In this document: piece after piece, positions 1-64,000 of the stretch
Layout of the letters: each line of letters opens with the position of its first letter
Numbering within the stretch: position 1 is the stretch's first letter
Origin: Chloroflexi bacterium ADurb.Bin180
Lineage (GTDB): Bacteria; Chloroflexota; Anaerolineae; UBA2200
Length of the DNA stretch: 64,000 bases
Direction: 5' to 3'
Assembly (NCBI GenBank): GCA_002070215.1
Contig: MWCV01000007.1
Span: 1,660 to 65,659 of the forward strand
The notes under the pieces: generated by a model
What the model saw: only the letters and a program-made list of their open reading frames with translations
Told to the model about the DNA's origin: nothing
Databases searched by the model: none
Translations under genes and position numbers: made by a program

Positions 1-111
1 GATTGCCAGAATGCAACCAAGCCGATGGTTCTGGATGTACTTGATCAGCATAGCGATGAAGGTGGTTTTGCCCACCCCGCCCTTGCCGGCTACGGCGATA
101 GTCATGGTCAT
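1..111 (-). CDS. cooC: CO dehydrogenase/ACS nickel-insertion ATPase CooC/AcsF, N-terminal fragment (continues beyond window start)
   Basis: Reverse complement of 1-111 reads MTMTIAVAGKGGVGKTTFIAMLIKYIQNHRLGCILAI with the deviant Walker A KGGVGKTT of the MinD/CooC family. ATG at 111 overlaps TGA of the upstream RACo gene (ATGA coupling). CODH/ACS context. Confidence 0.7.
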   Translation of the reverse strand, partial: MTMTIAVAGKGGVGKTTFIAMLIKYIQNHRLGCILAI

Positions 112-112
112 A

Positions 113-2095
113 TCAGGGTGCCTTTCCTGTGCTTTGCTTGTGTTCCAGCAGACGCATCACCGACGGAAAGACCATGGTATCGGTGTGAGGCAGGAACAGG
201 GCCGAAGTGAACTGCTCCATAAAACGGTTGTCGGCGGAGAGTTCGAGGTAGGTCATCTTGCGGGCAGCGTTCACCAACTCTTGCCTCATCTCCCGGCACA
301 GCAGGGCAGTGAAGGCCCCCAGCACCGAGGTGTTGCCCAGATAGCGGAATCTCTCCCAGGGCATGTCCGGCAGCAAGCCGATCTGGATCGCCTTCTCGAT
401 GTCGATGTGCTTGCCGAACCCTCCTCCGATGAGCACCTCCTCCACATCGGCCAGATCAATGCCCACGCTCGAGGTCAGCACAGAGAACCCGGCGTAGACT
501 GCTCCCTTGGCCCGGATGAGGTTGGCAATGTCCACTTCGGTCAATACGATGTCGCGCTGCCCCGTCGACGCGGTGCGGTCCGGCTGCCCTTCCGTTTCTT
601 TCGCCCAGGCCACCACATACTCCGGCCCGTGCTCCCCGAGGCGAACCCTGGGGGCCAGGGCGCGGTTGAGGTGGCCCGACTTGTCGACAACGCCAGTCAG
701 GAAGAGCTCGGCCAGCAGCGAGATCATGCCCGACCCGCAGATGCCCCTGGGCTTGACCTCACCGATCACGTGGTAGGTGGGCTCGTGGGTCGTGGCATTC
801 ACCCACACCTCGTCGATGGCGCCGACAGTGGCACGCATGCCACACTGGACACCGGCGCCCTCAAAAGCCGGGCCGGCGGAGCAGGCGCAGGAGATGAGCC
901 AATCCGAGTTGCCGAGCACCATCTCGCCGTTGGTGCCGACATCGATGAACAGGGTCAGCTTGTCCGTCTTGAACATGCCCGAGCTGAGCACGCCGGCGGT
1001 GATGTCCGCGCCGACATAGGCCCCCACGCCTGGCAGGCAATCGACAGTCGCTTCGGGGTTGATGGCGAGGCCCAGCTCCCTGGCCAGCACTGGCGGAGGA
1101 AAGTTGGCGGTGGGGATGTACGGTTCCAGGCGGATGAAGGCCGGGTCCAGACCGAGGAACAGGTGGATCATCGTCGGGTTGCCGGCCACGGTGGCGACGT
1201 AGATGTCGTTCAGGTCGAGCGAGTTGCGCTCGGCCAGTTGGCGCAGCAGACCATTGATGGTTTCCACCACCAGCCGCTGCAGATGCTCCAGCCCGCCTTC
1301 TTTGCGCGCATAGAGGATGCGCGAGATCACATCCTCACCGCAGGAAATCTGGCCATTGTACGTTGCCGCGCTGTCGATGAACTGACCGCTGGACAGGTCG
1401 GCCAGGTAGACCACATTGCTCGTGGTGCCAATATCGATGGCCACCCCGCAGGTGCGGCCGGTGCAGTCGCCGGCCCGCAGATCGACCAGTCTCGGCAGGG
1501 CGTCGTGGCCCGGCCGCTCCCAGGAACCCATCTCCAGAACGGCGGTTACCTGCCAGGGCTGGCCTTCCGCTGCCGATTGGCGCAGGGTCGCGGCCAGTCG
1601 GCGCAGCACGGGCAAGTTCGCCGTTAACTCGGAGAGGCCATGTTGCCGGGCCAGCTCCCGCTTGAGGCGTTCGAGGTCGGTGGTGTTGTCGGCGAGGCTG
1701 GGCGGTTCAATGGTGAGGGCGAACTGGCGCACCCAGGGCGTGCTCCTCCAGTCGCACTCCGCCGGCAACGTTGGCCTCTCGGCAGCGGTCTTGTCGCTCG
1801 GCAGGTGGCGCTCGATGGCCTCCTGAGGTGGCACGAACACCCGGATATCGCTGAGGACCGCCGTCTGGCAGGCCAGTACATAGCCCTCGGCCCGTTCCTC
1901 AGCAGACAAGCGGCCTTCGCCTTTGTGCTGGACCTGCCCGGCCTCCACCCTGACCTTGCAGCGCCCGCAGCGGCCCTGGCCGCCGCAGGGCAGGTTCATC
2001 TCTGTTCCGGCCTGTCGCACGGCCGAGCTGAGCAGCGTGCCTGCCGGGACAGCGACCTCCCGCCCGCCCGGATTCACAATCACGTGATGGGTCAT
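113..2095 (-). CDS. Reductive activator of corrinoid iron-sulfur protein (RACo): N-terminal 2Fe-2S ferredoxin plus ASKHA ATPase
   Basis: MTHHVIVNPGG...LPCGGQGRCGRCKV plant-type ferredoxin motif then a long ASKHA-like domain. ATG at 2095 overlaps TGA of the PAP2 gene (ATGA). Alternative upstream start at 2158 is possible. Sits beside acsC/acsD. Confidence 0.75.
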   Translation of the reverse strand: MTHHVIVNPGGREVAVPAGTLLSSAVRQAGTEMNLPCGGQGRCGRCKVRVEAGQVQHKGEGRLSAEERAEGYVLACQTAVLSDIRVFVPPQEAIERHLPSDKTAAERPTLPAECDWRSTPWVRQFALTIEPPSLADNTTDLERLKRELARQHGLSELTANLPVLRRLAATLRQSAAEGQPWQVTAVLEMGSWERPGHDALPRLVDLRAGDCTGRTCGVAIDIGTTSNVVYLADLSSGQFIDSAATYNGQISCGEDVISRILYARKEGGLEHLQRLVVETINGLLRQLAERNSLDLNDIYVATVAGNPTMIHLFLGLDPAFIRLEPYIPTANFPPPVLARELGLAINPEATVDCLPGVGAYVGADITAGVLSSGMFKTDKLTLFIDVGTNGEMVLGNSDWLISCACSAGPAFEGAGVQCGMRATVGAIDEVWVNATTHEPTYHVIGEVKPRGICGSGMISLLAELFLTGVVDKSGHLNRALAPRVRLGEHGPEYVVAWAKETEGQPDRTASTGQRDIVLTEVDIANLIRAKGAVYAGFSVLTSSVGIDLADVEEVLIGGGFGKHIDIEKAIQIGLLPDMPWERFRYLGNTSVLGAFTALLCREMRQELVNAARKMTYLELSADNRFMEQFTSALFLPHTDTMVFPSVMRLLEHKQSTGKAP

Positions 2096-2670
2096 GCCAG
2101 CACCAGCCGTCGCAGCCAGCGGAGCAACGGTGCCCACAGCCGGTCTGGCCACCGCCACTGGCGCTGGACAAGCCAGGCGGAGGCGCTGCCGATGATCAGC
2201 CCGCCAAGGATGTCGGTGGGGTAGTGGACGCCGCCCACAACGCGGCTAACGCTGAACAGGCAGGCAATGAGCAAAAGCACCAGTCCTGTTCGGCGGTTGA
2301 AAAGCAGGACCGAAGCGGCGATGCAAAAGCCCACTGTCGCGGCGTTGCTGGGGAAGGACGAGTCCGACGGATGGTAGAACAGCAGTGTCACGTCGTGGTG
2401 GGTAAAGGGCCGCCAGCGCCAGTAGAGCAGGTTGATGACCTTTACCACCAGGTTCGCCATCGCCAGGGCCATCACCGTGGAGAGCACTCCCTTCTGATTG
2501 CGCTCGCGCTCCGACTCGCTATTCCCGCTGAACCACAAACCAAAAGGCAGCAACACCAGCATGGTGGTGGCCCAGTAGTCGTTCATCACAAAGCGGACCA
2601 GGGTATCCAGCAGGTGCGACCTGCCGGCCAGCCCGTTGGCCATTCGAAACAGAGTCCAGTCCCAACCCAT
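2092..2670 (-). CDS. PAP2 family membrane phosphatase (undecaprenyl-diphosphatase-like)
   Basis: Polytopic membrane ORF with the SRVVGGVHYPTDILGG (SRx5Hx3D) PAP2 motif 3 and a degenerate PSGH region. Confidence 0.7.
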   Translation of the reverse strand: MGWDWTLFRMANGLAGRSHLLDTLVRFVMNDYWATTMLVLLPFGLWFSGNSESERERNQKGVLSTVMALAMANLVVKVINLLYWRWRPFTHHDVTLLFYHPSDSSFPSNAATVGFCIAASVLLFNRRTGLVLLLIACLFSVSRVVGGVHYPTDILGGLIIGSASAWLVQRQWRWPDRLWAPLLRWLRRLVLA

Positions 2671-2673
2671 AAT

Positions 2674-3777
2674 CTAGAGATGCTCCTTAAGCCAGTCGTT
2701 GATAATGGACATCACCGCCGGGTGACCGGCGAGATAGCGATGGCCGAGGCCGGCCACGGTGCGCAGCTCGAGGCCATCGCCAGAGGCAAGAGCGGTCCGG
2801 TCGGCCAGGCGGTCCTCGCTACCATAGATCACCAGTGCTGGTTTGGGTGGCACCTTGGCGGCATAGATGCCCGCGTCGAGCCACTTGACCAGCTCTGCTC
2901 TGACAGTGTCCCGCGCCCAGCGGATCGCCTGAGGAAAGGTCAACTCGTGCAGCAGGCCGAGGCCCACGGGCGGTTCATGCAGAATCGGCGCCACGGCCAC
3001 CATCGCGCGCACGTCCTTTGCGGTGCTGGCGGAACGGATGGCGAGGTCTCCGCCTGCGCCTTCGCCCAGAACAGCGATCCTGTTCGGATCCACCTCCGGC
3101 CTCCTGGCCAGCACCGACACGGCCGCCGGCAGGATGGCCAGGGCCGCCGGAAAGGTATAGACGTTGTCGTCGGGATGAATCAGCAGCGAGACTCGCCCCT
3201 CCTGCGCGAGCCGGCGACCGAGCACGGCCAGGACCACTTCGCTCTCCCTGTCAGCGGGCAGGAGGCAGAGGGCAGGGAGCGGCGCCTGGCTGTGAGCAGC
3301 GTCAGTCTGCTCTTCAGGCACAGGTTCGATCCAGCGTCCCTGGGCGTGACCCACCGGGATGAGTGGGCCGAGCTCGGCAAGCACCTTCTGCTTGACCGGT
3401 GGGTGGCGCAGGTTGCCGAGGAGTGCTGACCCGGCCAGAGTCAAGATCAGGGCAGCAATACCGCTGGCCCCAAACAACACCGCCAGCTCGCTGCCGGCGG
3501 GCCCCGGCGCAAAGATGGGCCCCCACTGCCAGAGAAAGAAGAATGCCGTGCCTCCCAGCACGAGGACCAGACCGAGCGGATATCCACGTCGGCGGTGCTG
3601 CCGTAGGTCAAACAGCGCCAGGCCGGCCAGGTGATAACGAGCAGCCACCCACTGTAGCGCTCCTACAGCGGAGAAAAAGGCAAAGAGCCAGTAGCCGATA
3701 GCCAGTTCAGCAGACACAAAGTACAACGGTCCGATCTTGTCCCCCCAGATTGATATCTGCTCCACGTCCGTCGACAC
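2674..3777 (-). CDS. Membrane-anchored alpha/beta-hydrolase fold protein
   Basis: N-terminal TM helices then a hydrolase-like core (VIYGSEDRLADRTA, GHRYLAGHP). The nucleophile elbow reads GEGAG rather than GxSxG, so it may be non-canonical or inactive. Confidence 0.5.
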   Translation of the reverse strand: MSTDVEQISIWGDKIGPLYFVSAELAIGYWLFAFFSAVGALQWVAARYHLAGLALFDLRQHRRRGYPLGLVLVLGGTAFFFLWQWGPIFAPGPAGSELAVLFGASGIAALILTLAGSALLGNLRHPPVKQKVLAELGPLIPVGHAQGRWIEPVPEEQTDAAHSQAPLPALCLLPADRESEVVLAVLGRRLAQEGRVSLLIHPDDNVYTFPAALAILPAAVSVLARRPEVDPNRIAVLGEGAGGDLAIRSASTAKDVRAMVAVAPILHEPPVGLGLLHELTFPQAIRWARDTVRAELVKWLDAGIYAAKVPPKPALVIYGSEDRLADRTALASGDGLELRTVAGLGHRYLAGHPAVMSIINDWLKEHL

Positions 3778-3855
3778 GCATCGCCTCCGGCGGAATGATA
3801 CGTGGCCGGAGGCGAGGCGCGTTCGGTAGTCAGTAGCGCGTGCGCAACCCGAGGC

Positions 3856-5223
3856 CTAGCTCCAGGTCTTGAGATAGGCCGGGATGTCAATTGCCTCGCG
3901 AGGCCCCACTCGAATCTCCCAACCCGGGAGTTCCTCTTCGAGTTCGCCAGAGAGGCCAGCCACCAGTCCGGGAAGGACCAGCTTTTTGTGGCTGACCTTG
4001 CCCGGAACGCCAAACTGGTTGACCGACTTGGCGATCTTGGCCGCATCGAACTTGCCGGCGGCCCAGCCGGTCAAGACCGACATGCCTTCCGAGTCGACGA
4101 TGAGCAGCCAGGTCGGCTTGCCGCTGCCTTCCACTTCGCCGGCCACGCTAAAGTAGGTCAGCGAGAAATTGGTCGTCACAAGCAGAGGCGACTCGGGCTT
4201 GGGGCCAGAGATCTCGTACAGCCCCGGGCTGACCTGGATTGGCTTCTGCGGATCGGTGTAGATGTTCTGGCTCAGCGTGAGCAGTGGATACACGTTGGCT
4301 GGTTCAAAGTGGTCCAGCACGATGATCCCGGCGTACTTGGCGATGTGCTCTGCCGCCCGCGTGACCTCCTCGTCGACGGAGGACGCGTTCTCGCCGGGAA
4401 AGGTCACGATGGGATAGCCCAAGGACCTCATTCCGCTCTTGAGGGCCAGCCGGCGCAACTGAGTCAGCGCAATCAGCGTGCCGTGCGAGGTACGCACTCC
4501 GGGATCGAGCACCATATCCTCGACGCCGGCAGCCTTGATCTGCTCGGTCAGCCCGGCGAGAGCACCCAGGTCACCCTGGCCGCTGGGGTCGCTTCGCTGA
4601 CCGCGTACAGCCAGAGGGGCCTTGTGCTTGGCGGCCAGGGCGGCCATTTCCTTCCAGTTCTCGGCCGTAGCGGCATAGATGAGAGGAGACACACCCGCCG
4701 CTTGCTCGAGGCCCGCTTCCATAGCCTGAGGGGTGGCAGCGATGAGCATCAAGGGCAGGTCCGTCTTGGCCTTGACCGCGGCCACTCTGGCCGCAAACGC
4801 CGCCGCATCGCCCGAGGCATTCTCGATGGCCACACCATGCACGCGCAGCTTGATTCCGACTCGTTCAACACTAAAAGAGGTAATCTGGTTGAGCAGGGCA
4901 TCGGCTTCCGCCTGCGGCAGCGTGTCCTTGATGCGCACGAACAGCCCCGGTGGGTGGAAGAAGGTCTTTTCGTGACGGAAGAGAACGGTTTCATTGCCGA
5001 CTTCCACCTTCGACTCGCCTGTACCCACGGTGACCAGCCGGATGGGTGGGGCACTGGCCGCCGCGAGTGCGGCCTTGGACTGCTCCGAAACATAGGGGCA
5101 GGCCGACAGCTCGGCCTGCTTCTGGGCCAGCTTCATGGCAAAGGCCAGACAGGTCGGCTGGCCGCATTCCTTGCAGTTGGTCTTGGGCAAAAGCTTGTAG
5201 ATGTCTAGGCCGCTCAGTCCCAT
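3856..5223 (-). CDS. acsC: Corrinoid iron-sulfur protein large subunit (acetyl-CoA decarbonylase/synthase gamma)
   Basis: N-terminal KTNCKECGQPTCLAFAMKLA 4Fe-4S motif typical of CFeSP large subunit, ~455 aa, followed by acsD. Confidence 0.9.
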   Translation of the reverse strand: MGLSGLDIYKLLPKTNCKECGQPTCLAFAMKLAQKQAELSACPYVSEQSKAALAAASAPPIRLVTVGTGESKVEVGNETVLFRHEKTFFHPPGLFVRIKDTLPQAEADALLNQITSFSVERVGIKLRVHGVAIENASGDAAAFAARVAAVKAKTDLPLMLIAATPQAMEAGLEQAAGVSPLIYAATAENWKEMAALAAKHKAPLAVRGQRSDPSGQGDLGALAGLTEQIKAAGVEDMVLDPGVRTSHGTLIALTQLRRLALKSGMRSLGYPIVTFPGENASSVDEEVTRAAEHIAKYAGIIVLDHFEPANVYPLLTLSQNIYTDPQKPIQVSPGLYEISGPKPESPLLVTTNFSLTYFSVAGEVEGSGKPTWLLIVDSEGMSVLTGWAAGKFDAAKIAKSVNQFGVPGKVSHKKLVLPGLVAGLSGELEEELPGWEIRVGPREAIDIPAYLKTWS

Positions 5224-5241
5224 GGTGTTCTCTCCTTTGCC

Positions 5242-6210
5242 CTAGTCTGCCATCAGACCGGCGATGGTCTGCTTGATGCGCGCGACGCTGTCGGGGTGGC
5301 GCAGCACCACGATGTTGGCGCCCGCCAGGAGCAGGCTGCTTGCGGTGAGGACCTCCCAGTGAATGGCGCGCTTTATCCAGTCGCCCCAGGCCGCGGGCAC
5401 TCCCTGATTGACCTTGCTTTCCTTGGCTCGCCAGGTCTCTTCACCCACGGTGCAGATCATTGGCTGCTGCACCATACCGTCACCGGTGAGCGCGGCCAGA
5501 CGCAGTCGCTCCATCACCGAGTAAGAGTACTCCAGGCCATAGCCCAGAGCACCGGTGGTGGGGTCCATCAGCACACGGTCAAGGTCGAGTCTCATATCCG
5601 TGATCAGAATGTTGAGCTGCTTGGCCAGGTTTACGTCGATGGGCGTCTTGGCCACAACCAGATGGCCGTGAGCCAGAGCGGCAGCGACAACGGTGCGATA
5701 GTTCTTGTCCTCGCAGTTGCCCAGGACCAGGCGTTCGCCCTTGGCCGCCTCGGCCACTGCCACCAGCACTTCATTGTCCTTGTCGGCCTGGCCGGGGCCA
5801 AGGACCACCAGCGGCAGCCCCGTGGCCGCCAGCACTGCCTTGACGGTGGCCGCGGCATGGGCGGCGTCGGTGTTGTCTCCTTCGGGGTGAGCGCTGATCA
5901 GTTTGAACACAATGAGGTCGGCTCCGACCGCTTCGGCCTTCTTGGCCCAGGCGGCCGGGTCGTGCAGCACGTCGCCCCAGGATTCTTTGAGCAGCGGTGA
6001 CCATTCGTTGGGGTAGTGGTCCTGAACCTCCAGCGCGACGACAGGGGCATGGGGCATGGTGCCTTCAAAGCTCAGAAACGGGAGGGTGTTCTCGCCGCCG
6101 ACGGTCACGGTCCTGGTGCGAGTTCCCCCCTCGGCTGCGGTAGCACCGAGGGTGATCTCGCGGATCTTGCCCGTCCATTTCTCGATAGGTACTTGAACCG
6201 CTGGGGTCAT
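5242..6210 (-). CDS. acsD: Corrinoid iron-sulfur protein small subunit (acetyl-CoA decarbonylase/synthase delta)
   Basis: TIM-barrel CdhD-like sequence starting MTPAVQVPIEKWTGKIREITLG. Internal ATG at 6210 is preceded by AAGGAG 10 nt upstream; the longer ORF to 6405 has no RBS. Confidence 0.85.
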   Translation of the reverse strand: MTPAVQVPIEKWTGKIREITLGATAAEGGTRTRTVTVGGENTLPFLSFEGTMPHAPVVALEVQDHYPNEWSPLLKESWGDVLHDPAAWAKKAEAVGADLIVFKLISAHPEGDNTDAAHAAATVKAVLAATGLPLVVLGPGQADKDNEVLVAVAEAAKGERLVLGNCEDKNYRTVVAAALAHGHLVVAKTPIDVNLAKQLNILITDMRLDLDRVLMDPTTGALGYGLEYSYSVMERLRLAALTGDGMVQQPMICTVGEETWRAKESKVNQGVPAAWGDWIKRAIHWEVLTASSLLLAGANIVVLRHPDSVARIKQTIAGLMAD

Positions 6211-6423
6211 GATCAGGCGTCTCCTTTCCGATTCCCGGTTCATTATACCACGTTGCGCGGCGCCGGCCGATGTGTCCGGGCACGAGTTGGCGCCGCTGTG
6301 GTTGGTGTGTGCGCGATGCAGGGTCCTCGTGCTGCCTGCCCGCGCCTGGTCTTGCCGGCAAAACGCGGCAAGCTGCGGGCAGGCGGCACGAGAGCGCCAC
6401 CCCATCGGCGCGGGGCGGTGCTG

Positions 6424-8706
6424 CTAGAACAAGGGCGGCAGGGTGAGGGCCGGGTGCCCCTTTTCCTCAAGGAAGGGCAGGAGCTGCTCCACCGAGGTGG
6501 CGACTCGCTCATCGGCAATCTTGTCGATCAGCGCCGCGTCGCCCTCGCGCTCCGCCACAGCCTTGAACTCTTCCTTCATGCTTTCCTTCAGGAAGGAGGA
6601 CATCCACACGACACGCTTAAAGCCGCCGTCAGATGACAGGAACTTGCGGCTGGTCAGATAGTACTTGCCGTGGCCCATTACGCCGGCGGTCTGTAGCCCA
6701 CCACCGGCCACGCCGGCGAGGGTGGAGAAGGTCATGCCGGCCGGTGTCATACTGGGATCCTCACGCGAGACAACCATAACTCCGTTGGCCTCGGGAATGA
6801 CCATTGCGATGCACTCAAAGCACCCGCAGGCAGTCATTGGGTTGTTCATGATGGAGTACATCGATACTTCCTGAACGGTCTGGTGTGAGGCCTGGCGCAC
6901 AAAGGCGTTGACCCCTTCAAACACCCCAAAGTTGGCGTCGATGCAGGCGCCCTTCTTGATCGGCTGATTGGGTCCGGTAGGGTTGATGTGGTTGGACGCT
7001 TTGCAGTCCAGCCAGTTGTAAGCGCCGCACAGGCCGAGCCGCTCGGGCGAGATCACGCAGACGTGATTGGGGGCAAAGCTCTGACACAGCGTGCAGCTAA
7101 AGAACTCGTCCACCGACTCATCGGTCATTCCAGCCAGGCGTTCATTGCGGAGATGGTAGGCCTGACGGGCCTTGGCCAACCACTCTTCCATCTTGGCCTT
7201 GTCCGTAAAGATGGTCACCTGCACCTTGTCCACGATGGCCCCAAAGTCGGCATGGAAGCGCGCATAAAGGATCTTGCCAAAGTGCTCCAGCTTGAAGCCT
7301 TTCTCGGCCGCCGCCTTGCTGACCCGGATCCAGGTGATGTCGCGCTGGCCGATGTGCTGGATGCCTGAAGCACCGTTGACAAAGTAGTGAATCTGCCTCT
7401 CCAGTACCGGCTCAAAGTCCTCCTGCATCTTGTGCCCGGCCACCTCAACCACGATGCCCATATCCATCGAGCCCTCTGCCGGCACGCTGTCGAACTCTGG
7501 TCCGACCACCGTGATCTTGCCGTCCTCCACCGACTCGAAGGGGGACATCTTGAGGTATTCAAAGCAGCGGCTGTTCTTGCCGCCGAACTCGACACGCATG
7601 TCGGCCTTGCGCACCCTTTCGCCTTCAAAGGCCGAACCGTAGGGCACCGGGATCGGCACCTCGGTGACCTTGATCTTGACTCCGCGGACCTCGATGGCGC
7701 GCTGTACCAGCTTTCGCGCGCGCTCGATGTCGTCCTTGCCCTCGATGTCATCAAAGGGCATGCTGATGACGTGCTCGTAGGGGGTGATGCCCGTGGGCAG
7801 GATTTGCGGGATGACCGTATCGGCGATGACGGGGAAGCCATAGTTGATCGCTCCGGCTGCCGTGGCATACTTCAGGTCGTCGACCTCGCCGAGAGCGATG
7901 GCAAAGGCAAACACGCGGGCCCGGTTGTACTGCAGTATCTCGCGCGGCATTCCTGGCTTCAGGCCGCCAAAGGTGAGTGCGCTGCGAGCGGCAAAACCGA
8001 GGGGATAGATGGTGGCGAGGGTGTCAGTGCCAAAGGGGATGATATAGGTGTCGTAACCCATCTCCACCCCGGCCTCCATCAACTGGTGAATGATGCTCCG
8101 CCCGTTGACGCTGCCGCTGAGGAACACCAGAATGCTGCGCTGCTGCAGTTCGCGCACCAACTGCACCGCCACTTCGGTGCTCTTGGCGCAGCCCAGCAGA
8201 GCGGCAAAGCCCGGCATGCGGCCGTCCACCAGTTGGATGCCCCAGGCCCGGAGCTGGATATCATCGATGGGGCCGTTCAGCCTCTTGCCGGCTTTTGCCA
8301 GCGGGTCGTTGCTGACAAAGTTGGCGGTGGGCACGTAGGTCCCGTCCCAGGTGATCTGCTGGGGTTCCACCCCGCGGGCGAAGCGAATGCCTTCGATGAT
8401 CTCCTCCGCCAGCAGTGTGGCCATACCGCAGTCCAGCGTCTCGCCAAGGTAAGGCACCCACATATTCTCCGGCGGAATGGGGTGCAGCAGACGCTTGGCG
8501 TCTTCCAGAGCCGGCACCATATCGGCCAGTTTCGCAATCTGGCGGCCCATAAAGGCCAGGTTGACCGGCAGGAAGTAGGCCGTGTTGGTGAACGCGACCG
8601 GGGTGTCAGGGCCCAGCTCGGCGATGGCCGCCTTGAGCATCGATTCGGCCTCGGCGACGACGGTATTGGCACCACGGATGGCTCGGGTTGCGATGAACCT
8701 CGACAT
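6424..8706 (-). CDS. acsB: Acetyl-CoA synthase (CODH/ACS beta subunit)
   Basis: ~760 aa with the A-cluster CGCFEC motif and the Cys cluster FSCTLCQSF...CVISPERLGLCG. Start MSRFIAT at 8706 is preceded by AAGGAG. Confidence 0.92.
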   Translation of the reverse strand: MSRFIATRAIRGANTVVAEAESMLKAAIAELGPDTPVAFTNTAYFLPVNLAFMGRQIAKLADMVPALEDAKRLLHPIPPENMWVPYLGETLDCGMATLLAEEIIEGIRFARGVEPQQITWDGTYVPTANFVSNDPLAKAGKRLNGPIDDIQLRAWGIQLVDGRMPGFAALLGCAKSTEVAVQLVRELQQRSILVFLSGSVNGRSIIHQLMEAGVEMGYDTYIIPFGTDTLATIYPLGFAARSALTFGGLKPGMPREILQYNRARVFAFAIALGEVDDLKYATAAGAINYGFPVIADTVIPQILPTGITPYEHVISMPFDDIEGKDDIERARKLVQRAIEVRGVKIKVTEVPIPVPYGSAFEGERVRKADMRVEFGGKNSRCFEYLKMSPFESVEDGKITVVGPEFDSVPAEGSMDMGIVVEVAGHKMQEDFEPVLERQIHYFVNGASGIQHIGQRDITWIRVSKAAAEKGFKLEHFGKILYARFHADFGAIVDKVQVTIFTDKAKMEEWLAKARQAYHLRNERLAGMTDESVDEFFSCTLCQSFAPNHVCVISPERLGLCGAYNWLDCKASNHINPTGPNQPIKKGACIDANFGVFEGVNAFVRQASHQTVQEVSMYSIMNNPMTACGCFECIAMVIPEANGVMVVSREDPSMTPAGMTFSTLAGVAGGGLQTAGVMGHGKYYLTSRKFLSSDGGFKRVVWMSSFLKESMKEEFKAVAEREGDAALIDKIADERVATSVEQLLPFLEEKGHPALTLPPLF

Positions 8707-8769
8707 AGTCTGTTTCTCCTTTGTCCGCACCGTCTTGGTGCGGCACGAGATATCGCAATGGTGCCCGGG

Positions 8770-10755
8770 CTAGACCCTGGCACTGTAGACGTTCAGTACC
8801 TCATCGTCGGCTTTCTCGAGCACCTTCAGGGTCACGGCGTCGCCGCTCTGTCCGTGGCGCTTGGCGTCATAGACCGGCAGGCCCAGTGCGGCACGCTTCT
8901 TGTCAATGTGCCTGAGGGCCCGGTCCACTGCCTCCTGTGCATCGGGCAGGAACTCGAGCCTCCCGCCCAGCCTGGCCTCCAGGCCGTCGCCCAGGAACTC
9001 GGTCACCTTCTTGCTGCCGGCGATGGGAGAGCGGCCGCCCATGATGGTGTAGACGCCAGAGCCGGCAAAGTAGCAGCCGATGGAAATGGCCTTCTCGCTC
9101 ATCCACTCTGGTGCAAAGCCAGCGCCCGGGAGGTCCGAGATGTCCTCGCCCAGGCCGCCTTCGCTGGCCATCTGGCTGAGCACGGTGAGAATGCGCGTAT
9201 TGTCGACGCAGCTTCCCAGATGGAGGACGGGCGGAATGCCGACCGTTTCGCAGATCTCGCGCAGGCCCGGTCCAGCGAACCTGGCTGCGTCAGGCGAGAG
9301 CAGCCCGTACTTGGCGCAGGCGATGGCGCCGCAGCCGGTCATCACCACCAGCACGTCGTTCTTGATCAGCTCCCGCACTGTGTACAGGTGGGTCTCGTCC
9401 TGGCACGTTCCGGCGTGGTTGCAGCCGACGACTCCCGCTGCTCCGCGCAGGCGGCCGCTGGCGACGGCGTCATTTAGGGGTCTGAACGAGCCGCGATACA
9501 TCCCGCCGAGGGCATAGTTGATGTACTCGTGCGAAAAGCCCGCTACCATTTGATCGATGTCGGTGGGGATGTGCGTCTGTTTGCGGTTCTTGTAATTATC
9601 GATGCCCATGCGCACCACCTGCTTGGCGATGTCGAGGGCACGGAGTTCGTCGAACTCGACGTGCGTCACGCCTTCGATGTGCGCTTTGGGCGAGGTTGTG
9701 ACTAGCTTGGTGTGGTAGTGCTGGGTTAGCGGTCCAAGGGCCTGCATGATGCACTGAATATCGACGACCATCAGGTCTACTGCCCCGGTGACAATGGCCA
9801 GCTCCTGGCTCAGGAAGTTGCCCAGCGAGGCGACACCCTGGCGCATCAACGTCTCATTCGAGGTACAGCACAGGCCACCGAGGTTGATGCCGGCAGCGCC
9901 CTTGGACTTGGCGTACTCAATGAGCTCTGGATCGTTGACCGCCACCAGGATCATCTCAGAGAGAATGGGCTCGTGACCGTGCACCACGACGTTGACCATG
10001 GTCTCGTCCAACGCTCCCAGGTTGGCCTTGGCTACCAGCGGGACGGGCGAGCCAAACAGGATATCGGTGATATCGGTGGACAGCATCGAGCCGCCCCAAC
10101 CGTCACCGAGCGAGACCCGGATCGCTGACATCAGCAGGGTCTCGTAGAATTGGTCGTTCCCGATGTGGGTCCGGTGCATGACGTCAACAATCTCGCGGTC
10201 GATGCCGCGCGGCATGATGCCGAGGTGACGCCAAATCTCCTGTCGCTTCTTCGGCGCGCGCTGCACATAGGCCAGCTCGCCAGTCTGCTGGCCGAACTGT
10301 GCCAGTGCTTTGGTGGCGACGTCCTTGGCTATCTCTATGGGCTCACGATCCTTGGTGGGCACATCCAGGTACTCGGCTACGGAGAGCAATTTGCGCACGT
10401 CGCGCAGCTCATAGTTTGGCGCGTGCCCTTCGGCCGCTGCCAGCAGGGTCAAGGCCATATCTCGGCCATGATCCGAGTGAGCGGCTGCTCCGGCGGCCGA
10501 CATGCGGGCGAAATTGCGGGCGATGATGGTCTCTGCGTCCGCTCCGCACACGCCCCGCTGTGGGCCCTCGCCGAACGGATCTACTCGGCACGGACCCTGG
10601 TGGCACACGCGGCAGCACAGGCCAAGCTTGCCGAACCCGCACTGTGGCTGCTGGGCTTCCAGGCGGTCCCAGGCGAGTTCGACTCCATCTTCGGCTGCAA
10701 TGGACAGCAGCTTTTGGATGGCGGGATCTTTCGACAGCCTACATGCATCGGTCAT
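8770..10755 (-). CDS. cooS: Anaerobic carbon monoxide dehydrogenase catalytic subunit
   Basis: 661 aa, N-terminal CGFGKLGLCCRVCHQGPCR B/D-cluster cysteine pattern of Ni-CODH. AGGAGG RBS 8 nt upstream of ATG at 10755. Confidence 0.92.
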   Translation of the reverse strand: MTDACRLSKDPAIQKLLSIAAEDGVELAWDRLEAQQPQCGFGKLGLCCRVCHQGPCRVDPFGEGPQRGVCGADAETIIARNFARMSAAGAAAHSDHGRDMALTLLAAAEGHAPNYELRDVRKLLSVAEYLDVPTKDREPIEIAKDVATKALAQFGQQTGELAYVQRAPKKRQEIWRHLGIMPRGIDREIVDVMHRTHIGNDQFYETLLMSAIRVSLGDGWGGSMLSTDITDILFGSPVPLVAKANLGALDETMVNVVVHGHEPILSEMILVAVNDPELIEYAKSKGAAGINLGGLCCTSNETLMRQGVASLGNFLSQELAIVTGAVDLMVVDIQCIMQALGPLTQHYHTKLVTTSPKAHIEGVTHVEFDELRALDIAKQVVRMGIDNYKNRKQTHIPTDIDQMVAGFSHEYINYALGGMYRGSFRPLNDAVASGRLRGAAGVVGCNHAGTCQDETHLYTVRELIKNDVLVVMTGCGAIACAKYGLLSPDAARFAGPGLREICETVGIPPVLHLGSCVDNTRILTVLSQMASEGGLGEDISDLPGAGFAPEWMSEKAISIGCYFAGSGVYTIMGGRSPIAGSKKVTEFLGDGLEARLGGRLEFLPDAQEAVDRALRHIDKKRAALGLPVYDAKRHGQSGDAVTLKVLEKADDEVLNVYSARV

Positions 10756-10853
10756 CTTCCAGTCCCTCCTGTAGAGATCCGGCGGGGTCGACCGCCTTCA
10801 GCCCCGGCGTTACGACCGCCGTTGAGTTCCGTTTCTTGCTTCATTTGGTTGCC

Positions 10854-11654
10854 CTACTTTCCCCGCTGGAAAGGAGAGGGCGTGGCCTTGAGCCCAACGA
10901 TCCAATCCGACGCCGCGATTTCGCGGCGGCAGTCCGGGCAGACTTCCAGCCAGGTCTTGATTAGCTCGAGCTTGTCAGCCAGTTTGTCCAGTTCAGCCTG
11001 CGGTGCAAAGTACTGGCCGCAGCGGACGCACTGACGTCTCGGCAGCGATGCGTTCCACTTGTCGAGCTTGCGTAGCTGCAGCACGTCCTGCACGTCGATG
11101 GCATGAGTGGGGCAGACAAAGGCGCAGGCTCCGCAGCCGATGCAGGCCTCTGATGGCTCGAGAAACGGCGTGGCCACCTCGCGTCCTGGCCCGCGCCCGA
11201 CAAAGCTGATGGCGCTCTCGCCGATCAGCTCCTCGCACACCCGCACGCATAGCCCGCAGAGGATGCAGTTCTCCTCTGGTTTGCGGGCTGCAAAGCGCGG
11301 CTGGCGCACTCCGAGTTCCTCGCCCAGCTCCTGGAGGAGCCTGACACCGGGGCACCTGGCCAGCAAGAGCTCGACCACGATGCGCCTGTTGCGCAGCACC
11401 CGGTCCGAGTGCGTTAATACCTCCAGTCCGTCTTCCCGCAGGTGGAACGTGCAGGAGGTGACAATTCGGCTGCGGTTGCCCCTCCTGATCTCCGCCAGGC
11501 ACAGGCGGCATGCGCCGTAGGGTGCCAGGGCCGGGTGGTAGCAGAGGGTAGGAATGTGAACCCCGATGGACCTGGCCGCTTCGAGCACAGTGGTGTCGAC
11601 GGGAACTCTGGCTTCATGACCATCGATGGTGGTGGTGACCAGCGTTTCGCCCAT
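10854..11654 (-). CDS. NuoG/HndD N-terminal-like iron-sulfur protein (2Fe-2S plus two 4Fe-4S, no catalytic domain)
   Basis: MGETLV start at 11654 overlaps TGA of the nuoF-like gene (ATGA). CYHPALAPYGACRLC 2Fe-2S pattern plus CILCGLCVRVC and CIGCGACAFVCP ferredoxin motifs. Confidence 0.75.
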   Translation of the reverse strand: MGETLVTTTIDGHEARVPVDTTVLEAARSIGVHIPTLCYHPALAPYGACRLCLAEIRRGNRSRIVTSCTFHLREDGLEVLTHSDRVLRNRRIVVELLLARCPGVRLLQELGEELGVRQPRFAARKPEENCILCGLCVRVCEELIGESAISFVGRGPGREVATPFLEPSEACIGCGACAFVCPTHAIDVQDVLQLRKLDKWNASLPRRQCVRCGQYFAPQAELDKLADKLELIKTWLEVCPDCRREIAASDWIVGLKATPSPFQRGK

Positions 11655-13507
11655 CACTCGACTCCTATGGCGCCGAACTTGCACACATCGGCGCAGAGTC
11701 CGCAACGGATGCATTTGGCCGGGTCAATGGCGTGGGGCTGCTTCTTCTCGCCGGCAATGGCTGACTCGGGACAGTTCCGGCGGCACACTCCGCAGCCGGT
11801 GCACTTGTCGGTAATCACAAAGTAGTGGATGAGGGCCCGGCAGACTCCGGCGGGGCACCTCTTTTCCTTGATATGCGCCTCGTACTCGCTGCGGAAATAG
11901 CGAATGGTCGACAGCACCGGGTTGGGGGCGGTCTTGCCCAGTTGACACAGGGCCGACTCTTGAGCCACGTGCCCCAGCTCCTCCAGCAGCTCGATATCCC
12001 CCTCTTGTCCTTGGCCCGCGCAGATGTCGGTGAGCGTCTCGAACATGCGCTGCACTCCCTCGCGGCAGGGAGTGCACTTGCCGCAGGACTCGTCGCGCGT
12101 AAAGTCCAGGAAATAGCGTGCCACGTCGACCATGCAGGTCCGGTCGTCCATCACGATCATTCCGCCGGAGCCCATCATCGAGCCGGCCTCGGTGAGCGCC
12201 TCATAGTCGACCGGCAGGTCGAGCAGCTCTTCGGGTATGCAGCCTCCAGAGGGCCCGCCGGTCTGTACGGCCTTGAACTTGCGGCCGCCCGGCACACCAC
12301 CACCGATGTCATTGATCAACTCACGCAGCCTGGTGCCCATCGGCACCTCAACCAGCCCGGTGTTGTTGATCTTGCCCACCAGCGAAAAGACCATGGTGCC
12401 TTTGCTCTTCTCCGTACCGATGGACGAGTACCATTCAGCACCGTGGTTGATGATGTGCGGCACGCTGGCCCAGGTCTTGACGTTGTTCAGGACCGTTGGC
12501 TTGTCCCACAGGCCACTCTCGGTGGCGTGGATGTCCTTGTCTCTGGGCTCGCCGACGCGACCCTCGACCGACCGCATCAGCGCGCTCGACTCGCCGCAGA
12601 CAAAGGCTCCACCGCCGCGGCTGATCTTGATCTCCAGGTCGAAACCAGAGCCGAGAATGTTCTTGCCCAGCAGACCCGCTTCTCTGGCCTGCTGCAGGGC
12701 GAGGCCGATATGCTTGACCGCCAAGGGGTATTCGTTGCGGACGTAGATATAGCCCGTGGAAGCGCCCACAGCGTAGGCGCCGATGATGATGCCTTCGAGA
12801 ACGCTGTGCGGGTTGGCCTCCAACAGGCTGCGGTCCATGAACGCGCCGGGATCGCCCTCGTCGGCATTGCAGATGACGTACTTGGGCTCTCCGTGGGCAG
12901 CGTGGGCCGACTCCCACTTGCGTCCGGTGGGAAAGCCTGCCCCGCCTCTGCCGCGCAATCCCGAGCGCTTGACGATGTCAATGACCGTATCGGGTGACAA
13001 ACCGGTGAGCACCTTGCTCAGGGCCGAGTACCCGCCCAGGGCGACATAATCTTCGATCGAGGTCGGGTCGATCCTGCCGTTATTGGCGTACAGGATGCGC
13101 TGCTGGCGCTTGTAGAACGGGATGTCGTCCTCGTGAGCGATGGCCTCGCCGCTATTCGGGTCGGTGTACAGGAGCCGGGAGACGATCTCCCCTTTGCGCA
13201 GGGTGGTAGCGATGATCTCCTGGACGTCCTCTGCCTTCACCCGCTGGTAAAAGACCTTTTGCGGGTAGATGACGACGATGGGACCGCGCTCGCAAAAGCC
13301 GTGGCATCCGGTGGCCTTGAGAGCGACAGTGTGGTCCAAACCGGCGGCGGCCATCTCACTCTGAAACGCATCCAGGACCGCTCTGGCGCCGGAGGCAGCG
13401 CAGCCTGTCGTGCTGCACACTGCTACCAGGGGCCGTGCCGGGTCGCGCTCCTTCAGCAGCGATTGTCGCCATTGGTCCAGTTCGGAGGCGGTGAGTAGCT
13501 TGTTCAC
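11654..13507 (-). CDS. NuoF/HndC/HoxF-like NAD(P)H-binding flavoprotein with thioredoxin-like 2Fe-2S N-domain and C-terminal 2x[4Fe-4S]
   Basis: GGAGFPTG and NADEGDPGAF FMN/NADH motifs, ESCGKCTPCREG N3-cluster motif, and C-terminal CTGCGVCRRNCP / CIRCGLCADVC ferredoxins. Confidence 0.9.
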   Translation of the reverse strand: MNKLLTASELDQWRQSLLKERDPARPLVAVCSTTGCAASGARAVLDAFQSEMAAAGLDHTVALKATGCHGFCERGPIVVIYPQKVFYQRVKAEDVQEIIATTLRKGEIVSRLLYTDPNSGEAIAHEDDIPFYKRQQRILYANNGRIDPTSIEDYVALGGYSALSKVLTGLSPDTVIDIVKRSGLRGRGGAGFPTGRKWESAHAAHGEPKYVICNADEGDPGAFMDRSLLEANPHSVLEGIIIGAYAVGASTGYIYVRNEYPLAVKHIGLALQQAREAGLLGKNILGSGFDLEIKISRGGGAFVCGESSALMRSVEGRVGEPRDKDIHATESGLWDKPTVLNNVKTWASVPHIINHGAEWYSSIGTEKSKGTMVFSLVGKINNTGLVEVPMGTRLRELINDIGGGVPGGRKFKAVQTGGPSGGCIPEELLDLPVDYEALTEAGSMMGSGGMIVMDDRTCMVDVARYFLDFTRDESCGKCTPCREGVQRMFETLTDICAGQGQEGDIELLEELGHVAQESALCQLGKTAPNPVLSTIRYFRSEYEAHIKEKRCPAGVCRALIHYFVITDKCTGCGVCRRNCPESAIAGEKKQPHAIDPAKCIRCGLCADVCKFGAIGVE

Positions 13508-14022
13508 GTTGCTGCCTCCCGCTCGGCCGCTGCTTTGGCTTCCGAACCTGACGCGGCGCTCGTTTCGCCGCTCCGATAGGCTTTGAGCACCCCGTCCACC
13601 TTGCTCACGGTCATCCGGCCGTGATATTCGCCATCCACCACGACCACGGGGCCGAGCGCACAGGCGCCGAGGCAGTTCACTGTTTCCAGACTGAACTGCT
13701 GGTCAGTGGTAGTTCCGCCGGGGTTCACACTGAGGGTTCGCTCCAGTTGCTCGAGGATCCGGTCGGCGCCGCGAACGTGGCACGCCGTCCCCAGGCAGAC
13801 CTGGATCAGGTGCTTGCCTCTGGGTACCAGACTAAAGGCACGATAAAAGTTGGCCACGCTGTAGACACGGCTGGGAGGAATATCGAGCAGGCAGGCCACA
13901 CGGCGAAGGGCGTCTTTCGGCAGATAGTTGTAGGCTACCTGCACTTCCTGGAGAACGGCGATGAGCATGGAAGGGTCAGCGCCATTGCGCTGCACTGCCT
14001 CGTCTACCTTGGTCAGGTCCAT
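13504..14022 (-). CDS. NuoE/HndA-like 2Fe-2S thioredoxin-fold subunit
   Basis: CLGTACHVRG...CLGACALGPVVVV 24-kDa subunit cysteine pattern; overlaps nuoF-like start by 4 nt. Confidence 0.85.
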   Translation of the reverse strand: MDLTKVDEAVQRNGADPSMLIAVLQEVQVAYNYLPKDALRRVACLLDIPPSRVYSVANFYRAFSLVPRGKHLIQVCLGTACHVRGADRILEQLERTLSVNPGGTTTDQQFSLETVNCLGACALGPVVVVDGEYHGRMTVSKVDGVLKAYRSGETSAASGSEAKAAAEREAAT

Positions 14023-14025
14023 GGC

Positions 14026-14553
14026 CTACCCCTGGCCGCTGGAGACCGGCAACTTGCCGGCCAGAACCTCGCGGGCTGTGCTGAGGCGCTTGTCGCGGGC
14101 GATGTCCTCCACGGTCTTGAAACGCAGGCAGTGAGTGGGGCAGGCAGCGACGCAGGCCGGCTCTAGGCCCTGACTCTGCCGGTCCACGCAGAGGTCGCAC
14201 TTGAGCACGACCTTGTCCGACTTGCGCATGCGCGCCGCCCCAAAGGGACACACCATGACGCACCACATACAACCGATGCACTTGTCGCGGTCGGCCAGCA
14301 CCCAGCCCTCGTCGCCCTCCTTGGTCAGGCAGTGAGTGGGGCAAACGCGCACGCAGGGGGCGTCATCGCAGTGCCGGCACTGGAGCGGGATGGGCATCTG
14401 TTCCACGTACTCGACCATAACGCGGTAACCGGGCCGGGGAACTTCGGTGATGGCTTGCACCAGGTCCTTCGAGGCCGAGTGCTCGACCGCGCAGGCGATC
14501 TGGCAAGCCTTGCAGCCCAGGCACTTTTCTACCTCGCAGATGATCCTCTTCAT
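14026..14553 (-). CDS. cooF: CooF-like 4Fe-4S ferredoxin (CODH electron-transfer subunit)
   Basis: Four CxxCxxCxxxCP-type motifs (CLGCKACQIAC, CRHCDDAPCVRVCP, CIGCMWCVMVCP, CDLC...CVAACP). Start MKRIICEV at 14553 with GGAGGA RBS; the ORF extension to 14646 is unsupported. Confidence 0.8.
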   Translation of the reverse strand: MKRIICEVEKCLGCKACQIACAVEHSASKDLVQAITEVPRPGYRVMVEYVEQMPIPLQCRHCDDAPCVRVCPTHCLTKEGDEGWVLADRDKCIGCMWCVMVCPFGAARMRKSDKVVLKCDLCVDRQSQGLEPACVAACPTHCLRFKTVEDIARDKRLSTAREVLAGKLPVSSGQG

Positions 14554-14681
14554 GATTAGCGCTTCCTCCGATTCTGGCTTTCTCAGCCGCGGCTCTGTCG
14601 TGCTACGGAAGGAGCCGGGCCCGCTGAGCGCTCTGGAGCGCAACATGGTGTGATCGGGTGTGTACTGCTCGCCCGTGACCG

Positions 14682-15020
14682 CTAGTACTTGCGAAAGTCA
14701 CCGGACATCTCCAGGTCTTTGATGTTGGTGCGCGTGGTGCGCGGGCCACCCTGGAACCACAGGGACGCGTCATCCTTGCCTTCAACCGTGTCCGGGAGCT
14801 GCCACTCCTGGTCCGGGCCGTAGCCGGCGCTGGCCAGGGCAGCCTGGAGCTGCTTTGAGGTTACCTGCTTGGGGTTGTAGTGCACAACAACACGCCGAAA
14901 GGCGCCGCTGGCGATTACCTGCTCTACTCCCTTGAGCGCGAGCAGGGTCTCGCGAACCAGGAGCACGTGGTGATCGGCGTACATCTTGGGAACCTGGAAG
15001 ACCTTCTTTTCCGTTGCCAC
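14682..15020 (-). CDS. Hypothetical small protein, HMA/ferredoxin-like fold with MYADHH in place of the MxCxxC metal site
   Basis: 112 aa and cysteine-free. KVFQVPKMYADHHVLLVRETLLALKGVEQV...YNPKQVTSKQLQAALASAGYG resembles a heavy-metal-associated domain with His substitutions. Confidence 0.45.
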   Translation of the reverse strand: MATEKKVFQVPKMYADHHVLLVRETLLALKGVEQVIASGAFRRVVVHYNPKQVTSKQLQAALASAGYGPDQEWQLPDTVEGKDDASLWFQGGPRTTRTNIKDLEMSGDFRKY

Positions 15021-15064
15021 CGTGATCCTCCTGTGAAGCTGAGTTGTTGCGGTTGTTCTTGTGC

Positions 15065-15094
15065 CGCAAGCGGGGGAGTTGTCTCCCCCGCTTG
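15065..15094 (-). terminator. GC-rich hairpin 10 nt downstream of the fhs stop (possible attenuator/partial terminator)
   Basis: gcaagcgggggag-ttgt-ctcccccgcttgc gives a 13-bp perfect stem with a 4-nt loop. No U-tract follows, so it is at most a weak terminator. Confidence 0.4.
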
Positions 15095-15103
15095 CGCCAT
15101 GCT

Positions 15104-16972
15104 CTACATTAGGCCTGTGATCCGGCCGGTCTCGAGGTCTACGTCGATGTCCATAAACACGGGTCGGGATGGCAGGCCAGGCATAGTGCGCATCGTGCCG
15201 CAGAGCGGGTAAAGGAATCCCGCACCAACGGAGGCGCGGATATCGCGCACCGGCAGCATATAGCCCTTGGGCACGCCCTTCCAGTCCTGGTTGTGCGACA
15301 GTGACAGATGGGTCTTGGCCATGCAGATGGGCAGCTTGTCATAGCCGAGCTCGGTGTACAGCTTGAGCTTGGCCTGCGCAGCAGCCTCAAAGAGGACTCC
15401 ATCCGCGCCATAGACCTCCTTGGCGATGATCTCGATCTTGTCCTTGATCGGGATATCCAGCGGGTAGAGGTACTTGAAGTCGACCGGTTTCTCGCAGGCT
15501 TCGATGACGGCATTGGCCAGATCGATGGTGCCGAGCTCGCCCTGCGCCCAGTTCGTACAGGCGTAGGCACCCTCGGCTCCCGCCTCCACGGCGGCCTTGC
15601 GGACCACCTCGATTTCCTTGTCCGTATCGGCGGAGAAGCGGTTGACGGCCACCACTACCGGCACGCCGAACTTTTTGGCCGTGCGGATGTGAGCCACCAG
15701 ATTGCCGGTGCCCGCTTCGAGCAGTGGGATGTTCTCTTCCTTGTAGGCTGCGGCCAGCGGCACGCCAGCCACTACGCGTGGTCCACCGCCGTGCATCTTG
15801 AGCGCGCGCACTGTGGCGACAATCACCACGCAGTTGGGAATCAGGCCACTGGCGCGGCACTTGATGTCCATGAACTTTTCCATGCCGATGTCGGCGCCAA
15901 AACCGGACTCGGTGACCACGTAGCCGCCCGAGGCCATCTTGACTGCCAGCCGGTCGGCGATGATCGAGGAGTTGCCGGGAGCGATGTTGGCGAAAGGCCC
16001 CGCATGCACAAAGGCCGGCCCGCCCGACAGCGTCTGCATCAGGTTGGGCATCAGCGCGTCCTTCATCAGGACGGTCATGGCCCCGGCTACTCCCAAATCC
16101 TCGGCAGTGACCGGGTTGCGGTTCTTGTCCGTGCCGATGACCATGCGGCCGATGCGAGCGCGCAGATCCTTGAGGTCGGAGGACATCATCAGGATGGCCA
16201 TTACCTCGCTGGCAACCGAGATATCGTAGCCGCTCTGGCGCGGGCGGCCGTCGTCCTTGGTGCCCAGGCCGAGAACGATGTTGCGGATGGCCCGGTCGCT
16301 GATGTCTACTACGCGGTTGAGCGTAATCCCGTAGGGGTCAATGTCCAGGCGGAAGAAGCGGCCGCGCTCTTCGGGGGTCAGCTCGGCCGGCGTCTTGGCG
16401 TTGATGCCCAGCTTTTTCAGGCGAACGAACATCCAGGGGGCGAACTTGCCATCGGGGCAGAGGGCCTTGGCCAGCTTATCGTCGGACTCGTCGTCTTCGT
16501 GCATGATGCGCGCGTCGACGGCTGCGGCCAGAAGGTTGTGCGCTGCGCTGACGGCGTGGATGTCGCCCGTGAGGTGGAGGTTGAAATCCTCCATGGGAAC
16601 AATCTGAGAATAGCCGCCACCGGCGGCACCGCCTTTGATGCCAAACGTGGGGCCCTGCGAGGGCTGGCGAATGCAGGTGATGACCTTCTTACCCAGATAG
16701 TAGAGCGACTCGCTGAGGCCGCAGGTGGTAGTGGTCTTGCCTTCGCCGAGGGGAGTAGGAGTGATGGCCGTGACGTCGATGTACTTGGCGTTGGGGCGGT
16801 CTTTGAAACGTTGAAGCACATCCAGGTGGACCTTGGCCTTGTACTTGCCATAATAGTCAAGGTCGTCTTCGGTCAGGCCCACTTCGGCTGCGACGTCGCG
16901 AATCGGTCGCAGCCTAGCCGCCTGAGCGATTTCGAGGTCGCTCGGGGTAGGCGACTTGATGTCAACAATCAT
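15104..16972 (-). CDS. fhs: Formate--tetrahydrofolate ligase
   Basis: 622 aa with the hallmark PTPLGEGKTTTT motif; GGAGGCA RBS upstream of ATG at 16972. Confidence 0.95.
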   Translation of the reverse strand: MIVDIKSPTPSDLEIAQAARLRPIRDVAAEVGLTEDDLDYYGKYKAKVHLDVLQRFKDRPNAKYIDVTAITPTPLGEGKTTTTCGLSESLYYLGKKVITCIRQPSQGPTFGIKGGAAGGGYSQIVPMEDFNLHLTGDIHAVSAAHNLLAAAVDARIMHEDDESDDKLAKALCPDGKFAPWMFVRLKKLGINAKTPAELTPEERGRFFRLDIDPYGITLNRVVDISDRAIRNIVLGLGTKDDGRPRQSGYDISVASEVMAILMMSSDLKDLRARIGRMVIGTDKNRNPVTAEDLGVAGAMTVLMKDALMPNLMQTLSGGPAFVHAGPFANIAPGNSSIIADRLAVKMASGGYVVTESGFGADIGMEKFMDIKCRASGLIPNCVVIVATVRALKMHGGGPRVVAGVPLAAAYKEENIPLLEAGTGNLVAHIRTAKKFGVPVVVAVNRFSADTDKEIEVVRKAAVEAGAEGAYACTNWAQGELGTIDLANAVIEACEKPVDFKYLYPLDIPIKDKIEIIAKEVYGADGVLFEAAAQAKLKLYTELGYDKLPICMAKTHLSLSHNQDWKGVPKGYMLPVRDIRASVGAGFLYPLCGTMRTMPGLPSRPVFMDIDVDLETGRITGLM

Positions 16973-17116
16973 CGTTGCCTCCTTGTCGTATGCAGTTTTC
17001 GGTCCTCAACCGAGCGTGGTTGTGATTAGGCACACGCCGGGCTAATTCTGGACGAGCAAGACGCAAAAGAGGCTGGCAGAACTTGTGATTTATTTCACTT
17101 CCCCGCCGCTTGAGCC

Positions 17117-17145
17117 ACTATATCATAGGTTGCCAAGCTTGTCAA
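17117..17145 (-). promoter_or_regulatory. Sigma-70-like promoter for fhs (TTGACA-N17-TATAGT on minus strand)
   Basis: Minus-strand TTGACA at 17145-17140, 17-nt spacer, TATAGT at 17122-17117. Lies in the 210-nt folD-fhs intergenic region. Confidence 0.55.
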
Positions 17146-17182
17146 GCAACCTTACACCAGAGGTCGCACGTGGCAGACCGCG

Positions 17183-18061
17183 TTAGCGAACCTGCCTGGT
17201 CGCCGCTTCGAGTACGTTGCGCAGGAGCATCACGTTGGTCATTGGCCCCGTGCCGCCCGGCACAGGCGTGATCATGCCGGCAACGTCCTGGGCGGCGGCG
17301 AAATCGACGTCACCGACCATCTGCTCGCCGACAAAGTTCACCCCAAAATCGATCACCACGGCACCGGGCTTGATCCAGTCGCCCTTGATCATCTGCGCTC
17401 GGCCGACCGCCGCGCACAGGATATCACCGCTGCGGCAAACAGCCGGCAGGTCGGCGGTGAGCGAGTGGCAGAGGGTCACTGTGGCGTTCTCGCGCAGCAG
17501 CAGCATGGCCATGGGTTTGCCGACAATGTTCGAGCGTCCCACGATGACGGCGTGCTTGCCTTTGAGCTCGACCTTGAACCGCTTGAGGATCTCCAGCCCT
17601 CCGGCGGGGGTAGCTGGAACAAAGAATGGCCCGACCATTGGGGGCCGGCCGACCGGTGCAACCTGGGAGAGTCGGCCGGCGTTGACCGGGTGCACTCCGT
17701 CAACGTCCTTCTGCGGGGAGAGGGCTTCCTTGACCACTGCCTCATCGATGCCCCTGGGCAGCGGCTCCTGCACCATAATGCCGTGGACAGAGGGGTCCGC
17801 ATTCATCCTGGCGACGAGGTCAACGATCTCAGCCTGTGAGGCCGACTCGGGGAGGGCGTGCAGGGCAAAGCCCATTCCGCGCGCCCCAAAGGCCTTTTCG
17901 ATCGCCTTGGCATAGCTGACCGAGGCCGGGTCTTCGCCGGCGCGCAGCACAGCGATGGTAGGCACCACGCCGTGAGCGGCCTTGAAAGAGGCCACCTCGG
18001 CGTTGATCTCTTCTTGCATCGTCTTGGCCAATTCGCGTCCGTTCAGCAGAATCGCGGTCAT
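17183..18061 (-). CDS. folD: Bifunctional methylene-THF dehydrogenase / methenyl-THF cyclohydrolase
   Basis: 292 aa, typical FolD sequence (HALPESASQAEI, GRSNIVGKPMAMLL, PVPGGTGPMT); AAGGAG RBS. Confidence 0.93.
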   Translation of the reverse strand: MTAILLNGRELAKTMQEEINAEVASFKAAHGVVPTIAVLRAGEDPASVSYAKAIEKAFGARGMGFALHALPESASQAEIVDLVARMNADPSVHGIMVQEPLPRGIDEAVVKEALSPQKDVDGVHPVNAGRLSQVAPVGRPPMVGPFFVPATPAGGLEILKRFKVELKGKHAVIVGRSNIVGKPMAMLLLRENATVTLCHSLTADLPAVCRSGDILCAAVGRAQMIKGDWIKPGAVVIDFGVNFVGEQMVGDVDFAAAQDVAGMITPVPGGTGPMTNVMLLRNVLEAATRQVR

Positions 18062-18179
18062 CTCTGTCTCCTTTTGTTCGGGCAGATTGCTGCCGCAGGA
18101 GGCCGCCTGAGCCCCTGTTCCCTCTCAGGGGCCGCGGTTTGAACGGGTCCGCGAGGCGCCGCCCGCGGCAGGAAAACAG

Positions 18180-18803
18180 CTAGAGTTTGGTTTCGACTTC
18201 CTTGAGCACACGCTCCTTGAGTTCCGGCTTGCCGGAAAGCAGCGCCATGAGCTTGAGCCGTTCCTGACCGACAAAAACCTCGTCTTTGATGCTGCCGAGG
18301 TTGATCAGCACGTTTAACGCAGCGGCGCGCAGCCCGGCCTCGGCCATCAATGCCGCCACGCCCACATCACTCACCGCGCGCACGTTGCCTTTGGCCGTTG
18401 CCTCGGGACAAAGACGCAGAACGTCGACGCAGACCTGGGCCAGCTCCATCGGCACGGCGGTGGCGTTCTTGAGGGCCGCCTGCATGGCCGCACTGCGGGT
18501 CGCCTTCTGCTCATCCGTGTCGCGTGGCATCTTGGAGACTTGGGATACTTCGCTGTAGGCCGCGACGTCGGCATCGAGCAGTTCCTGGCACTTGCAGCGC
18601 AGCGCCTCCGACTCTTTGAGCAGGCGCTGGATGTCGTCCTGGACGTTGACATAGTCTTTCTTGCCCAGGGTGAGATTGGCCACCATGCTCACCAGGGCGG
18701 CTCCGACCGCGCCAGCCAGTGCGGCGGCGCTGCCCCCACCCGGGGCAGGGGCAGAGCTGGCCAGTTCATCGAGGAAAGCGTTGAGGGGTTTGTCAATCAG
18801 CAT
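18180..18803 (-). CDS. fchA: Methenyltetrahydrofolate cyclohydrolase (cyclodeaminase/cyclohydrolase family)
   Basis: 207 aa FtcD-cyclodeaminase-like domain with the GGGSAAALAGAVGAAL motif; AAGGAG RBS. Confidence 0.8.
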   Translation of the reverse strand: MLIDKPLNAFLDELASSAPAPGGGSAAALAGAVGAALVSMVANLTLGKKDYVNVQDDIQRLLKESEALRCKCQELLDADVAAYSEVSQVSKMPRDTDEQKATRSAAMQAALKNATAVPMELAQVCVDVLRLCPEATAKGNVRAVSDVGVAALMAEAGLRAAALNVLINLGSIKDEVFVGQERLKLMALLSGKPELKERVLKEVETKL

Positions 18804-18846
18804 CTGACGTCTCCTTTGATCGTGATGTTGGCGCGCGACAACGCGG

Positions 18847-20073
18847 CTATTCAGTGATCAGGCTGATCTCGGACACCAGGCTCTCATAGTTCCAGCCGGA
18901 AGCGGAGACACGTACCCAGAGGATGCGGTAGGGCTTGGGGTCGAGCGCTTCGGCGAGGTTCTCTGACTCGTAAAAGTACCAGCTCCCCTGGGCGATCTGC
19001 TGGCCGTGCATGGTGGGGTTGTTGTTCAGGTTGTGGTAGTAAAAGCCGTGAATCCACTCGCTTTCGCTGCCATAGATGTCACGGTAACGCACCCGGATCA
19101 TCAGGGGGTACTCGGAACTGAGGTAGCCCCCGCCCGACAACGACTGCTCCACCAGCTTGACTGTGGCTCGCACACGGAGAGTGGTCAAAGGGTCAGGGAG
19201 GTCACGGTTCAGCGTCTGCTCGATGATGGTTTCGCAGTGATTGAACTCGCCTCCCTCGCGACGGAAACGGACGGCGCGCCGGGACTCATCCACCACCAGC
19301 CCAGCAGTGCCATCGACGGAGCCGCCATCGCCGCCCTGATCATTGAACACGGTCCAGGCGGTCCCCAGCGTGGCGGCAAAGTCGCCGTTGGTGATCAGAT
19401 CTCGCTCGGCCTTCAGAGGGGCCAGCGGAGCCTTCCCCAGCTCGACTACCGTGCGCTGCCTGGCAGAGAGGGCTACCTGACCCGGCGGCACACCGGCCGT
19501 GATCGGCAGAGCCGTCACGTCGGCCGAGCCGCGCTGCACAATTACCTCACTGCGCTCGTTGCTGACCTCCAGCGTGTAGGCTCCATCTCCACCGAGAAGG
19601 GCGGCTGCTTGAAGGCTCTCCACTCGGAACTCGAGGGGCGAAGCACCGCGAAGAACTGTGTTGACGTAAAGTCGACCGCCGCGCAGGTAGACGCTGATAT
19701 GAGCTGACCGCGGGCTGGCACCAAAGCGCGGAGCAACCATGCGCTGCAACACGACCGATGTGCCGGGGAAGAGCCTGAGCTGCGACTGGTCAAAGAAGGT
19801 GACCTGCGCCTGGGCGGTCTGGTCCACACTGAGCACTACGCCCTCGGGTACGGAGATGGTCTCGCCTTTGAGGATGGGCCGCGCCCCTCCCTGCTGGGGA
19901 TCCTCGACTACGACGGTGCCTTCCAGACAGGTAACCTGCGCCTCGTGGTTGCGAGTGGCATTGATCAGCAGCCAGCGTCCTCCAAGAGGAATGGAGATGG
20001 CCAGAGTGCAGAAAACGACGAATGAAGCGAGGAGGACTGTCCAGGCCAGGCGGGCCGGGTTTTTCCGCATCAA
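18847..20073 (-). CDS. Membrane-anchored hypothetical protein with FecR-like and CBM4/9-like domains
   Basis: N-terminal TM helix, central beta-rich FecR-like region, C-terminal [12 protein letters not shown]...W.F segment resembling carbohydrate-binding module 4/9. Confidence 0.5.
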
Positions 20074-20360
20074 GAGGTTACCTCGAATTGTCCGAACTCA
20101 CCGCTGGGTTGCTCCCACAGCACCTTGACTTGCTCGACCTGTGCGCCCGGCGGGCCCTGGTGGAGCCAGGATAACAACTGCTCCAGGGACTGCCGTTGGC
20201 CCTCGGCTACAACCTCGACACTGCCATCCCACAGGTTGCGCACATACCCGCACAGCCCCATCTCACGCGCCCTGTGCAGCGTGTAGTAGCGAAAGCTCAC
20301 GCCCTGAACATAGCCACGCACCGAGGCATGGAGTCGCGCCTCGGCGGGCTTGCGTTTCAT
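20070..20360 (-). CDS. acyP: Acylphosphatase
   Basis: [13 protein letters not shown] matches the acylphosphatase VxGxVQGVxFR signature at ~96 aa. The ORF may extend to 20432. Confidence 0.8.
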
Positions 20361-20459
20361 CGAGCGGCCCCACGAACCACGGCCAACCTCCAGCGTCCGA
20401 TTATACCGTGCCCCGCTGACCCTGACAAGCACTCCCGGCAGTCACCCTGGACAGGAAGG

Positions 20460-21023
20460 TCACCAGTTTACCGCCACCATCTGCCGCTGGTACTGCTTGT
20501 CCCAGTAATAGACCATTTTGAACTGCTGACCATATTCGTGGACTCGCCTGGTAATGTCCACGTCTTGCTGGCAATAGCTGAGAATCTTGTCGAGCTGACC
20601 CTGTCGGTACCAGCGGATCGCCTGCAGCCCGTCGCTGGTTTTGCCCACGCGCAGCGTGGCTGTGGCCACCGAATCGAGGGACACGCGGAAACCGAGGCGG
20701 TGCGCCAGATGGTCCATCAAGTCCAGCGTCGGCAGGCGTTCAAAGGGGAACTCGCCGTAGCCCCGCAGGACCTCATAATCGAACTCGACCACGTTAAAGC
20801 CAACGATGAGCTCGGCAGAACGCAGCTCGTCGACCAGAGCCCTCACCCTCTTCTCGGTGTAGCGGTGGAAGGAGTTGGTGGCCGTGCTGTAAGTGACGGC
20901 TACCGACATGCCCAGCTTGCGCACGTTGGCCTTGCCGCCGACTTCTTCCAGGGAGCGCTGCGTTTCGAGGTCAAAGTAGATGAGGTTGATGTCAGCTCCC
21001 CCGATGCTGGAGATGCTTGGCAT
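20460..21023 (-). CDS. DEDD-family (DnaQ-like) 3'-5' exonuclease / RNase H-like fold protein
   Basis: LIYFDLETQRS (Exo I motif) and a YCQQDVDITRRV (Exo III YxxxD-like) motif in 187 aa. Confidence 0.55.
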   Translation of the reverse strand: MPSISSIGGADINLIYFDLETQRSLEEVGGKANVRKLGMSVAVTYSTATNSFHRYTEKRVRALVDELRSAELIVGFNVVEFDYEVLRGYGEFPFERLPTLDLMDHLAHRLGFRVSLDSVATATLRVGKTSDGLQAIRWYRQGQLDKILSYCQQDVDITRRVHEYGQQFKMVYYWDKQYQRQMVAVNW

Positions 21024-21504
21024 AGATCCAGAGGTCGTCGCCGTCGCGGTAGTAGTCGCGTGCCGCTAGGTGCCCCTCGTAGCCCACCCGTTCGTAAAAG
21101 GCCCGGGTGGGATCATAGGGGGCTGTGCCGCTGGTCTCGAGCACGATCACGCGAACCCCCTGACTGCGGAGATAGTCCTCGGTGTAGCTCAGCAGTTGGC
21201 GGCCGACGCCCTTGTTGTGCTGTTGCTTGTTGACCGCGATCCAGTACAGATCATAGGTTCGGTCCGTGAGCGCTGTGGGCCCGACGCAGATAAAGCCCAG
21301 CACCTGGCCATCATCCCCACCGGCGCGGTGAGGTTCGGCACAGGCCACAAAAAAGAGATAGTCTTCCTGGTCTGGTTTGTGCAGAAAGCAGTCGAGCAGC
21401 TCATCGACCGTCTCCACTTCCTCCTCAGTGAACACATCCACTCCAGCACTGATGTCGAGAATGGCCTGACGGTCTCTCTCCTCAGCACGACGAAAAGTCA
21501 GCAC
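20992..21504 (-). CDS. GNAT family N-acetyltransferase
   Basis: 170 aa with the acetyl-CoA binding core QQHNKGVGRQLL...VIVLET. Overlaps the downstream exonuclease gene by 32 nt and the upstream ATP-grasp gene by 23 nt. Confidence 0.8.
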   Translation of the reverse strand: MLTFRRAEERDRQAILDISAGVDVFTEEEVETVDELLDCFLHKPDQEDYLFFVACAEPHRAGGDDGQVLGFICVGPTALTDRTYDLYWIAVNKQQHNKGVGRQLLSYTEDYLRSQGVRVIVLETSGTAPYDPTRAFYERVGYEGHLAARDYYRDGDDLWIYAKHLQHRGS

Positions 21505-22654
21505 GCCTGTCCTCCAACGCGAATGAAAGGATCTTGAGAATCATTTGCTCATAGGTCAGCCCCGCTGCTCTGGCCGAGCGGGCAAAGCCAGCGTCCGAGG
21601 CGATAGAAGGATTGGGATTCACTTCGAGGACGTAGGCGGTCTCCCCTTTCAGGCGCAGGTCCACGCGGCCATAGCCCCAACAGCGGGTGACGATGGACCA
21701 CGCCCGCAACGCCGTCTCTCTGACGATGCGCGCCGGCTCCTCTGCAAGCTGAGCGGGGCACACGGCCGGGGTATGGCTGTACTCCCACGTCTCTTCGTTC
21801 CACTTGGCGGCATAGCCCACGATCCTCTTGTTTGGCTCGCTGATCGCGCTCAGGTCAATTTCCGCCAGCGGGAGCGCTTCAGGCGGGTTGCCCCAGATGG
21901 CGACATTGATTTCTCTCCCGTCGATGAATGCCTCGGCGAGCGCCTGCTGGCGGCACTGCTCCGTAACGAAACCAACCCTGGCCTTCAGTTCGGCGAGGTC
22001 GGCCACCACGGCCCCGTCGTCGATGGCTACGCTGCTGTCCTCCGCTACTGGCTTGACGATCAGGGGAAACGGCAAGTTCCTCACGTGGCCCGGTGTAACC
22101 TGGCTGGCGGAACGAAACACGGCCCACGGCGGGGTCGATACGCCTGCTTTGGCCAGCAGCCGTTTCGTCCTTGCTTTGTTGAGCGCCAGAGCCAGCGCAT
22201 GTCCGTCAGCACCGGTGAAACGGTAGCCAAGCGACTCGATCATGAGCGCAGCAGGGGACTCGTCGTCGATGCTGCGGCCGTCCGGCCCGACGCGGCCGTC
22301 CAGCCCCTCAAACAGGTTGAACACCACCCAATCACGCGGAGGGTAGGGGGCCAGTTTGGGCCCGACCTCGCTCTCGGCGGACACCAGCGCTACCTGGTAG
22401 AGCGACTTCTCGCGCAGCACCCTGGCCACATCCCTGGCAACGGCAGCGGTTTCCCGGTCGGCGGGGGAAATGGAGCCAGGGTCGGCTCCCTCCGGAGCAC
22501 TGAAGAGCACAACCACCCCCGACGGCTCGTTGCGAGCCGGCTTGCCAGTTCGTGCTCTCGCCGTGGCGGCACACGTTCGGCGGGCACTCGCGGGTTTCGG
22601 GGCTACCTGCTCCTTCATGGCACTCAGTATACAAGGCGCAGGCCTATGAAGCAA
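21482..22654 (-). CDS. ATP-grasp enzyme of the D-alanine--D-alanine ligase family with ~90-aa N-terminal extension
   Basis: Ddl-like ATP-grasp signatures (PLIVKPVAEDSSVAI, GREINVAIWG, GYGRVDLRL...YVLEVNPNPS). Confidence 0.75.
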   Translation of the reverse strand: MLHRPAPCILSAMKEQVAPKPASARRTCAATARARTGKPARNEPSGVVVLFSAPEGADPGSISPADRETAAVARDVARVLREKSLYQVALVSAESEVGPKLAPYPPRDWVVFNLFEGLDGRVGPDGRSIDDESPAALMIESLGYRFTGADGHALALALNKARTKRLLAKAGVSTPPWAVFRSASQVTPGHVRNLPFPLIVKPVAEDSSVAIDDGAVVADLAELKARVGFVTEQCRQQALAEAFIDGREINVAIWGNPPEALPLAEIDLSAISEPNKRIVGYAAKWNEETWEYSHTPAVCPAQLAEEPARIVRETALRAWSIVTRCWGYGRVDLRLKGETAYVLEVNPNPSIASDAGFARSARAAGLTYEQMILKILSFALEDRRADFSSC

Positions 22655-22731
22655 GCAACAACCCGGAAATCGTCCCAGACTGGCCGGTGAGTCATTGACG
22701 CCAGCACATGGGGCCGCTATAATCGGCAGCC

Positions 22732-23268
22732 GTGGGCAAAGCCAGAGAGCCAGCTCCGGTCAAACTGATCGTCAGTGTGTTCACGCGTGACGTGACCATG
22801 CTGGCTGTTGCGCGGGGGGCTCTGGGCGGGTTGTTCGGGCCAGTGGACTATCGCAGTGAGACCCTGCCCTTTGACAACACATCCTACTATGAGCGCGAAT
22901 TTGGGCCCAACCTGGTGCGGGAGATCCTGGCTTTTTCGACCCTGATCGCGCCACAAGAGCTGGCCAGCGTCAAGCTCAAGACCAACGAGCTGGAGCGAAC
23001 CTGGAGGGTGGACAGCAAGCGGGTGGTGAACCTCGACCCGGGCTATGTCACTCTGGGCAAGCTGGTGCTGGCCACCACCAAGGACTATTCTCACCGCATC
23101 TATCTCGGCGAGGGCATCTACGGCGAGGTGACGCTCAAGTACGAGCACGGCGCCTTCCGTGCCTGGGAGTGGACTTATCCGGACTATGCCAGTGCGGAGT
23201 ACCGGGCCATCTTTGCCGCCATTCGCCAGCTCTATGCCGAGCAGCTACGGCAGGAGAGCGCAGGCTAG
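22732..23268 (+). CDS. DUF4416 family protein
   Basis: LIVSVF...NLDPGYVTLGKLVLATTKDYSHRIYLGEGIY matches the conserved core of DUF4416 proteins as I recall it. Confidence 0.6.
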   Translation: MGKAREPAPVKLIVSVFTRDVTMLAVARGALGGLFGPVDYRSETLPFDNTSYYEREFGPNLVREILAFSTLIAPQELASVKLKTNELERTWRVDSKRVVNLDPGYVTLGKLVLATTKDYSHRIYLGEGIYGEVTLKYEHGAFRAWEWTYPDYASAEYRAIFAAIRQLYAEQLRQESAG

Positions 23269-23290
23269 GCCGGCTCGTTCGGCGCCAACC

Positions 23291-23330
23291 AGAGAGGGCC
23301 CGTGCCGCCGATATGGCACGGGCCCTCTCT
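23291..23330. terminator. Bidirectional hairpin terminator between convergent DUF4416 gene and metF
   Basis: agagagggcccgtgcc-gccgatat-ggcacgggccctctct gives a perfect 16-bp stem. Confidence 0.6.
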
Positions 23331-23352
23331 CTATGTGCAGCGATGGGCGAGT

Positions 23353-24279
23353 CTACAGCCTGGGCCGGGGCAAGAGCCCCGCTAGCTCGAGGATCTCCTG
23401 AACGGCCTCTTCCCATTCGATGGCCATGACGTGCACTCCGCGTACTCCGGGGATCTCGCGCATCTCCTGGATGATGTCGGCGCACTGCTTGATGCCTTCT
23501 TTGCGCACCTGCTCCTTGGGCACGCCCTTGAGCCGGGCGATGACGTCCTCCGGCACGTCCATACCAGGCACACTGTTCTGCATATACCGTGCCATGCCGA
23601 TGCTCTTGATTGGCCCGACGCCAGCCAGGATGAAGCACTTTTCGTGGATGCCCAGATCAACTACCCGTTTCATGAACTCTTTGAACTTGGGCACGTTGTA
23701 GATGAGCTGCGTCTGAATAAAGTCCGCCCCGGCGGCCACTTTCTTGGCCAGCCGATAGGGCCGGTAGTCGAACGGGTCGGCAAAGGGGTTCTCCGCTGCG
23801 CCGATGAAAAAGCGCGGTTCCACCGTCTCGATGGCCTCTCCATTGGCGAACTTTTTCTCATCGCGCAGGGCCTTGACCAGCGCCACCAGTTGAATCGAGT
23901 CCAGATCATAGACGCCGCGCGCCGTGGGGTGATTGCCGAACTTTTGATGGTCTCCGGTGAGGCAGAGCAAGTTCTTGATGCCCAGAGCCGAGGCGCCCAG
24001 CAAGTCGGCCTGAATGGCCAGCCGATTGCGGTCGCGGCAGGTCATCTGGATGGTCGGCTCGATGCCTTCCTGCAGCAGCATAATGCCGACCGCGATGCTC
24101 GACATACGCACGATGGCGGTCTGGTTGTCGGTGATGTTGACCGCATCCACCAACCCTTTGAGGAGGGCAGCCTTGCGCTTGATTGCCTCCGCCTCGGCGC
24201 TCTTGGGAGGACCCAGCTCGCCGGTCGCGGCAAACTGGCCCGAAGCCAGGATCTTTTCGAGGTTGCTGGAGACCTTCAT
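23353..24279 (-). CDS. metF: 5,10-methylenetetrahydrofolate reductase
   Basis: 308 aa MetF TIM-barrel sequence (ATGELGPPKS..., NITDNQTA), adjacent to metV. Confidence 0.9.
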   Translation of the reverse strand: MKVSSNLEKILASGQFAATGELGPPKSAEAEAIKRKAALLKGLVDAVNITDNQTAIVRMSSIAVGIMLLQEGIEPTIQMTCRDRNRLAIQADLLGASALGIKNLLCLTGDHQKFGNHPTARGVYDLDSIQLVALVKALRDEKKFANGEAIETVEPRFFIGAAENPFADPFDYRPYRLAKKVAAGADFIQTQLIYNVPKFKEFMKRVVDLGIHEKCFILAGVGPIKSIGMARYMQNSVPGMDVPEDVIARLKGVPKEQVRKEGIKQCADIIQEMREIPGVRGVHVMAIEWEEAVQEILELAGLLPRPRL

Positions 24280-24947
24280 AGTTTGATATCCTCCCTGACG
24301 ATCTTGCGCGGGCCGCCATCATAGTCCTTGGACCAGTCCTTGTACGTCATCAGCGACGACAGACGGTCGAGCTGGCCGAGCTTGCCGAGCCGGTCGTAGA
24401 TGAGCTGCCAGGCGCAATCGGTTTCGGGGTTCACCTCGCATTTGCCCCGCTGTGAACCTCCGCAGGGGCCGTTGAGCAGGTTCTTGGCGCACCGGGCGAT
24501 GGGGCAGACGCCGCCCGTCAGGCCCAGAATGCAGTCGCCGCAGGCCCGGCAGCGCTCCACCAGCACTCCGTGCTCCACGGCCATACCCAGGAAGGTGGTG
24601 TTGACGCCCGGCAGGATCACTTTGTCCGGGTAGCGCTCGGCCAGGGCCTGCACTCCGATGCCGCAGGCCAGTGAAAGCACCGCGTCGGCCTGATTGATCT
24701 GCTCTGCCACGGCATCGATGAACTCCCACTCGCACTGGCGCTGCACCGTCTGCTCACTAAAGATCTTTTGGCCGCCGGGATCCATAGCCGAGGCGATGCG
24801 CAGGCTGGAGGCCAGCAGACCGACTTCTTTCTCTCCACCGGCAAAGCTGATCGTGACGCAAGTGCCGCAGCCCAGGATCAGGATGTTGCGGTACGGCGCG
24901 AGCAGGGCCTTGATTTCAGCGATGGGCTTTTGCTTGGCTTTGATCAT
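24276..24947 (-). CDS. metV: Methylene-THF reductase accessory Zn/Fe-S subunit MetV
   Basis: ILILGCGTCVTISFAGGE...CRACGDCILGLTGGVCPIARCAKNLLNGPCGGS cysteine-rich domain typical of acetogen MetV; 4-nt overlap with metF. Confidence 0.8.
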   Translation of the reverse strand: MIKAKQKPIAEIKALLAPYRNILILGCGTCVTISFAGGEKEVGLLASSLRIASAMDPGGQKIFSEQTVQRQCEWEFIDAVAEQINQADAVLSLACGIGVQALAERYPDKVILPGVNTTFLGMAVEHGVLVERCRACGDCILGLTGGVCPIARCAKNLLNGPCGGSQRGKCEVNPETDCAWQLIYDRLGKLGQLDRLSSLMTYKDWSKDYDGGPRKIVREDIKL

Positions 24948-24948
24948 C

Positions 24949-27057
24949 TCAGTTGCTCCTCCCTGGCTGGACGGGACTCGCACCCAGCTCCTTGACTTTG
25001 CTGGCCAGCCTGGTCACGTCTTCGACCAGACTCGCGCACTCGCCCGGCGGAGTATTGAACATCTCCAGGCGTGCGCCGTTGAGGCCCAGGTCATCGAGCA
25101 TCTTCTTGACATAGGCCACCCGTTGACCGGCGTGGACGTTGCCCTTGTCGTTGTGGCATTCGCCGACGATGCAGCCGGCCACAAAGACCCCGTCGGCCCC
25201 GTACTCGAACGCTTTGAGCAGATACAGCGCGTCGACCTTGCCCGAGCAAAGAACGTCGATGACTTGAACGTTGGCTGGCAGGGCTGCCTTGACCACTTCG
25301 GGGCTCTCCCCCGAGTAGGCACAGTAGCGGCAGGCAAAGCCAACGATGCCCGGCTCGCCGCCGCTCCTGGCGCGCATAATGGCCAGTTTGACCTGCCGCA
25401 GCACCCCTTCATCGGATTGCAGCGTCATGGTGATGGCCTTGGCCGGGCATTCCGTCGCACACAGCCCGCAGGCCTGGCAGTAGTCAACGGGCACCTCCGC
25501 TGTGCCGCGGTCGACCCCCGGCACTTCAAAGGGGCAGACGCGCACGCAGGTGAGGCAGGCAATGCACTTGTCGGGATCCACCCTGGCCCCGGCGCCGCAG
25601 GTGAGGCAGCGCAGGGCCGCACGCACGGCCTGCGCCTCAGAGTAGCCATGCTCGACTTCATCGAACGTAGAGCGTCGCAAGGCGGCATCGGTCTTGGGCA
25701 GCGGCTCCCGGTCCAGCTTGCGGATGTGGTCCAGCGTCTTTTGCTGGATGGTGCCGAGTTTGGCGGGATCTGGCGGCTGGACGGTCTGCGGGTCGACGCC
25801 GCGCAGATAGGCATCGATCGAGCGGGCTGCCCGGTGCCCCGCGGCCACGGCATCGATGATGAACCCGACACGCGTGACCGCGTCGCCGCCGGCAAAGACA
25901 CCTGCTTTGGTGGTGGCCAGAGTCACCGGGTCGACCTGGATGGCGCGGCGCTTGGTCTGGGCAATGGAGCCGTCCTTGGGCAAAAAGCTCAGGTCGGGTC
26001 CCTGACCGATGGAAAAGATGATCAGGTCGGCCGCAAGGATATGCTCCGTGTCGACGAACTCTTCCATGTCGATGGCGCCATCGGGCTTGAAGCCGTGAAA
26101 GTCGACCTTGACGCACTTGATTCCGGCCACCTTGCCTTCATCGAGTACGCACTCCTTGAAGGTTCGGCCGGGGAACATCTCGATGCCCTCTTCCTTGGCT
26201 TCCTCGATCTCCCAGGGATGAGCGGGCATGGTCTCATCGCTCTCCAGGAAGGCCATCGACACCCTGTCAGCGCCGAGGCGGACCGCCGTACGCGCCACAT
26301 CGATGGCCACGTTGCCCCCGCCCAGCACCAGCACCTTGCGATGTCGCAGGTCGATCCGTTCGCCCAGAGCGACGCGGCGCAGGAATTCGGTATTCAGCCA
26401 CACGTCCGGGAGGTCGGCGTTGGGCAGGCGCAGCCTGGCACCCACGTGCGAGCCGACAGCCAGAAAGACGGCCTTGAAGCTATCGGCGAACAGCCCGTCG
26501 ACGTCGGCCACACGCATGTTGGTGACAAACTCAATGCCCAGCTCCTTGAGCGGGGCGATCTCCAGGTCGATGGTTTCGCGCGGCAGGCGGTAGAGGGGAA
26601 TCCCGACCTGCATTGTGCCGCCCAGCCTGGGATAAGCCTCAAACACGGTGACCCGGTAGCCCAGGCGCGCCAGGTCGTGTGCGGCGGTCAGGCCGCCCGG
26701 CCCGGAGCCGACGACAGCTACCTTGGCGTCCTTTGGCGGCGCGCAGCTGAGCCCCGGGGCGTGCCCGAGGCCGAGGTCATGGCGCTCGGTGACAAAGCGC
26801 TTGAGGGCACAGATGGCCACCGGTTCGTCCACGTCCTTGCGTCGACACTGGTCTTCACAGGGGTGCGCGCACACCTTGCCACAAATGTAGGGGATGGGGT
26901 TCGGCTCGCGGGCGATTCGGTAGGCCTCTTCGAAATTGCCGCGGGCGATGGCGTGAACATAGCCACGCACATCGGTGTGCGCAGGGCAAGTGGCTGCGCA
27001 AGGAGGAAGGGGCTCCACCGGCGGTGGCGCCCGCAGGTCCCGCTTCTCACTCGTCAT
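24949..27057 (-). CDS. Fused GltD/HdrA-like NAD(P)H FAD oxidoreductase - 2x[4Fe-4S] ferredoxin - MvhD/FlpD domain protein
   Basis: N-terminal CAATCPAHTDVRGY...CGKVCAHPCEDQC (GltD-type Fe-S), VAVVGSGPGGLTAAHDL dinucleotide fold, CIACLTCVRVCP and CQACGLCATECP ferredoxins, C-terminal FACRYCAYSG...VLCSGKVD...GADGVFVAGC MvhD signature. Confidence 0.85.
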   Translation of the reverse strand: MTSEKRDLRAPPPVEPLPPCAATCPAHTDVRGYVHAIARGNFEEAYRIAREPNPIPYICGKVCAHPCEDQCRRKDVDEPVAICALKRFVTERHDLGLGHAPGLSCAPPKDAKVAVVGSGPGGLTAAHDLARLGYRVTVFEAYPRLGGTMQVGIPLYRLPRETIDLEIAPLKELGIEFVTNMRVADVDGLFADSFKAVFLAVGSHVGARLRLPNADLPDVWLNTEFLRRVALGERIDLRHRKVLVLGGGNVAIDVARTAVRLGADRVSMAFLESDETMPAHPWEIEEAKEEGIEMFPGRTFKECVLDEGKVAGIKCVKVDFHGFKPDGAIDMEEFVDTEHILAADLIIFSIGQGPDLSFLPKDGSIAQTKRRAIQVDPVTLATTKAGVFAGGDAVTRVGFIIDAVAAGHRAARSIDAYLRGVDPQTVQPPDPAKLGTIQQKTLDHIRKLDREPLPKTDAALRRSTFDEVEHGYSEAQAVRAALRCLTCGAGARVDPDKCIACLTCVRVCPFEVPGVDRGTAEVPVDYCQACGLCATECPAKAITMTLQSDEGVLRQVKLAIMRARSGGEPGIVGFACRYCAYSGESPEVVKAALPANVQVIDVLCSGKVDALYLLKAFEYGADGVFVAGCIVGECHNDKGNVHAGQRVAYVKKMLDDLGLNGARLEMFNTPPGECASLVEDVTRLASKVKELGASPVQPGRSN

Positions 27058-27220
27058 CGACTCGTCCTTTCTACCCTTGGGGCAACGCCCTCGTCACGCT
27101 CCAGGCCACGCTGGTGTCATCAGCGTGTAGGACCAGTCTCCCAGGGCCCAGCCCCGCGGGAAATGTGGGATGTGCCTGCCATTCTAGACTGTCTGCGTCA
27201 ATTGCGCAACAAAGCAAAGC

Positions 27221-27243
27221 GATATCTGTCAATTACAGATATC
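27221..27243. promoter_or_regulatory. Perfect 9-bp inverted repeat GATATCTGT-N5-ACAGATATC (candidate operator) in divergent promoter region
   Basis: Seen directly between the hdrA-like gene (minus) and hsp20 (plus). Confidence 0.4.
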
Positions 27244-27300
27244 GACGGCATGCTCTGAACAGCGCAAACGAAGCGGGCGGACAAAGCTTCGCCGGTCCGC

Positions 27301-27329
27301 TTGCCTCGCCCGCGGTTCGGCGCTATAAT
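27301..27329 (+). promoter_or_regulatory. Sigma-70-like promoter for hsp20 (TTGCCT-N17-TATAAT)
   Basis: TTGCCT at 27301-27306, 17-nt spacer, TATAAT at 27324-27329, ~35 nt upstream of the hsp20 ATG. Confidence 0.5.
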
Positions 27330-27363
27330 AGCAAAACATCTATAGTGCAAGAAGGGACCGAGT

Positions 27364-27825
27364 ATGTGGCACAAAGACCGCGTGCTGGTGCGCAATGTCG
27401 GGCTGGACCAACCGTGGTTCCGCCGGTTCCACGTGACTTTCGACCCTCGCCGTGAGCGCATCTACCCCAACGAGCCTCGTGTGTGGCATCCCCCCACGGA
27501 CGTGTATGAGACGGACAACGACCTCACGGTGAGAATCGAGATCGCTGGCGTGGCAGAGGACGATTTTGAGGTGTACCTGCAGGGCAAGGTGATGACCGTG
27601 CACGGCTTTCGTCACGACCCGGCATCCAAGCTGTCCTATCAACAGATGGAGATCAGCTACGGCGAGTTCCTCAGCCAGGTCTACCTGCCGATGGAGGTCG
27701 ATGAGGACGATGTGCAGGCCAGCTACGAGGACGGCTTCCTGAGCGTCGTGATGCCCAAGGCGCGACGGGAGCACAAGGTCGCGGTGGTCGTGGTGGAACA
27801 CGACCCCACTGTAGATATCCAATGA
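27364..27825 (+). CDS. Hsp20/alpha-crystallin family small heat shock protein
   Basis: 153 aa with the alpha-crystallin domain (DVYETDNDLTVRIEIAGV..., GFLSVVMPKA). Confidence 0.9.
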   Translation: MWHKDRVLVRNVGLDQPWFRRFHVTFDPRRERIYPNEPRVWHPPTDVYETDNDLTVRIEIAGVAEDDFEVYLQGKVMTVHGFRHDPASKLSYQQMEISYGEFLSQVYLPMEVDEDDVQASYEDGFLSVVMPKARREHKVAVVVVEHDPTVDIQ

Positions 27826-27842
27826 CCATAGTGGAGTGAGAT

Positions 27843-30533
27843 GTGATGAGTGAAGAGAACAAGCCAGAGCAGACGCCCCCGGTGCCCCCTCTAGAACCGG
27901 AGAAGGCGGGCGGGCCCCCGGTCATCCCGGAGATACTGCCGATTTTGCCGTTAAAGAATACCGTTGTCTATCCGATCCCGATCCTGCTGCCGCTGATCGT
28001 CGGGCAGCCGCGCTCGATCAAGCTGGTCGATGATGTGGTAGTTGGCAATCGAATGGTGGCACTGGTCGCCCTCAAGGATCCCGGCGTAGAAGAGCCAGGG
28101 CCGGACGATGTCTATCGCGTTGGCTCGGCGGCGGTGATCGCGCGCTTTGCCAAGGCTCCCGATTCAACGATCCGCCTGTTTGTACAGGGCATGGAGCGGA
28201 TCAAAATCGTCGAGTTCACCCAGACCGAGCCGTACATGATGGCCAGGGTCCAGGTCGCGCCGGAAAAGGTCGAGGACACGGTCGAGATCAAGGCGCTGAT
28301 GCACAACACCAGCGAGTTGTTCCGCCGCATGGCTTCGCTGATGCCCTACATCCCGGAAGAGCTGATCATGGCCACCCTGAGCGTGGAGGATCCACGCCAG
28401 TTGGCCTATCTGGTAGCCTCCTACGTGCGTATGGATATGTCCGACGCGCAGACGATCCTCGAGGCCGAGACCATCAGCGACAAGCTGCAAAAGCTCAATA
28501 CCGTGCTGGGCAAGGAACTCGAGGTGCTCGAACTGGGCAAAAAGATCCAGGACCAGGCCCAGGGCGAGATGGAAAAGATGCAGCGTGAGTACTATCTGCG
28601 CGAGCAGCTCAAGGCGATCAAGAAAGAGCTCGGTGAAGAGGATGAGCAGCAGCTCGAAATCAAAGAGCTGACCGACAAGGTGGCCAAGGCGGGCATGCCG
28701 CCCGAAGCAGAGAAGGAAGCCAAACGTGAGCTCGACCGACTGGTCAAAATGCCCTCCGCCGCGGCGGAGTACTCGGTCATCAAGACCTATCTGGACTGGC
28801 TGGTCAGCCTGCCCTGGCAGGTGGCCACCACGGACAATCTGGACATCAGGCGGGTCAGGCAGGTGCTCGACGAGGACCACTATGATTTGGAAAAGCTGAA
28901 GGAGCGCATTCTCGAATACCTGGCTGTGCGCAAACTGCGTCAGGAGCGCAAGCAGGTGCTGGAGCAGCAGGCGACAGAAAAAGATGAGGCGCAGCCCGAA
29001 AACGCCGAGGTCGTCTCGCCGCAGCCAGAGCCAGCGCCGGCAGGGGCCGCCGAGCCCGAGTCAGGCCCTGACGCCGAGACGCCGGTGGACCATATCCGGA
29101 TGGAGCGGGAAGGGGTCATCCTCTGCTTTGTCGGACCGCCTGGCACTGGCAAGACCTCGCTGGGCCAGAGCATCGCCCGGGCTATGGGCCGCAAGTTCAC
29201 CCGTATGTCGCTGGGCGGCATGCGTGACGAGGCCGAGATCCGTGGCCACAGGCGAACCTACATCGGCGCCATGCCGGGACGAATCATCCAGGCTATCAAG
29301 CGAGTTGGCTCCAAGAACCCCGTCTTTATGCTCGACGAAGTGGACAAGATCGGCATGGACTGGCGTGGTGACCCATCGTCGGCCTTGCTCGAGGTGCTAG
29401 ACCCGGAACAAAACCGCGACTTTCGCGATCATTACCTGGATGTCCCCTTCGACCTGTCGCAGGTGATGTTCATCACCACCGCCAATCTGCTGGACCCGAT
29501 CCCGGAGCCACTCAAGGACCGCATGGAAATCCTGCAGCTATCCGGCTACACGGAAGAGGAAAAAGTCCGCATTGCCTATGGCTACCTGATTCCCCGCGAG
29601 ATCCGCGAGAGCGGCCTCAAGCCTGACGAGATCGAGTTCAGTGAAGCGGCCCTGCAAAAGATCATCCGCGACTATACGCGTGAGGCGGGCCTGCGCAACC
29701 TGGAGCGGGAGATTGGCTCGGTGTGTCGCAAGGTGGCCACCAAGATCGCCGAGGGAGAGGCCACGGGCAAGGCGCTGATCACTCCAGAAGTGGTCCAAGA
29801 GATGCTGGGCAAACCCAAGTACTTTTTTGAGGCCGCTGAACGGACGATGATCCCTGGCGTCGCCACCGGCCTAGCCTGGACCGTCACCGGGGGAGACATC
29901 CTCTTCATCGAAGCGACGCGCATGCCAGGCGGCAAGGGCTTTATGGTGACAGGGCAGCTCGGTGAGGTGATGAAAGAATCGGCTCAGGCAGCGCTCAGCT
30001 ATGTGCGTTCCAAGGCAAAAGACCTGGGCATTCCCGACGACGCCTTTGCCAAAAGCGACATCCATCTGCACGTGCCGTCCGGAGCGATCCCCAAGGACGG
30101 CCCGTCCGCCGGCGTAACCATGGCCACGGCTCTGGTATCGCTGCTAACGGGAAAGCCAGTGAATCCCAAAGTGGGCATGACCGGAGAGATCACCCTGCGC
30201 GGTCAGGTGCTGCCCATTGGCGGGATCAAAGAAAAGACGCTGGCTGCCAGGCGGGCCGGTCTGAGCACGGTGGTTCTGCCACGGCGCAACGAGGCGGACC
30301 TGGATGAGCTGCCAGAGGACGTGCGCAAGGAGATGAAATTCGTTCTCGCTGATCGGGTAGAGGACGTACTCGCGGCCGCTCTGGTCGGCGGGCTGCCGGG
30401 GCCAGGCAGCAAAAAAACGAGACAGACCAAGAGACTCGCGGAGAGTGGCGAAGCGGTCAAGCCGAACGCCGAACAACCAGCAACAAAGAGGAGGAAGAAA
30501 TCAAACCAAAGTGGCCAGACGAAGAAGGAGTAG
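27843..30533 (+). CDS. lon: ATP-dependent Lon protease (LonA) with Lys-rich C-terminal tail
   Basis: N-terminal LON substrate-binding domain ([14 protein letters not shown]), AAA+ GPPGTGKTS Walker A, S16 protease domain with PKDGPSAG catalytic Ser; extra [12 protein letters not shown]...[15 protein letters not shown] tail. Confidence 0.95.
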
Positions 30534-30540
30534 TCAGCAG

Positions 30541-32271
30541 ATGACCTGGCGACGTGTCGACCTGCATATACACACACTTGCGTCGCAAATGTGTTACCAA
30601 CAACCGAATACCACCTATCTCAAGATCCTGCAAAAGGCCGAGGAAAAAGGGCTGGATATCATTGCCCTGACCGACCACAATACTGTGGCCGGTATCGATG
30701 CCATTCGCAGCCGCATTGAGGAGCTGGAGCTCCTTGAGCGACTAAAGCGGCTGCGCGACGATGAGCGGCGCGAGCTGGAAGACTATCGCCGTTTGGGCCG
30801 CAAAATGCTGATCCTGCCCGGATTCGAATTCACCGCCACGCTGGGGTTCCATATTCTGGGCATTTTCCCGCCCGAGACCCCGGTGCGCGAACTCGAGCAC
30901 CTGCTGCTCAACCTGCGCATTCCCGCTGACCGGCTCGATCAAGGCTCCAGCGAGGTGGGCGCTACAGTCGATGTGATCACTGCTTATCGAACCATTGCCG
31001 AAGCAGGGGGGCTGGTCATTGCCGCCCATGCCGATTCTACCCATGGCGTTGCCATGCGCGGGTTTGACTTTGGTGGCCAGACCAAGATTGCCTACACGCA
31101 GGATCCCAACCTGCACGCGCTCGAGGTTACCGACCTGATGGAATCGGGCCGGCGCACAACGGCGTCTTTCTACGACGGTTCCAAGCCAGAGTACCCACGT
31201 CGTATGCACTGTATTCAGGGCTCTGATGCGCATCGTCTGGACCGCGACCCGCGTGACAAGCACTCCCTGGGCATTGGCGACCGGGTGACCGAGATCGACC
31301 TGCCGGAAGTGAGCTTTGAGGCGCTCAAGGCGGTGTTCCTGGGCAAGGATTTCACGCGCACACGCCCTTACCAGCCCGCCCTGGCAGTGGACTATGTGCG
31401 CGCCGCTCAGGAGCGCGGGCCGACTATCGTCCAGTCGTTCCACGACGGGTTCTCGCGTCAGGGCGGCCGGCTGCAGGCGATCCTGCGCGATGTGGTGGCT
31501 TTTGCCAACACCAATGGCGGCACCCTCTATGTCGGGGCCAGCGCCAAGAAGGGCTCGCAGGTGAGCGGTGTGGATCGCCCGGATGAGGCGAGCCGCGTGG
31601 TGGCTGATGCCGTGGGCCGCGCCGTTGCCCCGCCGCTGGACGTGGACATCGACCAGCTCAAGTCGCAGGGCAAGACGGTCCTGCGGGTGACCGTGCCCAA
31701 GGGCGATAACCCGCCCTATGCGCTGGATGGAGTCGAAGTCTACATCCGCCAGGAAGCCGAGACCAGCAGGGCCATGCGCGACGAGATCGTGCAACTGGTG
31801 CGCAAGTCCATTGTTGGTGCGCCATCAGCACAGGCAGCCCCGGCGGCTCAGGCGGCCGCGGCGCCTGCTACCGTTGCAAAGCCACCCGCTGTTGCCGCGG
31901 CGCCGGCCGACGAGCACCTGATCCCCCCGCCGCGAACTGGAGTGGAGATTGTCGAGGTCACCGAGCGCGAAGGCACCAAGTACTACACGGTGCGTGACCT
32001 GCGCAATCGCAACGTGGTCCAGAATGTAACCCGCATGTCTGCCCGTCGGCTGTGGCGCTATGCCATCACCGAGAACGAGAGTGCGCCGGTGCAGGAGGAC
32101 AAGGTGACCTGGCGGGGAAGCATCGGCCTGGTCAAGGCCTATCGCCGCGCCGGACGCAAGTTCTACGACATGGCTCAACGGGGCAGTGACGGTCACCTCC
32201 ATCTCTACTACGGGGTTACGGACGACGGCATCCACGGCGACTGGAAACAGTTCGTCGCGCAGCCACAGTAG
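30541..32271 (+). CDS. PHP-domain phosphoesterase fused to AlbA_2 (Schlafen-like) DNA-binding domain and an uncharacterized C-terminal domain
   Basis: [10 protein letters not shown] and LTDHNT PHP metal-binding motifs; mid region [16 protein letters not shown] (AlbA_2); Ala/Pro linker; ~120-aa unknown C-terminal domain. GAAGGAG RBS 10 nt before ATG at 30541, 8 nt after the lon stop. Confidence 0.7.
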
Positions 32272-32286
32272 GCAGTGAGAACGACG

Positions 32287-32328
32287 CCCCGCGGGTCGGG
32301 TCGAAACGACTGACCCGCGGGGTTCTGG
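32287..32328 (+). terminator. Intrinsic terminator after the PHP-AlbA_2 gene
   Basis: ccccgcgggtc-(14 nt)-gacccgcgggg gives an 11-bp stem followed by TTCTGG. Confidence 0.55.
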
Positions 32329-32373
32329 CCTGCTGTCACGCCGTTGCTCGCACCTTGAGAAAGGCGCTAGCCA

Positions 32374-33333
32374 ATGATCGAGTTCGTCTTCCTCGGGACC
32401 TCCGCCTCCGCGCCATCCGTCGAACGAGGGCTCTCTGCGGCGATGGTGATGCACGATGACCAGCGCTTTCTGGTGGACTGCGGAGAAGGCACCCAGAGGC
32501 AGATCCTGCGCAGCGGCCTGGGCTTTAAACGCCTGGACAAGGTCCTGCTGACCCACGGCCACCTGGACCATATCCTGGGGCTGGGAGGTCTGGTTTCGAC
32601 GTTCGCCCGCTGGGAGGCAGGTACGGATCTGTCTATCTATGCCGGGGGCTGGGCTCTCGAGCGCGTGCGCGACCTGATGAACGTAGTGCTGCGCGGCGGA
32701 GAGGTACAACTGAGGATCGACTACCAGGAGCTCAAGCCCGGCGTCATCTGGAAGCGCCGCGGCCTGACCGTGCGCGCCTTCCCTGTGGTGCACCGGGGGC
32801 CGGGCTGTTTTGGATTTGTCTTTGAAGAGGACAGCCACCGGCCGTTCCTGGCCGAAGAGGCCGAGCGGCTCGGCGTGCCCTCTGGCCCGGAGCGCCGGCT
32901 GCTGGTCAGCGGACAGGCAATCGCCCTGGCCGACGGCCGCGTTATTCAGGCCGAACAGGTGCTGGGTCCGCTCATCCCTGGCGTCAAGCTGGCCTGGGTG
33001 GGCGATGCGGCAGAGACGGACAGCCTGGTCGAGCACGTCGCCGGCGCGGATGCCCTGGTCATCGAGGCCACCTACCTGGACGTAGAAGCGGATATGGCCC
33101 AGCGCTTTGGTCACCTTACCGCGTCGCAGGCGGCCACCCTGGCCTATGAGGCCGGCGTGAAAAAGCTCTATCTCACGCACATCTCGCGGCGCTATTCTGC
33201 CAGCCAGGCCAAAGCTGAGGCCGAGCCGATCTTTCCCAACGTGGTCGTGGCCAGAGATCTGGATTCGTTCCGCGTGTGCCGCACGGATGAAGCAGGGCTG
33301 GAAGCACCCGCTGCCAGCCAGGAGAAACAATAG
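32374..33333 (+). CDS. rnz: Ribonuclease Z (tRNA 3' endonuclease, MBL fold)
   Basis: LGTSASAPS...LLTHGHLDH metallo-beta-lactamase motif, ~319 aa, RNase Z-like C-terminal HxSxRY. Confidence 0.85.
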   Translation: MIEFVFLGTSASAPSVERGLSAAMVMHDDQRFLVDCGEGTQRQILRSGLGFKRLDKVLLTHGHLDHILGLGGLVSTFARWEAGTDLSIYAGGWALERVRDLMNVVLRGGEVQLRIDYQELKPGVIWKRRGLTVRAFPVVHRGPGCFGFVFEEDSHRPFLAEEAERLGVPSGPERRLLVSGQAIALADGRVIQAEQVLGPLIPGVKLAWVGDAAETDSLVEHVAGADALVIEATYLDVEADMAQRFGHLTASQAATLAYEAGVKKLYLTHISRRYSASQAKAEAEPIFPNVVVARDLDSFRVCRTDEAGLEAPAASQEKQ

Positions 33334-33335
33334 CG

Positions 33336-34679
33336 GTGAGCCTGCGTTCTTGCCTCGCGACCCTGGAACAAACCGGTGAGCTGCAGACCGTCCAGCAGGA
33401 GGTCGACCCGACACTGGAGATGGCCCGTGTTATCTCTGCGCTGGACGAGCGGCCGGTGCTCTTCCCTTGGGTCAAGGGATCACGCTTCGCTGTCGTCGCC
33501 GGGTTCAATGCGCGTCGCGAGCACGTGGGCCAGTGCCTGGGCGTGCCGCGGCAGCAGCTCATCGCCGCTATGCGTTCGGCATTGCAGCACCCTGTGCCTC
33601 CGCCGATGGTGACCTCAGCGCCGTGCCAGGAGGTGGTAGAGGACCAGGTCAACCTGTTCGACCTGCCGGTGCTGCTTCACCTGCCAATGGACGGCGGGCA
33701 CTACATCTCGGCCGGAGTGGTCATCGTCCGCGACCGCGACCTGGGGCGCAATATGAGCTTTCATCGCCTGCTGCGCCTGGATGAGCGGCGGCTGGGCGCG
33801 CGCCTGGTGGAGGGCAGGGGTACGCACGCGGCACTCGCCAAAGCGGGCGGCAAGCTGGAGTTGGCCATTTGCATCGGCAACTCGCCGGCTGTGCTGCTCG
33901 CCGCTGCCACCAGCCCGGCGCCGGGAGTCGACGAGCTGGCTATTGCCAATGCCCTGCAGCCGACGCCGCTGGTCAAGTGCCGCACGGTCGACCTGGAGGT
34001 GCCCGCAGAGGCCGAGTTTGTGCTGGAGGGCCGCTTCACGGGCGAGCTGGTGACCGAGGGGCCCTTCCTGGACCTGACGGAAACGATGGACCGGGTGCGG
34101 CAGCAGCCGGTGCTCGAAGTGACCTGCCTCACGCACCGGCGCGAGGCCATCTATCAGGCCCTGCTGCCGGGCGGGCTGGAGCACAAGCTGCTGATGGGCA
34201 TGCCCCGCGAACCCACGATCTTTGACGAGGTGAGCCGGGTCTGCGAGTGCAAGGACGTGCTGCTCACGCCTGGCGGGGGTGCCTGGCTTCACGCCGTGGT
34301 CCAGATTCACAAGCGAGGCCCCGACGACGGGCGCCTGGCTCTGGAGGCGGCGTTCCGCGGGCACGGCTCACTCAAGCACGCCTGCGTAGTGGATGATGAT
34401 GTCGACATCTCTGACCCGCGCCAGGTCGAATGGGCCATCGCCACGAGGGTGCAGGCGGACACGAGCATCGTCATTTGGCCGGATCAGCCAGGCAGCTCGC
34501 TGGATCCCTCGGCGCACCACGAACCAGGTGTCAGGTCGCGGACGGCCAAGATGGGCGTTGACGCCACCATTCCCTGGCGCAAACCAGACGGCGAGCTGCG
34601 CACCGCAAAAGAGCGGGCCCAGTTCCGCCGCAGCGGCTATGAGCCAGTCTCACTGGACCAGTACAGGCTGCACTGGTAA
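33336..34679 (+). CDS. UbiD-family prFMN-dependent decarboxylase (candidate trans-anhydromevalonate 5-phosphate decarboxylase)
   Basis: 447 aa UbiD-like; clustered with aconitase-X subunits and isopentenyl phosphate kinase, as in the archaeal alternative mevalonate pathway. Confidence 0.7.
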   Translation: MSLRSCLATLEQTGELQTVQQEVDPTLEMARVISALDERPVLFPWVKGSRFAVVAGFNARREHVGQCLGVPRQQLIAAMRSALQHPVPPPMVTSAPCQEVVEDQVNLFDLPVLLHLPMDGGHYISAGVVIVRDRDLGRNMSFHRLLRLDERRLGARLVEGRGTHAALAKAGGKLELAICIGNSPAVLLAAATSPAPGVDELAIANALQPTPLVKCRTVDLEVPAEAEFVLEGRFTGELVTEGPFLDLTETMDRVRQQPVLEVTCLTHRREAIYQALLPGGLEHKLLMGMPREPTIFDEVSRVCECKDVLLTPGGGAWLHAVVQIHKRGPDDGRLALEAAFRGHGSLKHACVVDDDVDISDPRQVEWAIATRVQADTSIVIWPDQPGSSLDPSAHHEPGVRSRTAKMGVDATIPWRKPDGELRTAKERAQFRRSGYEPVSLDQYRLHW

Positions 34680-34739
34680 CACTTGTGGGGGTTTGCGCCG
34701 GCCAGTTGACTATCGCCACGCTTTGCATAGAGTACAGCC

Positions 34740-34961
34740 ATGCGCAAACTGACCAAACGTCTGTTGTGGGGCCTGGCCCTGATCTTTGCCTTTGTCATCA
34801 TCTGGCAGAAGGTGCACTTTGTGGTGGTCATTCACGCCACCTTCTGGCAGCTCCTGCTCCTGTTTTTGGGGCTGGCCGCGGGCATTTACCTCGTTTTTGA
34901 GGTCCTCTTCGGCGATTCGGACCCCGGTCCGCGGGGCGGTGCGGCCCGCGACGAGTCATGA
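34740..34961 (+). CDS. Small hydrophobic membrane protein (hypothetical)
   Basis: 73 aa with two predicted TM helices; stop overlaps start of acnX-large (ATGA). Confidence 0.4.
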   Translation: MRKLTKRLLWGLALIFAFVIIWQKVHFVVVIHATFWQLLLLFLGLAAGIYLVFEVLFGDSDPGPRGGAARDES

Positions 34962-36214
34962 ACCTGACTCAGGCCGACCAGGCAATGCTTGATGGCTCCT
35001 TCGGCCCGGCGGTGCAAAAGGCCATGCGTATGGTGGCGGCGCTGGGCAAGATCTTCGGGGCCAACGAGCTGGTGCCTGTTGGCAGCGCTCAGGTCTCGGG
35101 AGTGAGCTACAAGAACCTCGGCGACGCTGGCCTCGAGTTCCTCGAAGACTGGGCAGCGCAGGGGGCGCGGGTTCGTGTGCCCGCACTGATGAATCCGGCC
35201 GGCATGGATCTGGAGCGCTGGCGCGAGATGGGCATTTCGGCCGAGTTCGCGGCCAGACAGCAGCGGGTGGTGGCTGCGCTCACGACGATGGGTGTCACCG
35301 CGACCTGCACATGCACCCCCTATCTGGTCGGCTATGAGCCTGGAGCCGGTGAACATCTGGCCTGGAGCGAGTCCTCTGCCGTCAGCTACGCGAACTCGGT
35401 GCTGGGCGCGCGCACCAACCGGGAGGGCGGGCCTGGCGCGCTGGCTGCGGCCATCGTTGGTCGCACGGCGGCCTATGGCCTGCATCTGCCCGAACGCAGA
35501 AAAGCCACGCATCTCATCGATGTCTCCTGTGCCCTGGCCGGTCCCGCCGACTATGGTGCCCTGGGCTACTGGGTGGGTGGACAGGTTGCGGACGGAGTGC
35601 CCTACTTTCGCTTGCACGCGCCGGGGCGTAGGCCAGAGCAGGAAGAGTTGATGGCTCTGGGTGCGGCGATGGGAGCGAGCGGCGCAGTAGCCCTCTATCA
35701 CATCGAGGGCGTAACGCCCGAAGCCGAGTTCGCCCGGTCGGCGCTGAAGGATTGCGCTCCAACCAGGCTGGTGGTGAGGGACCTGGCTGCGGCCTTTGCG
35801 GCCCTCAACTCGCCGCTGGAGCACATTGATTTCGTGAGCCTCGGCTGCCCACACAGCACCCTGGCCGACATAGAGCGAGTGGCGGCGCTGGTCAAAGGGC
35901 GTCGCGTGCGGGCCACCCTGTGGGTTACTACCTCGAGAGGCGTCGCGGCCCGGGCCAGAGAGAGCGGAGCCGTGGATACGATTGAGGCGTCTGGCGCGCG
36001 CGTGTTCGCGGATACCTGCCTGGTGGTTGCACCAGTTGAGGAGTTGGGCTTTCGCGCGATGGCCACCAACTCGGCCAAAGCGGCGTTCTACGCGCCGACT
36101 CACTCGAGAATCGAGAGGCGCTTTGGCACGCTTGAGCAGTGCGTAGCTGCCGCGCTGAGCGGTGAGTGGCCGCCACAGGACGCGGTCGCTGGAAGTGGCT
36201 CATGCTGCGCCTGA
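34958..36214 (+). CDS. Aconitase X catalytic (large) subunit; candidate phosphomevalonate dehydratase large subunit
   Basis: 418 aa AcnX/DUF521-like; followed by the AcnX swivel-domain small subunit and IPK. Confidence 0.7.
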   Translation: MNLTQADQAMLDGSFGPAVQKAMRMVAALGKIFGANELVPVGSAQVSGVSYKNLGDAGLEFLEDWAAQGARVRVPALMNPAGMDLERWREMGISAEFAARQQRVVAALTTMGVTATCTCTPYLVGYEPGAGEHLAWSESSAVSYANSVLGARTNREGGPGALAAAIVGRTAAYGLHLPERRKATHLIDVSCALAGPADYGALGYWVGGQVADGVPYFRLHAPGRRPEQEELMALGAAMGASGAVALYHIEGVTPEAEFARSALKDCAPTRLVVRDLAAAFAALNSPLEHIDFVSLGCPHSTLADIERVAALVKGRRVRATLWVTTSRGVAARARESGAVDTIEASGARVFADTCLVVAPVEELGFRAMATNSAKAAFYAPTHSRIERRFGTLEQCVAAALSGEWPPQDAVAGSGSCCA

Positions 36215-36588
36215 TTGGACGCGTGATCCAGCCAGGCGAGGCGGAAGGAGAGGCGCTGGTCTCCTCTGCTCCCGTTGGTTTCCTGGGCGGGGTGGACCCG
36301 GACACGGGTATCGTTATCGAGGCGGGACATCCGTTGGTCGGGCAGTGCGTGGCCGGCAAGGTGCTGGTGTTCCCCACGGGCAAAGGCAGTACCGTTGGCT
36401 CCTACACACTCTACCGCCTGGCCACGCGCGGGCTGGCCCCCTGCGCTCTGATCAATGCCCGCAGCGAGGCCATTGTAGCGGTGGGAGCCATTATGGCCGA
36501 GATCCCGATGCTTGACCAGGTCGATATCTCGTTATTCCACAGCGGCGATCACGTGCGCATCAACGGCGAGGAGATTCTCGTTGGATGA
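36202..36588 (+). CDS. Aconitase X swivel-domain (small) subunit; candidate phosphomevalonate dehydratase small subunit
   Basis: ~128 aa DUF126-like (MLRLIGRVIQPGEAEGEALVS...VLVFPTGKGSTVGSY). ATG at 36202 overlaps the large-subunit end by 13 nt. Confidence 0.65.
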   Translation: MLRLIGRVIQPGEAEGEALVSSAPVGFLGGVDPDTGIVIEAGHPLVGQCVAGKVLVFPTGKGSTVGSYTLYRLATRGLAPCALINARSEAIVAVGAIMAEIPMLDQVDISLFHSGDHVRINGEEILVG

Positions 36589-37390
36589 GCTGCTGTTTGT
36601 CAAACTGGGCGGATCTCTGATCACGCGCAAGTCCGCCGCCAGTGCAGCCAGGCCGCGGGTCATCCGCCGGCTGGCGCACGAGATCCGCGGCGCGCTCGAT
36701 GAGGCGCCTGGCCTCAGGCTGGTGCTGGGGCATGGCAGCGGCTCGTTCGGGCATGTGGTGGCGCACCGCTATGCGGTGCAAAGCGGCTGCCACGACTGGC
36801 TGGGCTATGCCCTCACCAGCGCGGCGGCAGCCCGGCTCAATCGCATCGTCGTCGACGCGTTTCTGGAAGAGGGGGTGCCAGTGGTGGCGTTGCAGCCCTC
36901 GGCCTCCGCGCGCTGCCGGGAAGGCAAGCTGGTGGACCTGGCCTGGCAGCCGGTGGCCGAGCTGCTCCAGCATCAGCTCGTGCCCTTGGTCTATGGCGAT
37001 GTCGCCCTGGATGAGGTATGGGGCTCGACGATCATCTCTACGGAGACGATCTTTGCCTGTCTGGCGCATCACCTCCAGCCGACGCGTGTGCTGCTGGTGG
37101 GCGAGGTGCGCGGGGTCTACACGTCCGACCCCCATCTCGACGCGCGGGCGAGGCTGATCACGTACATCGCTGCCGGGCGACAGATGCCCGAATCTGTCGA
37201 CATCGCCGGCTCCAACGCGGTGGACGTGACCGGCGGCATGCACAGCAAGGTCGATATTATGGCCGCGTTGGTTCGTGAACTACCAGGACTGCTGGTTCAG
37301 TTCTTGTCCGGATCTCGCCCGGGGTTGCTGCGCCGCTCGCTGCTCGACCGCGAGTTGAACCCCGGCACTTGTCTCACTGGCCGTCAGTGA
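36581..37390 (+). CDS. Isopentenyl phosphate kinase (amino-acid kinase family)
   Basis: LFVKLGGSLIT and LGHGSGSFGH motifs of IPK. Proposed TTG start at 36581 has GAGGAG 9 nt upstream and overlaps the acnX-small stop; the ORF frame opens at 36512. Confidence 0.7.
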   Translation: MDELLFVKLGGSLITRKSAASAARPRVIRRLAHEIRGALDEAPGLRLVLGHGSGSFGHVVAHRYAVQSGCHDWLGYALTSAAAARLNRIVVDAFLEEGVPVVALQPSASARCREGKLVDLAWQPVAELLQHQLVPLVYGDVALDEVWGSTIISTETIFACLAHHLQPTRVLLVGEVRGVYTSDPHLDARARLITYIAAGRQMPESVDIAGSNAVDVTGGMHSKVDIMAALVRELPGLLVQFLSGSRPGLLRRSLLDRELNPGTCLTGRQ

Positions 37391-37476
37391 GGCTTCCGGA
37401 GTTGCCCCCTGACGGTGACCGCCCGGCTCGTAGTATAATGGCGGTTGGAATCTGGCAAGCGAAAGAATAGGAGCGA

Positions 37477-38541
37477 ATGCTGCTTACAACTGTGGCTTTT
37501 GTCTTTGTCTTTGGCCTGGTCATGCTGGTCCACGAGCTGGGTCACTTGATCACGGCTCGGCGGGCGGGCATTACGGTGCTCGAGTTCGGCTTTGGCTACC
37601 CGCCGCGGCTGCTCTCACTGGGAGTGCACAACGGGGTCGAGTACACCATCAACGCCATTCCTTTTGGCGCTTTTGTCAGGATGCTGGGCGAAGAGGATCC
37701 GACCGCCCCGGGCAGCTTTGCGAGCAAGGGGGCCGTGGCACGTATTGGCACTCTGGCGGCAGGGTCGTTGATGAACCTGCTGCTGGCCGTAGTCGCCTTT
37801 GTGGGTGTGTCGCTGGCCGGCGAGCAGGTGGCGGTGGGCCGGGTGATCGTCACCGGCGTGGCGAACGCATCGCCCGGCGCCGTGGCTGGAATGCAGACCA
37901 ACGACATCATCGTGTCCATCGGCGGTCAGCCCGTGCGCAGCACGGTGGAATTGGTCGAGCTGACTCGCCAGTATCTGGGTACAGAGGTGGAGCTGGGACT
38001 GGAGCGGGATGGCCAGTCTTTCACGGTGCGCCTGGTCCCGCGGGTCCAGCCGCCGGCCGGTGAGGGAGCCATCGGCATTGGCATCGCCATGGCCGAAGGC
38101 TGGCAGGTGGAGACCATCCATCATCCGGTACTGGAATCCGTCTGGCTGGGGCTCAAGGAGACATGGACGGTTCTGGCCATGACCGCCGGGGCCTTTGTGC
38201 AGCTCTTGCGTGGCGCGGTGTCACCCAGCGAGCTGACCGGCCCGGTGGGGTTGTTCCAGATGAGCGGGGTGGTGGCTCGTTCCGGCTGGGTTAATCTGCT
38301 GCGCTTTGTGGGCTTTATCAGTGTCAACCTGTTCTTGCTCAATCTGCTGCCGATTCCGGCCCTGGATGGAGGCCGCATTGCCTTCATCCTGCTGGAAAAG
38401 CTGCGCGGCGGCAAGCGCCTGGCCCCGCAGAAAGAGGGCCTGGTGCACTTGATTGGCCTGCTGGTACTGATCGGACTGATGCTGCTCGTCTCCTACTATG
38501 ATGTGCTGCGCATCTTTCACGGTCAGAACCCGCTGCCGTAG
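37477..38541 (+). CDS. rseP: RseP-like site-2 protease (M50 zinc metalloprotease with PDZ domain)
   Basis: HELGHLITAR HExxH motif in TM1, central PDZ region, C-terminal LNLLPIPALDGG motif. Confidence 0.9.
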   Translation: MLLTTVAFVFVFGLVMLVHELGHLITARRAGITVLEFGFGYPPRLLSLGVHNGVEYTINAIPFGAFVRMLGEEDPTAPGSFASKGAVARIGTLAAGSLMNLLLAVVAFVGVSLAGEQVAVGRVIVTGVANASPGAVAGMQTNDIIVSIGGQPVRSTVELVELTRQYLGTEVELGLERDGQSFTVRLVPRVQPPAGEGAIGIGIAMAEGWQVETIHHPVLESVWLGLKETWTVLAMTAGAFVQLLRGAVSPSELTGPVGLFQMSGVVARSGWVNLLRFVGFISVNLFLLNLLPIPALDGGRIAFILLEKLRGGKRLAPQKEGLVHLIGLLVLIGLMLLVSYYDVLRIFHGQNPLP

Positions 38542-38552
38542 GGTTTCCAGAG

Positions 38553-39380
38553 ATGCGTTGCAAGTCCTGCGGTGCACAAGTCAAGCCAGGATTGGGTGTG
38601 TGCTCTGAGTGCGGCGCTACCCTGGGGCACGTCCACGTGCTGGGCCACCGGGTGCGCTGCCGCTGCTGCCAGAAGCGGGTGCCTTCCGGGGTCAAGATCT
38701 GTCCCTATTGTGGCGCTCCGCTTCGCTCCACCCTGCGCAATGTCATTCGTTTCCTGGTGGTGCTGCTGATCCTGGAGGTTCTGGTCTATGTGGGCAAGTA
38801 CTATGTGCCCTGGACCTCGCTGCGAGCGCTGTTGGGATTGGTACGCAAGCCAGAGGTGACTTTCCTCGCAACGCCGACCTTCACCAGCACGCGCACGGCC
38901 ACCATCACTGTGACCAGCACGCCGACGCCCACCAGAACACCGACTGTCACGCCAGAACCGCCTACCGACACGCCAGTTCCGCCCACGGTCACCAACACCA
39001 GGCGGCCGGCGCCGACAGCTACCCCCAAACCCAAGTTCCCGGCGCCCCGGTTGAGGTCGCCTGACGATGGAACAGAGTTCCGGGGCAGCGATGCTCAGAT
39101 TGCACTGCAGTGGGAACCGGTCGGTGCGCTGGCCGAGGATGAGTGGTACGCGGTGTCCGTCACTTTTACGGCGGGTGGCGTCATCCAGTACGACGGCATC
39201 TGGACGAAGGACAGCTCGTGGCTCCTGCCCGCGGGGCTGTACATGAGGGCTGGTGAAAGCGAACGAGGCTTTAACTGGCAGGTGACAGTCATGAAGCAGA
39301 CCGGTGCAAAGGCAGATGGCGGCCGCGAAGGCACGGTGGTGAGCCCGGCCAGCACGCGACGCACCTTTTTCTGGTACTAG
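38553..39380 (+). CDS. Zinc-ribbon membrane protein with Pro/Thr-rich linker and uncharacterized extracytoplasmic domain
   Basis: Two CxxC...CxxC ribbons (CKSCGAQ...CSECG; CRCCQ...CPYCG), one TM helix, a TPTPT linker, and a ~100-aa C-terminal domain. Confidence 0.5.
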   Translation: MRCKSCGAQVKPGLGVCSECGATLGHVHVLGHRVRCRCCQKRVPSGVKICPYCGAPLRSTLRNVIRFLVVLLILEVLVYVGKYYVPWTSLRALLGLVRKPEVTFLATPTFTSTRTATITVTSTPTPTRTPTVTPEPPTDTPVPPTVTNTRRPAPTATPKPKFPAPRLRSPDDGTEFRGSDAQIALQWEPVGALAEDEWYAVSVTFTAGGVIQYDGIWTKDSSWLLPAGLYMRAGESERGFNWQVTVMKQTGAKADGGREGTVVSPASTRRTFFWY

Positions 39381-39391
39381 AGGAGAGAAGT

Positions 39392-40396
39392 ATGACCCTC
39401 GACAACGAATGTATGACCTTCTCTGAGGTGATGGCGCAGCTCAAAGCGGGAGCTGTGTCGCTCTCGAGCCCGATGCTGTACGCCCTGACCGCACCGGCGA
39501 GCAAGGACGTGAAACAGTTTGCTGTGGAGTGGCCTGGCCTGCCGGTCGAGCAGCGACTCAAGATCATCAGCATCCTGGCCGAACAGGCCGAGGCCAACTA
39601 TGAGCTGGATTTCAACGCCCTCTTCAGGGTGGCTATGGTCGATCCGGACGGCCAGGTGCGCACCGTGGCCATTGAAGGGCTGTGGGAAGACGAGGAACCG
39701 GCCCTGGTGCGCCCTCTAGTGCAGGTGCTCAAGAACGACCCGGTACTGTCTGCTCGAGCCGCGGCAGCCGCGTCGCTCGGACGGTTCGTGCTCCTGCTCG
39801 ACCTGGAGGAGCTGGACGAGCGCTACTCCGAGCTCGTCCACAGAGCCCTGGCGGAGGCGGCGGATGATCCAAAGGAAGATCTGGAGGTGCGGCGGAGGGC
39901 GGTGGAGTCAATCGCCTACTGGGACGACCCGTCTGTAGCCGACATTATCGGCGAGGCCTACCAGTCCGCCGATGAGCCGATGCGCCTCAGTGCCATCTTT
40001 GCCATGGGACGTAGCGCCGATCCCTCGTGGGCCGACACGATCTGTGCCGAGCTGGCCAGCCGGAATCCGGCGATGCGCTATGAAGCGGCACGCGCTGCGG
40101 GAGAGCTGGCGCTCAAGGCGGCGCTGCCGGAACTGATCAAGCTGACGGCAGACCGCGACCGAGAGGTTCAGCTCGCAGCAGTCGCTGCACTCGGCCAGGT
40201 CGGTGGACAGCGGGCCAGGCAGGTTCTGGAGCGCTGCCTCCGCAGCACCGACGAAGCGCTGAACCTGGCTGCAGAAGACGCACTGGCCGAGCTGGCCCTC
40301 GGACGCCAGCCGCTCGACCTGATGGTCGTCGACGGCGACGCGGACCTGGATGACGAGCAGCAGGAGCCAGACGACGAGGACGATGGGGACGACTAG
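39392..40396 (+). CDS. HEAT-repeat (PBS lyase-like) protein with acidic C-terminal tail
   Basis: Repeated helical AAxxLG modules (e.g. VRxxAIEGLWEDEE...AARAAAAASLGRF...LAAVAALGQVGG), ending DDEQQEPDDEDDGDD. Confidence 0.7.
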   Translation: MTLDNECMTFSEVMAQLKAGAVSLSSPMLYALTAPASKDVKQFAVEWPGLPVEQRLKIISILAEQAEANYELDFNALFRVAMVDPDGQVRTVAIEGLWEDEEPALVRPLVQVLKNDPVLSARAAAAASLGRFVLLLDLEELDERYSELVHRALAEAADDPKEDLEVRRRAVESIAYWDDPSVADIIGEAYQSADEPMRLSAIFAMGRSADPSWADTICAELASRNPAMRYEAARAAGELALKAALPELIKLTADRDREVQLAAVAALGQVGGQRARQVLERCLRSTDEALNLAAEDALAELALGRQPLDLMVVDGDADLDDEQQEPDDEDDGDD

Positions 40397-40423
40397 ACCA
40401 GCCCTGCAGCCCTCGAGAGCTTT

Positions 40424-40451
40424 TGCAATTTGACGGCCCGTTCTGTATAAT
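40424..40451 (+). promoter_or_regulatory. Sigma-70-like promoter for the moa operon (TTGCAA-N16-TATAAT)
   Basis: TTGCAA at 40424-40429 and TATAAT at 40446-40451, ~210 nt upstream of moaA. Confidence 0.55.
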
Positions 40452-40454
40452 CCA

Positions 40455-40640
40455 TACAAATAGACCTTGATTCTCCGACCCAGTTCTGCTGATGGCCAGA
40501 TTGGCCGATGAAGGCTGGGCGATAGGGTGCGGTTGGAAACGGCCGCACCTCCCATCATTGGAAAGGAGAATCGCCGCGGGAACAGTGATGACGCCGGCGC
40601 CTCCTTCCAAGTGAGGGCCGGCGTTTCTATTTCTCTGAGT
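40455..40640 (+). promoter_or_regulatory. Structured 5' leader of moaA: candidate Moco riboswitch with terminator-type expression platform
   Basis: ~190-nt GC-rich leader with several stems (ggtgcgg...ccgcacc; ctcc...ggag). It ends in a cgccggcg-(17 nt)-cgccggcg hairpin at 40592-40623 followed by tttctatttctct, 20 nt before the moaA start. Confidence 0.45.
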
Positions 40641-40659
40641 GGAAGGCTGAGCCAGCAAT

Positions 40660-41655
40660 ATGGCCCACTATGATGCTCACAGCCGTGCAATCAATTACTT
40701 GCGCGTGTCGGTCACCGACCGCTGCAACCTGCGCTGCGAATACTGCATGCCTCCCGAAGGCATCCCCTGGATTCCCCACGACACAGTGCTGCGCTTTGAG
40801 GAGATCGCGCTCATTGTGCGGGCAGCGGCCGAGCTCGGCATCAGCCGGGTGCGGCTCACGGGAGGTGAACCGCTGGTGCGCCTGGGTGTCTGCAGTTTGG
40901 TGCGCATGCTGGCCGAGATACCTGGCGTGCAGGACCTGTCTATGACTAGCAATGGCACCTTGCTGGCCCGCTATGCCGGCGAACTGGCGGCGGCGGGCCT
41001 CGACCGGGTCAATATCAGCCTCGACACCCTGCAGCCAGAGCGCTTTGCCGCGATGACCCGCGGCGGGCGAGTTGAGGATGTGCTGGCTGGCATTGAAGCA
41101 GCACACCAGGCCGGTTTGGAGCCGGTCAAGGTCAACAGCGTCGTCATTCGTGGCGAGAACGATGACGACATCGTCGACCTGGCACGCAAGACGCTGCTGT
41201 CGGGATGGCACGTGCGCTACATCGAATGGATGCCTGTTGGCGAGACGGCACCGGAGGATGAGGCCTGGCGTCACAAGGTGGTGACCGCCGAAGAGATGAA
41301 GCAGCGCATCTCGGCCGAACTGGGGCCGCTGACTGCGGACGGGAGCATCTTCGGCGGCGGCCCGGCGCGCTACTACCGCTTGCCGGGCGCTGAGGGCACT
41401 ATCGGCTTTATCACGCCAGTCAGCGAGCATTTTTGCTATCACTGCAACCGTCTGCGCCTGACCGCTGATGGCCAGCTGCGCCCCTGCCTGCTGTCGGACA
41501 GCGAGGTAGACCTGCGCACGCCCCTCAGGGAGGGGGCCGACCTGGAGCAGATCAAGTCGCTCATTCTGCAGGCCATCGACATCAAGCCGTTGCAGCACCA
41601 TCTGAGCGAGCACGGTTGGCCGGAGAACCGGGTGATGTCGCAAATCGGTGGATGA
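40660..41655 (+). CDS. moaA: GTP 3',8-cyclase (radical SAM)
   Basis: CNLRCEYCMP radical-SAM motif, 331 aa, C-terminal auxiliary cluster CYHCNRLRLTADGQLRPCL. Confidence 0.95.
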   Translation: MAHYDAHSRAINYLRVSVTDRCNLRCEYCMPPEGIPWIPHDTVLRFEEIALIVRAAAELGISRVRLTGGEPLVRLGVCSLVRMLAEIPGVQDLSMTSNGTLLARYAGELAAAGLDRVNISLDTLQPERFAAMTRGGRVEDVLAGIEAAHQAGLEPVKVNSVVIRGENDDDIVDLARKTLLSGWHVRYIEWMPVGETAPEDEAWRHKVVTAEEMKQRISAELGPLTADGSIFGGGPARYYRLPGAEGTIGFITPVSEHFCYHCNRLRLTADGQLRPCLLSDSEVDLRTPLREGADLEQIKSLILQAIDIKPLQHHLSEHGWPENRVMSQIGG

Positions 41656-41658
41656 GCC

Positions 41659-42156
41659 ATGAAGGACAAGCCTGAGCTAACCCACATCGGCCGAGACGGC
41701 CAACTGCAAATGGTGGACGTGGGCGGAAAAGCCGACACGGAAAGGGTGGCTACCGCCAGAGGCCACGTCAGCATGAAGCCTGAGACGCTGGGCCTCATCG
41801 TGGACAAGGCGCTGCCCAAAGGCGACGTGCTTACCGCAGCTCAAGTCGCGGGCATTCTCGCCGCCAAGCAAACCTGGCAGCTCATCCCTCTCTGCCATCC
41901 CTTGATGCTGACCAAGGTCGATGTCGACCTCACGGTGAACCAGGAGCTCTCGCGCATCGAAATCCGCGCGACTGTGCGCTGCCGGGGCAAGACCGGGGTG
42001 GAGATGGAAGCGCTGACTGCGGTCAGCGTGGCGGCACTGACGATCTACGACATGGCCAAAGCCGCAGAAAAGACCATGCGCATCGGCGACATTCGGCTGG
42101 TGAGCAAGAGCGGCGGCAAGAGCGGCGACATTGCCCTGGAGGATGACGCCAGTTGA
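41659..42156 (+). CDS. moaC: Cyclic pyranopterin monophosphate synthase
   Basis: 165 aa MoaC-like ([18 protein letters not shown]...[18 protein letters not shown]). Confidence 0.9.
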
Positions 42157-42404
42157 TGGTCAGAGTGCGTTTCTTCGCCTCCCTGCGCGAGGCAGTGGGA
42201 TTGGAACAAGAGGACGTCAAGCTGCCGCCCGGGGCCACAATCAAGACGCTTCTGCAGACCCTGGCCAGGGCGCATCCGGGGCTGGGCGCCCTCCTCGAGG
42301 GCAGGGGAGTGCGCTTTGCCGTCAACCGTTGCTACGTGCCGCCTGATGCTGGTCTGCAAGAGGGCGACGAAGTGGCTCTGGTCCCGCCGGTGGGTGGCGG
42401 CTAG
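42153..42404 (+). CDS. moaD: Molybdopterin synthase sulfur carrier subunit
   Basis: 83 aa ending in GG (PPVGGG); 4-nt overlap with moaC. Confidence 0.85.
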
Positions 42405-42430
42405 GCCGCTCAGTACGCGGGCGAAGGGAC

Positions 42431-42853
42431 ATGGCCTTGAAGCTGTTTGAGGTTACTACAAAACCCATCTCGGCCGATGAAGTGGTGGGCCGCCTCGCGG
42501 ACCCTGAGGTGGGAGCGTTCACGGTCTTTGTGGGCGTGGTGCGCAACAACACCGATGGCCGGCGCACGCTGCATCTGGACTATGAGGCCTATCCCGAGAT
42601 GGCCGAGCAGACGCTGGCCCAGATTGGCGCCGAGATTCAGGAGCGGTGGCCTACGGTGCGCCAGGTGGCCATTGTTCATCGCATTGGCCAGCAGGAGATC
42701 GGGGAGACCAGCGTGGTCATTGCTCTGTCAGCGGCTCACCGCGCCGAGCTCTTTGACTCCCTGCATTATGCCATCGACCGGTTGAAGGAAATCGTGCCCA
42801 TCTGGAAGAAGGAAGTATGGACAGATGGGTCGGTGTGGAGAAGCGAACAGTGA
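42431..42853 (+). CDS. moaE: Molybdopterin synthase catalytic subunit
   Basis: 140 aa MoaE-like (GAFTVFVGVVRN...LHLDYEAY). Confidence 0.88.
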   Translation: MALKLFEVTTKPISADEVVGRLADPEVGAFTVFVGVVRNNTDGRRTLHLDYEAYPEMAEQTLAQIGAEIQERWPTVRQVAIVHRIGQQEIGETSVVIALSAAHRAELFDSLHYAIDRLKEIVPIWKKEVWTDGSVWRSEQ

Positions 42854-42897
42854 GCGAACGCGGTCACAAGGGCCAGCCAGGGACTGACCTGTACCCG

Positions 42898-44115
42898 ATG
42901 CTGAGCGTAGAGGAAGCCACTGACCAGTTGCTGGCCTATTTCCAGACGCTGGAGCCGGAGACGGTTCCCCTGCTGGAGAGCCTGGGCAGGGTGCTGGCAG
43001 AAGATGTCTATGCGGATGTCGATATCCCGCCCCTGAGCAACACCGCAATGGACGGCTATGCCCTCCGGGCTGCCGACACAGCAGGTGCCAGCGGCGCAGC
43101 GCCAGTGGAGCTACGCATCGTCGCTGACCTCGCCGCCGGCTACGTGAGTGAGGTGCTGGTGGTGCCGGGAACGGCTATCCGCATCATGACCGGCGCTCCG
43201 ATACCGGGGGGTGCCGACGCGGTCTTGCCGTTTGAGGACGCCGAACGCAATGGCAAAGTGGTGCGCATTGTCAGGCCGGTTCAGCTCAAGGCCAATGTGC
43301 GCGACGCGGGCGAGGACGTGCAAAAGGGAGAGCTGGTTCTGCACCAGGGCCGCCGGATTCGGCCGCAGGACGTTGGCATGCTGGCCACCGTGGGCCGCAG
43401 ACAGGTGCAGGTTACTCGGCGCCCGCGAGTGGCCATCCTGGCCACGGGCGATGAGGTGGTCGAAGTCGATGCACCCCTCGGCCCGGGCAAGATCCGCAAT
43501 TCGAATAGCTACTCCAATGCAGCGCAAGTACTGGCGACTGGCGGGGTTCCGGTGTTGCTGGGTATCGCTCATGACCAGGTGGAGGACCTGACGGCCAAGA
43601 TCCGCCAGGGATTGGCGCAGAAGGTTGACCTGTTCCTCACCTCGGGCGGGGTATCGGTTGGTGACTTTGATGTGGTGAAGCAGGTGCTCGCCGCGGAAGG
43701 CGAGATGACCTTCTGGCGTGTCCGTATGAAACCGGGCAAGCCGCTCGCTTTCGGTCGTATCGGTGGCGTGCCTTTGCTGGGTCTACCGGGCAATCCGGTA
43801 TCAGCGATGGTCTCTTTCGAGCTGTTTGCCCGAGCGGCCATCCTGAAGATGCTGGGTCAGCGTAACGGGGAACGGCCGTCAGTTGAAGCGGCTCTGGTAG
43901 ACGGGATGAAGAGCAAGGACGGCCGCAGGCACTTTGTGCGGGTCAGGGTCGAGGAGAAGGACGGTGCCTACCAGGCCCGGCTCACGGGCGATCAGGGCTC
44001 TGGGCGGCTCAGTACGATGGTGGAGGCCAATGGCCTGGCCATCATCCCTGAGGAGTGGAGCAGTGCGCCCCCGGGCAGCAAGGTGCGCGTGATGATGCTG
44101 GAAGGCGACCTGTGA
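42898..44115 (+). CDS. moeA: Molybdopterin molybdotransferase
   Basis: MLSVEEATDQLL start typical of MoeA; PGNPVSA signature. The ORF frame opens at 42817 inside moaE. Confidence 0.88.
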   Translation: MLSVEEATDQLLAYFQTLEPETVPLLESLGRVLAEDVYADVDIPPLSNTAMDGYALRAADTAGASGAAPVELRIVADLAAGYVSEVLVVPGTAIRIMTGAPIPGGADAVLPFEDAERNGKVVRIVRPVQLKANVRDAGEDVQKGELVLHQGRRIRPQDVGMLATVGRRQVQVTRRPRVAILATGDEVVEVDAPLGPGKIRNSNSYSNAAQVLATGGVPVLLGIAHDQVEDLTAKIRQGLAQKVDLFLTSGGVSVGDFDVVKQVLAAEGEMTFWRVRMKPGKPLAFGRIGGVPLLGLPGNPVSAMVSFELFARAAILKMLGQRNGERPSVEAALVDGMKSKDGRRHFVRVRVEEKDGAYQARLTGDQGSGRLSTMVEANGLAIIPEEWSSAPPGSKVRVMMLEGDL

Positions 44116-44618
44116 TTACCGTAGGCGTTCTGACCATCAGCGACCGCTGCTCGCGCGGCGAGACGCAGGATCAGAGCGGGCCTCTGCTGCAGCAGATCGC
44201 GCGGGAGCGGCTGGTCGCCCAGGTGACGGTCACCGCGTGCGTGCCGGACGATCGGGAGCAGATTGCCTTCACGCTGCGCGATTGGTGCGACAATGCCAGG
44301 GCGGACCTCATCCTCACCACCGGCGGCACTGGCTTTTCGCCGCGTGACGTAACGCCGGAGGCAATGGCCGACGTAATTGAACGGGAGGCGCCAGGCCTGG
44401 CCGAGGCGATGCGGCGAGAAACAGCGCGGATCACGCCTCACGCCATGCTCTCGCGGGCTGTGGCCGGAATTCGCAGGAGCACGTTGATCGTCAACCTGCC
44501 TGGCAGCGCCAGGGCGGTGGCCGAGAACCTGGAGGCCATCCTGCCCGCCCTGCCACACGGCATCGAGATTCTGAAGGGTGGTCACGGTGCTAACGAGCAC
44601 CACGAATACAAGAAGTAA
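44112..44618 (+). CDS. mogA: Molybdopterin adenylyltransferase MogA/MoaB
   Basis: GTG at 44112 overlaps the moeA stop (GTGA). ITVGVLTISDRCSRGE and GGTGFSPRDVTPEA motifs. Confidence 0.85.
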   Translation: MITVGVLTISDRCSRGETQDQSGPLLQQIARERLVAQVTVTACVPDDREQIAFTLRDWCDNARADLILTTGGTGFSPRDVTPEAMADVIEREAPGLAEAMRRETARITPHAMLSRAVAGIRRSTLIVNLPGSARAVAENLEAILPALPHGIEILKGGHGANEHHEYKK

Positions 44619-44658
44619 TCATCTCCCGCGTTCATAGACGGAGATCCAAGGAGGTCAG

Positions 44659-45486
44659 GTGGGTCTGGTAAAGGACAAAACCGGCCGGCTGCACATCGAG
44701 ACGCAGTTGATGGCCGAATCGCTGATGGACAAGGCACTGCTCGAAAAGACAGAGACGGAGAATATCTTTCGCCCGCTGCCCGAACTGAACGTGATCAAGC
44801 TGGGCGGACAGAGCATCATCGACCGGGGCGCCCAGGTAGTGCTGCCGCTCATAGCAGAGATCGTCGCTGCCAGGGCCAAGCACCAGATGCTCATCGTGAC
44901 GGGCGGCGGAACTCGGAGCCGGCATGCCTATGCTATCGCGTTGGACCTGGGCATGTCCACCGGCATTCTGGCCAAACTGGGCCAGAGCATCAGCGAGCAG
45001 AACGCGCTGATGATCAGCACACTGCTCGCTCCGCACGGCGGGGTCAAGATCGGTCACGACGAAGTGGTGCAACTGCCGGCGTACCTGGCACTGGGCATCA
45101 TTCCGGTGATGCATGCCATGCCTCCCTACGGGCTGTGGGAAGAGCCGGCGGAGAAGGGCCGCATCCCGCCGCACCGCACCGATGCCGGGGCGTTTCTGAC
45201 GGCCGAGGTGCTCGGCGCCAGACGCTGCATCCTGGTCAAGGACGAAAAGGGCCTGTTCACGGCTGATCCCAAGAAGGATCCCCAAGCCAGGTTCATTCCT
45301 GAGATCGAAGTCAATGAGCTGCTGGCGATGGACCTGGCCGACCTGGCCGTTGAACGGACCATGCTTCAGGCACTGGCGAATGCCCGCACCGCCAAAGAGG
45401 TGCTGATCATCAACGGCCGCGAAAAGGGCAACCTGACCAAGGCGCTGCAGGGCAAGAATCCGGGGACGAGGATCTTCAAAGCGTAA
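44659..45486 (+). CDS. Molybdenum storage protein (MosA/MosB)-like amino-acid-kinase family protein
   Basis: LNVIKLGGQSIIDRGAQVVLPLIAEI, RIPPHRTDAGAFL and ARFIPEIE closely mirror motifs I recall from Azotobacter MosA/MosB. AAGGAGG RBS before GTG at 44659; directly follows mogA. Confidence 0.6.
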   Translation: MGLVKDKTGRLHIETQLMAESLMDKALLEKTETENIFRPLPELNVIKLGGQSIIDRGAQVVLPLIAEIVAARAKHQMLIVTGGGTRSRHAYAIALDLGMSTGILAKLGQSISEQNALMISTLLAPHGGVKIGHDEVVQLPAYLALGIIPVMHAMPPYGLWEEPAEKGRIPPHRTDAGAFLTAEVLGARRCILVKDEKGLFTADPKKDPQARFIPEIEVNELLAMDLADLAVERTMLQALANARTAKEVLIINGREKGNLTKALQGKNPGTRIFKA

Positions 45487-45495
45487 GGGCAAAGG

Positions 45496-45544
45496 CGTCT
45501 CTCGCAGGCTGTGGCCTGGGAGGGTTGCGAGCCTGCGAGAGACG
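45496..45544. terminator. Long inverted repeat between convergent genes (bidirectional terminator candidate)
   Basis: cgtctctcgcaggct-(19 nt)-agcctgcgagagacg gives 15-bp perfect arms. Confidence 0.5.
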
Positions 45545-45558
45545 ATTGGAAAGCGACG

Positions 45559-45942
45559 CTATCCTGGACGGTGCTGCTCTGTCCTGGCAGTGCCCTGGCG
45601 CCTGCTCAGGCGCGCAGCGCCGGGAACCAGGCGAGGAACGGGCGGCCTTGAGCGCGCTTCGCCTCTCTTGCCGACGATGTGCAGCGCCTGTCGATGCACC
45701 AGAGCCAGTGCTACCTGGCGGTGGGCACGTTCCAGGGTGCGCTGAAACGTCGAGCGGGAGATGCCCATGCGTTCGGCGGCCTGGGCCTGAGTAAGGCCTT
45801 CCAGGTCAGCCAGGCGCAGGGCCTCGAGCTCGTCGGGCAGCAGCCTCACCTGGGTGAGGCTGCTGAGGGCGCGCCCGGCAGGCTTGTAGATGGCCTGTGG
45901 CTGAGCGCGGGCCAGGACGCGTCGCTTTCGCGGGCGAGGCAT
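45559..45942 (-). CDS. DUF134 (UPF0251) family DNA-binding protein
   Basis: LRLADLEGLTQAQAAERMGISRSTFQRTL sigma-70 region-4-like HTH typical of DUF134. Confidence 0.65.
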   Translation of the reverse strand: MPRPRKRRVLARAQPQAIYKPAGRALSSLTQVRLLPDELEALRLADLEGLTQAQAAERMGISRSTFQRTLERAHRQVALALVHRQALHIVGKRGEARSRPPVPRLVPGAARLSRRQGTARTEQHRPG

Positions 45943-45948
45943 GGGGGT

Positions 45949-46200
45949 CTAGCCCTCTTTCCGCGCCCGTCGATGCTGACGGCCAGGACGGCCTTCTGCC
46001 TCTTCTTCGCTGGCGTGCTCGCCGCGGGGAAGGTAGACGACATCGGCGCCGACGTCCTTGGCGATGGCCTCGAGTTCAGCGCGGCGCAAGAACTCGCGGT
46101 AGAAATCGAGGTCCACGCCGGCAACGGCGACGATGGCGAAACGTGGCTGGCCGGCGCCTTCGGCGACGTGGCGGCGCTGACGAACGTAGATCTTGCTCAT
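45949..46200 (-). CDS. NifX/NifB-like dinitrogenase FeMo-cofactor-binding family small protein
   Basis: MSKIYV...RFAIVAVAGVDLDF...ADVVYLPRGEH fits the NifX_NifB domain. AAGGAG RBS before ATG at 46200; the usual partner of DUF134 genes. Confidence 0.5.
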   Translation of the reverse strand: MSKIYVRQRRHVAEGAGQPRFAIVAVAGVDLDFYREFLRRAELEAIAKDVGADVVYLPRGEHASEEEAEGRPGRQHRRARKEG

Positions 46201-46318
46201 ATAGAGCTCCTTTCCAGTTTGTGGTGGGGGCGCGTGATGGGATGAGGACATCACGCGCCTCTATGCGAAAGACGTTTTGGGCATATGCCCAAAACTACTA
46301 TACAGCATTTGCTGAGGT

Positions 46319-47014
46319 TTGTCAAGCGTGATCTACATTGGTATGGATGATACGGACAACGCTCAGTCGCGGGGCACGGGCCACATCGCGCGCGCCGTTG
46401 CCGGGATTCTGGCGGTGGACTTTGGCCTGGTGGGAGTGGTGCGGCATCAATTGCTCTTTGACCCGCGAATTCGCTATACGGCTCACAACAGCAGCAAGAG
46501 CGTCATTCTGGACGCAAACGGCAAGGTGGATCTGGCCGACCTGGCCAAACGCATCGGCCGGCTGATGTTGGACGATTTTCAGGAGGGCAGCGACCCGGGC
46601 GTGTGTGTTGCTCGCGACGTGCCGGAGGAGGTCGTGCAATATGGTCGCCGGGCGCAGCAGGAGCTGATCACTCAGGATGAGGCGCGGGCGCTGGCGGCCA
46701 AACACGACATCCCGTTGCTCGGGTTGGGCGGTGATGAAGGCGGAGTGATCGGCGCGCTGGCGGCAGTAGGGCTGGCCGCCAGTGGCAACGATGGGCGCTT
46801 TATGATGGTGGGGCGGCTGCGGGAGCTCAAGGGTCTGTTGCCCGTTCCAGCGGTGCTGGAAGCTGGCATTGCCGCGGTCGAGACGGCCGACGGCAGGCCG
46901 GTCACCGAGGGTTTGGTGGCCACGGACAAGATGCGCCCGGCGCGGCGGCGCGGGCTGCCCATTGCCATTGTCGAGTGGCAGGAGGATCACTGGCAGCCGC
47001 TAAAGCTGAACTAG
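46319..47014 (+). CDS. Hypothetical protein resembling the N-terminal kinase domain of tRNA(Ile2) agmatidine synthetase TiaS
   Basis: IYIGMDDTDNAQSRGTGHIA and GGVIGALAAVGLA resemble TiaS IGIDDTDS...G(L/V)IGALAA motifs. No OB fold or Zn ribbon. First gene of the ECF transporter operon. Confidence 0.35.
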   Translation: MSSVIYIGMDDTDNAQSRGTGHIARAVAGILAVDFGLVGVVRHQLLFDPRIRYTAHNSSKSVILDANGKVDLADLAKRIGRLMLDDFQEGSDPGVCVARDVPEEVVQYGRRAQQELITQDEARALAAKHDIPLLGLGGDEGGVIGALAAVGLAASGNDGRFMMVGRLRELKGLLPVPAVLEAGIAAVETADGRPVTEGLVATDKMRPARRRGLPIAIVEWQEDHWQPLKLN

Positions 47015-47024
47015 CTCTTCGTTC

Positions 47025-48488
47025 ATGGATAGGCAGGGTATGACCGGCAGTGGTGCTCTCGTAGCGGAGCAGGTTTCATATGGATACCTCGGCGCGGGCA
47101 AGGCGCTGGACGGAGTCTCGCTGGCCGTTGCGCCGGGAGAGGTCGTGTTGATTACGGGACCTTCTGGCTCCGGCAAGAGCACCCTGGCGCGATGCCTGAC
47201 TGGGCTCATCCCGCACCTCTACCACGGGGAGCTGCAGGGTGCCTGCCTGGTGGATGGGGTGTTAACGACGGACACGCCGCTGTGGCGTTTGGCCAAACGG
47301 GCGGGATTCGTCTTTCAGAATCCGGGCGAGCAGCTCCTGGCTACCTCGGTGGAAGAGGAAATCATCTTTGGCCTGGAGAACCTGGGGCTGCCGGCCGAAG
47401 AGATCGAGTCGCGTCTGGAAGAGGCTCTGGAGCGCTTTGGGCTGAAGGAGATGCGCCACCGCGCTCCGCAGACTCTGTCCGGCGGGGAGCAGCAGAAGCT
47501 GGCCCTGGCGGCGATTATGGCCCGCCATCCGGCAGCGCTGGTGCTCGACGAGCCGCTGTCGATGCTGGATACCACTGCGGCCAGCGCTCTGGTTGAGCAC
47601 TTGCTCGGTTTGGCCAGAGATGGGGTCACGGTGGTGCTGTGTGAGCACCGCGCCGAGTATCTGGAGGGCAGGCCCGACGTTCGGGTCGTGTCGATGGGCG
47701 CTGCGGCACCGCATCTGGCGCCGCCATCGTCCATCCCTTTGCCAGCCAGTGCTGAGGGTCAGGTGGTGCTCGAGGTTCAGGGGCTGGGCGTCACCCTGGG
47801 TGACAAACGCGTGCTGCAAGGCCTGAACCTGGGGCTTGCCGGCGGGCAGGTAGTGGTGATCGTGGGTCGCAACGGGGTGGGCAAGACCACCCTGCTGCGG
47901 GCCCTGTGCGGGCTGCAGAAACATGAAGGGACGGTGCTAGCCGACGGTGCCAGGCCGGAGCTGGGCCTGGTCTTTCAGAATGCCGACCTGCAGCTCTTCA
48001 ACGCATCGGTGCGGGACGAGATCCTGTACCGTATGCCGCAGCCAGACATGGCCCTGTACTCGTGGTTGCTGCAGGCTCTGGGCCTGGGCAGCTACGAGCA
48101 GGTGCCCCCGCTGCTGTTGAGCGAGGGCGAGAAGAAGCGGCTGGCCCTGGCGACGGTGATGATGCGCAATCCGAAACACGGCCTGCTGCTGGATGAGCCA
48201 GCCGTTGGACAGGACGCCGCGCACAAGCAGATGCTGATGAGCATCCTGCGCGCAGTGGCGCAGAGCGGCAAGGTCGTTCTGGTGACGACTCACGACCTGT
48301 CTCTGGCAGTGCAGGCGGACCGGCTGATCCTGCTGGGCGCAGATGGTTTTGTGGCCGATGGGCCGCCCCACCAGGTGCTGCAGAACGATGCGGCGTGGTC
48401 AGCGGTGGGGCTGGTGGTTCCGGATTGGGTGAGGAACCCGGAGCGCCGGGCCGAGGCAGAGGGCGCAACGGTCGGAGGGGGTGCTTGA
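47025..48488 (+). CDS. ecfA: ECF transporter fused double ATPase (EcfA1-EcfA2)
   Basis: Two ABC cassettes (GPSGSGKSTLARCL ... LSGGEQQKLALA; GRNGVGKTTLLRAL ... LSEGEKKRLALA) in 487 aa. Confidence 0.85.
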   Translation: MDRQGMTGSGALVAEQVSYGYLGAGKALDGVSLAVAPGEVVLITGPSGSGKSTLARCLTGLIPHLYHGELQGACLVDGVLTTDTPLWRLAKRAGFVFQNPGEQLLATSVEEEIIFGLENLGLPAEEIESRLEEALERFGLKEMRHRAPQTLSGGEQQKLALAAIMARHPAALVLDEPLSMLDTTAASALVEHLLGLARDGVTVVLCEHRAEYLEGRPDVRVVSMGAAAPHLAPPSSIPLPASAEGQVVLEVQGLGVTLGDKRVLQGLNLGLAGGQVVVIVGRNGVGKTTLLRALCGLQKHEGTVLADGARPELGLVFQNADLQLFNASVRDEILYRMPQPDMALYSWLLQALGLGSYEQVPPLLLSEGEKKRLALATVMMRNPKHGLLLDEPAVGQDAAHKQMLMSILRAVAQSGKVVLVTTHDLSLAVQADRLILLGADGFVADGPPHQVLQNDAAWSAVGLVVPDWVRNPERRAEAEGATVGGGA

Positions 48489-49249
48489 TTCGGCTGGGGC
48501 CCGCGCGCGGGGCTCGCGCCATCGTGCTGAGGGAGGATTCGCCGCTTCGACGGGTGGATCCGAGGGTCAAACTGGCACTGAGTCTGGGCGCATCGCTGGC
48601 GGTGATGCTGCCTCTGGAGCGGCTGATAGCCTTTATGGCGCTCTATGCGCTTTTCCTGTTGTGGGCGCGGCTAATGGATGAGGTCGCCAGGCAGGTCTGG
48701 CGGCTCAAGTGGATTCTGATTCTGCTCTTTCTGGTGGACTGGCTGATTATCTCGCTGGACCTGGCGGTGATCGTGACCCTGCGGCTGACGCTGCTGGCGG
48801 GAACGTTCACGGTGTTCTTTGCCACGACCAAACCGGAAGAACTGCGGCTCGCCCTGGAGTGGCTGAGGGTTCCGCACCGCTACGCTTTCAGCGTGAGCCT
48901 GGCTTTTCAGAGCGTGGGCTTGCTGGACGATCAGTGGCGGGCCATTCGTGAGGCGCAACAGTCACGCGGGGCCTGGTCGCCGCCGGAAGAAAAGCGCGGT
49001 CTGCGGTGGAACGACCTGCGAGCGCAGGTCAGCGCGGTGACCCTGGCGGTCAGGGATATGGTGGCTCTGAGCGTGCCGGCTATTGTGCTGGCAGTGAAGC
49101 ACGCCTGGGCGATGAACGAGGCGGCCTACGCCCGGGGATTTGATTCGCCCGAGCGCGTGCCCTACCACCGGCTCAAGATGACCGGGCTGGACTGGCTGCT
49201 GCTGACCGGAGCTCTCGCCACAGGGGTGATTCTGGTCTGGGTGAAGTAG
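48485..49249 (+). CDS. ecfT: ECF transporter transmembrane T component (CbiQ family)
   Basis: Polytopic CbiQ-like (VDPRVKLALSLGASLAVMLP...). TTG at 48485 overlaps the ecfA stop; the ORF frame opens at 48395. Confidence 0.7.
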   Translation: MIRLGPARGARAIVLREDSPLRRVDPRVKLALSLGASLAVMLPLERLIAFMALYALFLLWARLMDEVARQVWRLKWILILLFLVDWLIISLDLAVIVTLRLTLLAGTFTVFFATTKPEELRLALEWLRVPHRYAFSVSLAFQSVGLLDDQWRAIREAQQSRGAWSPPEEKRGLRWNDLRAQVSAVTLAVRDMVALSVPAIVLAVKHAWAMNEAAYARGFDSPERVPYHRLKMTGLDWLLLTGALATGVILVWVK

Positions 49250-49272
49250 CCGCACGTGGATGGGGGTAGAGC

Positions 49273-49776
49273 GTGAAGCAAAAGACACGTATCAACATCG
49301 GACTGCTGGTCCTGGTGGTGCTTGTTGGCAGCGTGCTGGGCATCGAGGCCTGGCGCAGGGCCAGGGCGGAGCGCCAGACCGTAGGTGAGGTGGTTCTGAC
49401 GCCTGGCAGCGTGCCCATCTACCTGGACGGCCAGCTCATCGCCGGCTTTCAGCCGACGGACCTGGAGCAGCTCAGCAAGGTGAGCTTTGTCGATGCCGAA
49501 CAAGGCAAGACGCAGGAAGGGTGGCTGCTGCGCGACGTCCTCCTGCTCCACCTGCAGCGCAAGCGGCTCAAAGCAGACTCGCTCATCACGGTGAGCAGCT
49601 CAAGCCGAAACAAGTCAGCTCGAGTCACCTGGGCCCAGGCCGATGAGGCGGCCAACTGGGTCATGTTCGACCTGTCGGGGCGTGGAACACTCAAACTGGT
49701 GTCTGTTCTCGAAGGGCTCAAGACGCGCGACCAATGGGTCCAGGACGTGGACAGGATCGAGATCACGAGCAAATGA
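49273..49776 (+). CDS. Membrane-anchored protein with one cysteine-less sulfite-oxidase-like (Oxidored_molyb-like) domain
   Basis: N-terminal TM helix, then VVLTPGSVPIYLDGQ...EGWLLRDVLLLHL...NWVMFDLSGRGTLKLVSVLE...DVDRIEI. Stop overlaps start of the ECF S component (ATGA). Confidence 0.55.
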   Translation: MKQKTRINIGLLVLVVLVGSVLGIEAWRRARAERQTVGEVVLTPGSVPIYLDGQLIAGFQPTDLEQLSKVSFVDAEQGKTQEGWLLRDVLLLHLQRKRLKADSLITVSSSSRNKSARVTWAQADEAANWVMFDLSGRGTLKLVSVLEGLKTRDQWVQDVDRIEITSK

Positions 49777-50318
49777 AGCCACGTTACTTCTCGACCTTTC
49801 AACTGATTCTGCTGGCGCAGTTCGCCGCGCTGATTGTGGTAGCCAAGATCGCACTGCGGCTGCCGCTGCAGCTCCCCGGTCACTCGGGGCTCTTCTGGAT
49901 GGCCATTGTGATGGTCGGCGCCGGGGTGGTGCCCAAGCGCGGCGCGGCTACACTGATCGGGCTGACTTCGGCCATTCTGGCCGCCTTTCTCGGCCTGGGT
50001 GACTTTGGTGCCCTGGACACGTTTCTCTCCTACCTGGCGGTGGGCGTGGCGACGGATCTGGCCCTGTGGCTGATGGGCAGCCCGGAGAACCTGGCGGTGG
50101 CACCGCTGGCGGGAGCTACAGGGCATTTCGGCAAGTTCCTGGTCAAGTGGGCGCTGGCGGGTGTTCTGGGGGCGCCGATGGGGTTCGTTGCCCTAGGTCT
50201 GCTCAAGTCCATCGTCAGCTATCTGGTGTTCGGTGCGTTGGGCGGGTTCCTGGGGGCACTCACCCTGGCTGCTCTGAGGCGTGCCGGTTTCTTTGCCTAT
50301 CTGGCAGAACGAAAGTGA
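49773..50318 (+). CDS. ECF transporter substrate-specific S component (unknown substrate)
   Basis: ~181 aa with 5-6 TM helices. Translationally coupled to the upstream domain protein and downstream of ecfA/ecfT. Confidence 0.55.
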   Translation: MKPRYFSTFQLILLAQFAALIVVAKIALRLPLQLPGHSGLFWMAIVMVGAGVVPKRGAATLIGLTSAILAAFLGLGDFGALDTFLSYLAVGVATDLALWLMGSPENLAVAPLAGATGHFGKFLVKWALAGVLGAPMGFVALGLLKSIVSYLVFGALGGFLGALTLAALRRAGFFAYLAERK

Positions 50319-50323
50319 GGTAG

Positions 50324-51040
50324 GTGGCAGTGGAGATACTGAGAGGCTTTGCTCAGGCAGTGCAATTGATCCTGCACCGGGATCCCGCCTTGGCTACGAT
50401 TGTGGCGCTCTCATTGAGGGTTACGGGTATCGCTCTCCTGTTCAGCACTGTGCTCGGCATACCGCTGGGCATCTTCCTGGGCTTTAGTCGGTTTGTCGGT
50501 CGGCGGTTGGTCATCGCCATGCTTTACACTGGAATGGGCTTTCCTCCGGTGGTGGTCGGGCTGTTTGTATACATGCTCATCTCGCGCAGCGGCCCGATTG
50601 GCAAGTTGGCTCTACCCTTTGTACCCAGCCTATTCACGCCGGGGGCGATGATCATCGCACAGACGATCATCTCCTTCCCGCTGATCGCCGGCTTTACCAT
50701 GGCCGCCGTAATGGGGGTCGACCCGCAATTGCGCCAGCAGGTGATGGCTCTCGGTGCTACCCGCTGGCAGGGAGCGTGGACGGTGCTCACCGAGGCACGG
50801 GTCGGGGTGCTGGTGTCCATCGTGGCCGGCTTTGGCAGCGTGATCTCTGAGGTCGGTGCGGTGATGATGGTTGGCGGCAACATCGAGAACTATACGCGGG
50901 TGCTCACTACAGCTATCGTGCTGGAGACCAACAAAGGTCGTTTCACTCTGGCCATGGCGCTGGGGGTCATTCTGCTGGCCCTGTCGTTTATCGCCAACGT
51001 GATCATGCTGCGGCTGCAGGGAAGGACTCTGGACGAATGA
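50324..51040 (+). CDS. tupB: Tungstate/molybdate ABC transporter permease
   Basis: 238 aa ABC permease with 5-6 TM helices and an EAA-like loop; coupled to the tupC ATPase. Confidence 0.7.
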   Translation: MAVEILRGFAQAVQLILHRDPALATIVALSLRVTGIALLFSTVLGIPLGIFLGFSRFVGRRLVIAMLYTGMGFPPVVVGLFVYMLISRSGPIGKLALPFVPSLFTPGAMIIAQTIISFPLIAGFTMAAVMGVDPQLRQQVMALGATRWQGAWTVLTEARVGVLVSIVAGFGSVISEVGAVMMVGGNIENYTRVLTTAIVLETNKGRFTLAMALGVILLALSFIANVIMLRLQGRTLDE

Positions 51041-51768
51041 GCGAATCGATTTTTCGGCTCGAAGGAGTGTCCAAAGGCTACAACGGACGTTGCGTGGTCG
51101 ACGTTCCCGGGCTAGAGATCCACAGAGGAGAGATCTTTTGCGTTGTTGGCCCGAGCGGCGCCGGCAAGAGCACCCTGCTGCGGCTGCTGAACTTTCTCGA
51201 GCCGCCGAGTACGGGCACCATTCATTTTGACGGCGGCAGGTATGGCCCGGCGGACGAAGTGCCTCTGGCGCAGCGCCGCAAGGTAACCACTGTCTTTCAG
51301 CGCTCGATCCTGCTGAATCGCTCGGTCTGGGCCAACGTCGATTATGGCCTGTGGCTGCGCGGCGACAGGACGGGCGGTGAGGCGGTCGACGCGGCGCTGG
51401 AACAGGTAGGGCTCAAGGATCTGGCCCGCCAGCAAGCGCGCACGCTTTCCGGCGGCGAGCTGCAGCGCGTGGCCCTGGCCCGCGCCATTGTGATCAAGCC
51501 GGAGGTGCTGCTGCTCGATGAACCAACGGCCAACCTCGATCCGTACAACGTCGGCCTGATCGAGGAGATCGTGAGGGAGCTCAATCACACTCGCGGCACG
51601 ACGGTGGTTCTGGTGACCCATAATGTGTTTCAGGCCAAGCGCCTGGCCGACCGGGTCGCGTTGCTGTTGGAGTGCAAGCTCGTCGAGATCGCGGAGGTAC
51701 ATCAGTTCTTCGAGTCCCCCAGCGACCCGCGCACCGGGGCTTTTGTGCGCGGCGACCTGGTCTACTAA
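51037..51768 (+). CDS. tupC: Tungstate/molybdate ABC transporter ATP-binding protein
   Basis: GPSGAGKSTLLRLL Walker A, LSGGELQRVALARA signature, 243 aa. Confidence 0.8.
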   Translation: MSESIFRLEGVSKGYNGRCVVDVPGLEIHRGEIFCVVGPSGAGKSTLLRLLNFLEPPSTGTIHFDGGRYGPADEVPLAQRRKVTTVFQRSILLNRSVWANVDYGLWLRGDRTGGEAVDAALEQVGLKDLARQQARTLSGGELQRVALARAIVIKPEVLLLDEPTANLDPYNVGLIEEIVRELNHTRGTTVVLVTHNVFQAKRLADRVALLLECKLVEIAEVHQFFESPSDPRTGAFVRGDLVY

Positions 51769-52032
51769 CAAGTTGTCCAAATGGCCTGGCAGAGAGGGAC
51801 GCGCGGTGCAGGATGCAAGATACGGTCCTCGGACAATAGGTCTTGCCCACCTTTTGCCCGCATCCTGCCTCCTGTATCTTGCATCCTGCTTTGCCACAAA
51901 CGGTCGGCAGCGTCGCACCGCGACGCTGCCCGACTGACCTGAGCAAGAAGGAGGGAGTGAGACAGAAATCATTCGCCGTTCGGTTTGGGATGAGCTATGG
52001 CTCAGAGTCACTATCTTTTGGAGGAGAGAACC

Positions 52033-53370
52033 ATGAAGCGTACGTTGTCCAATCTGTTGTTGATCGTGGTGGTGCTGGGGATGCTGGTGTCCTGCAAGGC
52101 GCCGGCGCCAACTCCCACCGCAGTGCCACCGACCAAGGTGCCGCCGACGGCTACACCAGTTCCGCCGACCCCGGTACCGCCCACGCCCGTGCCGCCCACG
52201 GCTGTGCCGCCGACGCCGGCGCCGACCGCCATTCCCATGGCTGCCGGCCGCCTGCTGTTGGCCACGACCACCAGCACGCGCGATTCGGGTCTGCTCGACT
52301 TTATCCTGCCGGACTTTGAGAAGCAGTACAACGTCAAGGTCGACGTAGTGGCTGTGGGCAGCGGTCAGGCGATGAAGATCGGCCAGGACGGTAATGCCGA
52401 AGTCCTGCTGGTTCACTCGCGCGCCGCCGAAGACAAGTTCATGGCCGAAGGCCACGGCATCCGGCGCGAGGACGTGATGTACAACGACTTTGTACTGGTC
52501 GGCCCTGCCGCTGACCCGGCCGGCATCAAGGGCATGAAGAAGGCCGCCAAAGTCTTTGCCCAGATGGCCGAGAAGAAGGTCGAGTTTATCTCCCGCGCCG
52601 ACGAATCCGGCACGCATGTCAAGGAAAAGGACCTCTGGAAGGCCGCTGGAATCACCCCGGAGGGCTCCTGGTACGTTGCGGCTGGTGCAGGGATGGGCGC
52701 CGTACTCACCATGGCCAATGAAAAGCAGGCCTACACGCTGAGCGACCGCGCTACCTATCTGGCCCGCAAGGCAGAAGGGCTGCAACTGGAGATCCTGGTC
52801 GAGGGTGATCCAGTGATGTTCAACCCCTACGGGGTCATCCAGGTCGATCCGAAGAAGAACACGCAGATCAAGGGCGAGTTGGCCAAAGAGTTCATCGACT
52901 GGATCGTCTCCGTGCCGGTGCAGGAAAAGATCGCCACCTTCGGTGTCGACAAGTGGGGTGCGCCGCTCTTCTTCCCCGACTCGACCCTGTACAAGGCCGC
53001 TCACGCCCCGGCCCCGGCCGCGGGACTCAAGATTACCGGACTGGTCAACAAGCCGGTAACGCTGTCTGAGGCCGAGGTCAAGGCCATGCCGACGATGGAA
53101 GCCGAGCGCGCCAACAAGGAAGGCGTCATGGAAAAGTACACCGGCGTGTCCATCGTCAAGCTGCTCGAGCTCGCCGGCCACAAGGCCGAGGCAACGACCC
53201 TTGTCTTTGTTGCCGAGGATGGCTACACCGCCGATGTCGTCCTGGCCGATGTGCTCAAGTGCGAAAAGTGCATCCTGTCTTTCCGCAGCCAGGGTGGCTT
53301 TAGCTCGGTCCTGCCCGATTTCTCGGGCAAGGCGCAGGTCAAGGGCGTCGTGGAGATGCAGCTAAAGTAG
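52033..53370 (+). CDS. tupA: Tungstate-binding lipoprotein TupA fused to a C-terminal sulfite-oxidase-like domain
   Basis: Lipobox LVSC, PT-rich linker, TupA signature LATTTSTRDSGLLD, then a ~125-aa domain (GLKITGLVNKPVTLSEAEVKAMP...YTGVSIVKLLELAG...DGYTADVV). GGAGGAGAG RBS before ATG at 52033. Confidence 0.8.
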   Translation: MKRTLSNLLLIVVVLGMLVSCKAPAPTPTAVPPTKVPPTATPVPPTPVPPTPVPPTAVPPTPAPTAIPMAAGRLLLATTTSTRDSGLLDFILPDFEKQYNVKVDVVAVGSGQAMKIGQDGNAEVLLVHSRAAEDKFMAEGHGIRREDVMYNDFVLVGPAADPAGIKGMKKAAKVFAQMAEKKVEFISRADESGTHVKEKDLWKAAGITPEGSWYVAAGAGMGAVLTMANEKQAYTLSDRATYLARKAEGLQLEILVEGDPVMFNPYGVIQVDPKKNTQIKGELAKEFIDWIVSVPVQEKIATFGVDKWGAPLFFPDSTLYKAAHAPAPAAGLKITGLVNKPVTLSEAEVKAMPTMEAERANKEGVMEKYTGVSIVKLLELAGHKAEATTLVFVAEDGYTADVVLADVLKCEKCILSFRSQGGFSSVLPDFSGKAQVKGVVEMQLK

Positions 53371-53684
53371 CCGACCGCCCAGGTCAACTACTTCAGTCGG
53401 CTTCTTGCCGATGCGGCAGTTGCACCGTCCGGTACCCGGTCACGCCTGTACAGCGATGAGGGCCGGCGGTGCAGCTGCCAGCAGACGAAGAGCTCAGCAG
53501 GAAACCCCTGCCCGCGGATGGCTCCAGTCTGGCCCGACCTGGCTCTGTCAGCGGCGGCGTTACGCCGCTGCTGCGGGGCTTGGCCGGGTCGTGCGGAAAA
53601 CTGCTGGCGCCTCAGCGTGCAGGGCGTACCCGACTGACAGGTTCGACGCAAATCCCATTCCGCTCTGGAACGAGGAGAGAAACC

Positions 53685-54614
53685 GTGTGGAAACGTAGGT
53701 TCTCGAGGCTGTTCGCTCTCTTGGCAATCCTTCTGGTGCTTGTTGTCGTCGCCGGCATCGCTGCCGCCATGGCCGGGGCCAAGGCCCTGGCTCCGCTCAA
53801 GACCGCCACGGTCTATCCTTGGGCCATGCTGGCCTCCGAAGCCGACACCGTCAATCGTTGCCTGACGTGCCACAAGGCAGACGAGATGCATACGTGCCAG
53901 ACCTGCCACGACGCCCACGGGGGACTGGAGATGCCCAACATCCCCTTTGACGCCGTGGTGCAATTGGTAGGCGATTTCCCGCAGCCCGCTGTGGTGCAGC
54001 TCAATCAGATCTTTCCTTACGTCGAACGGCCGAACACAGCCATCGTACTGACCCAGTTCCTGCGCGACAAGGGAGTCGAGCAGTTCGAGAGCGTGACCCT
54101 TGCCGCGCCTGATGGAGCGGCGGTGACTCTGGAACCGGCCAACCTGACCGACGACGCCGTGCTCATACCCCACAAAGACGGAATGCGCTTCAGGGCAGAG
54201 AACCTGCACATCTCGACCTGGCTCAAGGGGATCACGCGCATTATTGTGGTGGGAACGCACAAGCCGCTGACCATTGACGGCACGGCCACATCTATCGGCC
54301 GGCTGCTTCTCGGGCCGACCTCCAGCGTCACGGTTGAGCCGAGCGACGTAATGCTCAAGAGCCCGGAAGACGGCGAAATACGCCAGGGTCGGACCTTCTC
54401 GCGCGTTGAGGGGGCGGCGGTCGAACCGCTGCTCGCCAACAGCGCCTTTTCGCGGCTGTTGGTCCGCGACGGGTCTGGGCGTCAGTACGAGCTTTCCAGA
54501 GAAGACGCCCGCGGCGCGCTGCTCACCCAGATGTGGGGCAAGACAGTCCTGGTACTGCCGGAGCGAGGACGCGCCAGGTGGGTGGCGGACGTGATTGACC
54601 TTGTCAGCCAGTAG
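53685..54614 (+). CDS. Membrane-anchored diheme c-type cytochrome fused to two sulfite-oxidase-like domains
   Basis: GTG at 53685 with GGAGAG upstream; TM helix; CLTCH and CQTCH heme-binding motifs; then two domains (VVQLVGDFPQPAVV...STWLKGITRIIVVG; LTIDGTATSIGRLL...RARWVADVIDLV). Confidence 0.6.
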   Translation: MWKRRFSRLFALLAILLVLVVVAGIAAAMAGAKALAPLKTATVYPWAMLASEADTVNRCLTCHKADEMHTCQTCHDAHGGLEMPNIPFDAVVQLVGDFPQPAVVQLNQIFPYVERPNTAIVLTQFLRDKGVEQFESVTLAAPDGAAVTLEPANLTDDAVLIPHKDGMRFRAENLHISTWLKGITRIIVVGTHKPLTIDGTATSIGRLLLGPTSSVTVEPSDVMLKSPEDGEIRQGRTFSRVEGAAVEPLLANSAFSRLLVRDGSGRQYELSREDARGALLTQMWGKTVLVLPERGRARWVADVIDLVSQ

Positions 54615-54644
54615 GCGACATTCGACATCAGAGATGGAGGTTGA

Positions 54645-55130
54645 ATGATGCGCAGGAACGTTGTCATTGCTTTGCTGCTCGTTGCGGTGGTGTTGTGCAG
54701 TTGCGCTCCCAAGGGCAGCGCTGCCCCGACTGTGGACTGGAAGCTGGACATCAAGGGCGATGTGGGCAAGCCCGTCTCCCTGACCTATGCCGACCTGGCC
54801 AAGATGCCACAAATTACACTCAAAGACGTGATGATGCAAAAGGCTGCCGGTGAGCCCGAGCCGACGACCTGGACCGGTGTCGCTCTCTCCGAGATCCTGA
54901 AACAGGCAGAGGGTGATGCCAACCCATCGTCGATTACGGCCGTAGCCGCCGATGGCTATGCCGTGGCCATACCCCGCGACGAGCTGGAGGGAGCCATCGT
55001 TGCGCTGAAGGACGGCAAGGACTGGATTGTCAAATCAGATCCCGATAAGGGGCCGATTCGCCTGGTCTGCCCCAAGGCGCCAGCCAATCGCTGGCTGTTT
55101 TCGCTGACCGAGATCAAAGTCAAGAAGTAG
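54645..55130 (+). CDS. Lipoprotein with single cysteine-less sulfite-oxidase-like (Oxidored_molyb-like) domain
   Basis: Lipobox LCSCA, then WKLDIKGDVGKPVSLTYADLAKMP...TWTGVALSEILKQAEG...AADGYAVAI...GPIRLVCPKAPANRWLFSLTEIKV. No Mo-ligand Cys loop; GGAGG RBS. Confidence 0.6.
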   Translation: MMRRNVVIALLLVAVVLCSCAPKGSAAPTVDWKLDIKGDVGKPVSLTYADLAKMPQITLKDVMMQKAAGEPEPTTWTGVALSEILKQAEGDANPSSITAVAADGYAVAIPRDELEGAIVALKDGKDWIVKSDPDKGPIRLVCPKAPANRWLFSLTEIKVKK

Positions 55131-55160
55131 ATTATGCTTTCTGTGCCGGAGGGTGTGCTT

Positions 55161-56591
55161 ATGAGCAAGTTGCGGACTCTGATGCTGGCCGTACTGGTGC
55201 TGTGTCTGGCGGTTGGCTGTGGTCAGCCTGGCGACCATGGCGGTCAGACCAAACCGACTGCTGCACCTACGTCACCGGTGGTGCTGGAACTGGTGGGCCC
55301 GACCGGAACGAAAACACTGACCATGGACGAGCTGAAGGCGCTACCGGTGGAGGAGGGCTGGTCAGGTTACAAGAACAGCGTGGGGAGGATCACCCTTCCC
55401 GAGCGCTACAAGGGCGTATCAATGGAGTACCTGTGCAGCCTGGTTGGCGGCCTTACGCCAGAACGAGCGGTCGAGATGGTGGGTGCCGACGGCTACTTTA
55501 TGACCCTGTCGTACAAAGAGGCGATGGAAGGCAAGCTGGTGACCTACGACCCGGGCACAGGCAAGGAGATCCAGTTCAACGAGCCGCTCAAGACCATCAT
55601 CGCCTTCGAAAGGGAAGGCCAGCCGCTCCCCGCCGCCAGCGACGGAGCCCTGCGCTTTGCCGCCATCAGTGCCAGAAATAACCAGCTCATCGATGGCCAC
55701 TGGACCGTCAAGTGGCTGGCCAAGCTGGTGCTGAAGGAGGCCACGCGCGATTGGACGTTGCACCTGGAAGGCCAGATAGTCGAGGAGATGTCCAAGTCGA
55801 CATTCGAGTCCGGCGCCACTCCCTGCTGCCATCGCCGTATCTGGACCGATGAACAGGGTGGCATCTGGGCGGGCATACCGCTCTGGCACCTGATCGGGCG
55901 CATAGACGACGACATCACCCATCAGGCCGGCGGCTTTAACGACGGCATTGCCAAACTCGGCTACACCGTCGAGCTCGTCGCGGCTGACGGCTACTCCGTT
56001 ACCTTTGATAGCTCGCGAGTCAGGTACAACAACAACCTGATTGTGGTGAACACGCTGGACGAAAAGCCACTGGAAGACAAGTACTTCCCGCTGCGTCTCG
56101 TTGGCTCGGATGTGCAGAAGAAAGACGCCATTGCTCAGATTACCAGCATCATCCTGCATTTGCCCAAGGGAGTTCCGCTGCCCACGGCAGTGATCCCCGC
56201 ACCGGGAGCGCCGATGCCAACTCTGCCGCCCAGCAGTTCGGCCCCGACGCTGGTGATTCGGGGCAACGTGGAGAAAGAGCTGACCTTCTCGATGGCCGAG
56301 CTCAAGGCCATGGCTATCGACCTCGAGACTGAGCATCCCATCGAGGGCATGGGCAAGTACAGCGGCGCGCGAATCCACGAGCTGCTGCAGAAAGCCGGCG
56401 CCAAGCCAGGTATCAAGTTCGCGGTGCTGGTCTCTGGCGACGGCGCACGAACGTCGATGCCCTTTGGACTGTTGGATGGCTGTGCCGACTGCCTGGCCGG
56501 GTTCAGCTACGACGGCCGGCTCCTGTCCGTGATGCCGACGATGGACTGTTACTTCTGGATCAAAGACCTGGTGGCTATCGAACTCGACTAG
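55161..56591 (+). CDS. Lipoprotein with three tandem sulfite-oxidase-like domains
   Basis: Lipobox AVGCG. Domain 1 ends DGHWTVKWLAKLVLKE, domain 2 ends KYFPLRLVGSDVQKKDAIAQITSIIL, domain 3 begins PTLVIRGNVEKELTFSMAELKAMA and ends CYFWIKDLVAIELD. Confidence 0.6.
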   Translation: MSKLRTLMLAVLVLCLAVGCGQPGDHGGQTKPTAAPTSPVVLELVGPTGTKTLTMDELKALPVEEGWSGYKNSVGRITLPERYKGVSMEYLCSLVGGLTPERAVEMVGADGYFMTLSYKEAMEGKLVTYDPGTGKEIQFNEPLKTIIAFEREGQPLPAASDGALRFAAISARNNQLIDGHWTVKWLAKLVLKEATRDWTLHLEGQIVEEMSKSTFESGATPCCHRRIWTDEQGGIWAGIPLWHLIGRIDDDITHQAGGFNDGIAKLGYTVELVAADGYSVTFDSSRVRYNNNLIVVNTLDEKPLEDKYFPLRLVGSDVQKKDAIAQITSIILHLPKGVPLPTAVIPAPGAPMPTLPPSSSAPTLVIRGNVEKELTFSMAELKAMAIDLETEHPIEGMGKYSGARIHELLQKAGAKPGIKFAVLVSGDGARTSMPFGLLDGCADCLAGFSYDGRLLSVMPTMDCYFWIKDLVAIELD

Positions 56592-56608
56592 CCAGCTGAG
56601 GAACAAAC

Positions 56609-56634
56609 GGAGGGCGGCCGGCCGGCCGCCCTCC
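56609..56634 (+). terminator. GC-rich palindromic hairpin after the triple-domain lipoprotein gene
   Basis: ggagggcggcc-ggcc-ggccgccctcc gives an 11-bp perfect stem with no U-tract. Confidence 0.4.
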
Positions 56635-56655
56635 AACTGCCAACAGGGAGGTGCA

Positions 56656-57747
56656 GTGAGACGTCGGCTGCTTGTGGTTTGCCTGTGCTTTCTGCTGGTG
56701 TTGCCGGCCGGGTGCGCCCCAAAGAAGAGAACCGCGGTGCCCGTCTTTTTCGCGGGGAGTCTCATTATCCCTTTCCAGGAACTCGAGGCGGCTTACGAGG
56801 CGCAACATCCGGAGGTGGACCTGCTGCTGGAGGGCCATGGCAGCATCCAGGTTATCCGCCACGTGACCGAGATACACGAGCTCATCGATGTGGTGGTGAC
56901 GGCCGACCACGCGCTCATCCCGATGCTGATGTACTCGGCGCAGGTGCCGGAAACCAGGGCGCCCTATGCCGACTGGTACATCGAATTCGCCACGAACAAG
57001 CTCTCGCTGGCCTATCGATCCGACAGCCGCTACGCTAACGAGATCACCGCAGACAACTGGTACGAGGTCATCTCGCGCCCCGACGTCAGACTGGGTCTGG
57101 CCGACCCGCGCTTTGATGCCTGCGGCTACCGCGCGCTGATGGTGGTGCAGATGGCCGAAAAGCTCTACGGCCAGCCCACATTGTTCGAAGACCTGATCAC
57201 CGGCAGCTTCCGCACCGGGATCACCACGCGCCTGGAGAACGGACGCCTGGTCATTCACGTGCCAGAGATCCTCGAGGTCAAGGACAAGTCGCCTCTGGTG
57301 CTCCGCGCCTACAGCATTCAACTGATAGCGCTGCTCGAATCGGGCGACCTGGACTATGCTTTCGAGTATGAGAGCGTCATCAAGCAGCACCAGCTCCAGT
57401 CGGTGGCGCTTCCCGACGAACTGAACCTGGGTGCTGAGGCGCTGGCCGATCACTATGGCCAGGTAGAAGTGCGTATGGACTATCAGCGCTTCGCTTCGGT
57501 GCAGCCGGTGTTTCGCGGCGAGCCCATCGCCTACGGGGTGACCATTCCCACCAATGCTCCTCATCCCGCAGAAGCGGCGAGGTTCGTGGCCTTTTTGCTG
57601 GGGCCAGAGGGACAAAAGATCCTGCTGAACAACCATCAGCCCCTGATCATCCCCGGACGAGCCAGCAACTATGAGCGTGTGCCTGCGGCACTGCAGTCAC
57701 TGTGCGTGCCGGCGCCCGAGCTATCGGGCACCGGCCTGTTAAGGTGA
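56656..57747 (+). CDS. wtpA: Molybdate/tungstate-binding lipoprotein of the WtpA/ModA family
   Basis: Lipobox LPAGCA, VFFAGSLIIPFQELEAAYEAQHP start, and 363 aa length fit WtpA better than ModA. Confidence 0.6.
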   Translation: MRRRLLVVCLCFLLVLPAGCAPKKRTAVPVFFAGSLIIPFQELEAAYEAQHPEVDLLLEGHGSIQVIRHVTEIHELIDVVVTADHALIPMLMYSAQVPETRAPYADWYIEFATNKLSLAYRSDSRYANEITADNWYEVISRPDVRLGLADPRFDACGYRALMVVQMAEKLYGQPTLFEDLITGSFRTGITTRLENGRLVIHVPEILEVKDKSPLVLRAYSIQLIALLESGDLDYAFEYESVIKQHQLQSVALPDELNLGAEALADHYGQVEVRMDYQRFASVQPVFRGEPIAYGVTIPTNAPHPAEAARFVAFLLGPEGQKILLNNHQPLIIPGRASNYERVPAALQSLCVPAPELSGTGLLR

Positions 57748-57751
57748 TGCG

Positions 57752-58588
57752 GTGAGCAGCCCCAGGGCGGCGCCTTCCGGTACGGGGCGATTTCGCCGAC
57801 CCGACGGGCTGGCCAAAGCATTTGCCCTGTTGAGCGCGCTGCTGTTACTCTTTGTGCTGCTGCCGCTGCTGGACACTCTGCTGGGAACCAGCTTCAGGGC
57901 GCTGCTGGCCACGCTGACTGATTCGCAGGTTATGAACGCACTGGCACTGACCTTTCTTGCCGCTGCCGTGGCCACTTTGCTCACCCTTCTGACTGGAGTT
58001 CCTCTGGCCTACCTTCTGGCGCGCTATGACTTTGGCGGCAAGAGGTGGGTAGAGGGGGTGGTGAACCTGCCGGTGGTGGTTCCCCATACGGCTGCCGGCA
58101 TCGCCCTGCTGATGGTCTTTGGCCGGCAGGGGGTGCTGGGCAAGCCGCTGGGAACGGTGGGGCTCAGCTTTACCGATACCTTTGCCGGGGTAGTGGTGGG
58201 GATGCTCTTTGTGAGCCTGCCGTTCCTGGTGAACGCGGCCAGAGAGTCCTTCGAGATGGTGGATCCCGAGCTGGAGAGAATGGCCGAGACGCAGGGTGCC
58301 ACGAGCTGGCAGGCTTTCTGGTTGGTGGCCTTGCCTCTGGCCCTGCGGGGCATCCTGGCGGGGGCGCTCTTGATGTGGGGCCGGGCCATCAGCGAGTTCG
58401 GCGCGGTGGTGATCCTGGCGTATCACCCCAAGACCGTGCCGGTGCTCGTTTTTGAGCGCTTTGAAGGTTTCGGTCTGGCGGCGGCTCAGCCGGTGGCGGT
58501 GCTGCTCATCATCGCTTCGCTGGCGGTGTTCGTACTCCTCCAGACGCTGGTCGTCCCCCCTCGCGACGGACGGCACTCGAACCTCTAG
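57752..58588 (+). CDS. wtpB: Molybdate/tungstate ABC transporter permease (WtpB/ModB family)
   Basis: CysT/ModB-like permease (MVDPELERMAETQGATSWQAFWLVALP EAA loop). No cognate ATPase follows. Confidence 0.7.
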   Translation: MSSPRAAPSGTGRFRRPDGLAKAFALLSALLLLFVLLPLLDTLLGTSFRALLATLTDSQVMNALALTFLAAAVATLLTLLTGVPLAYLLARYDFGGKRWVEGVVNLPVVVPHTAAGIALLMVFGRQGVLGKPLGTVGLSFTDTFAGVVVGMLFVSLPFLVNAARESFEMVDPELERMAETQGATSWQAFWLVALPLALRGILAGALLMWGRAISEFGAVVILAYHPKTVPVLVFERFEGFGLAAAQPVAVLLIIASLAVFVLLQTLVVPPRDGRHSNL

Positions 58589-58612
58589 CCACCGAGCGGG
58601 GGCCCTTCTGGC

Positions 58613-59275
58613 TCAGGAGTTCGTGCCGGGTTTGCGCCGCTGCTCGGGTGGCAGGGGCTGGTACAGGCCCACCGGATCCGAGCCCAGCAGCCCGGCCTGG
58701 TACAGGAGCGGATCCACTGGCTGAAAGTTGCTCACCGTCTCTGCGTCGGCGATCTCATAGTGTGGCAGAGCGTTCAGCCGGTCGCCCACCCACTCTAGAT
58801 CTTCCTCGGTAGTCATCCACTGGCGCGAATCGTAGCGGCTGAGGTCGAGCGGACGCGAGTAGGAGCGCAGCGTGCGCTCGGCCAGCATGTTGTAGTAGGG
58901 CTCAAAGTAGGATAGGGCCAGCTCGCGGTAGGTCAGGTAGACCGGCTCGCGAAAGCGCAGCAACGAAAAGTTGGATTTGGCCACAGCTCCCACCCGTCCG
59001 TGGAAGCGGTACACGGCGATGACGTGGTCGTCGTCGTCCACAGCGCGCAGGTCGAGGATCAGTGGCCGGTGGCCGTGGTAGCGCAGCGCGGCGGCAGCGA
59101 AAATGGCCCCCTCAGCGCAGTGGGCGCAGCGGTCACGCATCACCCGCCGCGGGGAGCGGGTCTGCTGGTCGGTAGTGTAGGGGGTGTCATCGAGATACTG
59201 CTGCACCTTCCAGGGCTGATCCAGGCTCTGCAAGATGGCCTGCTCTTCGCTGGTCCACGTCGAGCTTGCTATCAC
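58613..59275 (-). CDS. Hypothetical protein (possible transglutaminase-like Cys/His/Asp fold)
   Basis: RDRCAHCAEGAIFAAAALRYHGHRP...DDDHVIAVY suggests a papain/transglutaminase-like catalytic arrangement; weak. Confidence 0.35.
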   Translation of the reverse strand: MIASSTWTSEEQAILQSLDQPWKVQQYLDDTPYTTDQQTRSPRRVMRDRCAHCAEGAIFAAAALRYHGHRPLILDLRAVDDDDHVIAVYRFHGRVGAVAKSNFSLLRFREPVYLTYRELALSYFEPYYNMLAERTLRSYSRPLDLSRYDSRQWMTTEEDLEWVGDRLNALPHYEIADAETVSNFQPVDPLLYQAGLLGSDPVGLYQPLPPEQRRKPGTNS

Positions 59276-59421
59276 CGTTGCCCTCCGCCAGTGTGGTTCG
59301 CCAATGGCCGCCGATTATACCACAACGGCCGGTCCGAAAGAGAGAGCCGCAGCCCCTGGAGAGGAGTGCGGCTCTGCCCTATCTTGTTGTGCTGTGTCTG
59401 ATCAACCTGCCGCGTGAGCGG

Positions 59422-60729
59422 CTACATTCCTCCCTTGCCAAACGGGTCGACCCAGGTCTCGAGCGCGGCCTTGAGCTCCGGGTGCTCTTTGGCTGCGTCC
59501 TCGAGGGGCCTCCCGCTCATCGTCGCGTCGATGGCCTGGCGGAAGGCCTTGGCGCCAGCCACCGGCCCCTGCGGATGAGCATGGATGCCGCCTCCGGAGC
59601 CAATGACAATGTCCGGTCCAAGGTCCTTCATCACTGACGGCACCATCGCCGGAGTGATGCCGCCGCTGGGCATGGGGAAGGTGGGGCGCAGGTTGTAGAG
59701 AGGGAAGCTCAGGTTGCGCGCCACGCTGACGAACTTGTCCGGGATCACCGGAGCCTTGCCATAGGGCGCGGGGAACACGATGATGTCGGCGCCGGCCAGG
59801 CGCGGCAGCTTGCCGAGCACAATGTGCGAGCTCATCCCGTGCCACTCTGACTCGTAGAGCGCCCCCGCCAGGTCCATATGGGCCAGGATGGGCACGTTGA
59901 GCGACTTGTCCTCGGCCAGGGCCCGCAGCACCGGAAAGCCAGCCACCAGATAGTTGATCATGAGCGCGTTGGCGCCCAGCTCCACCGCGCGGTGGGCGTT
60001 CTCGAATACCTTGGGGATCTCGTCGGTCACATTGACCGTGTACAGCGTGTGCTCGCCCGTTTCCTCAAAGACCTCTTTCTCAGCCTGCATATACAACTTG
60101 ACGCGCGATTCGATGTCGCAGAAGCAGGCGTTGGCCAGCAGTTCGTCATCTTTGATGATGTCGCAGCCGCCAAGAGCAGCCGCTTTGAAGAGCTTGCCCC
60201 CCAGCTCGGGCGGGTAGCCGGTGCACGGCTTGATCATGTTATTGAGCAGCGGACGCTTCGGAACGCCCAGTGCCTTGCGAATGCCGGGGACGCCAAAACG
60301 CGGCCCCTGAAAGCCGTCGACATACTGCTTCGGAAAACGCACGTCAACCAGCTTTAATCGGCCGGCCATCGAGATGTTGCCGATCACCGTGGTCAGCATC
60401 ATCGGGATCTGCGGACCAAAGTTGACCACCGGAAAGGCGAGCTGGATCAGGTACTGCCGGTCGGTCACCGAGGTCGGAACAGACCACTCATAGTCGGGGA
60501 TCTCGTAGACGCCAATGACCTTAGCTACGTGCTTCCGGCGCACCTCTGGCGTCTCCCCGGGCACCGGCACCCAGGTTCCCGTGGACTGCTCGATGGCCAG
60601 AGCGGGTGCCATCTTGGCCACCGGAAAGCCGTTGGGGAAGGAAACAGCAAAGGTGCCGATTACGTAATCCTCATAGTCGATTCCGTCGGGCAAAGCGATA
60701 GGCAGTGACTCGACATCCATCTTGGGCAT
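59422..60729 (-). CDS. RuBisCO large-subunit family protein (RuBisCO-like protein / form III-like)
   Basis: GGCDIIKDDE matches GGLDFTKDDE (K201/D203/E204), and STGTWVPV and GGGIHAHP are conserved. KPKLG is KPCTG, so K177 is replaced by Cys. 435 aa. Confidence 0.75.
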   Translation of the reverse strand: MPKMDVESLPIALPDGIDYEDYVIGTFAVSFPNGFPVAKMAPALAIEQSTGTWVPVPGETPEVRRKHVAKVIGVYEIPDYEWSVPTSVTDRQYLIQLAFPVVNFGPQIPMMLTTVIGNISMAGRLKLVDVRFPKQYVDGFQGPRFGVPGIRKALGVPKRPLLNNMIKPCTGYPPELGGKLFKAAALGGCDIIKDDELLANACFCDIESRVKLYMQAEKEVFEETGEHTLYTVNVTDEIPKVFENAHRAVELGANALMINYLVAGFPVLRALAEDKSLNVPILAHMDLAGALYESEWHGMSSHIVLGKLPRLAGADIIVFPAPYGKAPVIPDKFVSVARNLSFPLYNLRPTFPMPSGGITPAMVPSVMKDLGPDIVIGSGGGIHAHPQGPVAGAKAFRQAIDATMSGRPLEDAAKEHPELKAALETWVDPFGKGGM

Positions 60730-60799
60730 TGTCTCCTCCTGTTGTATTGTAGGGCAAACGATGAGTTTGCCCTACGCTGCTGCAAACGGGCAGCCTGCC

Positions 60800-62350
60800 T
60801 TACTCCTTGGCGCAGACTCCAAAGCGTACCTGGTTCACATCGCGATACAGGCTTTTCAGTGAGTAGTACAGTCGCTGATAGGCGCCAAAGAGCAGGTCAT
60901 AGGTCTTGGCGTTGCGCGGCTCCGGTTCAAAGCTCTTTTCGAGCGGCACGACCTGCTTCAGCGCGCCAAAGTCGGGATAGATCCCCAGGCCAATAGCGGC
61001 AGTCAGCGCTGCGCCCACGGCACCGACCTCCTGCGTGTTGGCGACCGTCTCGACGCGGCGGCCGGTCACGTCGGCGATGATCTGCATCCACGGAGCGCCT
61101 CGAGCGCCGCCACCCACGACCCGCAGCACGGGCAGCGGAAAGCCGTACTTTTTCTCGATGATATCGATCATCCAGCGGATGTTGTAGGCTACGCCCTCAT
61201 AGACCGCTCGCAGCATGTGCTCTCGTGTATGGTCGGCGCTGATGTTAAAGAAGGTGGTGCGCACAAAGGTGTCCGAGACGGGAGAACGCTCACCGTAAAG
61301 CCACGGTGTGCAGACTACATAGTTGGAGCCCGGGGGGATGGTGCTGACCTTTCGGTCCATCAGTGCAAAGACGTTGGGCACGCTGGGATCGGCCTGCTCG
61401 GCCTTGTAGAACTGGTCCGCAATCCACCTCAGGCAGGCACCAGCGGTCTCCATCTCGGCGATGAGCAGCGACTTGCCGGGGTCCGCAGCCTGCAGGGTGG
61501 CGATGCCACCGCTGCCAGTGGGGGTCCTGGCGGTGGTGACGGCAACCCAGCCCGATGTGCCGAGATAGACGTGACCCTCTCCTTCGCCCACCGCGCCGGC
61601 GCCTACCGCCGCGCCAATCACATCTCCGCCACCGCCATAGACCGGCGTCCCCGCCAGCAGCCCGCACTCGGCAGCGGCGGCCGCGGTCATTGGCCCGACC
61701 TGGTCTATTGAGCGAATCAGGGGGGGAAACTTGTCGGTGTCGACACCCAGGTAGCGAATGACCCCCTTTAGCCAGTCCTTCTTCTTCAGGTCAAAGCCGA
61801 TAGCCGAAGCACAGGACCACTCACAAACCATCTTGCCGGTGGCTCGATAGGTCAGGTAGCCGTTGACATCCAGGAAACAGTCCATGTTGCGGTAGAGCTC
61901 CGGCTCGTTCTCCTTGAGCCAGAGCAGCTTGGGCAGAGCGTCCTTGCCGGAGAGCTCGGCGCCGGCGACCGCGGCAAACACCCGTGGTCCGAGGAACCTG
62001 GCCATCATACGCTTGGCCTGGTCTGGTGCGCGCGAATCGAGCCAGATGATGGCCTCTCGCAGGTGCGAGCCGTCCTTGCTCATCGGTACCACGCCCAGCA
62101 TCTGCGTGGTGTGCACCATTGCCGCTACGTCAGCCGGGTTCACCCTGGCCTGCTCCACGACTTGCTTGGTGGTGCTGGACACGGCGCGCCACCAATCAGC
62201 GGGGTCCTGCTCAGCACGGTCAGCGCAGGGGTAGTGGACTGGATAAGCAGCAAGGGCAGTCGCACAGACACGGCCGGAGGTGTCAACGAGTACGGCCTTG
62301 TTGCCACTGGTTCCCACGTCATGAGCGACGATGTACTGAGTCATTCGCAC
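60800..62350 (-). CDS. FGGY-family carbohydrate kinase (xylulokinase-like)
   Basis: YIVAHDVGTSGNKAVLVD N-terminal motif and GGGARGAPWMQIIADV C-terminal motif of FGGY kinases; 516 aa. Confidence 0.85.
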   Translation of the reverse strand: MRMTQYIVAHDVGTSGNKAVLVDTSGRVCATALAAYPVHYPCADRAEQDPADWWRAVSSTTKQVVEQARVNPADVAAMVHTTQMLGVVPMSKDGSHLREAIIWLDSRAPDQAKRMMARFLGPRVFAAVAGAELSGKDALPKLLWLKENEPELYRNMDCFLDVNGYLTYRATGKMVCEWSCASAIGFDLKKKDWLKGVIRYLGVDTDKFPPLIRSIDQVGPMTAAAAAECGLLAGTPVYGGGGDVIGAAVGAGAVGEGEGHVYLGTSGWVAVTTARTPTGSGGIATLQAADPGKSLLIAEMETAGACLRWIADQFYKAEQADPSVPNVFALMDRKVSTIPPGSNYVVCTPWLYGERSPVSDTFVRTTFFNISADHTREHMLRAVYEGVAYNIRWMIDIIEKKYGFPLPVLRVVGGGARGAPWMQIIADVTGRRVETVANTQEVGAVGAALTAAIGLGIYPDFGALKQVVPLEKSFEPEPRNAKTYDLLFGAYQRLYYSLKSLYRDVNQVRFGVCAKE

Positions 62351-62373
62351 CTCGCTTCCAGATGGCTCAACGC

Positions 62374-63804
62374 TCAGCGCGACGAGGCCTCTTGTGCCAG
62401 TTGCTCGCGGACCATGGCCAGTGCATCCTGGTCCATCTGCTCCACCTGAACCAGCAGCTCTTCAAAGACCTGGAGCGCCCGGTCGAGCTGCTCTTCGGGG
62501 ATGGTCAGCGGCGGCTTGATCTTGATGGTGTTGCGACAGGTGGGGCAGCCGGCGTGAACCTCGGGCATATCCACGTCAAAGATCACGCCGCTCATCATCC
62601 CCAGCTCCACCAGTGCCGCGGCACGCTCCGTGGCCGGAGTCCTGGTCTTGGGGTCCTCGACCAGCTCTACGCCGATGAACAGGCCCGGACCGCGCACCTC
62701 GCCGATGAGCGGGTGCTCTTCCTGCAGGTGCAGCAGGCGCGCCGTGGCGCGCTCGCCGAGCTGGCGCGAGCGCTCACACAGCCCGAGTCGCTCCATTACC
62801 TCGATGGTGGCCAGTGCCGCGGCGAAAGCGACCGGACTGGAGCCAAAGGTGGTGTGCTCTTCGGCCGCGTTCAAGTTCTTCAGGTCCTCCCTGGCCAGCA
62901 GGGCGCCGACGGCGAACCCGCCGCCCAGCCCCTTGGTCAGGGCCATCATATCCGGAGCCACACCGTAATACTCGGCGGCACTCATTGCCCCGCAGCGGCC
63001 GAACGCGGTCTGCGACTCGTCGTAGATCAGGTATATGCCGTGGCGCTGGCAGATCTCCTTGAGGCCGGCGAGATAGCCGGGCGGTGTGGGCACTTGGCCT
63101 CCCGCGCCCTGCATCGGCTCGATGATCAGGCCGGCGATCGGAGCGTTGACCCCGTGATAGATCACGTCCTCTACGCACTGCAGGCAGGCCAGGCCGCAGT
63201 GCTGTGGCTCGAGCTGGAGCGGGCAGCGATAGCAGTAGGGGTAGGGGAACTTGGCAAAGTGGTCCATTCCAAAGCCAGAGAAGCGAGAGATCCCGCCAAA
63301 GTACTGGCTGGCGGCATAGGTCCCCAGTGAGCAGCCGTGGTAGGCGCGGTAGGCGGTGAGGAACACCGTCGCCCCCGGCTTGTTGATCATGGCCAGCTTC
63401 ATCGCCGCTTCGATGGCCGAGCCGCCGCCCTGGTTGTTCAGCACGACCTTGTTGAGGTTGCCCGGAAAGAGCTTGGGCAGCTTGTTCAACAGCTTGATGC
63501 GCGGAATGGTGGGGTAGGCGTAGCGCACGTGGGTCAGATGGCGCATCTGCTCGGTCACCGCGGCGATGACATCGGGGTGATTGTAGCCCACGTTGAGCGA
63601 CCAGGCCTGAGAGGTGCAGTCGATGTACTCGTTGCCCTGTATGTCGCGTACCGTGGCGCCGCCGGGAGTGCCTTCGAAGAGGATCTGGCGCTTGAGCTTG
63701 GTCAGAGAGTGGGTCTTGGCCTCGGCAAACTCTACGTCTGTCACCTCGGTCAACAGGGTGCGAATTTCGTCCTGCGAGAGGACACGGGGCTGCTGCGTTG
63801 CCAT
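62374..63804 (-). CDS. Class III (omega/GABA-type) PLP-dependent aminotransferase
   Basis: AT-III fold with IYDESQTAFGRCG (Lys region) motif. AAGGAGG RBS before ATG at 63804; the ORF extends to 63822. Confidence 0.8.
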   Translation of the reverse strand: MATQQPRVLSQDEIRTLLTEVTDVEFAEAKTHSLTKLKRQILFEGTPGGATVRDIQGNEYIDCTSQAWSLNVGYNHPDVIAAVTEQMRHLTHVRYAYPTIPRIKLLNKLPKLFPGNLNKVVLNNQGGGSAIEAAMKLAMINKPGATVFLTAYRAYHGCSLGTYAASQYFGGISRFSGFGMDHFAKFPYPYCYRCPLQLEPQHCGLACLQCVEDVIYHGVNAPIAGLIIEPMQGAGGQVPTPPGYLAGLKEICQRHGIYLIYDESQTAFGRCGAMSAAEYYGVAPDMMALTKGLGGGFAVGALLAREDLKNLNAAEEHTTFGSSPVAFAAALATIEVMERLGLCERSRQLGERATARLLHLQEEHPLIGEVRGPGLFIGVELVEDPKTRTPATERAAALVELGMMSGVIFDVDMPEVHAGCPTCRNTIKIKPPLTIPEEQLDRALQVFEELLVQVEQMDQDALAMVREQLAQEASSR

Positions 63805-63859
63805 CTTCTCCTCCTTGAGCAAGAGCGGATCCCGCTAGGGTGCCTGTTGGTTTGGTCCG

Positions 63860-63887
63860 ATTATAGGCCCTGCACGAGACCTGTCAA
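63860..63887 (-). promoter_or_regulatory. Consensus sigma-70-like promoter (TTGACA-N16-TATAAT) for the aminotransferase/FGGY/RLP operon
   Basis: Minus-strand TTGACA at 63887-63882 and TATAAT at 63865-63860. Confidence 0.55.
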
Positions 63888-64000
63888 AGCATCCCATAGT
63901 GAGCTAGTAGTACACGGAACGGGTCCTGTGGCGCGGCCGCGCTTTGTAATGAGGCTCCTGGCCGCGGTTCCAGAGCAGATAGTCCAGTCCCCTTGCAGTG

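Follow-up and report, generated by a model that had tools for sequence, protein, structure and literature searches.

What are eight copies of a shortened molybdoenzyme-like domain doing in five exported proteins, interleaved with genes for molybdenum and tungsten import? The question arises from a 64,000-nt stretch of the Chloroflexi bacterium ADurb.Bin180 genome (hereafter, the window), where an earlier note had located these proteins; all five open reading frames (ORFs) are present on the plus strand at its coordinates (Table 1). The note's reading of their surroundings is borne out by profile and PDB matches: moaA was recognized by the Pfam Radical_SAM and Mob_synth_C domains, moeA by MoeA_N/C, and mogA/moaB by MoCF_biosynth, while moaC, moaD, and moaE were identified by eye from their ORF translations, with no family search behind them. 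The window further encodes a MosB homolog, 48% identical to a copy adjoining wtpA in a methanogen locus (L094), and a TiaS-TCKD/methanogenesis-marker-11-like protein, whose gene lies directly upstream of the ECF system in the relatives that have it (L010, L011, and L013). These are accompanied by ECF A-A', T, and S components and by the Tup and Wtp genes; no wtpC was found after wtpA and wtpB in the window. The ECF T component probably begins downstream of its ORF start, and the ATG of the S component overlaps the p1 stop codon (ATGA). A Moco riboswitch, scoring 110 bits with a covariance model built in this analysis, precedes moaA and not the repeat genes; no second one was found at 45400-57000.

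Table 1. Features of the window, with the matches that identify them; subfeatures follow the protein that contains them.
Feature	Coordinates	Strand	Evidence and remarks
Moco/Tuco riboswitch aptamer (RF01055), upstream of moaA	40464..40584	+	Rfam 63.3 bits (gathering score 36)
moaA, moaC, moaD, moaE, moeA, mogA/moaB	40660..44618	+	Complete molybdopterin pathway; context
MosB-like molybdenum-storage protein	44659..45486	+	Amino-acid-kinase fold; PDB 2ogx_B E 7.9e-71
TiaS-TCKD/methanogenesis-marker-11-like	46319..47014	+	PF22641 27.5 bits; TIGR03280 E 2.7e-11
Fused ECF ATPase (A-A')	47025..48488	+	TIGR04520 289.5 bits; two ABC_tran domains
ECF T component (CbiQ family)	48395..49249	+	PF02361 55.8 bits
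p1	49273..49776	+	TM-anchored; single divergent SUOX-fold domain, no DGY
ECF S component, YkoE/PF09819 type	49773..50318	+	PF09819 24.6 bits (slightly under the 25.2 cut-off)
tupB and tupC	50324..51768	+	TupB NF041773 E 8.8e-46; TupC, generic ABC ATPase match
TupA fusion lipoprotein	51997..53370	+	NF041772 E 1.4e-64; PF12849 167 bits; PF00174 31.5 bits
TupA C-terminal SUOX-fold domain	53011-53367		B-type; motif CEKC
p3	53685..54614	+	TM anchor; two haem-c motifs; two shortened SUOX-fold domains
p3 CxxCH motifs	53859-53873, 53895-53909		Haem c
p3-d1, p3-d2	53919-54263, 54252-54611		SUOX-fold domains
p4	54645..55130	+	Single-domain lipoprotein with lipobox; A-type (MxKSxGE, DGY, GPIRLVCP, NRW); PF00174 49.5 bits; PDB 7kom (PruR) E 1.9e-4; profile vs SorA E 7e-6
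p5	55161..56591	+	Three-domain lipoprotein with lipobox; PF00174 34.7 bits (whole protein)
p5-d1	55266-55751		WtpA-partner type
p5-d2	55734-56171		Cys-His type, repeated within giant surface proteins
p5-d3	56232-56588		B-type; motif CADC; PF00174 21.6 bits alone
wtpA and wtpB	56656..58588	+	TIGR03730 313.5 bits (cut-off 242.75); NF040839 291 bits

Both HMM and structure searches placed the repeats in the sulfite oxidase (SUOX) fold and not in a generic adhesin fold, in agreement with the original assignment to a shortened SUOX/YedY Moco fold that has lost its Mo-ligand loop in most copies. Using hhalign against p4, we recovered p5-d1 at 98.5%, p5-d2 at 97.9%, p5-d3 at 99.1%, and the B-type at 98.2%. 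Against the p4 family and each other, the three p5 domains scored 95.5-99.1%, with p5-d3 matching the B-type at 100% and p1 matching the p5-d3 family at 93.3% (E 2.6e-7). Individually weakest are the two p3 copies, p3-d2 scoring 79% in one run and 68% in another against p4, with 67% against p5-d3, and p3-d1 at 62% against p5-d3; each is a moderately supported candidate. The hhalign network joins all copies; sequence divergence among the domain types is very high. From the PF00174 and hhalign matches together, the proposed count of 1+1+2+1+3, or eight copies, therefore holds, and these appear to be shortened, Moco-free SUOX-fold domains of the kind found in PruR. The in-frame fusion to TupA is also supported: NF041772 and PF00174 both match within one ORF. 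Judging from their sequences, all five proteins are exported or lipid-anchored, through TM helices in p1 (model helix 3-35) and p3, and through lipoboxes in p4, p5, and the TupA fusion (LVSC, followed by a Pro/Thr linker). These signals are of Sec or lipoprotein type, and the p4-family alignment has no conserved twin-arginine motif.

The description of the repeats as cysteine-less needs qualification. In a narrower sense it applies to p4, in which only ~16 residues match SorA residues 92-123, a span that we take to include the Mo-ligand Cys104; aligned to PruR, p4 shows a conserved Lys at the Cys-equivalent position. A shortened Mo-ligand loop is likewise seen in most copies. It fails for the B-type copies, with an invariant CxxC in the TupA C-terminus and p5-d3 types (41/41 and 38/39), for the p5-d2 type, in which 227 of 288 family domains keep a Cys-His in the counterpart of the Mo-ligand loop, and for the p4 family, which has a near-invariant Cys inside GPIRLVCP. 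Invariant features of the p4 family are DGY, corresponding to N/D102-x-Y104 of PruR, and a C-terminal Trp; the B-type and p1 copies are without the Trp or the DGY motif. Both CxxCH motifs are invariant across the p3 family; the p5 family comprises 974 representatives. Since the Cys loop is shortened, Lys occupies the Cys-equivalent position, and no Tat motif is conserved, the domains are probably non-catalytic.

The earlier statement that no such system had been described overlooked PruR, a characterized exported, Cys-less, truncated SUOX-fold protein that binds pterins in the SUOX-fold cleft (PMC11194511; PDB 7kos, 7kom) and whose site is said not to accommodate Moco (PMC13259868). This Agrobacterium tumefaciens Atu1130-type periplasmic protein (PDB 7kos/7kou, 7kom, 7kp2, and 7rkb) is, judging from sequence comparison, the closest solved relative and best small solved match of the window domains. 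Both are small, exported, apparently non-catalytic SUOX folds whose Moco site is truncated and lacks the Mo-ligating Cys, and the DGY Tyr aligns with the pterin-stacking Tyr104; the PruR family itself includes a D-x-Y variant of N102-x-Y104. However, PruR is a single-copy proteobacterial signaling protein paired with the DcpA diguanylate cyclase/phosphodiesterase, whereas the domains here occur in eight copies, are fused to TupA and a dihaem cytochrome (and in relatives to an ECF S component), and lie in Mo/W uptake operons that, in relatives, place the repeats under Moco riboswitches; the Cys-equivalent position is Trp in PruR and Lys (or Cys-His) here. With SUOX-family molybdoenzymes (PF00174: YedY/MsrP, SorA, SoxC, and chicken sulfite oxidase) the domains share the motifs L.I.G.V, W.GV.L..LL, and P.RLV.P...W.K and a haem partner (cf. 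SorAB and MsrPQ). In contrast to those enzymes, they measure 100-160 aa rather than about 200-250 aa, are multi-copy, have a shortened Mo-ligand loop and no dimerization domain, and are exported by Sec or as lipoproteins instead of by Tat.

The TupA, which carries the TTTS motif, and WtpA of the window are typical, and in the literature accessible to search we found neither an extracytoplasmic helper protein nor an additional C-terminal domain described for TupA, WtpA, or ModA. Like Group I ECF importers with a YkoE-type S component (5edl), the ECF system has its own A-A', T, and S genes and a YkoE-homologous S, but it differs in its Moco riboswitch control (in relatives) and in an S component fused (relatives) or translationally coupled (window) to extracytoplasmic SUOX-fold domains. 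ECF systems are, to our knowledge, normally defined by the absence of an extracytoplasmic binding protein. What appears to be new is the system, namely the fusions, WtpA adjacency, ECF cassette, and riboswitches; the domain type was already known.

Homologs of the repeats are associated with Mo/W transport in three lineages, spanning bacteria and archaea. All eight TupA homologs near Chloroflexota cassettes carry one or two C-terminal B-type domains, and in 53 of 54 metagenomic loci WtpA is encoded downstream of a p5-d1-type single-domain protein, in the same orientation and -3 to 72 nt away. The same order recurs in two archaeal loci, represented by protein clusters of Methanosphaerula subterraneus (L094, which shares the MosB-like gene with the window) and 'Euryarchaeota archaeon ADurb.BinA087' (L095), as well as in a Syntrophomonadaceae bacterium (L096) and in L177. 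Giant p5-like proteins adjoin an ABC transporter (Wtp/Mod) or an ECF transporter (PF09819) in 5/5 contexts. Fusion of the domain to a YkoE-type ECF S component (YkoE 5edl, E 5e-9) occurs in at least 48 Chloroflexota loci, as part of a cassette that also contains a phosphodiesterase and the dihaem p3. This cassette is directly preceded by RF01055 in 34/48 loci, and in two more the riboswitch is reached through tupB or an over-extended ORF (about 36/48 in all); it also precedes tupB in L007 and L013 and giant SUOX-repeat genes in L096 and L177 (as a tandem in the latter). The proposed association with W/Mo uptake is thus upheld, although Tup and Wtp are not the usual partners of the p4 type: across Chloroflexota its commonest partner is the YkoE-type cassette with the dihaem protein and phosphodiesterase. 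Of 33 Chloroflexota loci with full flanks, only 4 have TupA, and 1 has WtpA, within 10 kb, and the Mo/W link of the p4 type therefore rests mainly on the riboswitch. Phosphoesterases recur, as an NPP-like lipoprotein in 31/33 Chloroflexota cassettes and as Metallophos proteins in L096 and L178.

Weighing these observations, we lean toward the view that the eight repeats form an extracytoplasmic layer for reception and hand-off in a Mo/W acquisition apparatus, with a ligand that may be a free oxyanion or a cofactor-type metal-pterin. The domains would be displayed on the external face of the cell membrane of a presumably monoderm Anaerolineae bacterium and tied to its importers by one copy covalently joined to the tungstate-binding TupA, by the three-domain p5 directly before wtpA, and by p1, translationally coupled to the S component of the YkoE-type importer. 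A Mo/W-bearing anionic species would bind in the cleft occupied by Moco in true SUOX enzymes, where a conserved Lys(-Ser) loop would replace the Mo-ligating Cys loop and most types would retain the PruR pterin-sandwich Tyr (DGY) and Trp. The bound species might then be conditioned by redox via the two c-type haems of p3 and, in relatives, also by phosphoester hydrolysis, before the metal or ligand is handed to TupA, WtpA, or the S component and imported. Against this reading, TupA and WtpA function without partners in characterized organisms, which leaves the need for a helper unexplained.

Two more specific versions of the receptor and hand-off reading differ in their ligand. A tentative one is that the domains salvage cofactor, binding Moco/Wco or molybdopterin-type pterins that other cells release to the outside; phosphoesterases would trim phosphate or dinucleotide, the dihaem protein would drive oxidative metal release to TupA/WtpA, and the YkoE-type ECF would take up either the intact cofactor or its pterin part. 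Moco is very labile when free, we know of no bacterial Moco uptake system, the organism has the full de novo pathway from moaA through mogA, and the B-type and p1 copies are without Trp or DGY. This version draws on the pterins held by PruR in the same cleft (PMC11194511), the invariant DGY and Trp of the p4 family, the phosphoesterases in three settings, the homology of the S component to YkoE, a binder of heterocyclic vitamin precursors, and the Moco riboswitches. The other, likewise possible though doubtful, is pure capture of oxyanions, as in the earlier note's proposal, or of thiometalates; the former Mo site, now with a lining of Lys, Ser, Arg, and, depending on the type, Cys, would concentrate WO4/MoO4 or thio-forms for TupA/WtpA. 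It agrees with the TupA fusions and WtpA adjacency, with the conserved K-S, KSSTG, Arg, CxxC, and Cys-His motifs, and with the named carriers, Anaerolineae, methanogen-related archaea, and Syntrophomonadaceae, all groups known as anaerobes. It leaves the recurrent phosphoesterases and the vitamin-type S component unexplained; known oxyanion-binding proteins already have very high affinity, and we know of no precedent for Moco-free oxyanion binding by a SUOX fold. Of that proposal the uptake link stands; the kept pterin-stacking residues and the recurring phosphoesterases point to a pterin or cofactor-type ligand at least as much as to a free oxyanion.

Other readings dispense with acquisition. 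A generic extracellular scaffold or adhesion module without a small ligand, the transporter neighborhood reflecting membrane tethering of binding proteins, seems unlikely: each type conserves its own cleft residues (DGY, NRW, K-S loop, CxxC), and the association is specific to Mo/W systems and Moco riboswitches rather than to transporters generally. What speaks for it, besides the divergence among domain types, are tandem arrays of 3-7 copies in 1000-3100-aa proteins, with PKD, CBM6/35/96, NosD, SLH, and PEGA as neighbors or domains; the p5-d2 relatives found in huge PKD/CBM surface proteins are also compatible with such a module. More improbable still is a true extracytoplasmic Mo/W redox complex, with the ECF system working outward to load cofactor onto Sec-exported domains, the p5-d2 Cys-His type as active site, and p3 as electron partner, as in SorAB or MsrPQ. 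Seven of the eight copies are without the Cys, we know of no post-export Moco insertion, and the tight TupA/WtpA link fits acquisition better. The domains are also truncated as in PruR, whose site reportedly cannot fit Moco (PMC13259868), to be set against the p3 dihaem fusion, the Cys-His near the canonical Cys position, and a Listeria ECF system that reportedly traffics FAD outward for extracytosolic flavinylation (PMC9973259). That system (RibU/FmnA-FmnB) likewise ties an ECF system to cofactor handling for extracytosolic redox proteins, but its cofactor is FAD, it is not known to involve SUOX-fold domains, and it bears only on post-export loading. We give least credence to PruR-like signaling, in which the domains would act as sensors of extracellular pterins that control a membrane partner: PruR is the closest solved homolog, but no DcpA-type GGDEF/EAL or TorS/BaeS-type partner occurs among the annotated genes of the window and the related loci read, the partners are transporters, and eight copies per locus are unlike sensor architecture.

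Because their relatives adjoin or are fused to Mo/W importers behind Moco riboswitches, these repeats appear to be an outer layer of Mo/W acquisition that had not been described before.

The five exported proteins singled out in the earlier note proved to be real ORFs, each with a transmembrane (TM) anchor or lipobox, and their closest database copies come from Anaerolineae MAGs. Its count of eight copies of one domain (one in p1, one at the C-terminus of TupA, two in p3, one in p4 and three in p5, termed d1 to d3) was upheld as well, the two p3 copies being individually the least secure. The copies are about 100-160 residues long and match the Moco-binding fold of the sulfite-oxidase/YedY (SUOX) family: in a profile HMM check against PF00174, the gathering score was passed by p4 (49.5 bits), the TupA C-terminus (31.5 bits) and whole p5 (34.7 bits). 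Pfam searches with the p5-d1 and p5-d2 segments alone gave no match, though whole p5 passes, and this was settled by profile-profile comparison, in which the p4 family profile was linked to p5-d1 (98.5%), p5-d2 (97.9%), p5-d3 (99.1%) and the TupA C-terminus (98.2%). We distinguish an A type (p4), a B type (the TupA C-terminus and p5-d3), a d1 type that partners WtpA and a d2 type with a Cys-His pair. Relatives of p4 number 786 at E <= 0.001, those among the matches listed being named 'molybdopterin-dependent oxidoreductase / YedY-like', and the p5 family comprises 974 representatives at 50% clustering.

The conserved Mo-ligating Cys of SUOX enzymes is absent from p4, in which the loop is shortened. 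The p4 family profile aligns with SorA residues 70-91 and 124-222, while SorA 92-123, the poorly matched segment in which the Mo-ligand Cys104 presumably lies, has only about 16 counterparts. A near-invariant p4 Lys (in MxKSxGE) aligns with the position of Vibrio vulnificus PruR equivalent to the Mo-ligand Cys, and a corresponding conserved Lys is found in B-type (NKxGE, 41/41) and d1-type (GxKSSTG) domains and in p1 (GK). The description of the repeats as cysteine-less thus holds for the Mo-ligand loop and its Cys in most copies but is wrong in detail: B-type domains carry an invariant CxxC, p4 has a near-invariant Cys within GPIRLVCP, and the d2 type keeps a Cys-His in the Mo-ligand-equivalent loop (227 of 288 family domains), p5-d2 being the only copy here to do so. 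Judged from motif spacing and profile alignment, the p5-d2 Cys is probably homologous to the canonical Mo ligand. SUOX enzymes are Tat-exported or cytoplasmic, which lets the cofactor enter the protein ahead of export; the repeat proteins bear lipoboxes or TM anchors instead. The MMRRN stretch of p4 was considered as a Tat signal and discarded, since its RR pair is not maintained across the family.

At the level of the domain, this kind of protein is already on record. The secreted protein PruR, known from Agrobacterium and other Proteobacteria, has a small SUOX fold that lacks the Cys and whose site is truncated; it binds pterins between Tyr104 and Trp160 together with Asn102, and controls the DcpA cyclase/phosphodiesterase (PMC11194511, PMC13259868). 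The repeats share its small exported fold, its truncated site and its lack of a Mo-ligand Cys, and p4 has a D-G-Y at the N/D102-x-Y104 position and an invariant Trp (NRW) near the C-terminus. All p4-type and B-type domains have the D-G-Y, which is also common in d1 and d2 and absent from p1 and p3. Unlike PruR, which carries Trp where SUOX enzymes have the Mo-ligand Cys (PMC11194511), the repeats have Lys at that position, and the B type lacks the C-terminal Trp. The claim that no such system had been described was therefore too strong for the domain, since the PruR kind is known, but the papers within reach of the searches included none on the system.

The Mo/W gene context reported for the window was borne out, and it also includes a riboswitch before moaA on which the earlier note was silent (see table). 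Nearly all genes from 40464 to 58588 lie on the + strand. The TupA-type protein with adjacent permease and ATPase constitutes a TupABC system, and the ECF genes form a group I transporter, with A-A', T and its own S component encoded in a single operon (TIGR04520, 289 bits; PF02361, 55.8 bits); the fused homologue of the borderline S component matches YkoE at E 5e-9. Downstream of wtpB, no wtpC was found in the window, the next gene being on the opposite strand, and the related locus L010 likewise has wtpA-wtpB without a trailing wtpC. Since tupC is the only type-I ABC ATPase gene at the locus, it could serve both permeases, or wtpC may be located elsewhere. In the window the riboswitch stands before moaA and not before the repeat genes, no second riboswitch was found in 45400-57000, and the divergent DUF134 regulator is a candidate for control of the second gene array.

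Features of the locus in the window and of related loci
Feature	Position	Strand	Match or remark
UbiD-family decarboxylase, aconitase X (AcnX), isopentenyl phosphate kinase genes	33336-37390	+	adjacent; kinase archaeal-type, 161 bits (cut-off 120)
Moco/Tuco riboswitch RF01055	40464-40584	+	Rfam, 63 bits; immediately 5' of moaA
moaA, moaC, moaD, moaE, moeA, mogA		+	3' of riboswitch
MosB molybdenum-storage homologue			after mogA; E 8e-71
Divergent DUF134 regulator			between MosB homologue and TiaS-TCKD-like gene
101-aa ORF	45949-46254	-	adjoins DUF134 regulator; without family match
TiaS-TCKD-like gene	46319-47014	+	before ECF genes
ECF fused A-A', then T			5' of p1
p1	49273-49776		after T
ECF S component			PF09819, 24.6 bits (borderline); ATG overlaps p1 stop codon
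tupB			NF041773, E 8.8e-46
tupC			between tupB and tupA
tupA fusion	51997-53370		NF041772, E 1.4e-64, 218 bits (under equivalog cut-off of 400); PF12849, 167 bits; TTTS motif
p3	53685-54614		after tupA
p4	54645-55130		after p3
p5	55161-56591		after p4
Palindrome	56608-56635		in 64-nt p5-wtpA gap
wtpA			313.5 bits (above curated cut-off of 242.75)
wtpB			291 bits (cut-off 340)
wtpA-wtpB without trailing wtpC	57752-58700		
RuBisCO-like protein	59422-60729	-	MtnW-type, 379 bits (under cut-off of 409)
NPP-like lipoprotein phosphodiesterase, L013	10922-12064		N-terminal extension of about 130 aa
~280-aa exported family, L094	15250-16137		
~280-aa exported family, L095	64-1727		
~280-aa exported family, L096	15124-15996		
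c-di-GMP-II and Moco riboswitches, L096	3837-4107		in tandem, 5' of operon

Several further features of the window were recorded. The 101-aa ORF beside the regulator has a counterpart in L010, a conserved 83-aa gene, and may belong to a divergent regulatory unit between the moa and ECF/tup arrays. The product of the TiaS-TCKD-like gene is cytoplasmic and shows similarity both to the kinase (TCKD) domain of TiaS and to the C-terminal portion of methanogenesis marker protein 11; where a homologue is present (L010, L011, L013), it lies directly 5' of the p1-containing ECF system, beside a MosB-like gene. The gap between p5 and wtpA holds a perfect 12-bp GC-rich palindrome, CGGAGGGCGGCC GGCC GGCCGCCCTCCA, the cause of a weak, spurious 'SorX' Rfam match; it may act as a hairpin for mRNA processing or stability, or as an attenuator separating the two genes. 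Upstream, the UbiD, AcnX and isopentenyl phosphate kinase genes form an 'archaeal-type' modified mevalonate pathway gene set, here in a Chloroflexota genome. The RuBisCO-like protein has its best match in the MtnW-type 2,3-diketo-5-methylthiopentyl-1-phosphate enolase; in L007 and L010 it is encoded in synteny with the locus, with an FGGY kinase and an SCP2 protein as neighbours.

Among the close relatives, L010, L011 and L014 have a gene order identical to that of the window, and L007 is rearranged with all parts kept and a GntR-PBP_like regulator added. More broadly, a survey of the p4 type covering 80 GTDB species (79 labelled Chloroflexota-type MAGs and one short contig labelled Ignavibacteriaceae) places it in a six-gene cassette: a YkoE-type S component fused to SUOX-fold domain(s), A-A', T, p3, an NPP-like lipoprotein phosphodiesterase and a 281-aa p4+B protein. 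Cassette parts occur in 31-33 of the 33 loci with full flanks, and these same loci hold TupA in only 4 cases, WtpA in 1 and moa/moe in 0. The apparent refutation of the Mo/W link by these counts was overturned by the riboswitch scan and the p5-type contexts. L009, which encodes a 281-aa homologue and had stood as a counter-example without Mo/W neighbours, was also rejected; a Phosphodiest fragment upstream identifies it as the 3' end of an ECF cassette at a contig edge.

RF01055 lies directly 5' of the first cassette gene in four loci (L012, L015, L019 and L086) and 5' of tupB in L007 and L013. A covariance model built from the RF01055 sites of these loci recovered 44 riboswitch copies across 41 loci, each on the same strand as the cassette; a copy sits beside the S-fusion gene in 34 of the 48 cassettes with upstream sequence, plus two explained cases, and tandem copies precede a p4-like gene in three loci. 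All eight TupA homologues in these loci carry one or two C-terminal B-type domains. The proposed co-occurrence with Mo/W transport genes stands for the TupA fusions and for adjacency to WtpA (below); around the p4 cassettes, where TupA and WtpA are scarce, it is chiefly the riboswitch that ties the domain to Mo/W.

In the p5 family, the d2 type forms 3-7 repeats in surface proteins of 1000-3100 aa with PKD, CBM and NosD domains, from methanogen-related archaea (Methanoregulaceae, Methanosphaerula) and Syntrophomonadaceae; all five of the giant-protein contexts examined adjoin Mo/W-type or PF09819-ECF transporters. The archaeal loci L094 and L095, the Syntrophomonadaceae locus L096 and a further locus, L177, share an operon in which the gene for a ~280-aa GDGxTHYYHQGP protein is followed by a ~190-aa TM-anchored d1-type gene, wtpA, wtpB and wtpC/TOBE. 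As additional neighbours, L094 has a MosB-like gene (48% identity to that of the window), L095 has FdhD, Mop, ModABC and a formate dehydrogenase, and L096 has a purple-acid-phosphatase-like gene. The L178 arrangement runs from a 1556-aa repeat protein through Metallophos and a PF09819 S component to A-A' and T. A diverse d1 alignment had no conserved stretch, and the metagenome scan used three closer sequences; the resulting sample of 80 loci is biased towards a single archaeal-like lineage, with at least 61% identity to the archaeal query. Within this lineage-biased sample, 53 of the 54 loci with room have wtpA after the d1-type gene on the same strand, the two being -3 to 72 nt apart, and the gene for the 280-aa protein stands before the d1-type gene in 51 of 52; the window order of p5 then wtpA agrees with the d1-WtpA rule. 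Moco riboswitches precede the giant-protein gene in L096 and, in tandem, in L177; a search of the archaeal-type loci found none.

The ~280-aa family is exported, with an invariant GDGxTHYYHQGP and a C-terminal TM anchor, and has weak partial similarity (15-30 bits) to the SUOX-fold d1 type. In L096, from a Syntrophomonadaceae MAG, the tandem c-di-GMP-II and Moco riboswitches are followed by an operon for a PKD/SLH protein, a 2318-aa surface protein of SUOX repeats, the purple-acid-phosphatase-like protein and WtpABC.

Two kinds of partner recur. The dihaem protein p3, whose exported segment has the two CxxCH motifs of a c-type cytochrome (C59/C62/H63 and C71/C74/H75, invariant in 34 homologues) with haem attachment predicted, is a constant one in Chloroflexota; phosphoesterases frequently accompany the domains in several lineages. 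The N-terminal extension of the L013 phosphodiesterase, with the pattern GVPLERVLWTAG..., suggests a further degenerate SUOX-fold copy.

The repeat domains are extracytoplasmic, have the Moco fold and mostly lack the Mo ligand. Either by physical fusion or within shared operons, they are joined to the components of TupABC, WtpABC and YkoE-type ECF transporters that receive the substrate, and their bacterial operons sit behind Moco riboswitches. On balance, we consider it somewhat more likely than not that, at the level of the system, they serve Mo/W acquisition as an accessory layer of receptors. A Mo/W-bearing anionic ligand would be bound in the former Moco cleft and it, or its metal, handed to the importer, with an intervening redox step and, in relatives, possibly a step of phosphoester hydrolysis. 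The simplest such ligand would be a free oxyanion or thiometalate, which fits the presence of Tup and Wtp but accounts for neither the phosphoesterases nor the vitamin-type S component. A metal-pterin of the cofactor type would explain more, namely the fold ancestry, the PruR precedent, the kept Tyr/Trp, the phosphoesterases, the ECF transporter and the riboswitch; it is without precedent, and the organism synthesises its own molybdopterin. A more specific and rather doubtful proposal is that a hitherto unrecognised surface machinery of these strict anaerobes (Anaerolineae, Methanomicrobiales-type archaea and Syntrophomonadaceae) harvests an environmental Mo/W cofactor or metal-pterin. The degenerate Moco-binding domains would then be capture receptors, the surface phosphoesterases and the dihaem protein would dismantle the captured species, the released metal would pass to TupA or WtpA, and uptake of the pterin or cofactor would fall to the YkoE-type ECF transporter under Moco-riboswitch control.

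The remaining explanations are minority readings. The domains may form a real surface Mo/W enzyme, loaded after export, for which the Cys-His of the d2 type speaks and the loss of the ligand in most other copies does not, or they may be a scaffold without a ligand. For PruR-like signalling there is the likeness of the fold itself, but no DcpA-type partner (GGDEF/EAL or TorS/BaeS) occurs among the annotated genes of the window locus and the related loci tabulated, and we found no mention of a transporter context in the PruR literature examined.

There is a substantial chance that the receptor layer and its transporters represent a new kind of uptake system. Literature searches, with most subscription journals outside their scope, returned no TupA-SUOX fusion, no SUOX-fold WtpA partner, no ECF S component with SUOX-fold domains, no Moco-riboswitch-controlled ECF transporter and no surface protein made of SUOX-fold arrays, and nothing relevant on Moco salvage beyond PruR. 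Prokaryotic W/Mo uptake, as described to date, comprises three self-sufficient ABC systems, Mod, Wtp and Tup. Our data point to a conserved, riboswitch-regulated accessory layer, derived from a molybdoenzyme fold without its cofactor ligand and linked to a fourth, ECF-type transporter, in groups important in anaerobic digestion and syntrophy that are reportedly dependent on W/Mo enzymes. The locus supplies directly testable proteins, among them p4 as a 135-aa soluble domain. If the receptor role is true, it would enlarge Mo/W homeostasis by a new component, supply a first function for hundreds of proteins mis-annotated as 'molybdopterin-dependent oxidoreductase / YedY-like', and carry the PruR paradigm, in which the Moco fold serves as a receptor for a ligand, beyond signalling into nutrient acquisition. 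Were the harvesting of cofactor to prove true as well, this would be the first ECF system of the Moco/pterin class and also the first ECF importer to possess extracytoplasmic binding domains of its own.

Follow-up and report, generated by a model that had tools for sequence, protein, structure and literature searches.

A dihaem protein with tandem cysteine-less sulfite-oxidase-like domains in Anaerolineae: a candidate redox accessory for the acquisition of tungsten or its cofactor

To our knowledge, bacterial uptake of tungsten and molybdenum proceeds through ABC systems that bind the oxyanion (Mod, Tup and Wtp) and includes no redox step, and we know of no bacterium that imports the pterin cofactor as such. 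In sulfite dehydrogenases of the SorAB and SoxCD type a domain with the sulfite oxidase (SUOX) fold operates with haem c outside the cytoplasmic membrane, and in MsrPQ (YedYZ) a periplasmic SUOX-fold protein receives its electrons from a membrane partner that contains haem; MsrQ is a polytopic membrane protein with haem b, and MsrP, a Moco enzyme exported by Tat, has a cysteine ligand. Among group I ECF importers, the CbiMNQO operon supplies a small membrane-anchored extra component, CbiN. The CbiMNQO importer is paired with a B12 riboswitch that senses the finished cofactor (PMC13119186). PruR is a secreted, Cys-less and truncated SUOX fold that binds a pterin instead of Moco, in AtPruR by means of the triad N102, Y104 and W160 (PMC11194511). 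Riboswitch aptamers that lack P3 have been linked to tungsten-cofactor genes (Regulski et al. 2008, PMC2408646) and are proposed to form a tungsten-cofactor-sensing class, a proposal that is itself bioinformatic.

The gene described here lies in a 64,000-nucleotide stretch of DNA from Chloroflexi bacterium ADurb.Bin180, the whole of which is referred to as the window (Table 1). An initial annotation had described its product as a membrane-anchored protein with two CxxCH motifs followed by two copies of a SUOX-like domain from which the Mo-ligand region is missing. Overall this observation is confirmed: the anatomy, an anchor, two CxxCH motifs and two Cys-less SUOX-like copies, had been read correctly. 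The start at 53685 is backed by the GAGGAGAG element ahead of it, by a 95%-identical orthologue for which gene callers working on independent contigs gave a 309-aa product with the same boundaries, and by the MWKRR N-terminus, which is the shared starting point of homologues. A longer reading frame from 53469 is not favoured, as it crosses the intergenic stretch between tupA and the target gene, where the aligned orthologous loci differ by many indels. A 483-aa antisense reading frame (53388-54839) was rejected because the plus-strand 309-aa frame is the one that agrees with the homologues, with the genes called on other contigs and with the conservation of individual residues. An exact-sequence look-up of the window protein returned no match, possibly through the GTG start being read as Val, and orthologues were used instead.

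Table 1. Positions of the dihaem gene, its parts and its neighbours, counted from the first letter of the window.
Feature	Positions	Strand	Basis and remarks
P3-less Moco/Tuco riboswitch aptamer (RF01055) heading moaA-moaC-moaD-moaE-moeA-mogA; start of the island	40464..40584	+	
Second ECF-type module, directly upstream of tupB	47025..50318	+	
TupB-like ABC permease	50324..51040	+	ABC_perm1 2.4e-74; TupB 8.8e-46, below model cut-off
ABC ATPase, tupC position	51037..51768	+	Profile matches
Lipoprotein with TupA-like tungstate-binding domain and C-terminal SUOX-like domain	51997..53370	+	
Conserved long hairpin in the 314-nt tupA-target spacer	53413..53482 (approximate)	+	-55.1 kcal/mol, z -4.2
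Shine-Dalgarno-like GAGGAGAG	53672..53679	+	5 nt ahead of the GTG start; read directly in the sequence
Dihaem/tandem SUOX-like gene, 309 aa	53685..54614	+	GTG start; stop codon 54612-54614
Single N-terminal hydrophobic helix, about residues 8-30 (~23 residues), after KRR..R	53706..53774	+	Sequence; AF2 helix 2-29
Haem c attachment motif 1, CLTCH (C59, C62, H63), residues 59-63	53859..53873	+	Sequence, homologue alignment
Invariant H69, candidate distal haem ligand (inferred)	53889..53891	+	Homologue alignment
Haem c attachment motif 2, CQTCH, residues 71-75 (53895-53909), plus D76, H78, G79 (CxxCHDxHG)	53895..53921	+	
D1, residues 86-193, truncated SUOX-like domain, 17-residue deletion in hairpin segment	53940..54263	+	HHalign, AF2, Foldseek
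D2, residues 194-309, SUOX-like, long beta-hairpin (residues 212-245), Cys-less	54264..54611	+	HHalign, AF2
161-aa lipoprotein, single SUOX-like domain, shortened Cys-less hairpin region	54645..55130	+	Profile matches, alignment
Lipoprotein with at least 2 SUOX-like domains	55134..56591	+	Start likely 55161; Pfam finds two stretches (initial annotation counted three)
WtpA tungstate-binding lipoprotein	56656..57747	+	TIGR03730, 313.5 bits, above 242.75 cut-off
WtpB-like permease	57752..58588	+	6e-87, below cut-off

The question of which side of the membrane carries the haems had been raised with the initial annotation. Four positive charges precede the hydrophobic helix and N-termini rich in Lys and Arg occur family-wide; with a single helix (residues 2-29 in the AF2 model) this predicts an N-in, C-out topology in which the protein past the helix lies outside the membrane. 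The helix itself is predicted to be a signal-anchor; alternatively it may belong to a long signal peptide, for which residues 27-33 offer possible AxA cleavage sites. An outward position of the haem segment is predicted from the same charges and helix, and from the homology of the downstream domains to domains of lipoproteins. The twin arginine of MWKRRF is not conserved among homologues, and neither a cytoplasmic location nor Tat export, as a route for cofactor loading, was found. Haem c proteins, like the lipoprotein partners, are exported by a Sec-type route.

The four cysteines of the protein all lie within CLTCH and CQTCH. Only 7 residues separate the two motifs, and AF2 gave a poor model of the segment of about 45 residues in which they lie (pLDDT 52-62). 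All 119 full-length sequences within the top 120 homologues keep the pattern C..CH-x5-H-x-C..CH-xx-HG, and across 38 sequences reaching down to 52% identity C59, C62, H63, H69, C71, C74, H75, H78 and G79 are invariant and M83 is nearly so; H69 and H78 are the candidates for distal ligands, in a region of low AF2 confidence. The unit CxxCHDxHG is retained in nearly the whole family. In one homologue (P0121) the first motif reads CxxxxCH, a haem-binding variant, and in a fragment (P0174) the unit CSTCHDAHG is joined to two more CxxCH motifs upstream. A Pfam search of the protein gave no significant cytochrome match (Paired_CXXCH_1, E 0.1). A scan of 85 loci for other cytochromes and for CcsA-type haem lyase motifs found neither up to 10 kb from the gene, and no WWD motif of the CcsA/CcmF type was seen in the window or in those loci. 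The expectation that orthologues conserve the motifs holds among close orthologues and breaks down among remote members of the family, which keep the second CxxCH only, or none. Because these remote members retain D1, D2 and their NPP- and SUOX-type neighbours without the full haem set, we regard the haems as a lineage-specific addition to a haem-independent core; the core function of the family does not need haem.

The two domains were assigned by comparison with the family of PF00174-positive lipoproteins encoded next to the gene. HHalign gave probabilities of 97.8% (E 1e-12) for D1 and 97.3% (E 2e-11) for D2 against this family, and 93% (E 3e-7) for D1 against D2; the D1 comparison was weak with close homologues alone (13%) and became decisive once remote members from an exhaustive search were added. 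The neighbouring lipoprotein family leads in turn to Pfam Oxidored_molyb (7e-13), SorA (2blf, 1e-5) and YedY (1xdq, 1.5e-4), and the profile of the dihaem family reaches PF00174-positive proteins library-wide. The same profile found only noise among PDB sequences, the target protein has no match to PF00174 at E <= 1 and so falls below the Pfam gathering threshold, and neither Pfam nor NCBIfam has a model of the family. Among the invariant residues are D143, R168, H175, S177, W179, K181 and R185 in D1, and D229, G230, R233, T237, R240, R294, R296 and W299 in D2. The deletion in D1 sits just upstream of a conserved W-G-V motif and falls, by our own positional reasoning, where SUOX enzymes have their Cys hairpin; D2 keeps a hairpin at the Mo-ligand position, without a cysteine.

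Comparison with the SorAB and SoxCD dehydrogenases yields a likeness of parts, a SUOX-fold domain and haem c outside the membrane. The Mo-ligating hairpin cysteine is absent, every cysteine being placed within a CxxCH motif, and the protein has no conserved Tat motif and no Pfam match to PF00174, to the dimerisation domain or to a cytochrome family. Its haem sites form a compact CxxCH pair on the same chain as the SUOX-like domains, and its genes of context serve uptake rather than sulfur oxidation. The SorA/SorB logic invoked in the initial annotation stands only as an analogy, for want of the defining Mo-ligating cysteine, and a plain sulfite dehydrogenase-like enzyme was rejected on the same test. 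The neighbouring lipoproteins resemble YedY, as noted above, and the target, unlike MsrPQ, carries haem c and Cys-less domains on one chain.

The closest structural likeness is to PruR, with which the target shares a SUOX fold that is secreted, truncated and devoid of the Mo cysteine. PruR proteins are the top Foldseek matches of the AF2 model: 7kou, 7kos, 7rkb and 7kp2 have probabilities of 0.98-1.0 and 7kom 0.82, with target-normalised TM scores of 0.43-0.49 and E of about 0.014. Unlike PruR, the target carries the fold twice in tandem, joined to haems and to a membrane anchor; no pruR-dcpA operon (GGDEF/EAL or kinase) is present in the annotated loci, and the hosts are not proteobacterial. 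In a transitive alignment, the sole basis for comparing the pterin sandwich, the Trp is kept (W179 and W299) and the Tyr is apparently not, in either D1 or D2; by the same alignment the tyrosine of the DGY motif of the neighbouring lipoproteins corresponds to Ala or Gly in D1 and to Arg in D2. A last candidate relative, NCBIfam NF041762 ('GEGP motif-containing diheme protein'), is dihaem by name, and its positions 126-203 (of 359) resemble the SUOX-like domain of the neighbouring lipoproteins. The target has no match to this model at E <= 1, and the neighbours reach 21-28 bits against a cut-off of 300; a literature search found no paper containing the phrase 'GEGP motif'.

A scan of one genome per GTDB species detected relatives in 89 species. 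The 80 loci that were kept all belong to Chloroflexota/Anaerolineae; they were collected with the closer rather than the diverse alignment and are thus biased towards the two-haem clade. The usual arrangement is a tight operon encoding an ECF S component, an ECF A/A' ATPase, an ECF T component, the target, an NPP-type phosphodiesterase and a Cys-less SUOX lipoprotein: tblastn places the membrane part of the S component, the ATPase and the T component at fixed upstream positions, and the NPP-like and SUOX-like genes at fixed downstream positions, in about 60 of the 80 species loci. In the locus annotated in detail (L063) the target overlaps the T-component gene by 4 nt. In the S component one or two SUOX-like domains are joined to a membrane domain of the YkoE/ABC_cobalt type (HHalign 97.3%, E 1.7e-11 for the C-terminal region). 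The NPP-like protein keeps the Thr in PPKTST as well as D..GH.YGP and DHGM, which we take to be the NPP catalytic motifs, and its N-terminus matches the SUOX-like domain weakly. The partner proteins are all lipoproteins. Elsewhere SUOX-like domains are fused to Peripla_BP_2 binding proteins, which fits a generic docking role. Genes for tup adjoin the ECF operon in about 12 of the 80 loci, and most target genes are not beside tup; the usual company of the gene is an importer of the ECF type together with a phosphodiesterase of the NPP type.

This operon shares with the group I ECF importers and CbiMNQO a dedicated S/A/T set behind a cofactor riboswitch and a membrane-anchored extra component; the single operon with dedicated S, A and T components applies to the roughly 60 species loci and not to the window. 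It differs in that the accessory is a dihaem tandem-SUOX protein, the riboswitch is of the Moco/Tuco class and the S component, of the YkoE/ABC_cobalt type, has SUOX-like domains fused to it. Our literature search found no description of a tungsten or Tuco ECF system with SUOX-like domains.

Matches to RF01055 above the gathering score were obtained just upstream of the operon in two loci (L063 and L027) and at 40464 in the window. With a covariance model of our own, a same-strand aptamer was detected upstream in 37 of the 54 loci whose upstream DNA extends for 4.7 kb or more, and in 34 of these 37 it lies 3.6-4.4 kb from the start of the target match; the model detected none upstream in the other 17. 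All 57 hits of the covariance model have zero insert columns at the position of P3. An intrinsic terminator follows the aptamer in L063, the riboswitch heads tupB-tupC-tupA(SUOX)-target in L002, and in L077 two tandem aptamers precede a 594-aa lipoprotein with four Cys-less SUOX domains. The initial annotation had offered handling of tungsten or molybdenum as an example of a possible role. The link is stronger than it suggested: a P3-less riboswitch stands upstream in most related genomes, and tupBCA-like genes and wtpAB flank the gene here.

The window is a tungsten-cofactor island of a Wood-Ljungdahl anaerobe. In it the gene has moved from the usual ECF operon to a place after tupA, between the tupA-SUOX fusion and further SUOX lipoproteins followed by wtpAB. 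The fusion protein matches PBP_like_2 (7e-49), TupA (1.4e-64, below cut-off) and, at residues 344-433, Oxidored_molyb (3.5e-6). The nearest ECF genes are those of the second module, 3.4 kb upstream, which encodes a fused double ATPase, a CbiQ-type T component, a 167-aa ORF and an ABC_cobalt-like membrane protein. No riboswitch lies directly upstream of the tup-target block, the aptamer at 40464 being the sole one in the window. The middle domain of the 485-aa neighbour (55134..56591) has an invariant Cys-His in the hairpin region; in a comparison with the Mo cysteine of SUOX enzymes no PDB match was obtained, and HHalign puts these residues in an insertion. A complete Moco biosynthesis pathway is encoded in these organisms, so salvage of the cofactor is not essential to them.

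The tungsten link of the family is well supported; the redox mechanism is one that we infer. Our best reading, in which belief and doubt weigh about equally, is that the protein serves as a redox accessory in the acquisition of tungsten or of a tungsten cofactor. It would work outside the membrane, in a system that a shortage of tungsten cofactor turns on and whose task is to provide the cell with tungsten or with a precursor of that cofactor. The SUOX-like clefts may hold the cargo, or may dock onto the matching SUOX-like domains of importer components, and the two closely packed, probably bis-His haems could pass electrons to or from the cargo before it is handed over to the ECF or Tup/Wtp importers. 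As cargo we tentatively favor a pyranopterin-type molecule, Moco/Tuco or a fragment thereof, which we consider possible rather than probable; the NPP enzyme would then remove the nucleotide from dinucleotide forms of the cofactor. The initial annotation had suggested electron transfer to a bound oxyanion or substrate; a cargo of the pterin type is no less plausible than an oxyanion, and its chief competitor is tungstate, free or thiolated.

Taken furthest, the pterin reading amounts to an extracellular pathway, so far unrecognised, by which pyranopterin cofactors would be salvaged, or 'mined', when tungsten cofactor runs short; as a complete scheme we judge this to be unlikely. The NPP enzyme would strip the nucleotide from released cofactors of the Mo/W-bis-MGD type, the lipoproteins, TupA, the ECF S component and the cytochrome would capture the metal-pterin with their Cys-less SUOX domains, and the haems would either keep the pterin/dithiolene reduced for ECF import or oxidise it, releasing tungstate to the fused TupA. 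If true, this would be the first bacterial route of Moco/Tuco uptake and the first cytochrome working as an importer accessory.

An inorganic cargo is the basis of another proposal, in which the SUOX-like domains form a surface antenna for tungstate or thiotungstate (or Mo analogues) that feeds the Tup/Wtp and ECF importers, and ligands of the metal, such as sulfido ligands in sulfidic habitats, are oxidised or reduced by the haems to yield an oxyanion acceptable to the binding proteins. We hold this to be unlikely. The gene does stand directly between the tupA-SUOX fusion and wtpAB in the window, tup genes do accompany the ECF operon in the dozen or so loci mentioned above, D1 and D2 are rich in invariant Arg, Lys, Ser, Thr and His, and a cofactor-sensing riboswitch over a metal importer has its parallel in the B12-riboswitch/CbiMNQO pair (PMC13119186). 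The proposal, however, leaves the NPP-type phosphodiesterase with no obvious role, and the S component belongs to the YkoE/vitamin type rather than to the metal type of CbiM/NikM. Tungstate in free form is not easily reduced, TupA and WtpA normally suffice for its uptake, and we know of no SUOX domain without cofactor that binds an oxyanion.

The presence of one domain on so many partners admits a further, likewise unlikely interpretation: the SUOX-like domains may be non-catalytic docking modules that gather binding proteins, S component and NPP enzyme at the membrane, with haems that are structural, or that act as a redox sensor gating uptake, and pass no electrons to a cargo. This would account for the same domain on the S component, TupA and stand-alone lipoproteins (the match at the NPP N-terminus being weak) and on unrelated Peripla_BP_2 binding proteins, for haem-less family members that keep the same neighbours, and for the failure to see a redox partner gene in the 10-kb scan for cytochromes and haem lyase motifs. 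The strict invariance of C..CH-x5-H-x-C..CH-xx-HG in 119 sequences argues instead for a selected redox or ligand function, and stand-alone multi-domain SUOX lipoproteins with tandem riboswitches of their own suit ligand capture better than pure scaffolding. The invariance of the motif, together with riboswitch control, also makes the structural relic suggested in the initial annotation unlikely. That the CxxCH pairs carry no haem, and form a Cys4/His metal knuckle or a disulfide pair stabilising an extracytoplasmic linker, we regard as highly improbable. The close spacing of the motifs in a segment of low AF2 confidence and the insignificant Pfam cytochrome match would suit such a linker; but low confidence is also what an apo haem site is expected to give, the His after each CxxC is invariant together with two further histidines, and P0121 and P0174 vary as haem proteins might, the one with CxxxxCH as its first motif and the other with two further CxxCH motifs upstream of CSTCHDAHG.

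Operons that usually stand behind a proposed tungsten-cofactor riboswitch here contain unexpected parts: a haem c protein, an NPP-type phosphodiesterase and many cofactor-less copies of a Moco fold. Their 89 host species belong to the Anaerolineae, which are abundant and mostly uncultured anaerobes of digesters and sediments. Should the redox-accessory reading be true, it would add a new step to trace-metal or cofactor economy. It would also give a function to widespread lipoproteins that are annotated 'molybdopterin-dependent oxidoreductase' and cannot bind molybdenum, and would extend the precedent, set by PruR, of degenerate SUOX folds as ligand binders.

A minor observation concerns the hairpin in the spacer between tupA and the target gene. 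A terminator T-run is absent from it; its 13-nt arms, GGCAGTTGCACCG and CGGTGCAGCTGCC, show a compensatory change in L002.

The target's start and membrane topology had been left for confirmation in the initial annotation, which drew the protein as a membrane anchor, two CxxCH motifs and two Moco-less SUOX-like domains (D1 and D2); sequence, AF2 model and HHalign agree with this anatomy, both domains being Cys-less. On independent contigs, gene calls give a 95%-identical orthologue equal in length to the target, and the N-terminus MWKRR is common to target homologues. Four positive charges precede a single hydrophobic helix of ~23 residues, and residues 2–29 are helical in the AF2 model; together these predict an N-in protein with the remainder outside.

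The target has just four cysteines, all of them within the motifs CLTCH (residues 59–63) and CQTCH (71–75). Across 38 sequences, down to 52% identity, C59, C62, H63, H69, C71, C74, H75, D76, H78 and G79 are invariant, and the pattern C..CH-x5-H-x-C..CH-xx-HG is matched by every one of the 119 full-length sequences that the 120 best homologues include, a constancy that is not explained by chance. Loss of CxxCH from orthologues, which the initial annotation considered fatal to the haem reading, is thus not seen among close homologues, but is partly realized further afield, where members have one motif or none. Both motifs are present in the core clade, where motif 1 of a single member reads CxxxxCH; only the second unit, CxxCHxxHG, remains in a more distant clade, and the remotest members have no haem motif, with anchor, D1 and D2 still present. 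P0165, one of these haem-less members, still has SUOX-like genes and an NPP-like gene as neighbours. The family thus has a core independent of haem, and the haems, strictly constrained where present, were added in a lineage-specific way.

Pfam and NCBIfam fail to recognize the target (NF041762 of NCBIfam included), and the family profile found nothing among PDB sequences. The AF2 model has a mean pLDDT of 83.9 and is low solely in the apo haem segment; its best PDB matches (Foldseek probability ~0.99, E ~0.014, target-normalised TM 0.43–0.49) are PruR proteins, which are pterin-binding (PMC11194511), Cys-less, truncated SUOX folds. Once distant members recovered by an exhaustive profile search were included, HHalign matched D1 (86–193) and D2 (194–309) to the PF00174-positive family of the adjacent lipoprotein (97.8%, E 1e-12, and 97.3%, E 2e-11, respectively), and D1 to D2 (93%, E 3e-7). 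That lipoprotein family itself matches Pfam Oxidored_molyb (7e-13), SorA (1e-5) and YedY (1.5e-4), and library-wide the target profile reaches proteins with PF00174 in the matched regions.

SUOX enzymes carry CAGNRR in a hairpin region, its Cys ligating Mo. D1 has a 17-residue deletion within the segment directly upstream of the W-G-V motif, and by position the Cys hairpin of SUOX enzymes would fall in this segment; D2 retains a long hairpin (residues 212–245), the cysteine being absent. Both domains are SUOX-fold relatives lacking the defining Mo ligand; individual residues were mapped to the SUOX Mo-cysteine and the PruR pterin site via transitive alignments. In the 485-aa lipoprotein of the window, the middle SUOX-like domain (~residues 205–345) has an invariant Cys-His in the hairpin region, reading GATPCCHRR (NCHGT in locus L024) and seen only in window-type loci and L024. 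C-terminal segments of two Peripla_BP_2 substrate-binding proteins (siderophore/haem/B12 type), P0180 and P0185, match the target profile, that of P0185 but not of P0180 being PF00174-positive; SUOX-like domains thus extend uptake proteins of several kinds, beyond TupA.

Target homologues number more than 443 (~305 aa each, all unnamed; ~70 clusters at 50% identity); with one genome scanned for each GTDB species, relatives occur in 89 species. All 80 loci kept are from Chloroflexota, mostly Anaerolineae, in a sample biased towards the two-haem clade. Among these 80 species loci the arrangement of the window is a minority one. The usual operon, defined by tblastn of component proteins and detailed annotation of L063 (a locus on a complete MAG chromosome), is tight. 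First comes an S component, whose membrane domain is of YkoE/ABC_cobalt type and whose C-terminal region is SUOX-like (HHalign 97.3%), then a fused ECF A/A' ATPase and an ECF T component. The target is next, with a 4-nt overlap between its start and the T-component gene, and it is followed by an NPP-type lipoprotein and lastly a Cys-less SUOX lipoprotein. The NPP-type lipoprotein retains the Thr in PPKTST, D..GH.YGP and DHGM, which we take to be the NPP catalytic motifs. In ~12 of 80 loci tup genes abut the ECF operon.

In L063 and L027 Rfam places a Moco/Tuco aptamer directly upstream of the ECF operon. Three aptamer matches served to build a covariance model, which detected 57 aptamers across loci, none with inserted columns at the P3 position; P3-less aptamers are associated, by bioinformatic assignment, with tungsten-cofactor metabolism (Regulski et al. 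2008, PMC2408646). Upstream DNA reaches 4.7 kb or more in 54 loci; 37 of these have a same-strand aptamer upstream of the target, and in 34 of the 37 the distance is 3.6–4.4 kb, which puts the aptamer directly ahead of the S-component gene. In L063 aptamer, intrinsic terminator and RBS follow one another, an OFF-switch layout. The window aptamer heads an ~18-kb island, mostly on the plus strand, ending with wtpB; in L002, with a window-like arrangement, the aptamer of that locus heads tupB-tupC-tupA(SUOX)-target. The L077 lipoprotein behind tandem aptamers has its sole cysteine in the lipobox, and comparable aptamer pairs are found on the minus strand of L079, L083 and L085.

Features of the window and of L077, a locus from another genome
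Feature	Position	Strand	Remarks
Wood-Ljungdahl set	113-18803	-	RACo, ACS/CODH beta, CODH/prismane-family, NuoF-like (Pfam)
RF01055 Moco/Tuco aptamer	40464-40584	+	63.3 bits; P3 stem absent; directly upstream of moaA
moaA	40660-41655	+	then moaC, moaD, moaE, moeA, MogA/MoaB-like gene (mogA)
Amino-acid-kinase-family gene	44659-45486	+	adjoins moeA and mogA
Second ECF-type module	47025-50318	+	abuts tupB with 5-nt gap
tupB-like permease, ABC ATPase		+	in the plus-strand run with target
TupA-like lipoprotein		+	C-terminal SUOX-like domain; before target
Spacer hairpin	~53413-53482	+	-55.1 kcal/mol, z -4.2
Target	53685-54614	+	309 aa; GTG start, 5 nt after GAGGAGAG
SUOX-like lipoprotein		+	161 aa; after target
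Multi-SUOX lipoprotein	55134-56591	+	485 aa
wtpA, wtpB-like permease		+	wtpA above NCBIfam cut-off; end of run
RuBisCO-like gene	59422-60729		orthologues in L002, L003 with RuBisCO_large Pfam domains
L077 lipoprotein	10810-12594	-	594 aa; four SUOX domains (Pfam 4e-65)
L077 tandem P3-less aptamers	12743-12859, 13321-13437	-	ahead of 594-aa lipoprotein

It is firmly supported that the target is a candidate extracytoplasmic dihaem c-type cytochrome with two degenerate SUOX domains, and equally that it belongs to a gene set often found behind the proposed tungsten-cofactor riboswitch, beside importers. Such a protein may act in the supply of tungsten or of a tungsten-cofactor precursor: the SUOX-like clefts would hold cargo or dock with sister domains, and the haems would alter the redox state of the cargo. 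We favour a pterin-type cargo because Mo-MPT is a ligand of the SUOX fold and pterins are ligands of PruR, because NPP enzymes cleave nucleotide pyrophosphate bonds, because the S component is vitamin-type, and because pterins are redox-active.

The TupA-SUOX fusion points to free or thiolated tungstate, a serious alternative cargo, as does the analogy of a B12 riboswitch controlling CbiMNQO (PMC13119186). It is also possible that the target is a non-redox scaffold: haem-less relatives exist, SUOX-like domains are fused to Peripla_BP_2 proteins, and no other cytochrome was seen within 10 kb of the target gene in 85 loci. The system combines parts of known kinds, namely an importer under cofactor-riboswitch control, a degenerate SUOX fold and haem c. 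SorAB, MsrPQ and PruR each share part of this logic, but none has the architecture or context of the target, and our literature searches turned up no account of an ECF operon controlled by a Moco/Tuco riboswitch, nor of the protein family; there is a realistic chance that the target marks a new process.

The host is an anaerobic Anaerolineae MAG, probably of acetogenic type; within the Wood-Ljungdahl region formate-THF ligase and FolD were assigned by eye only, from N-terminal sequences. The second ECF module comprises a double ATPase, a CbiQ-type T component, a 167-aa ORF without a Pfam match and an ABC_cobalt-like membrane protein; several other loci have it too, 3–10 kb away from the target. 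The amino-acid-kinase-family gene recurs in L001 and L003 next to a TiaS_TCKD-like gene and the second ECF module; it may be related to MoSto, a Mo/W storage protein with the amino-acid-kinase fold. H78, three residues past the proximal His, is retained even in one-haem members (alignment A3), where it cannot be the distal ligand of the same haem, hinting at a dimer-bridging ligand or another role. In P0174, a 192-aa metagenomic fragment, two extra CxxCH run straight into the family's junction CSTCHDAHGG-MEMSKVPFDAIVWLLGDVP; the fragment represents either a multihaem variant of greater length or an assembly chimera. The hairpin in the 314-nt tupA-target spacer, after which no T-run occurs, has 13-nt arms conserved in L003 and L006, with a compensatory change in L002 (57% identity); it may serve in RNA processing or stability, as an attenuator, or as an operator.
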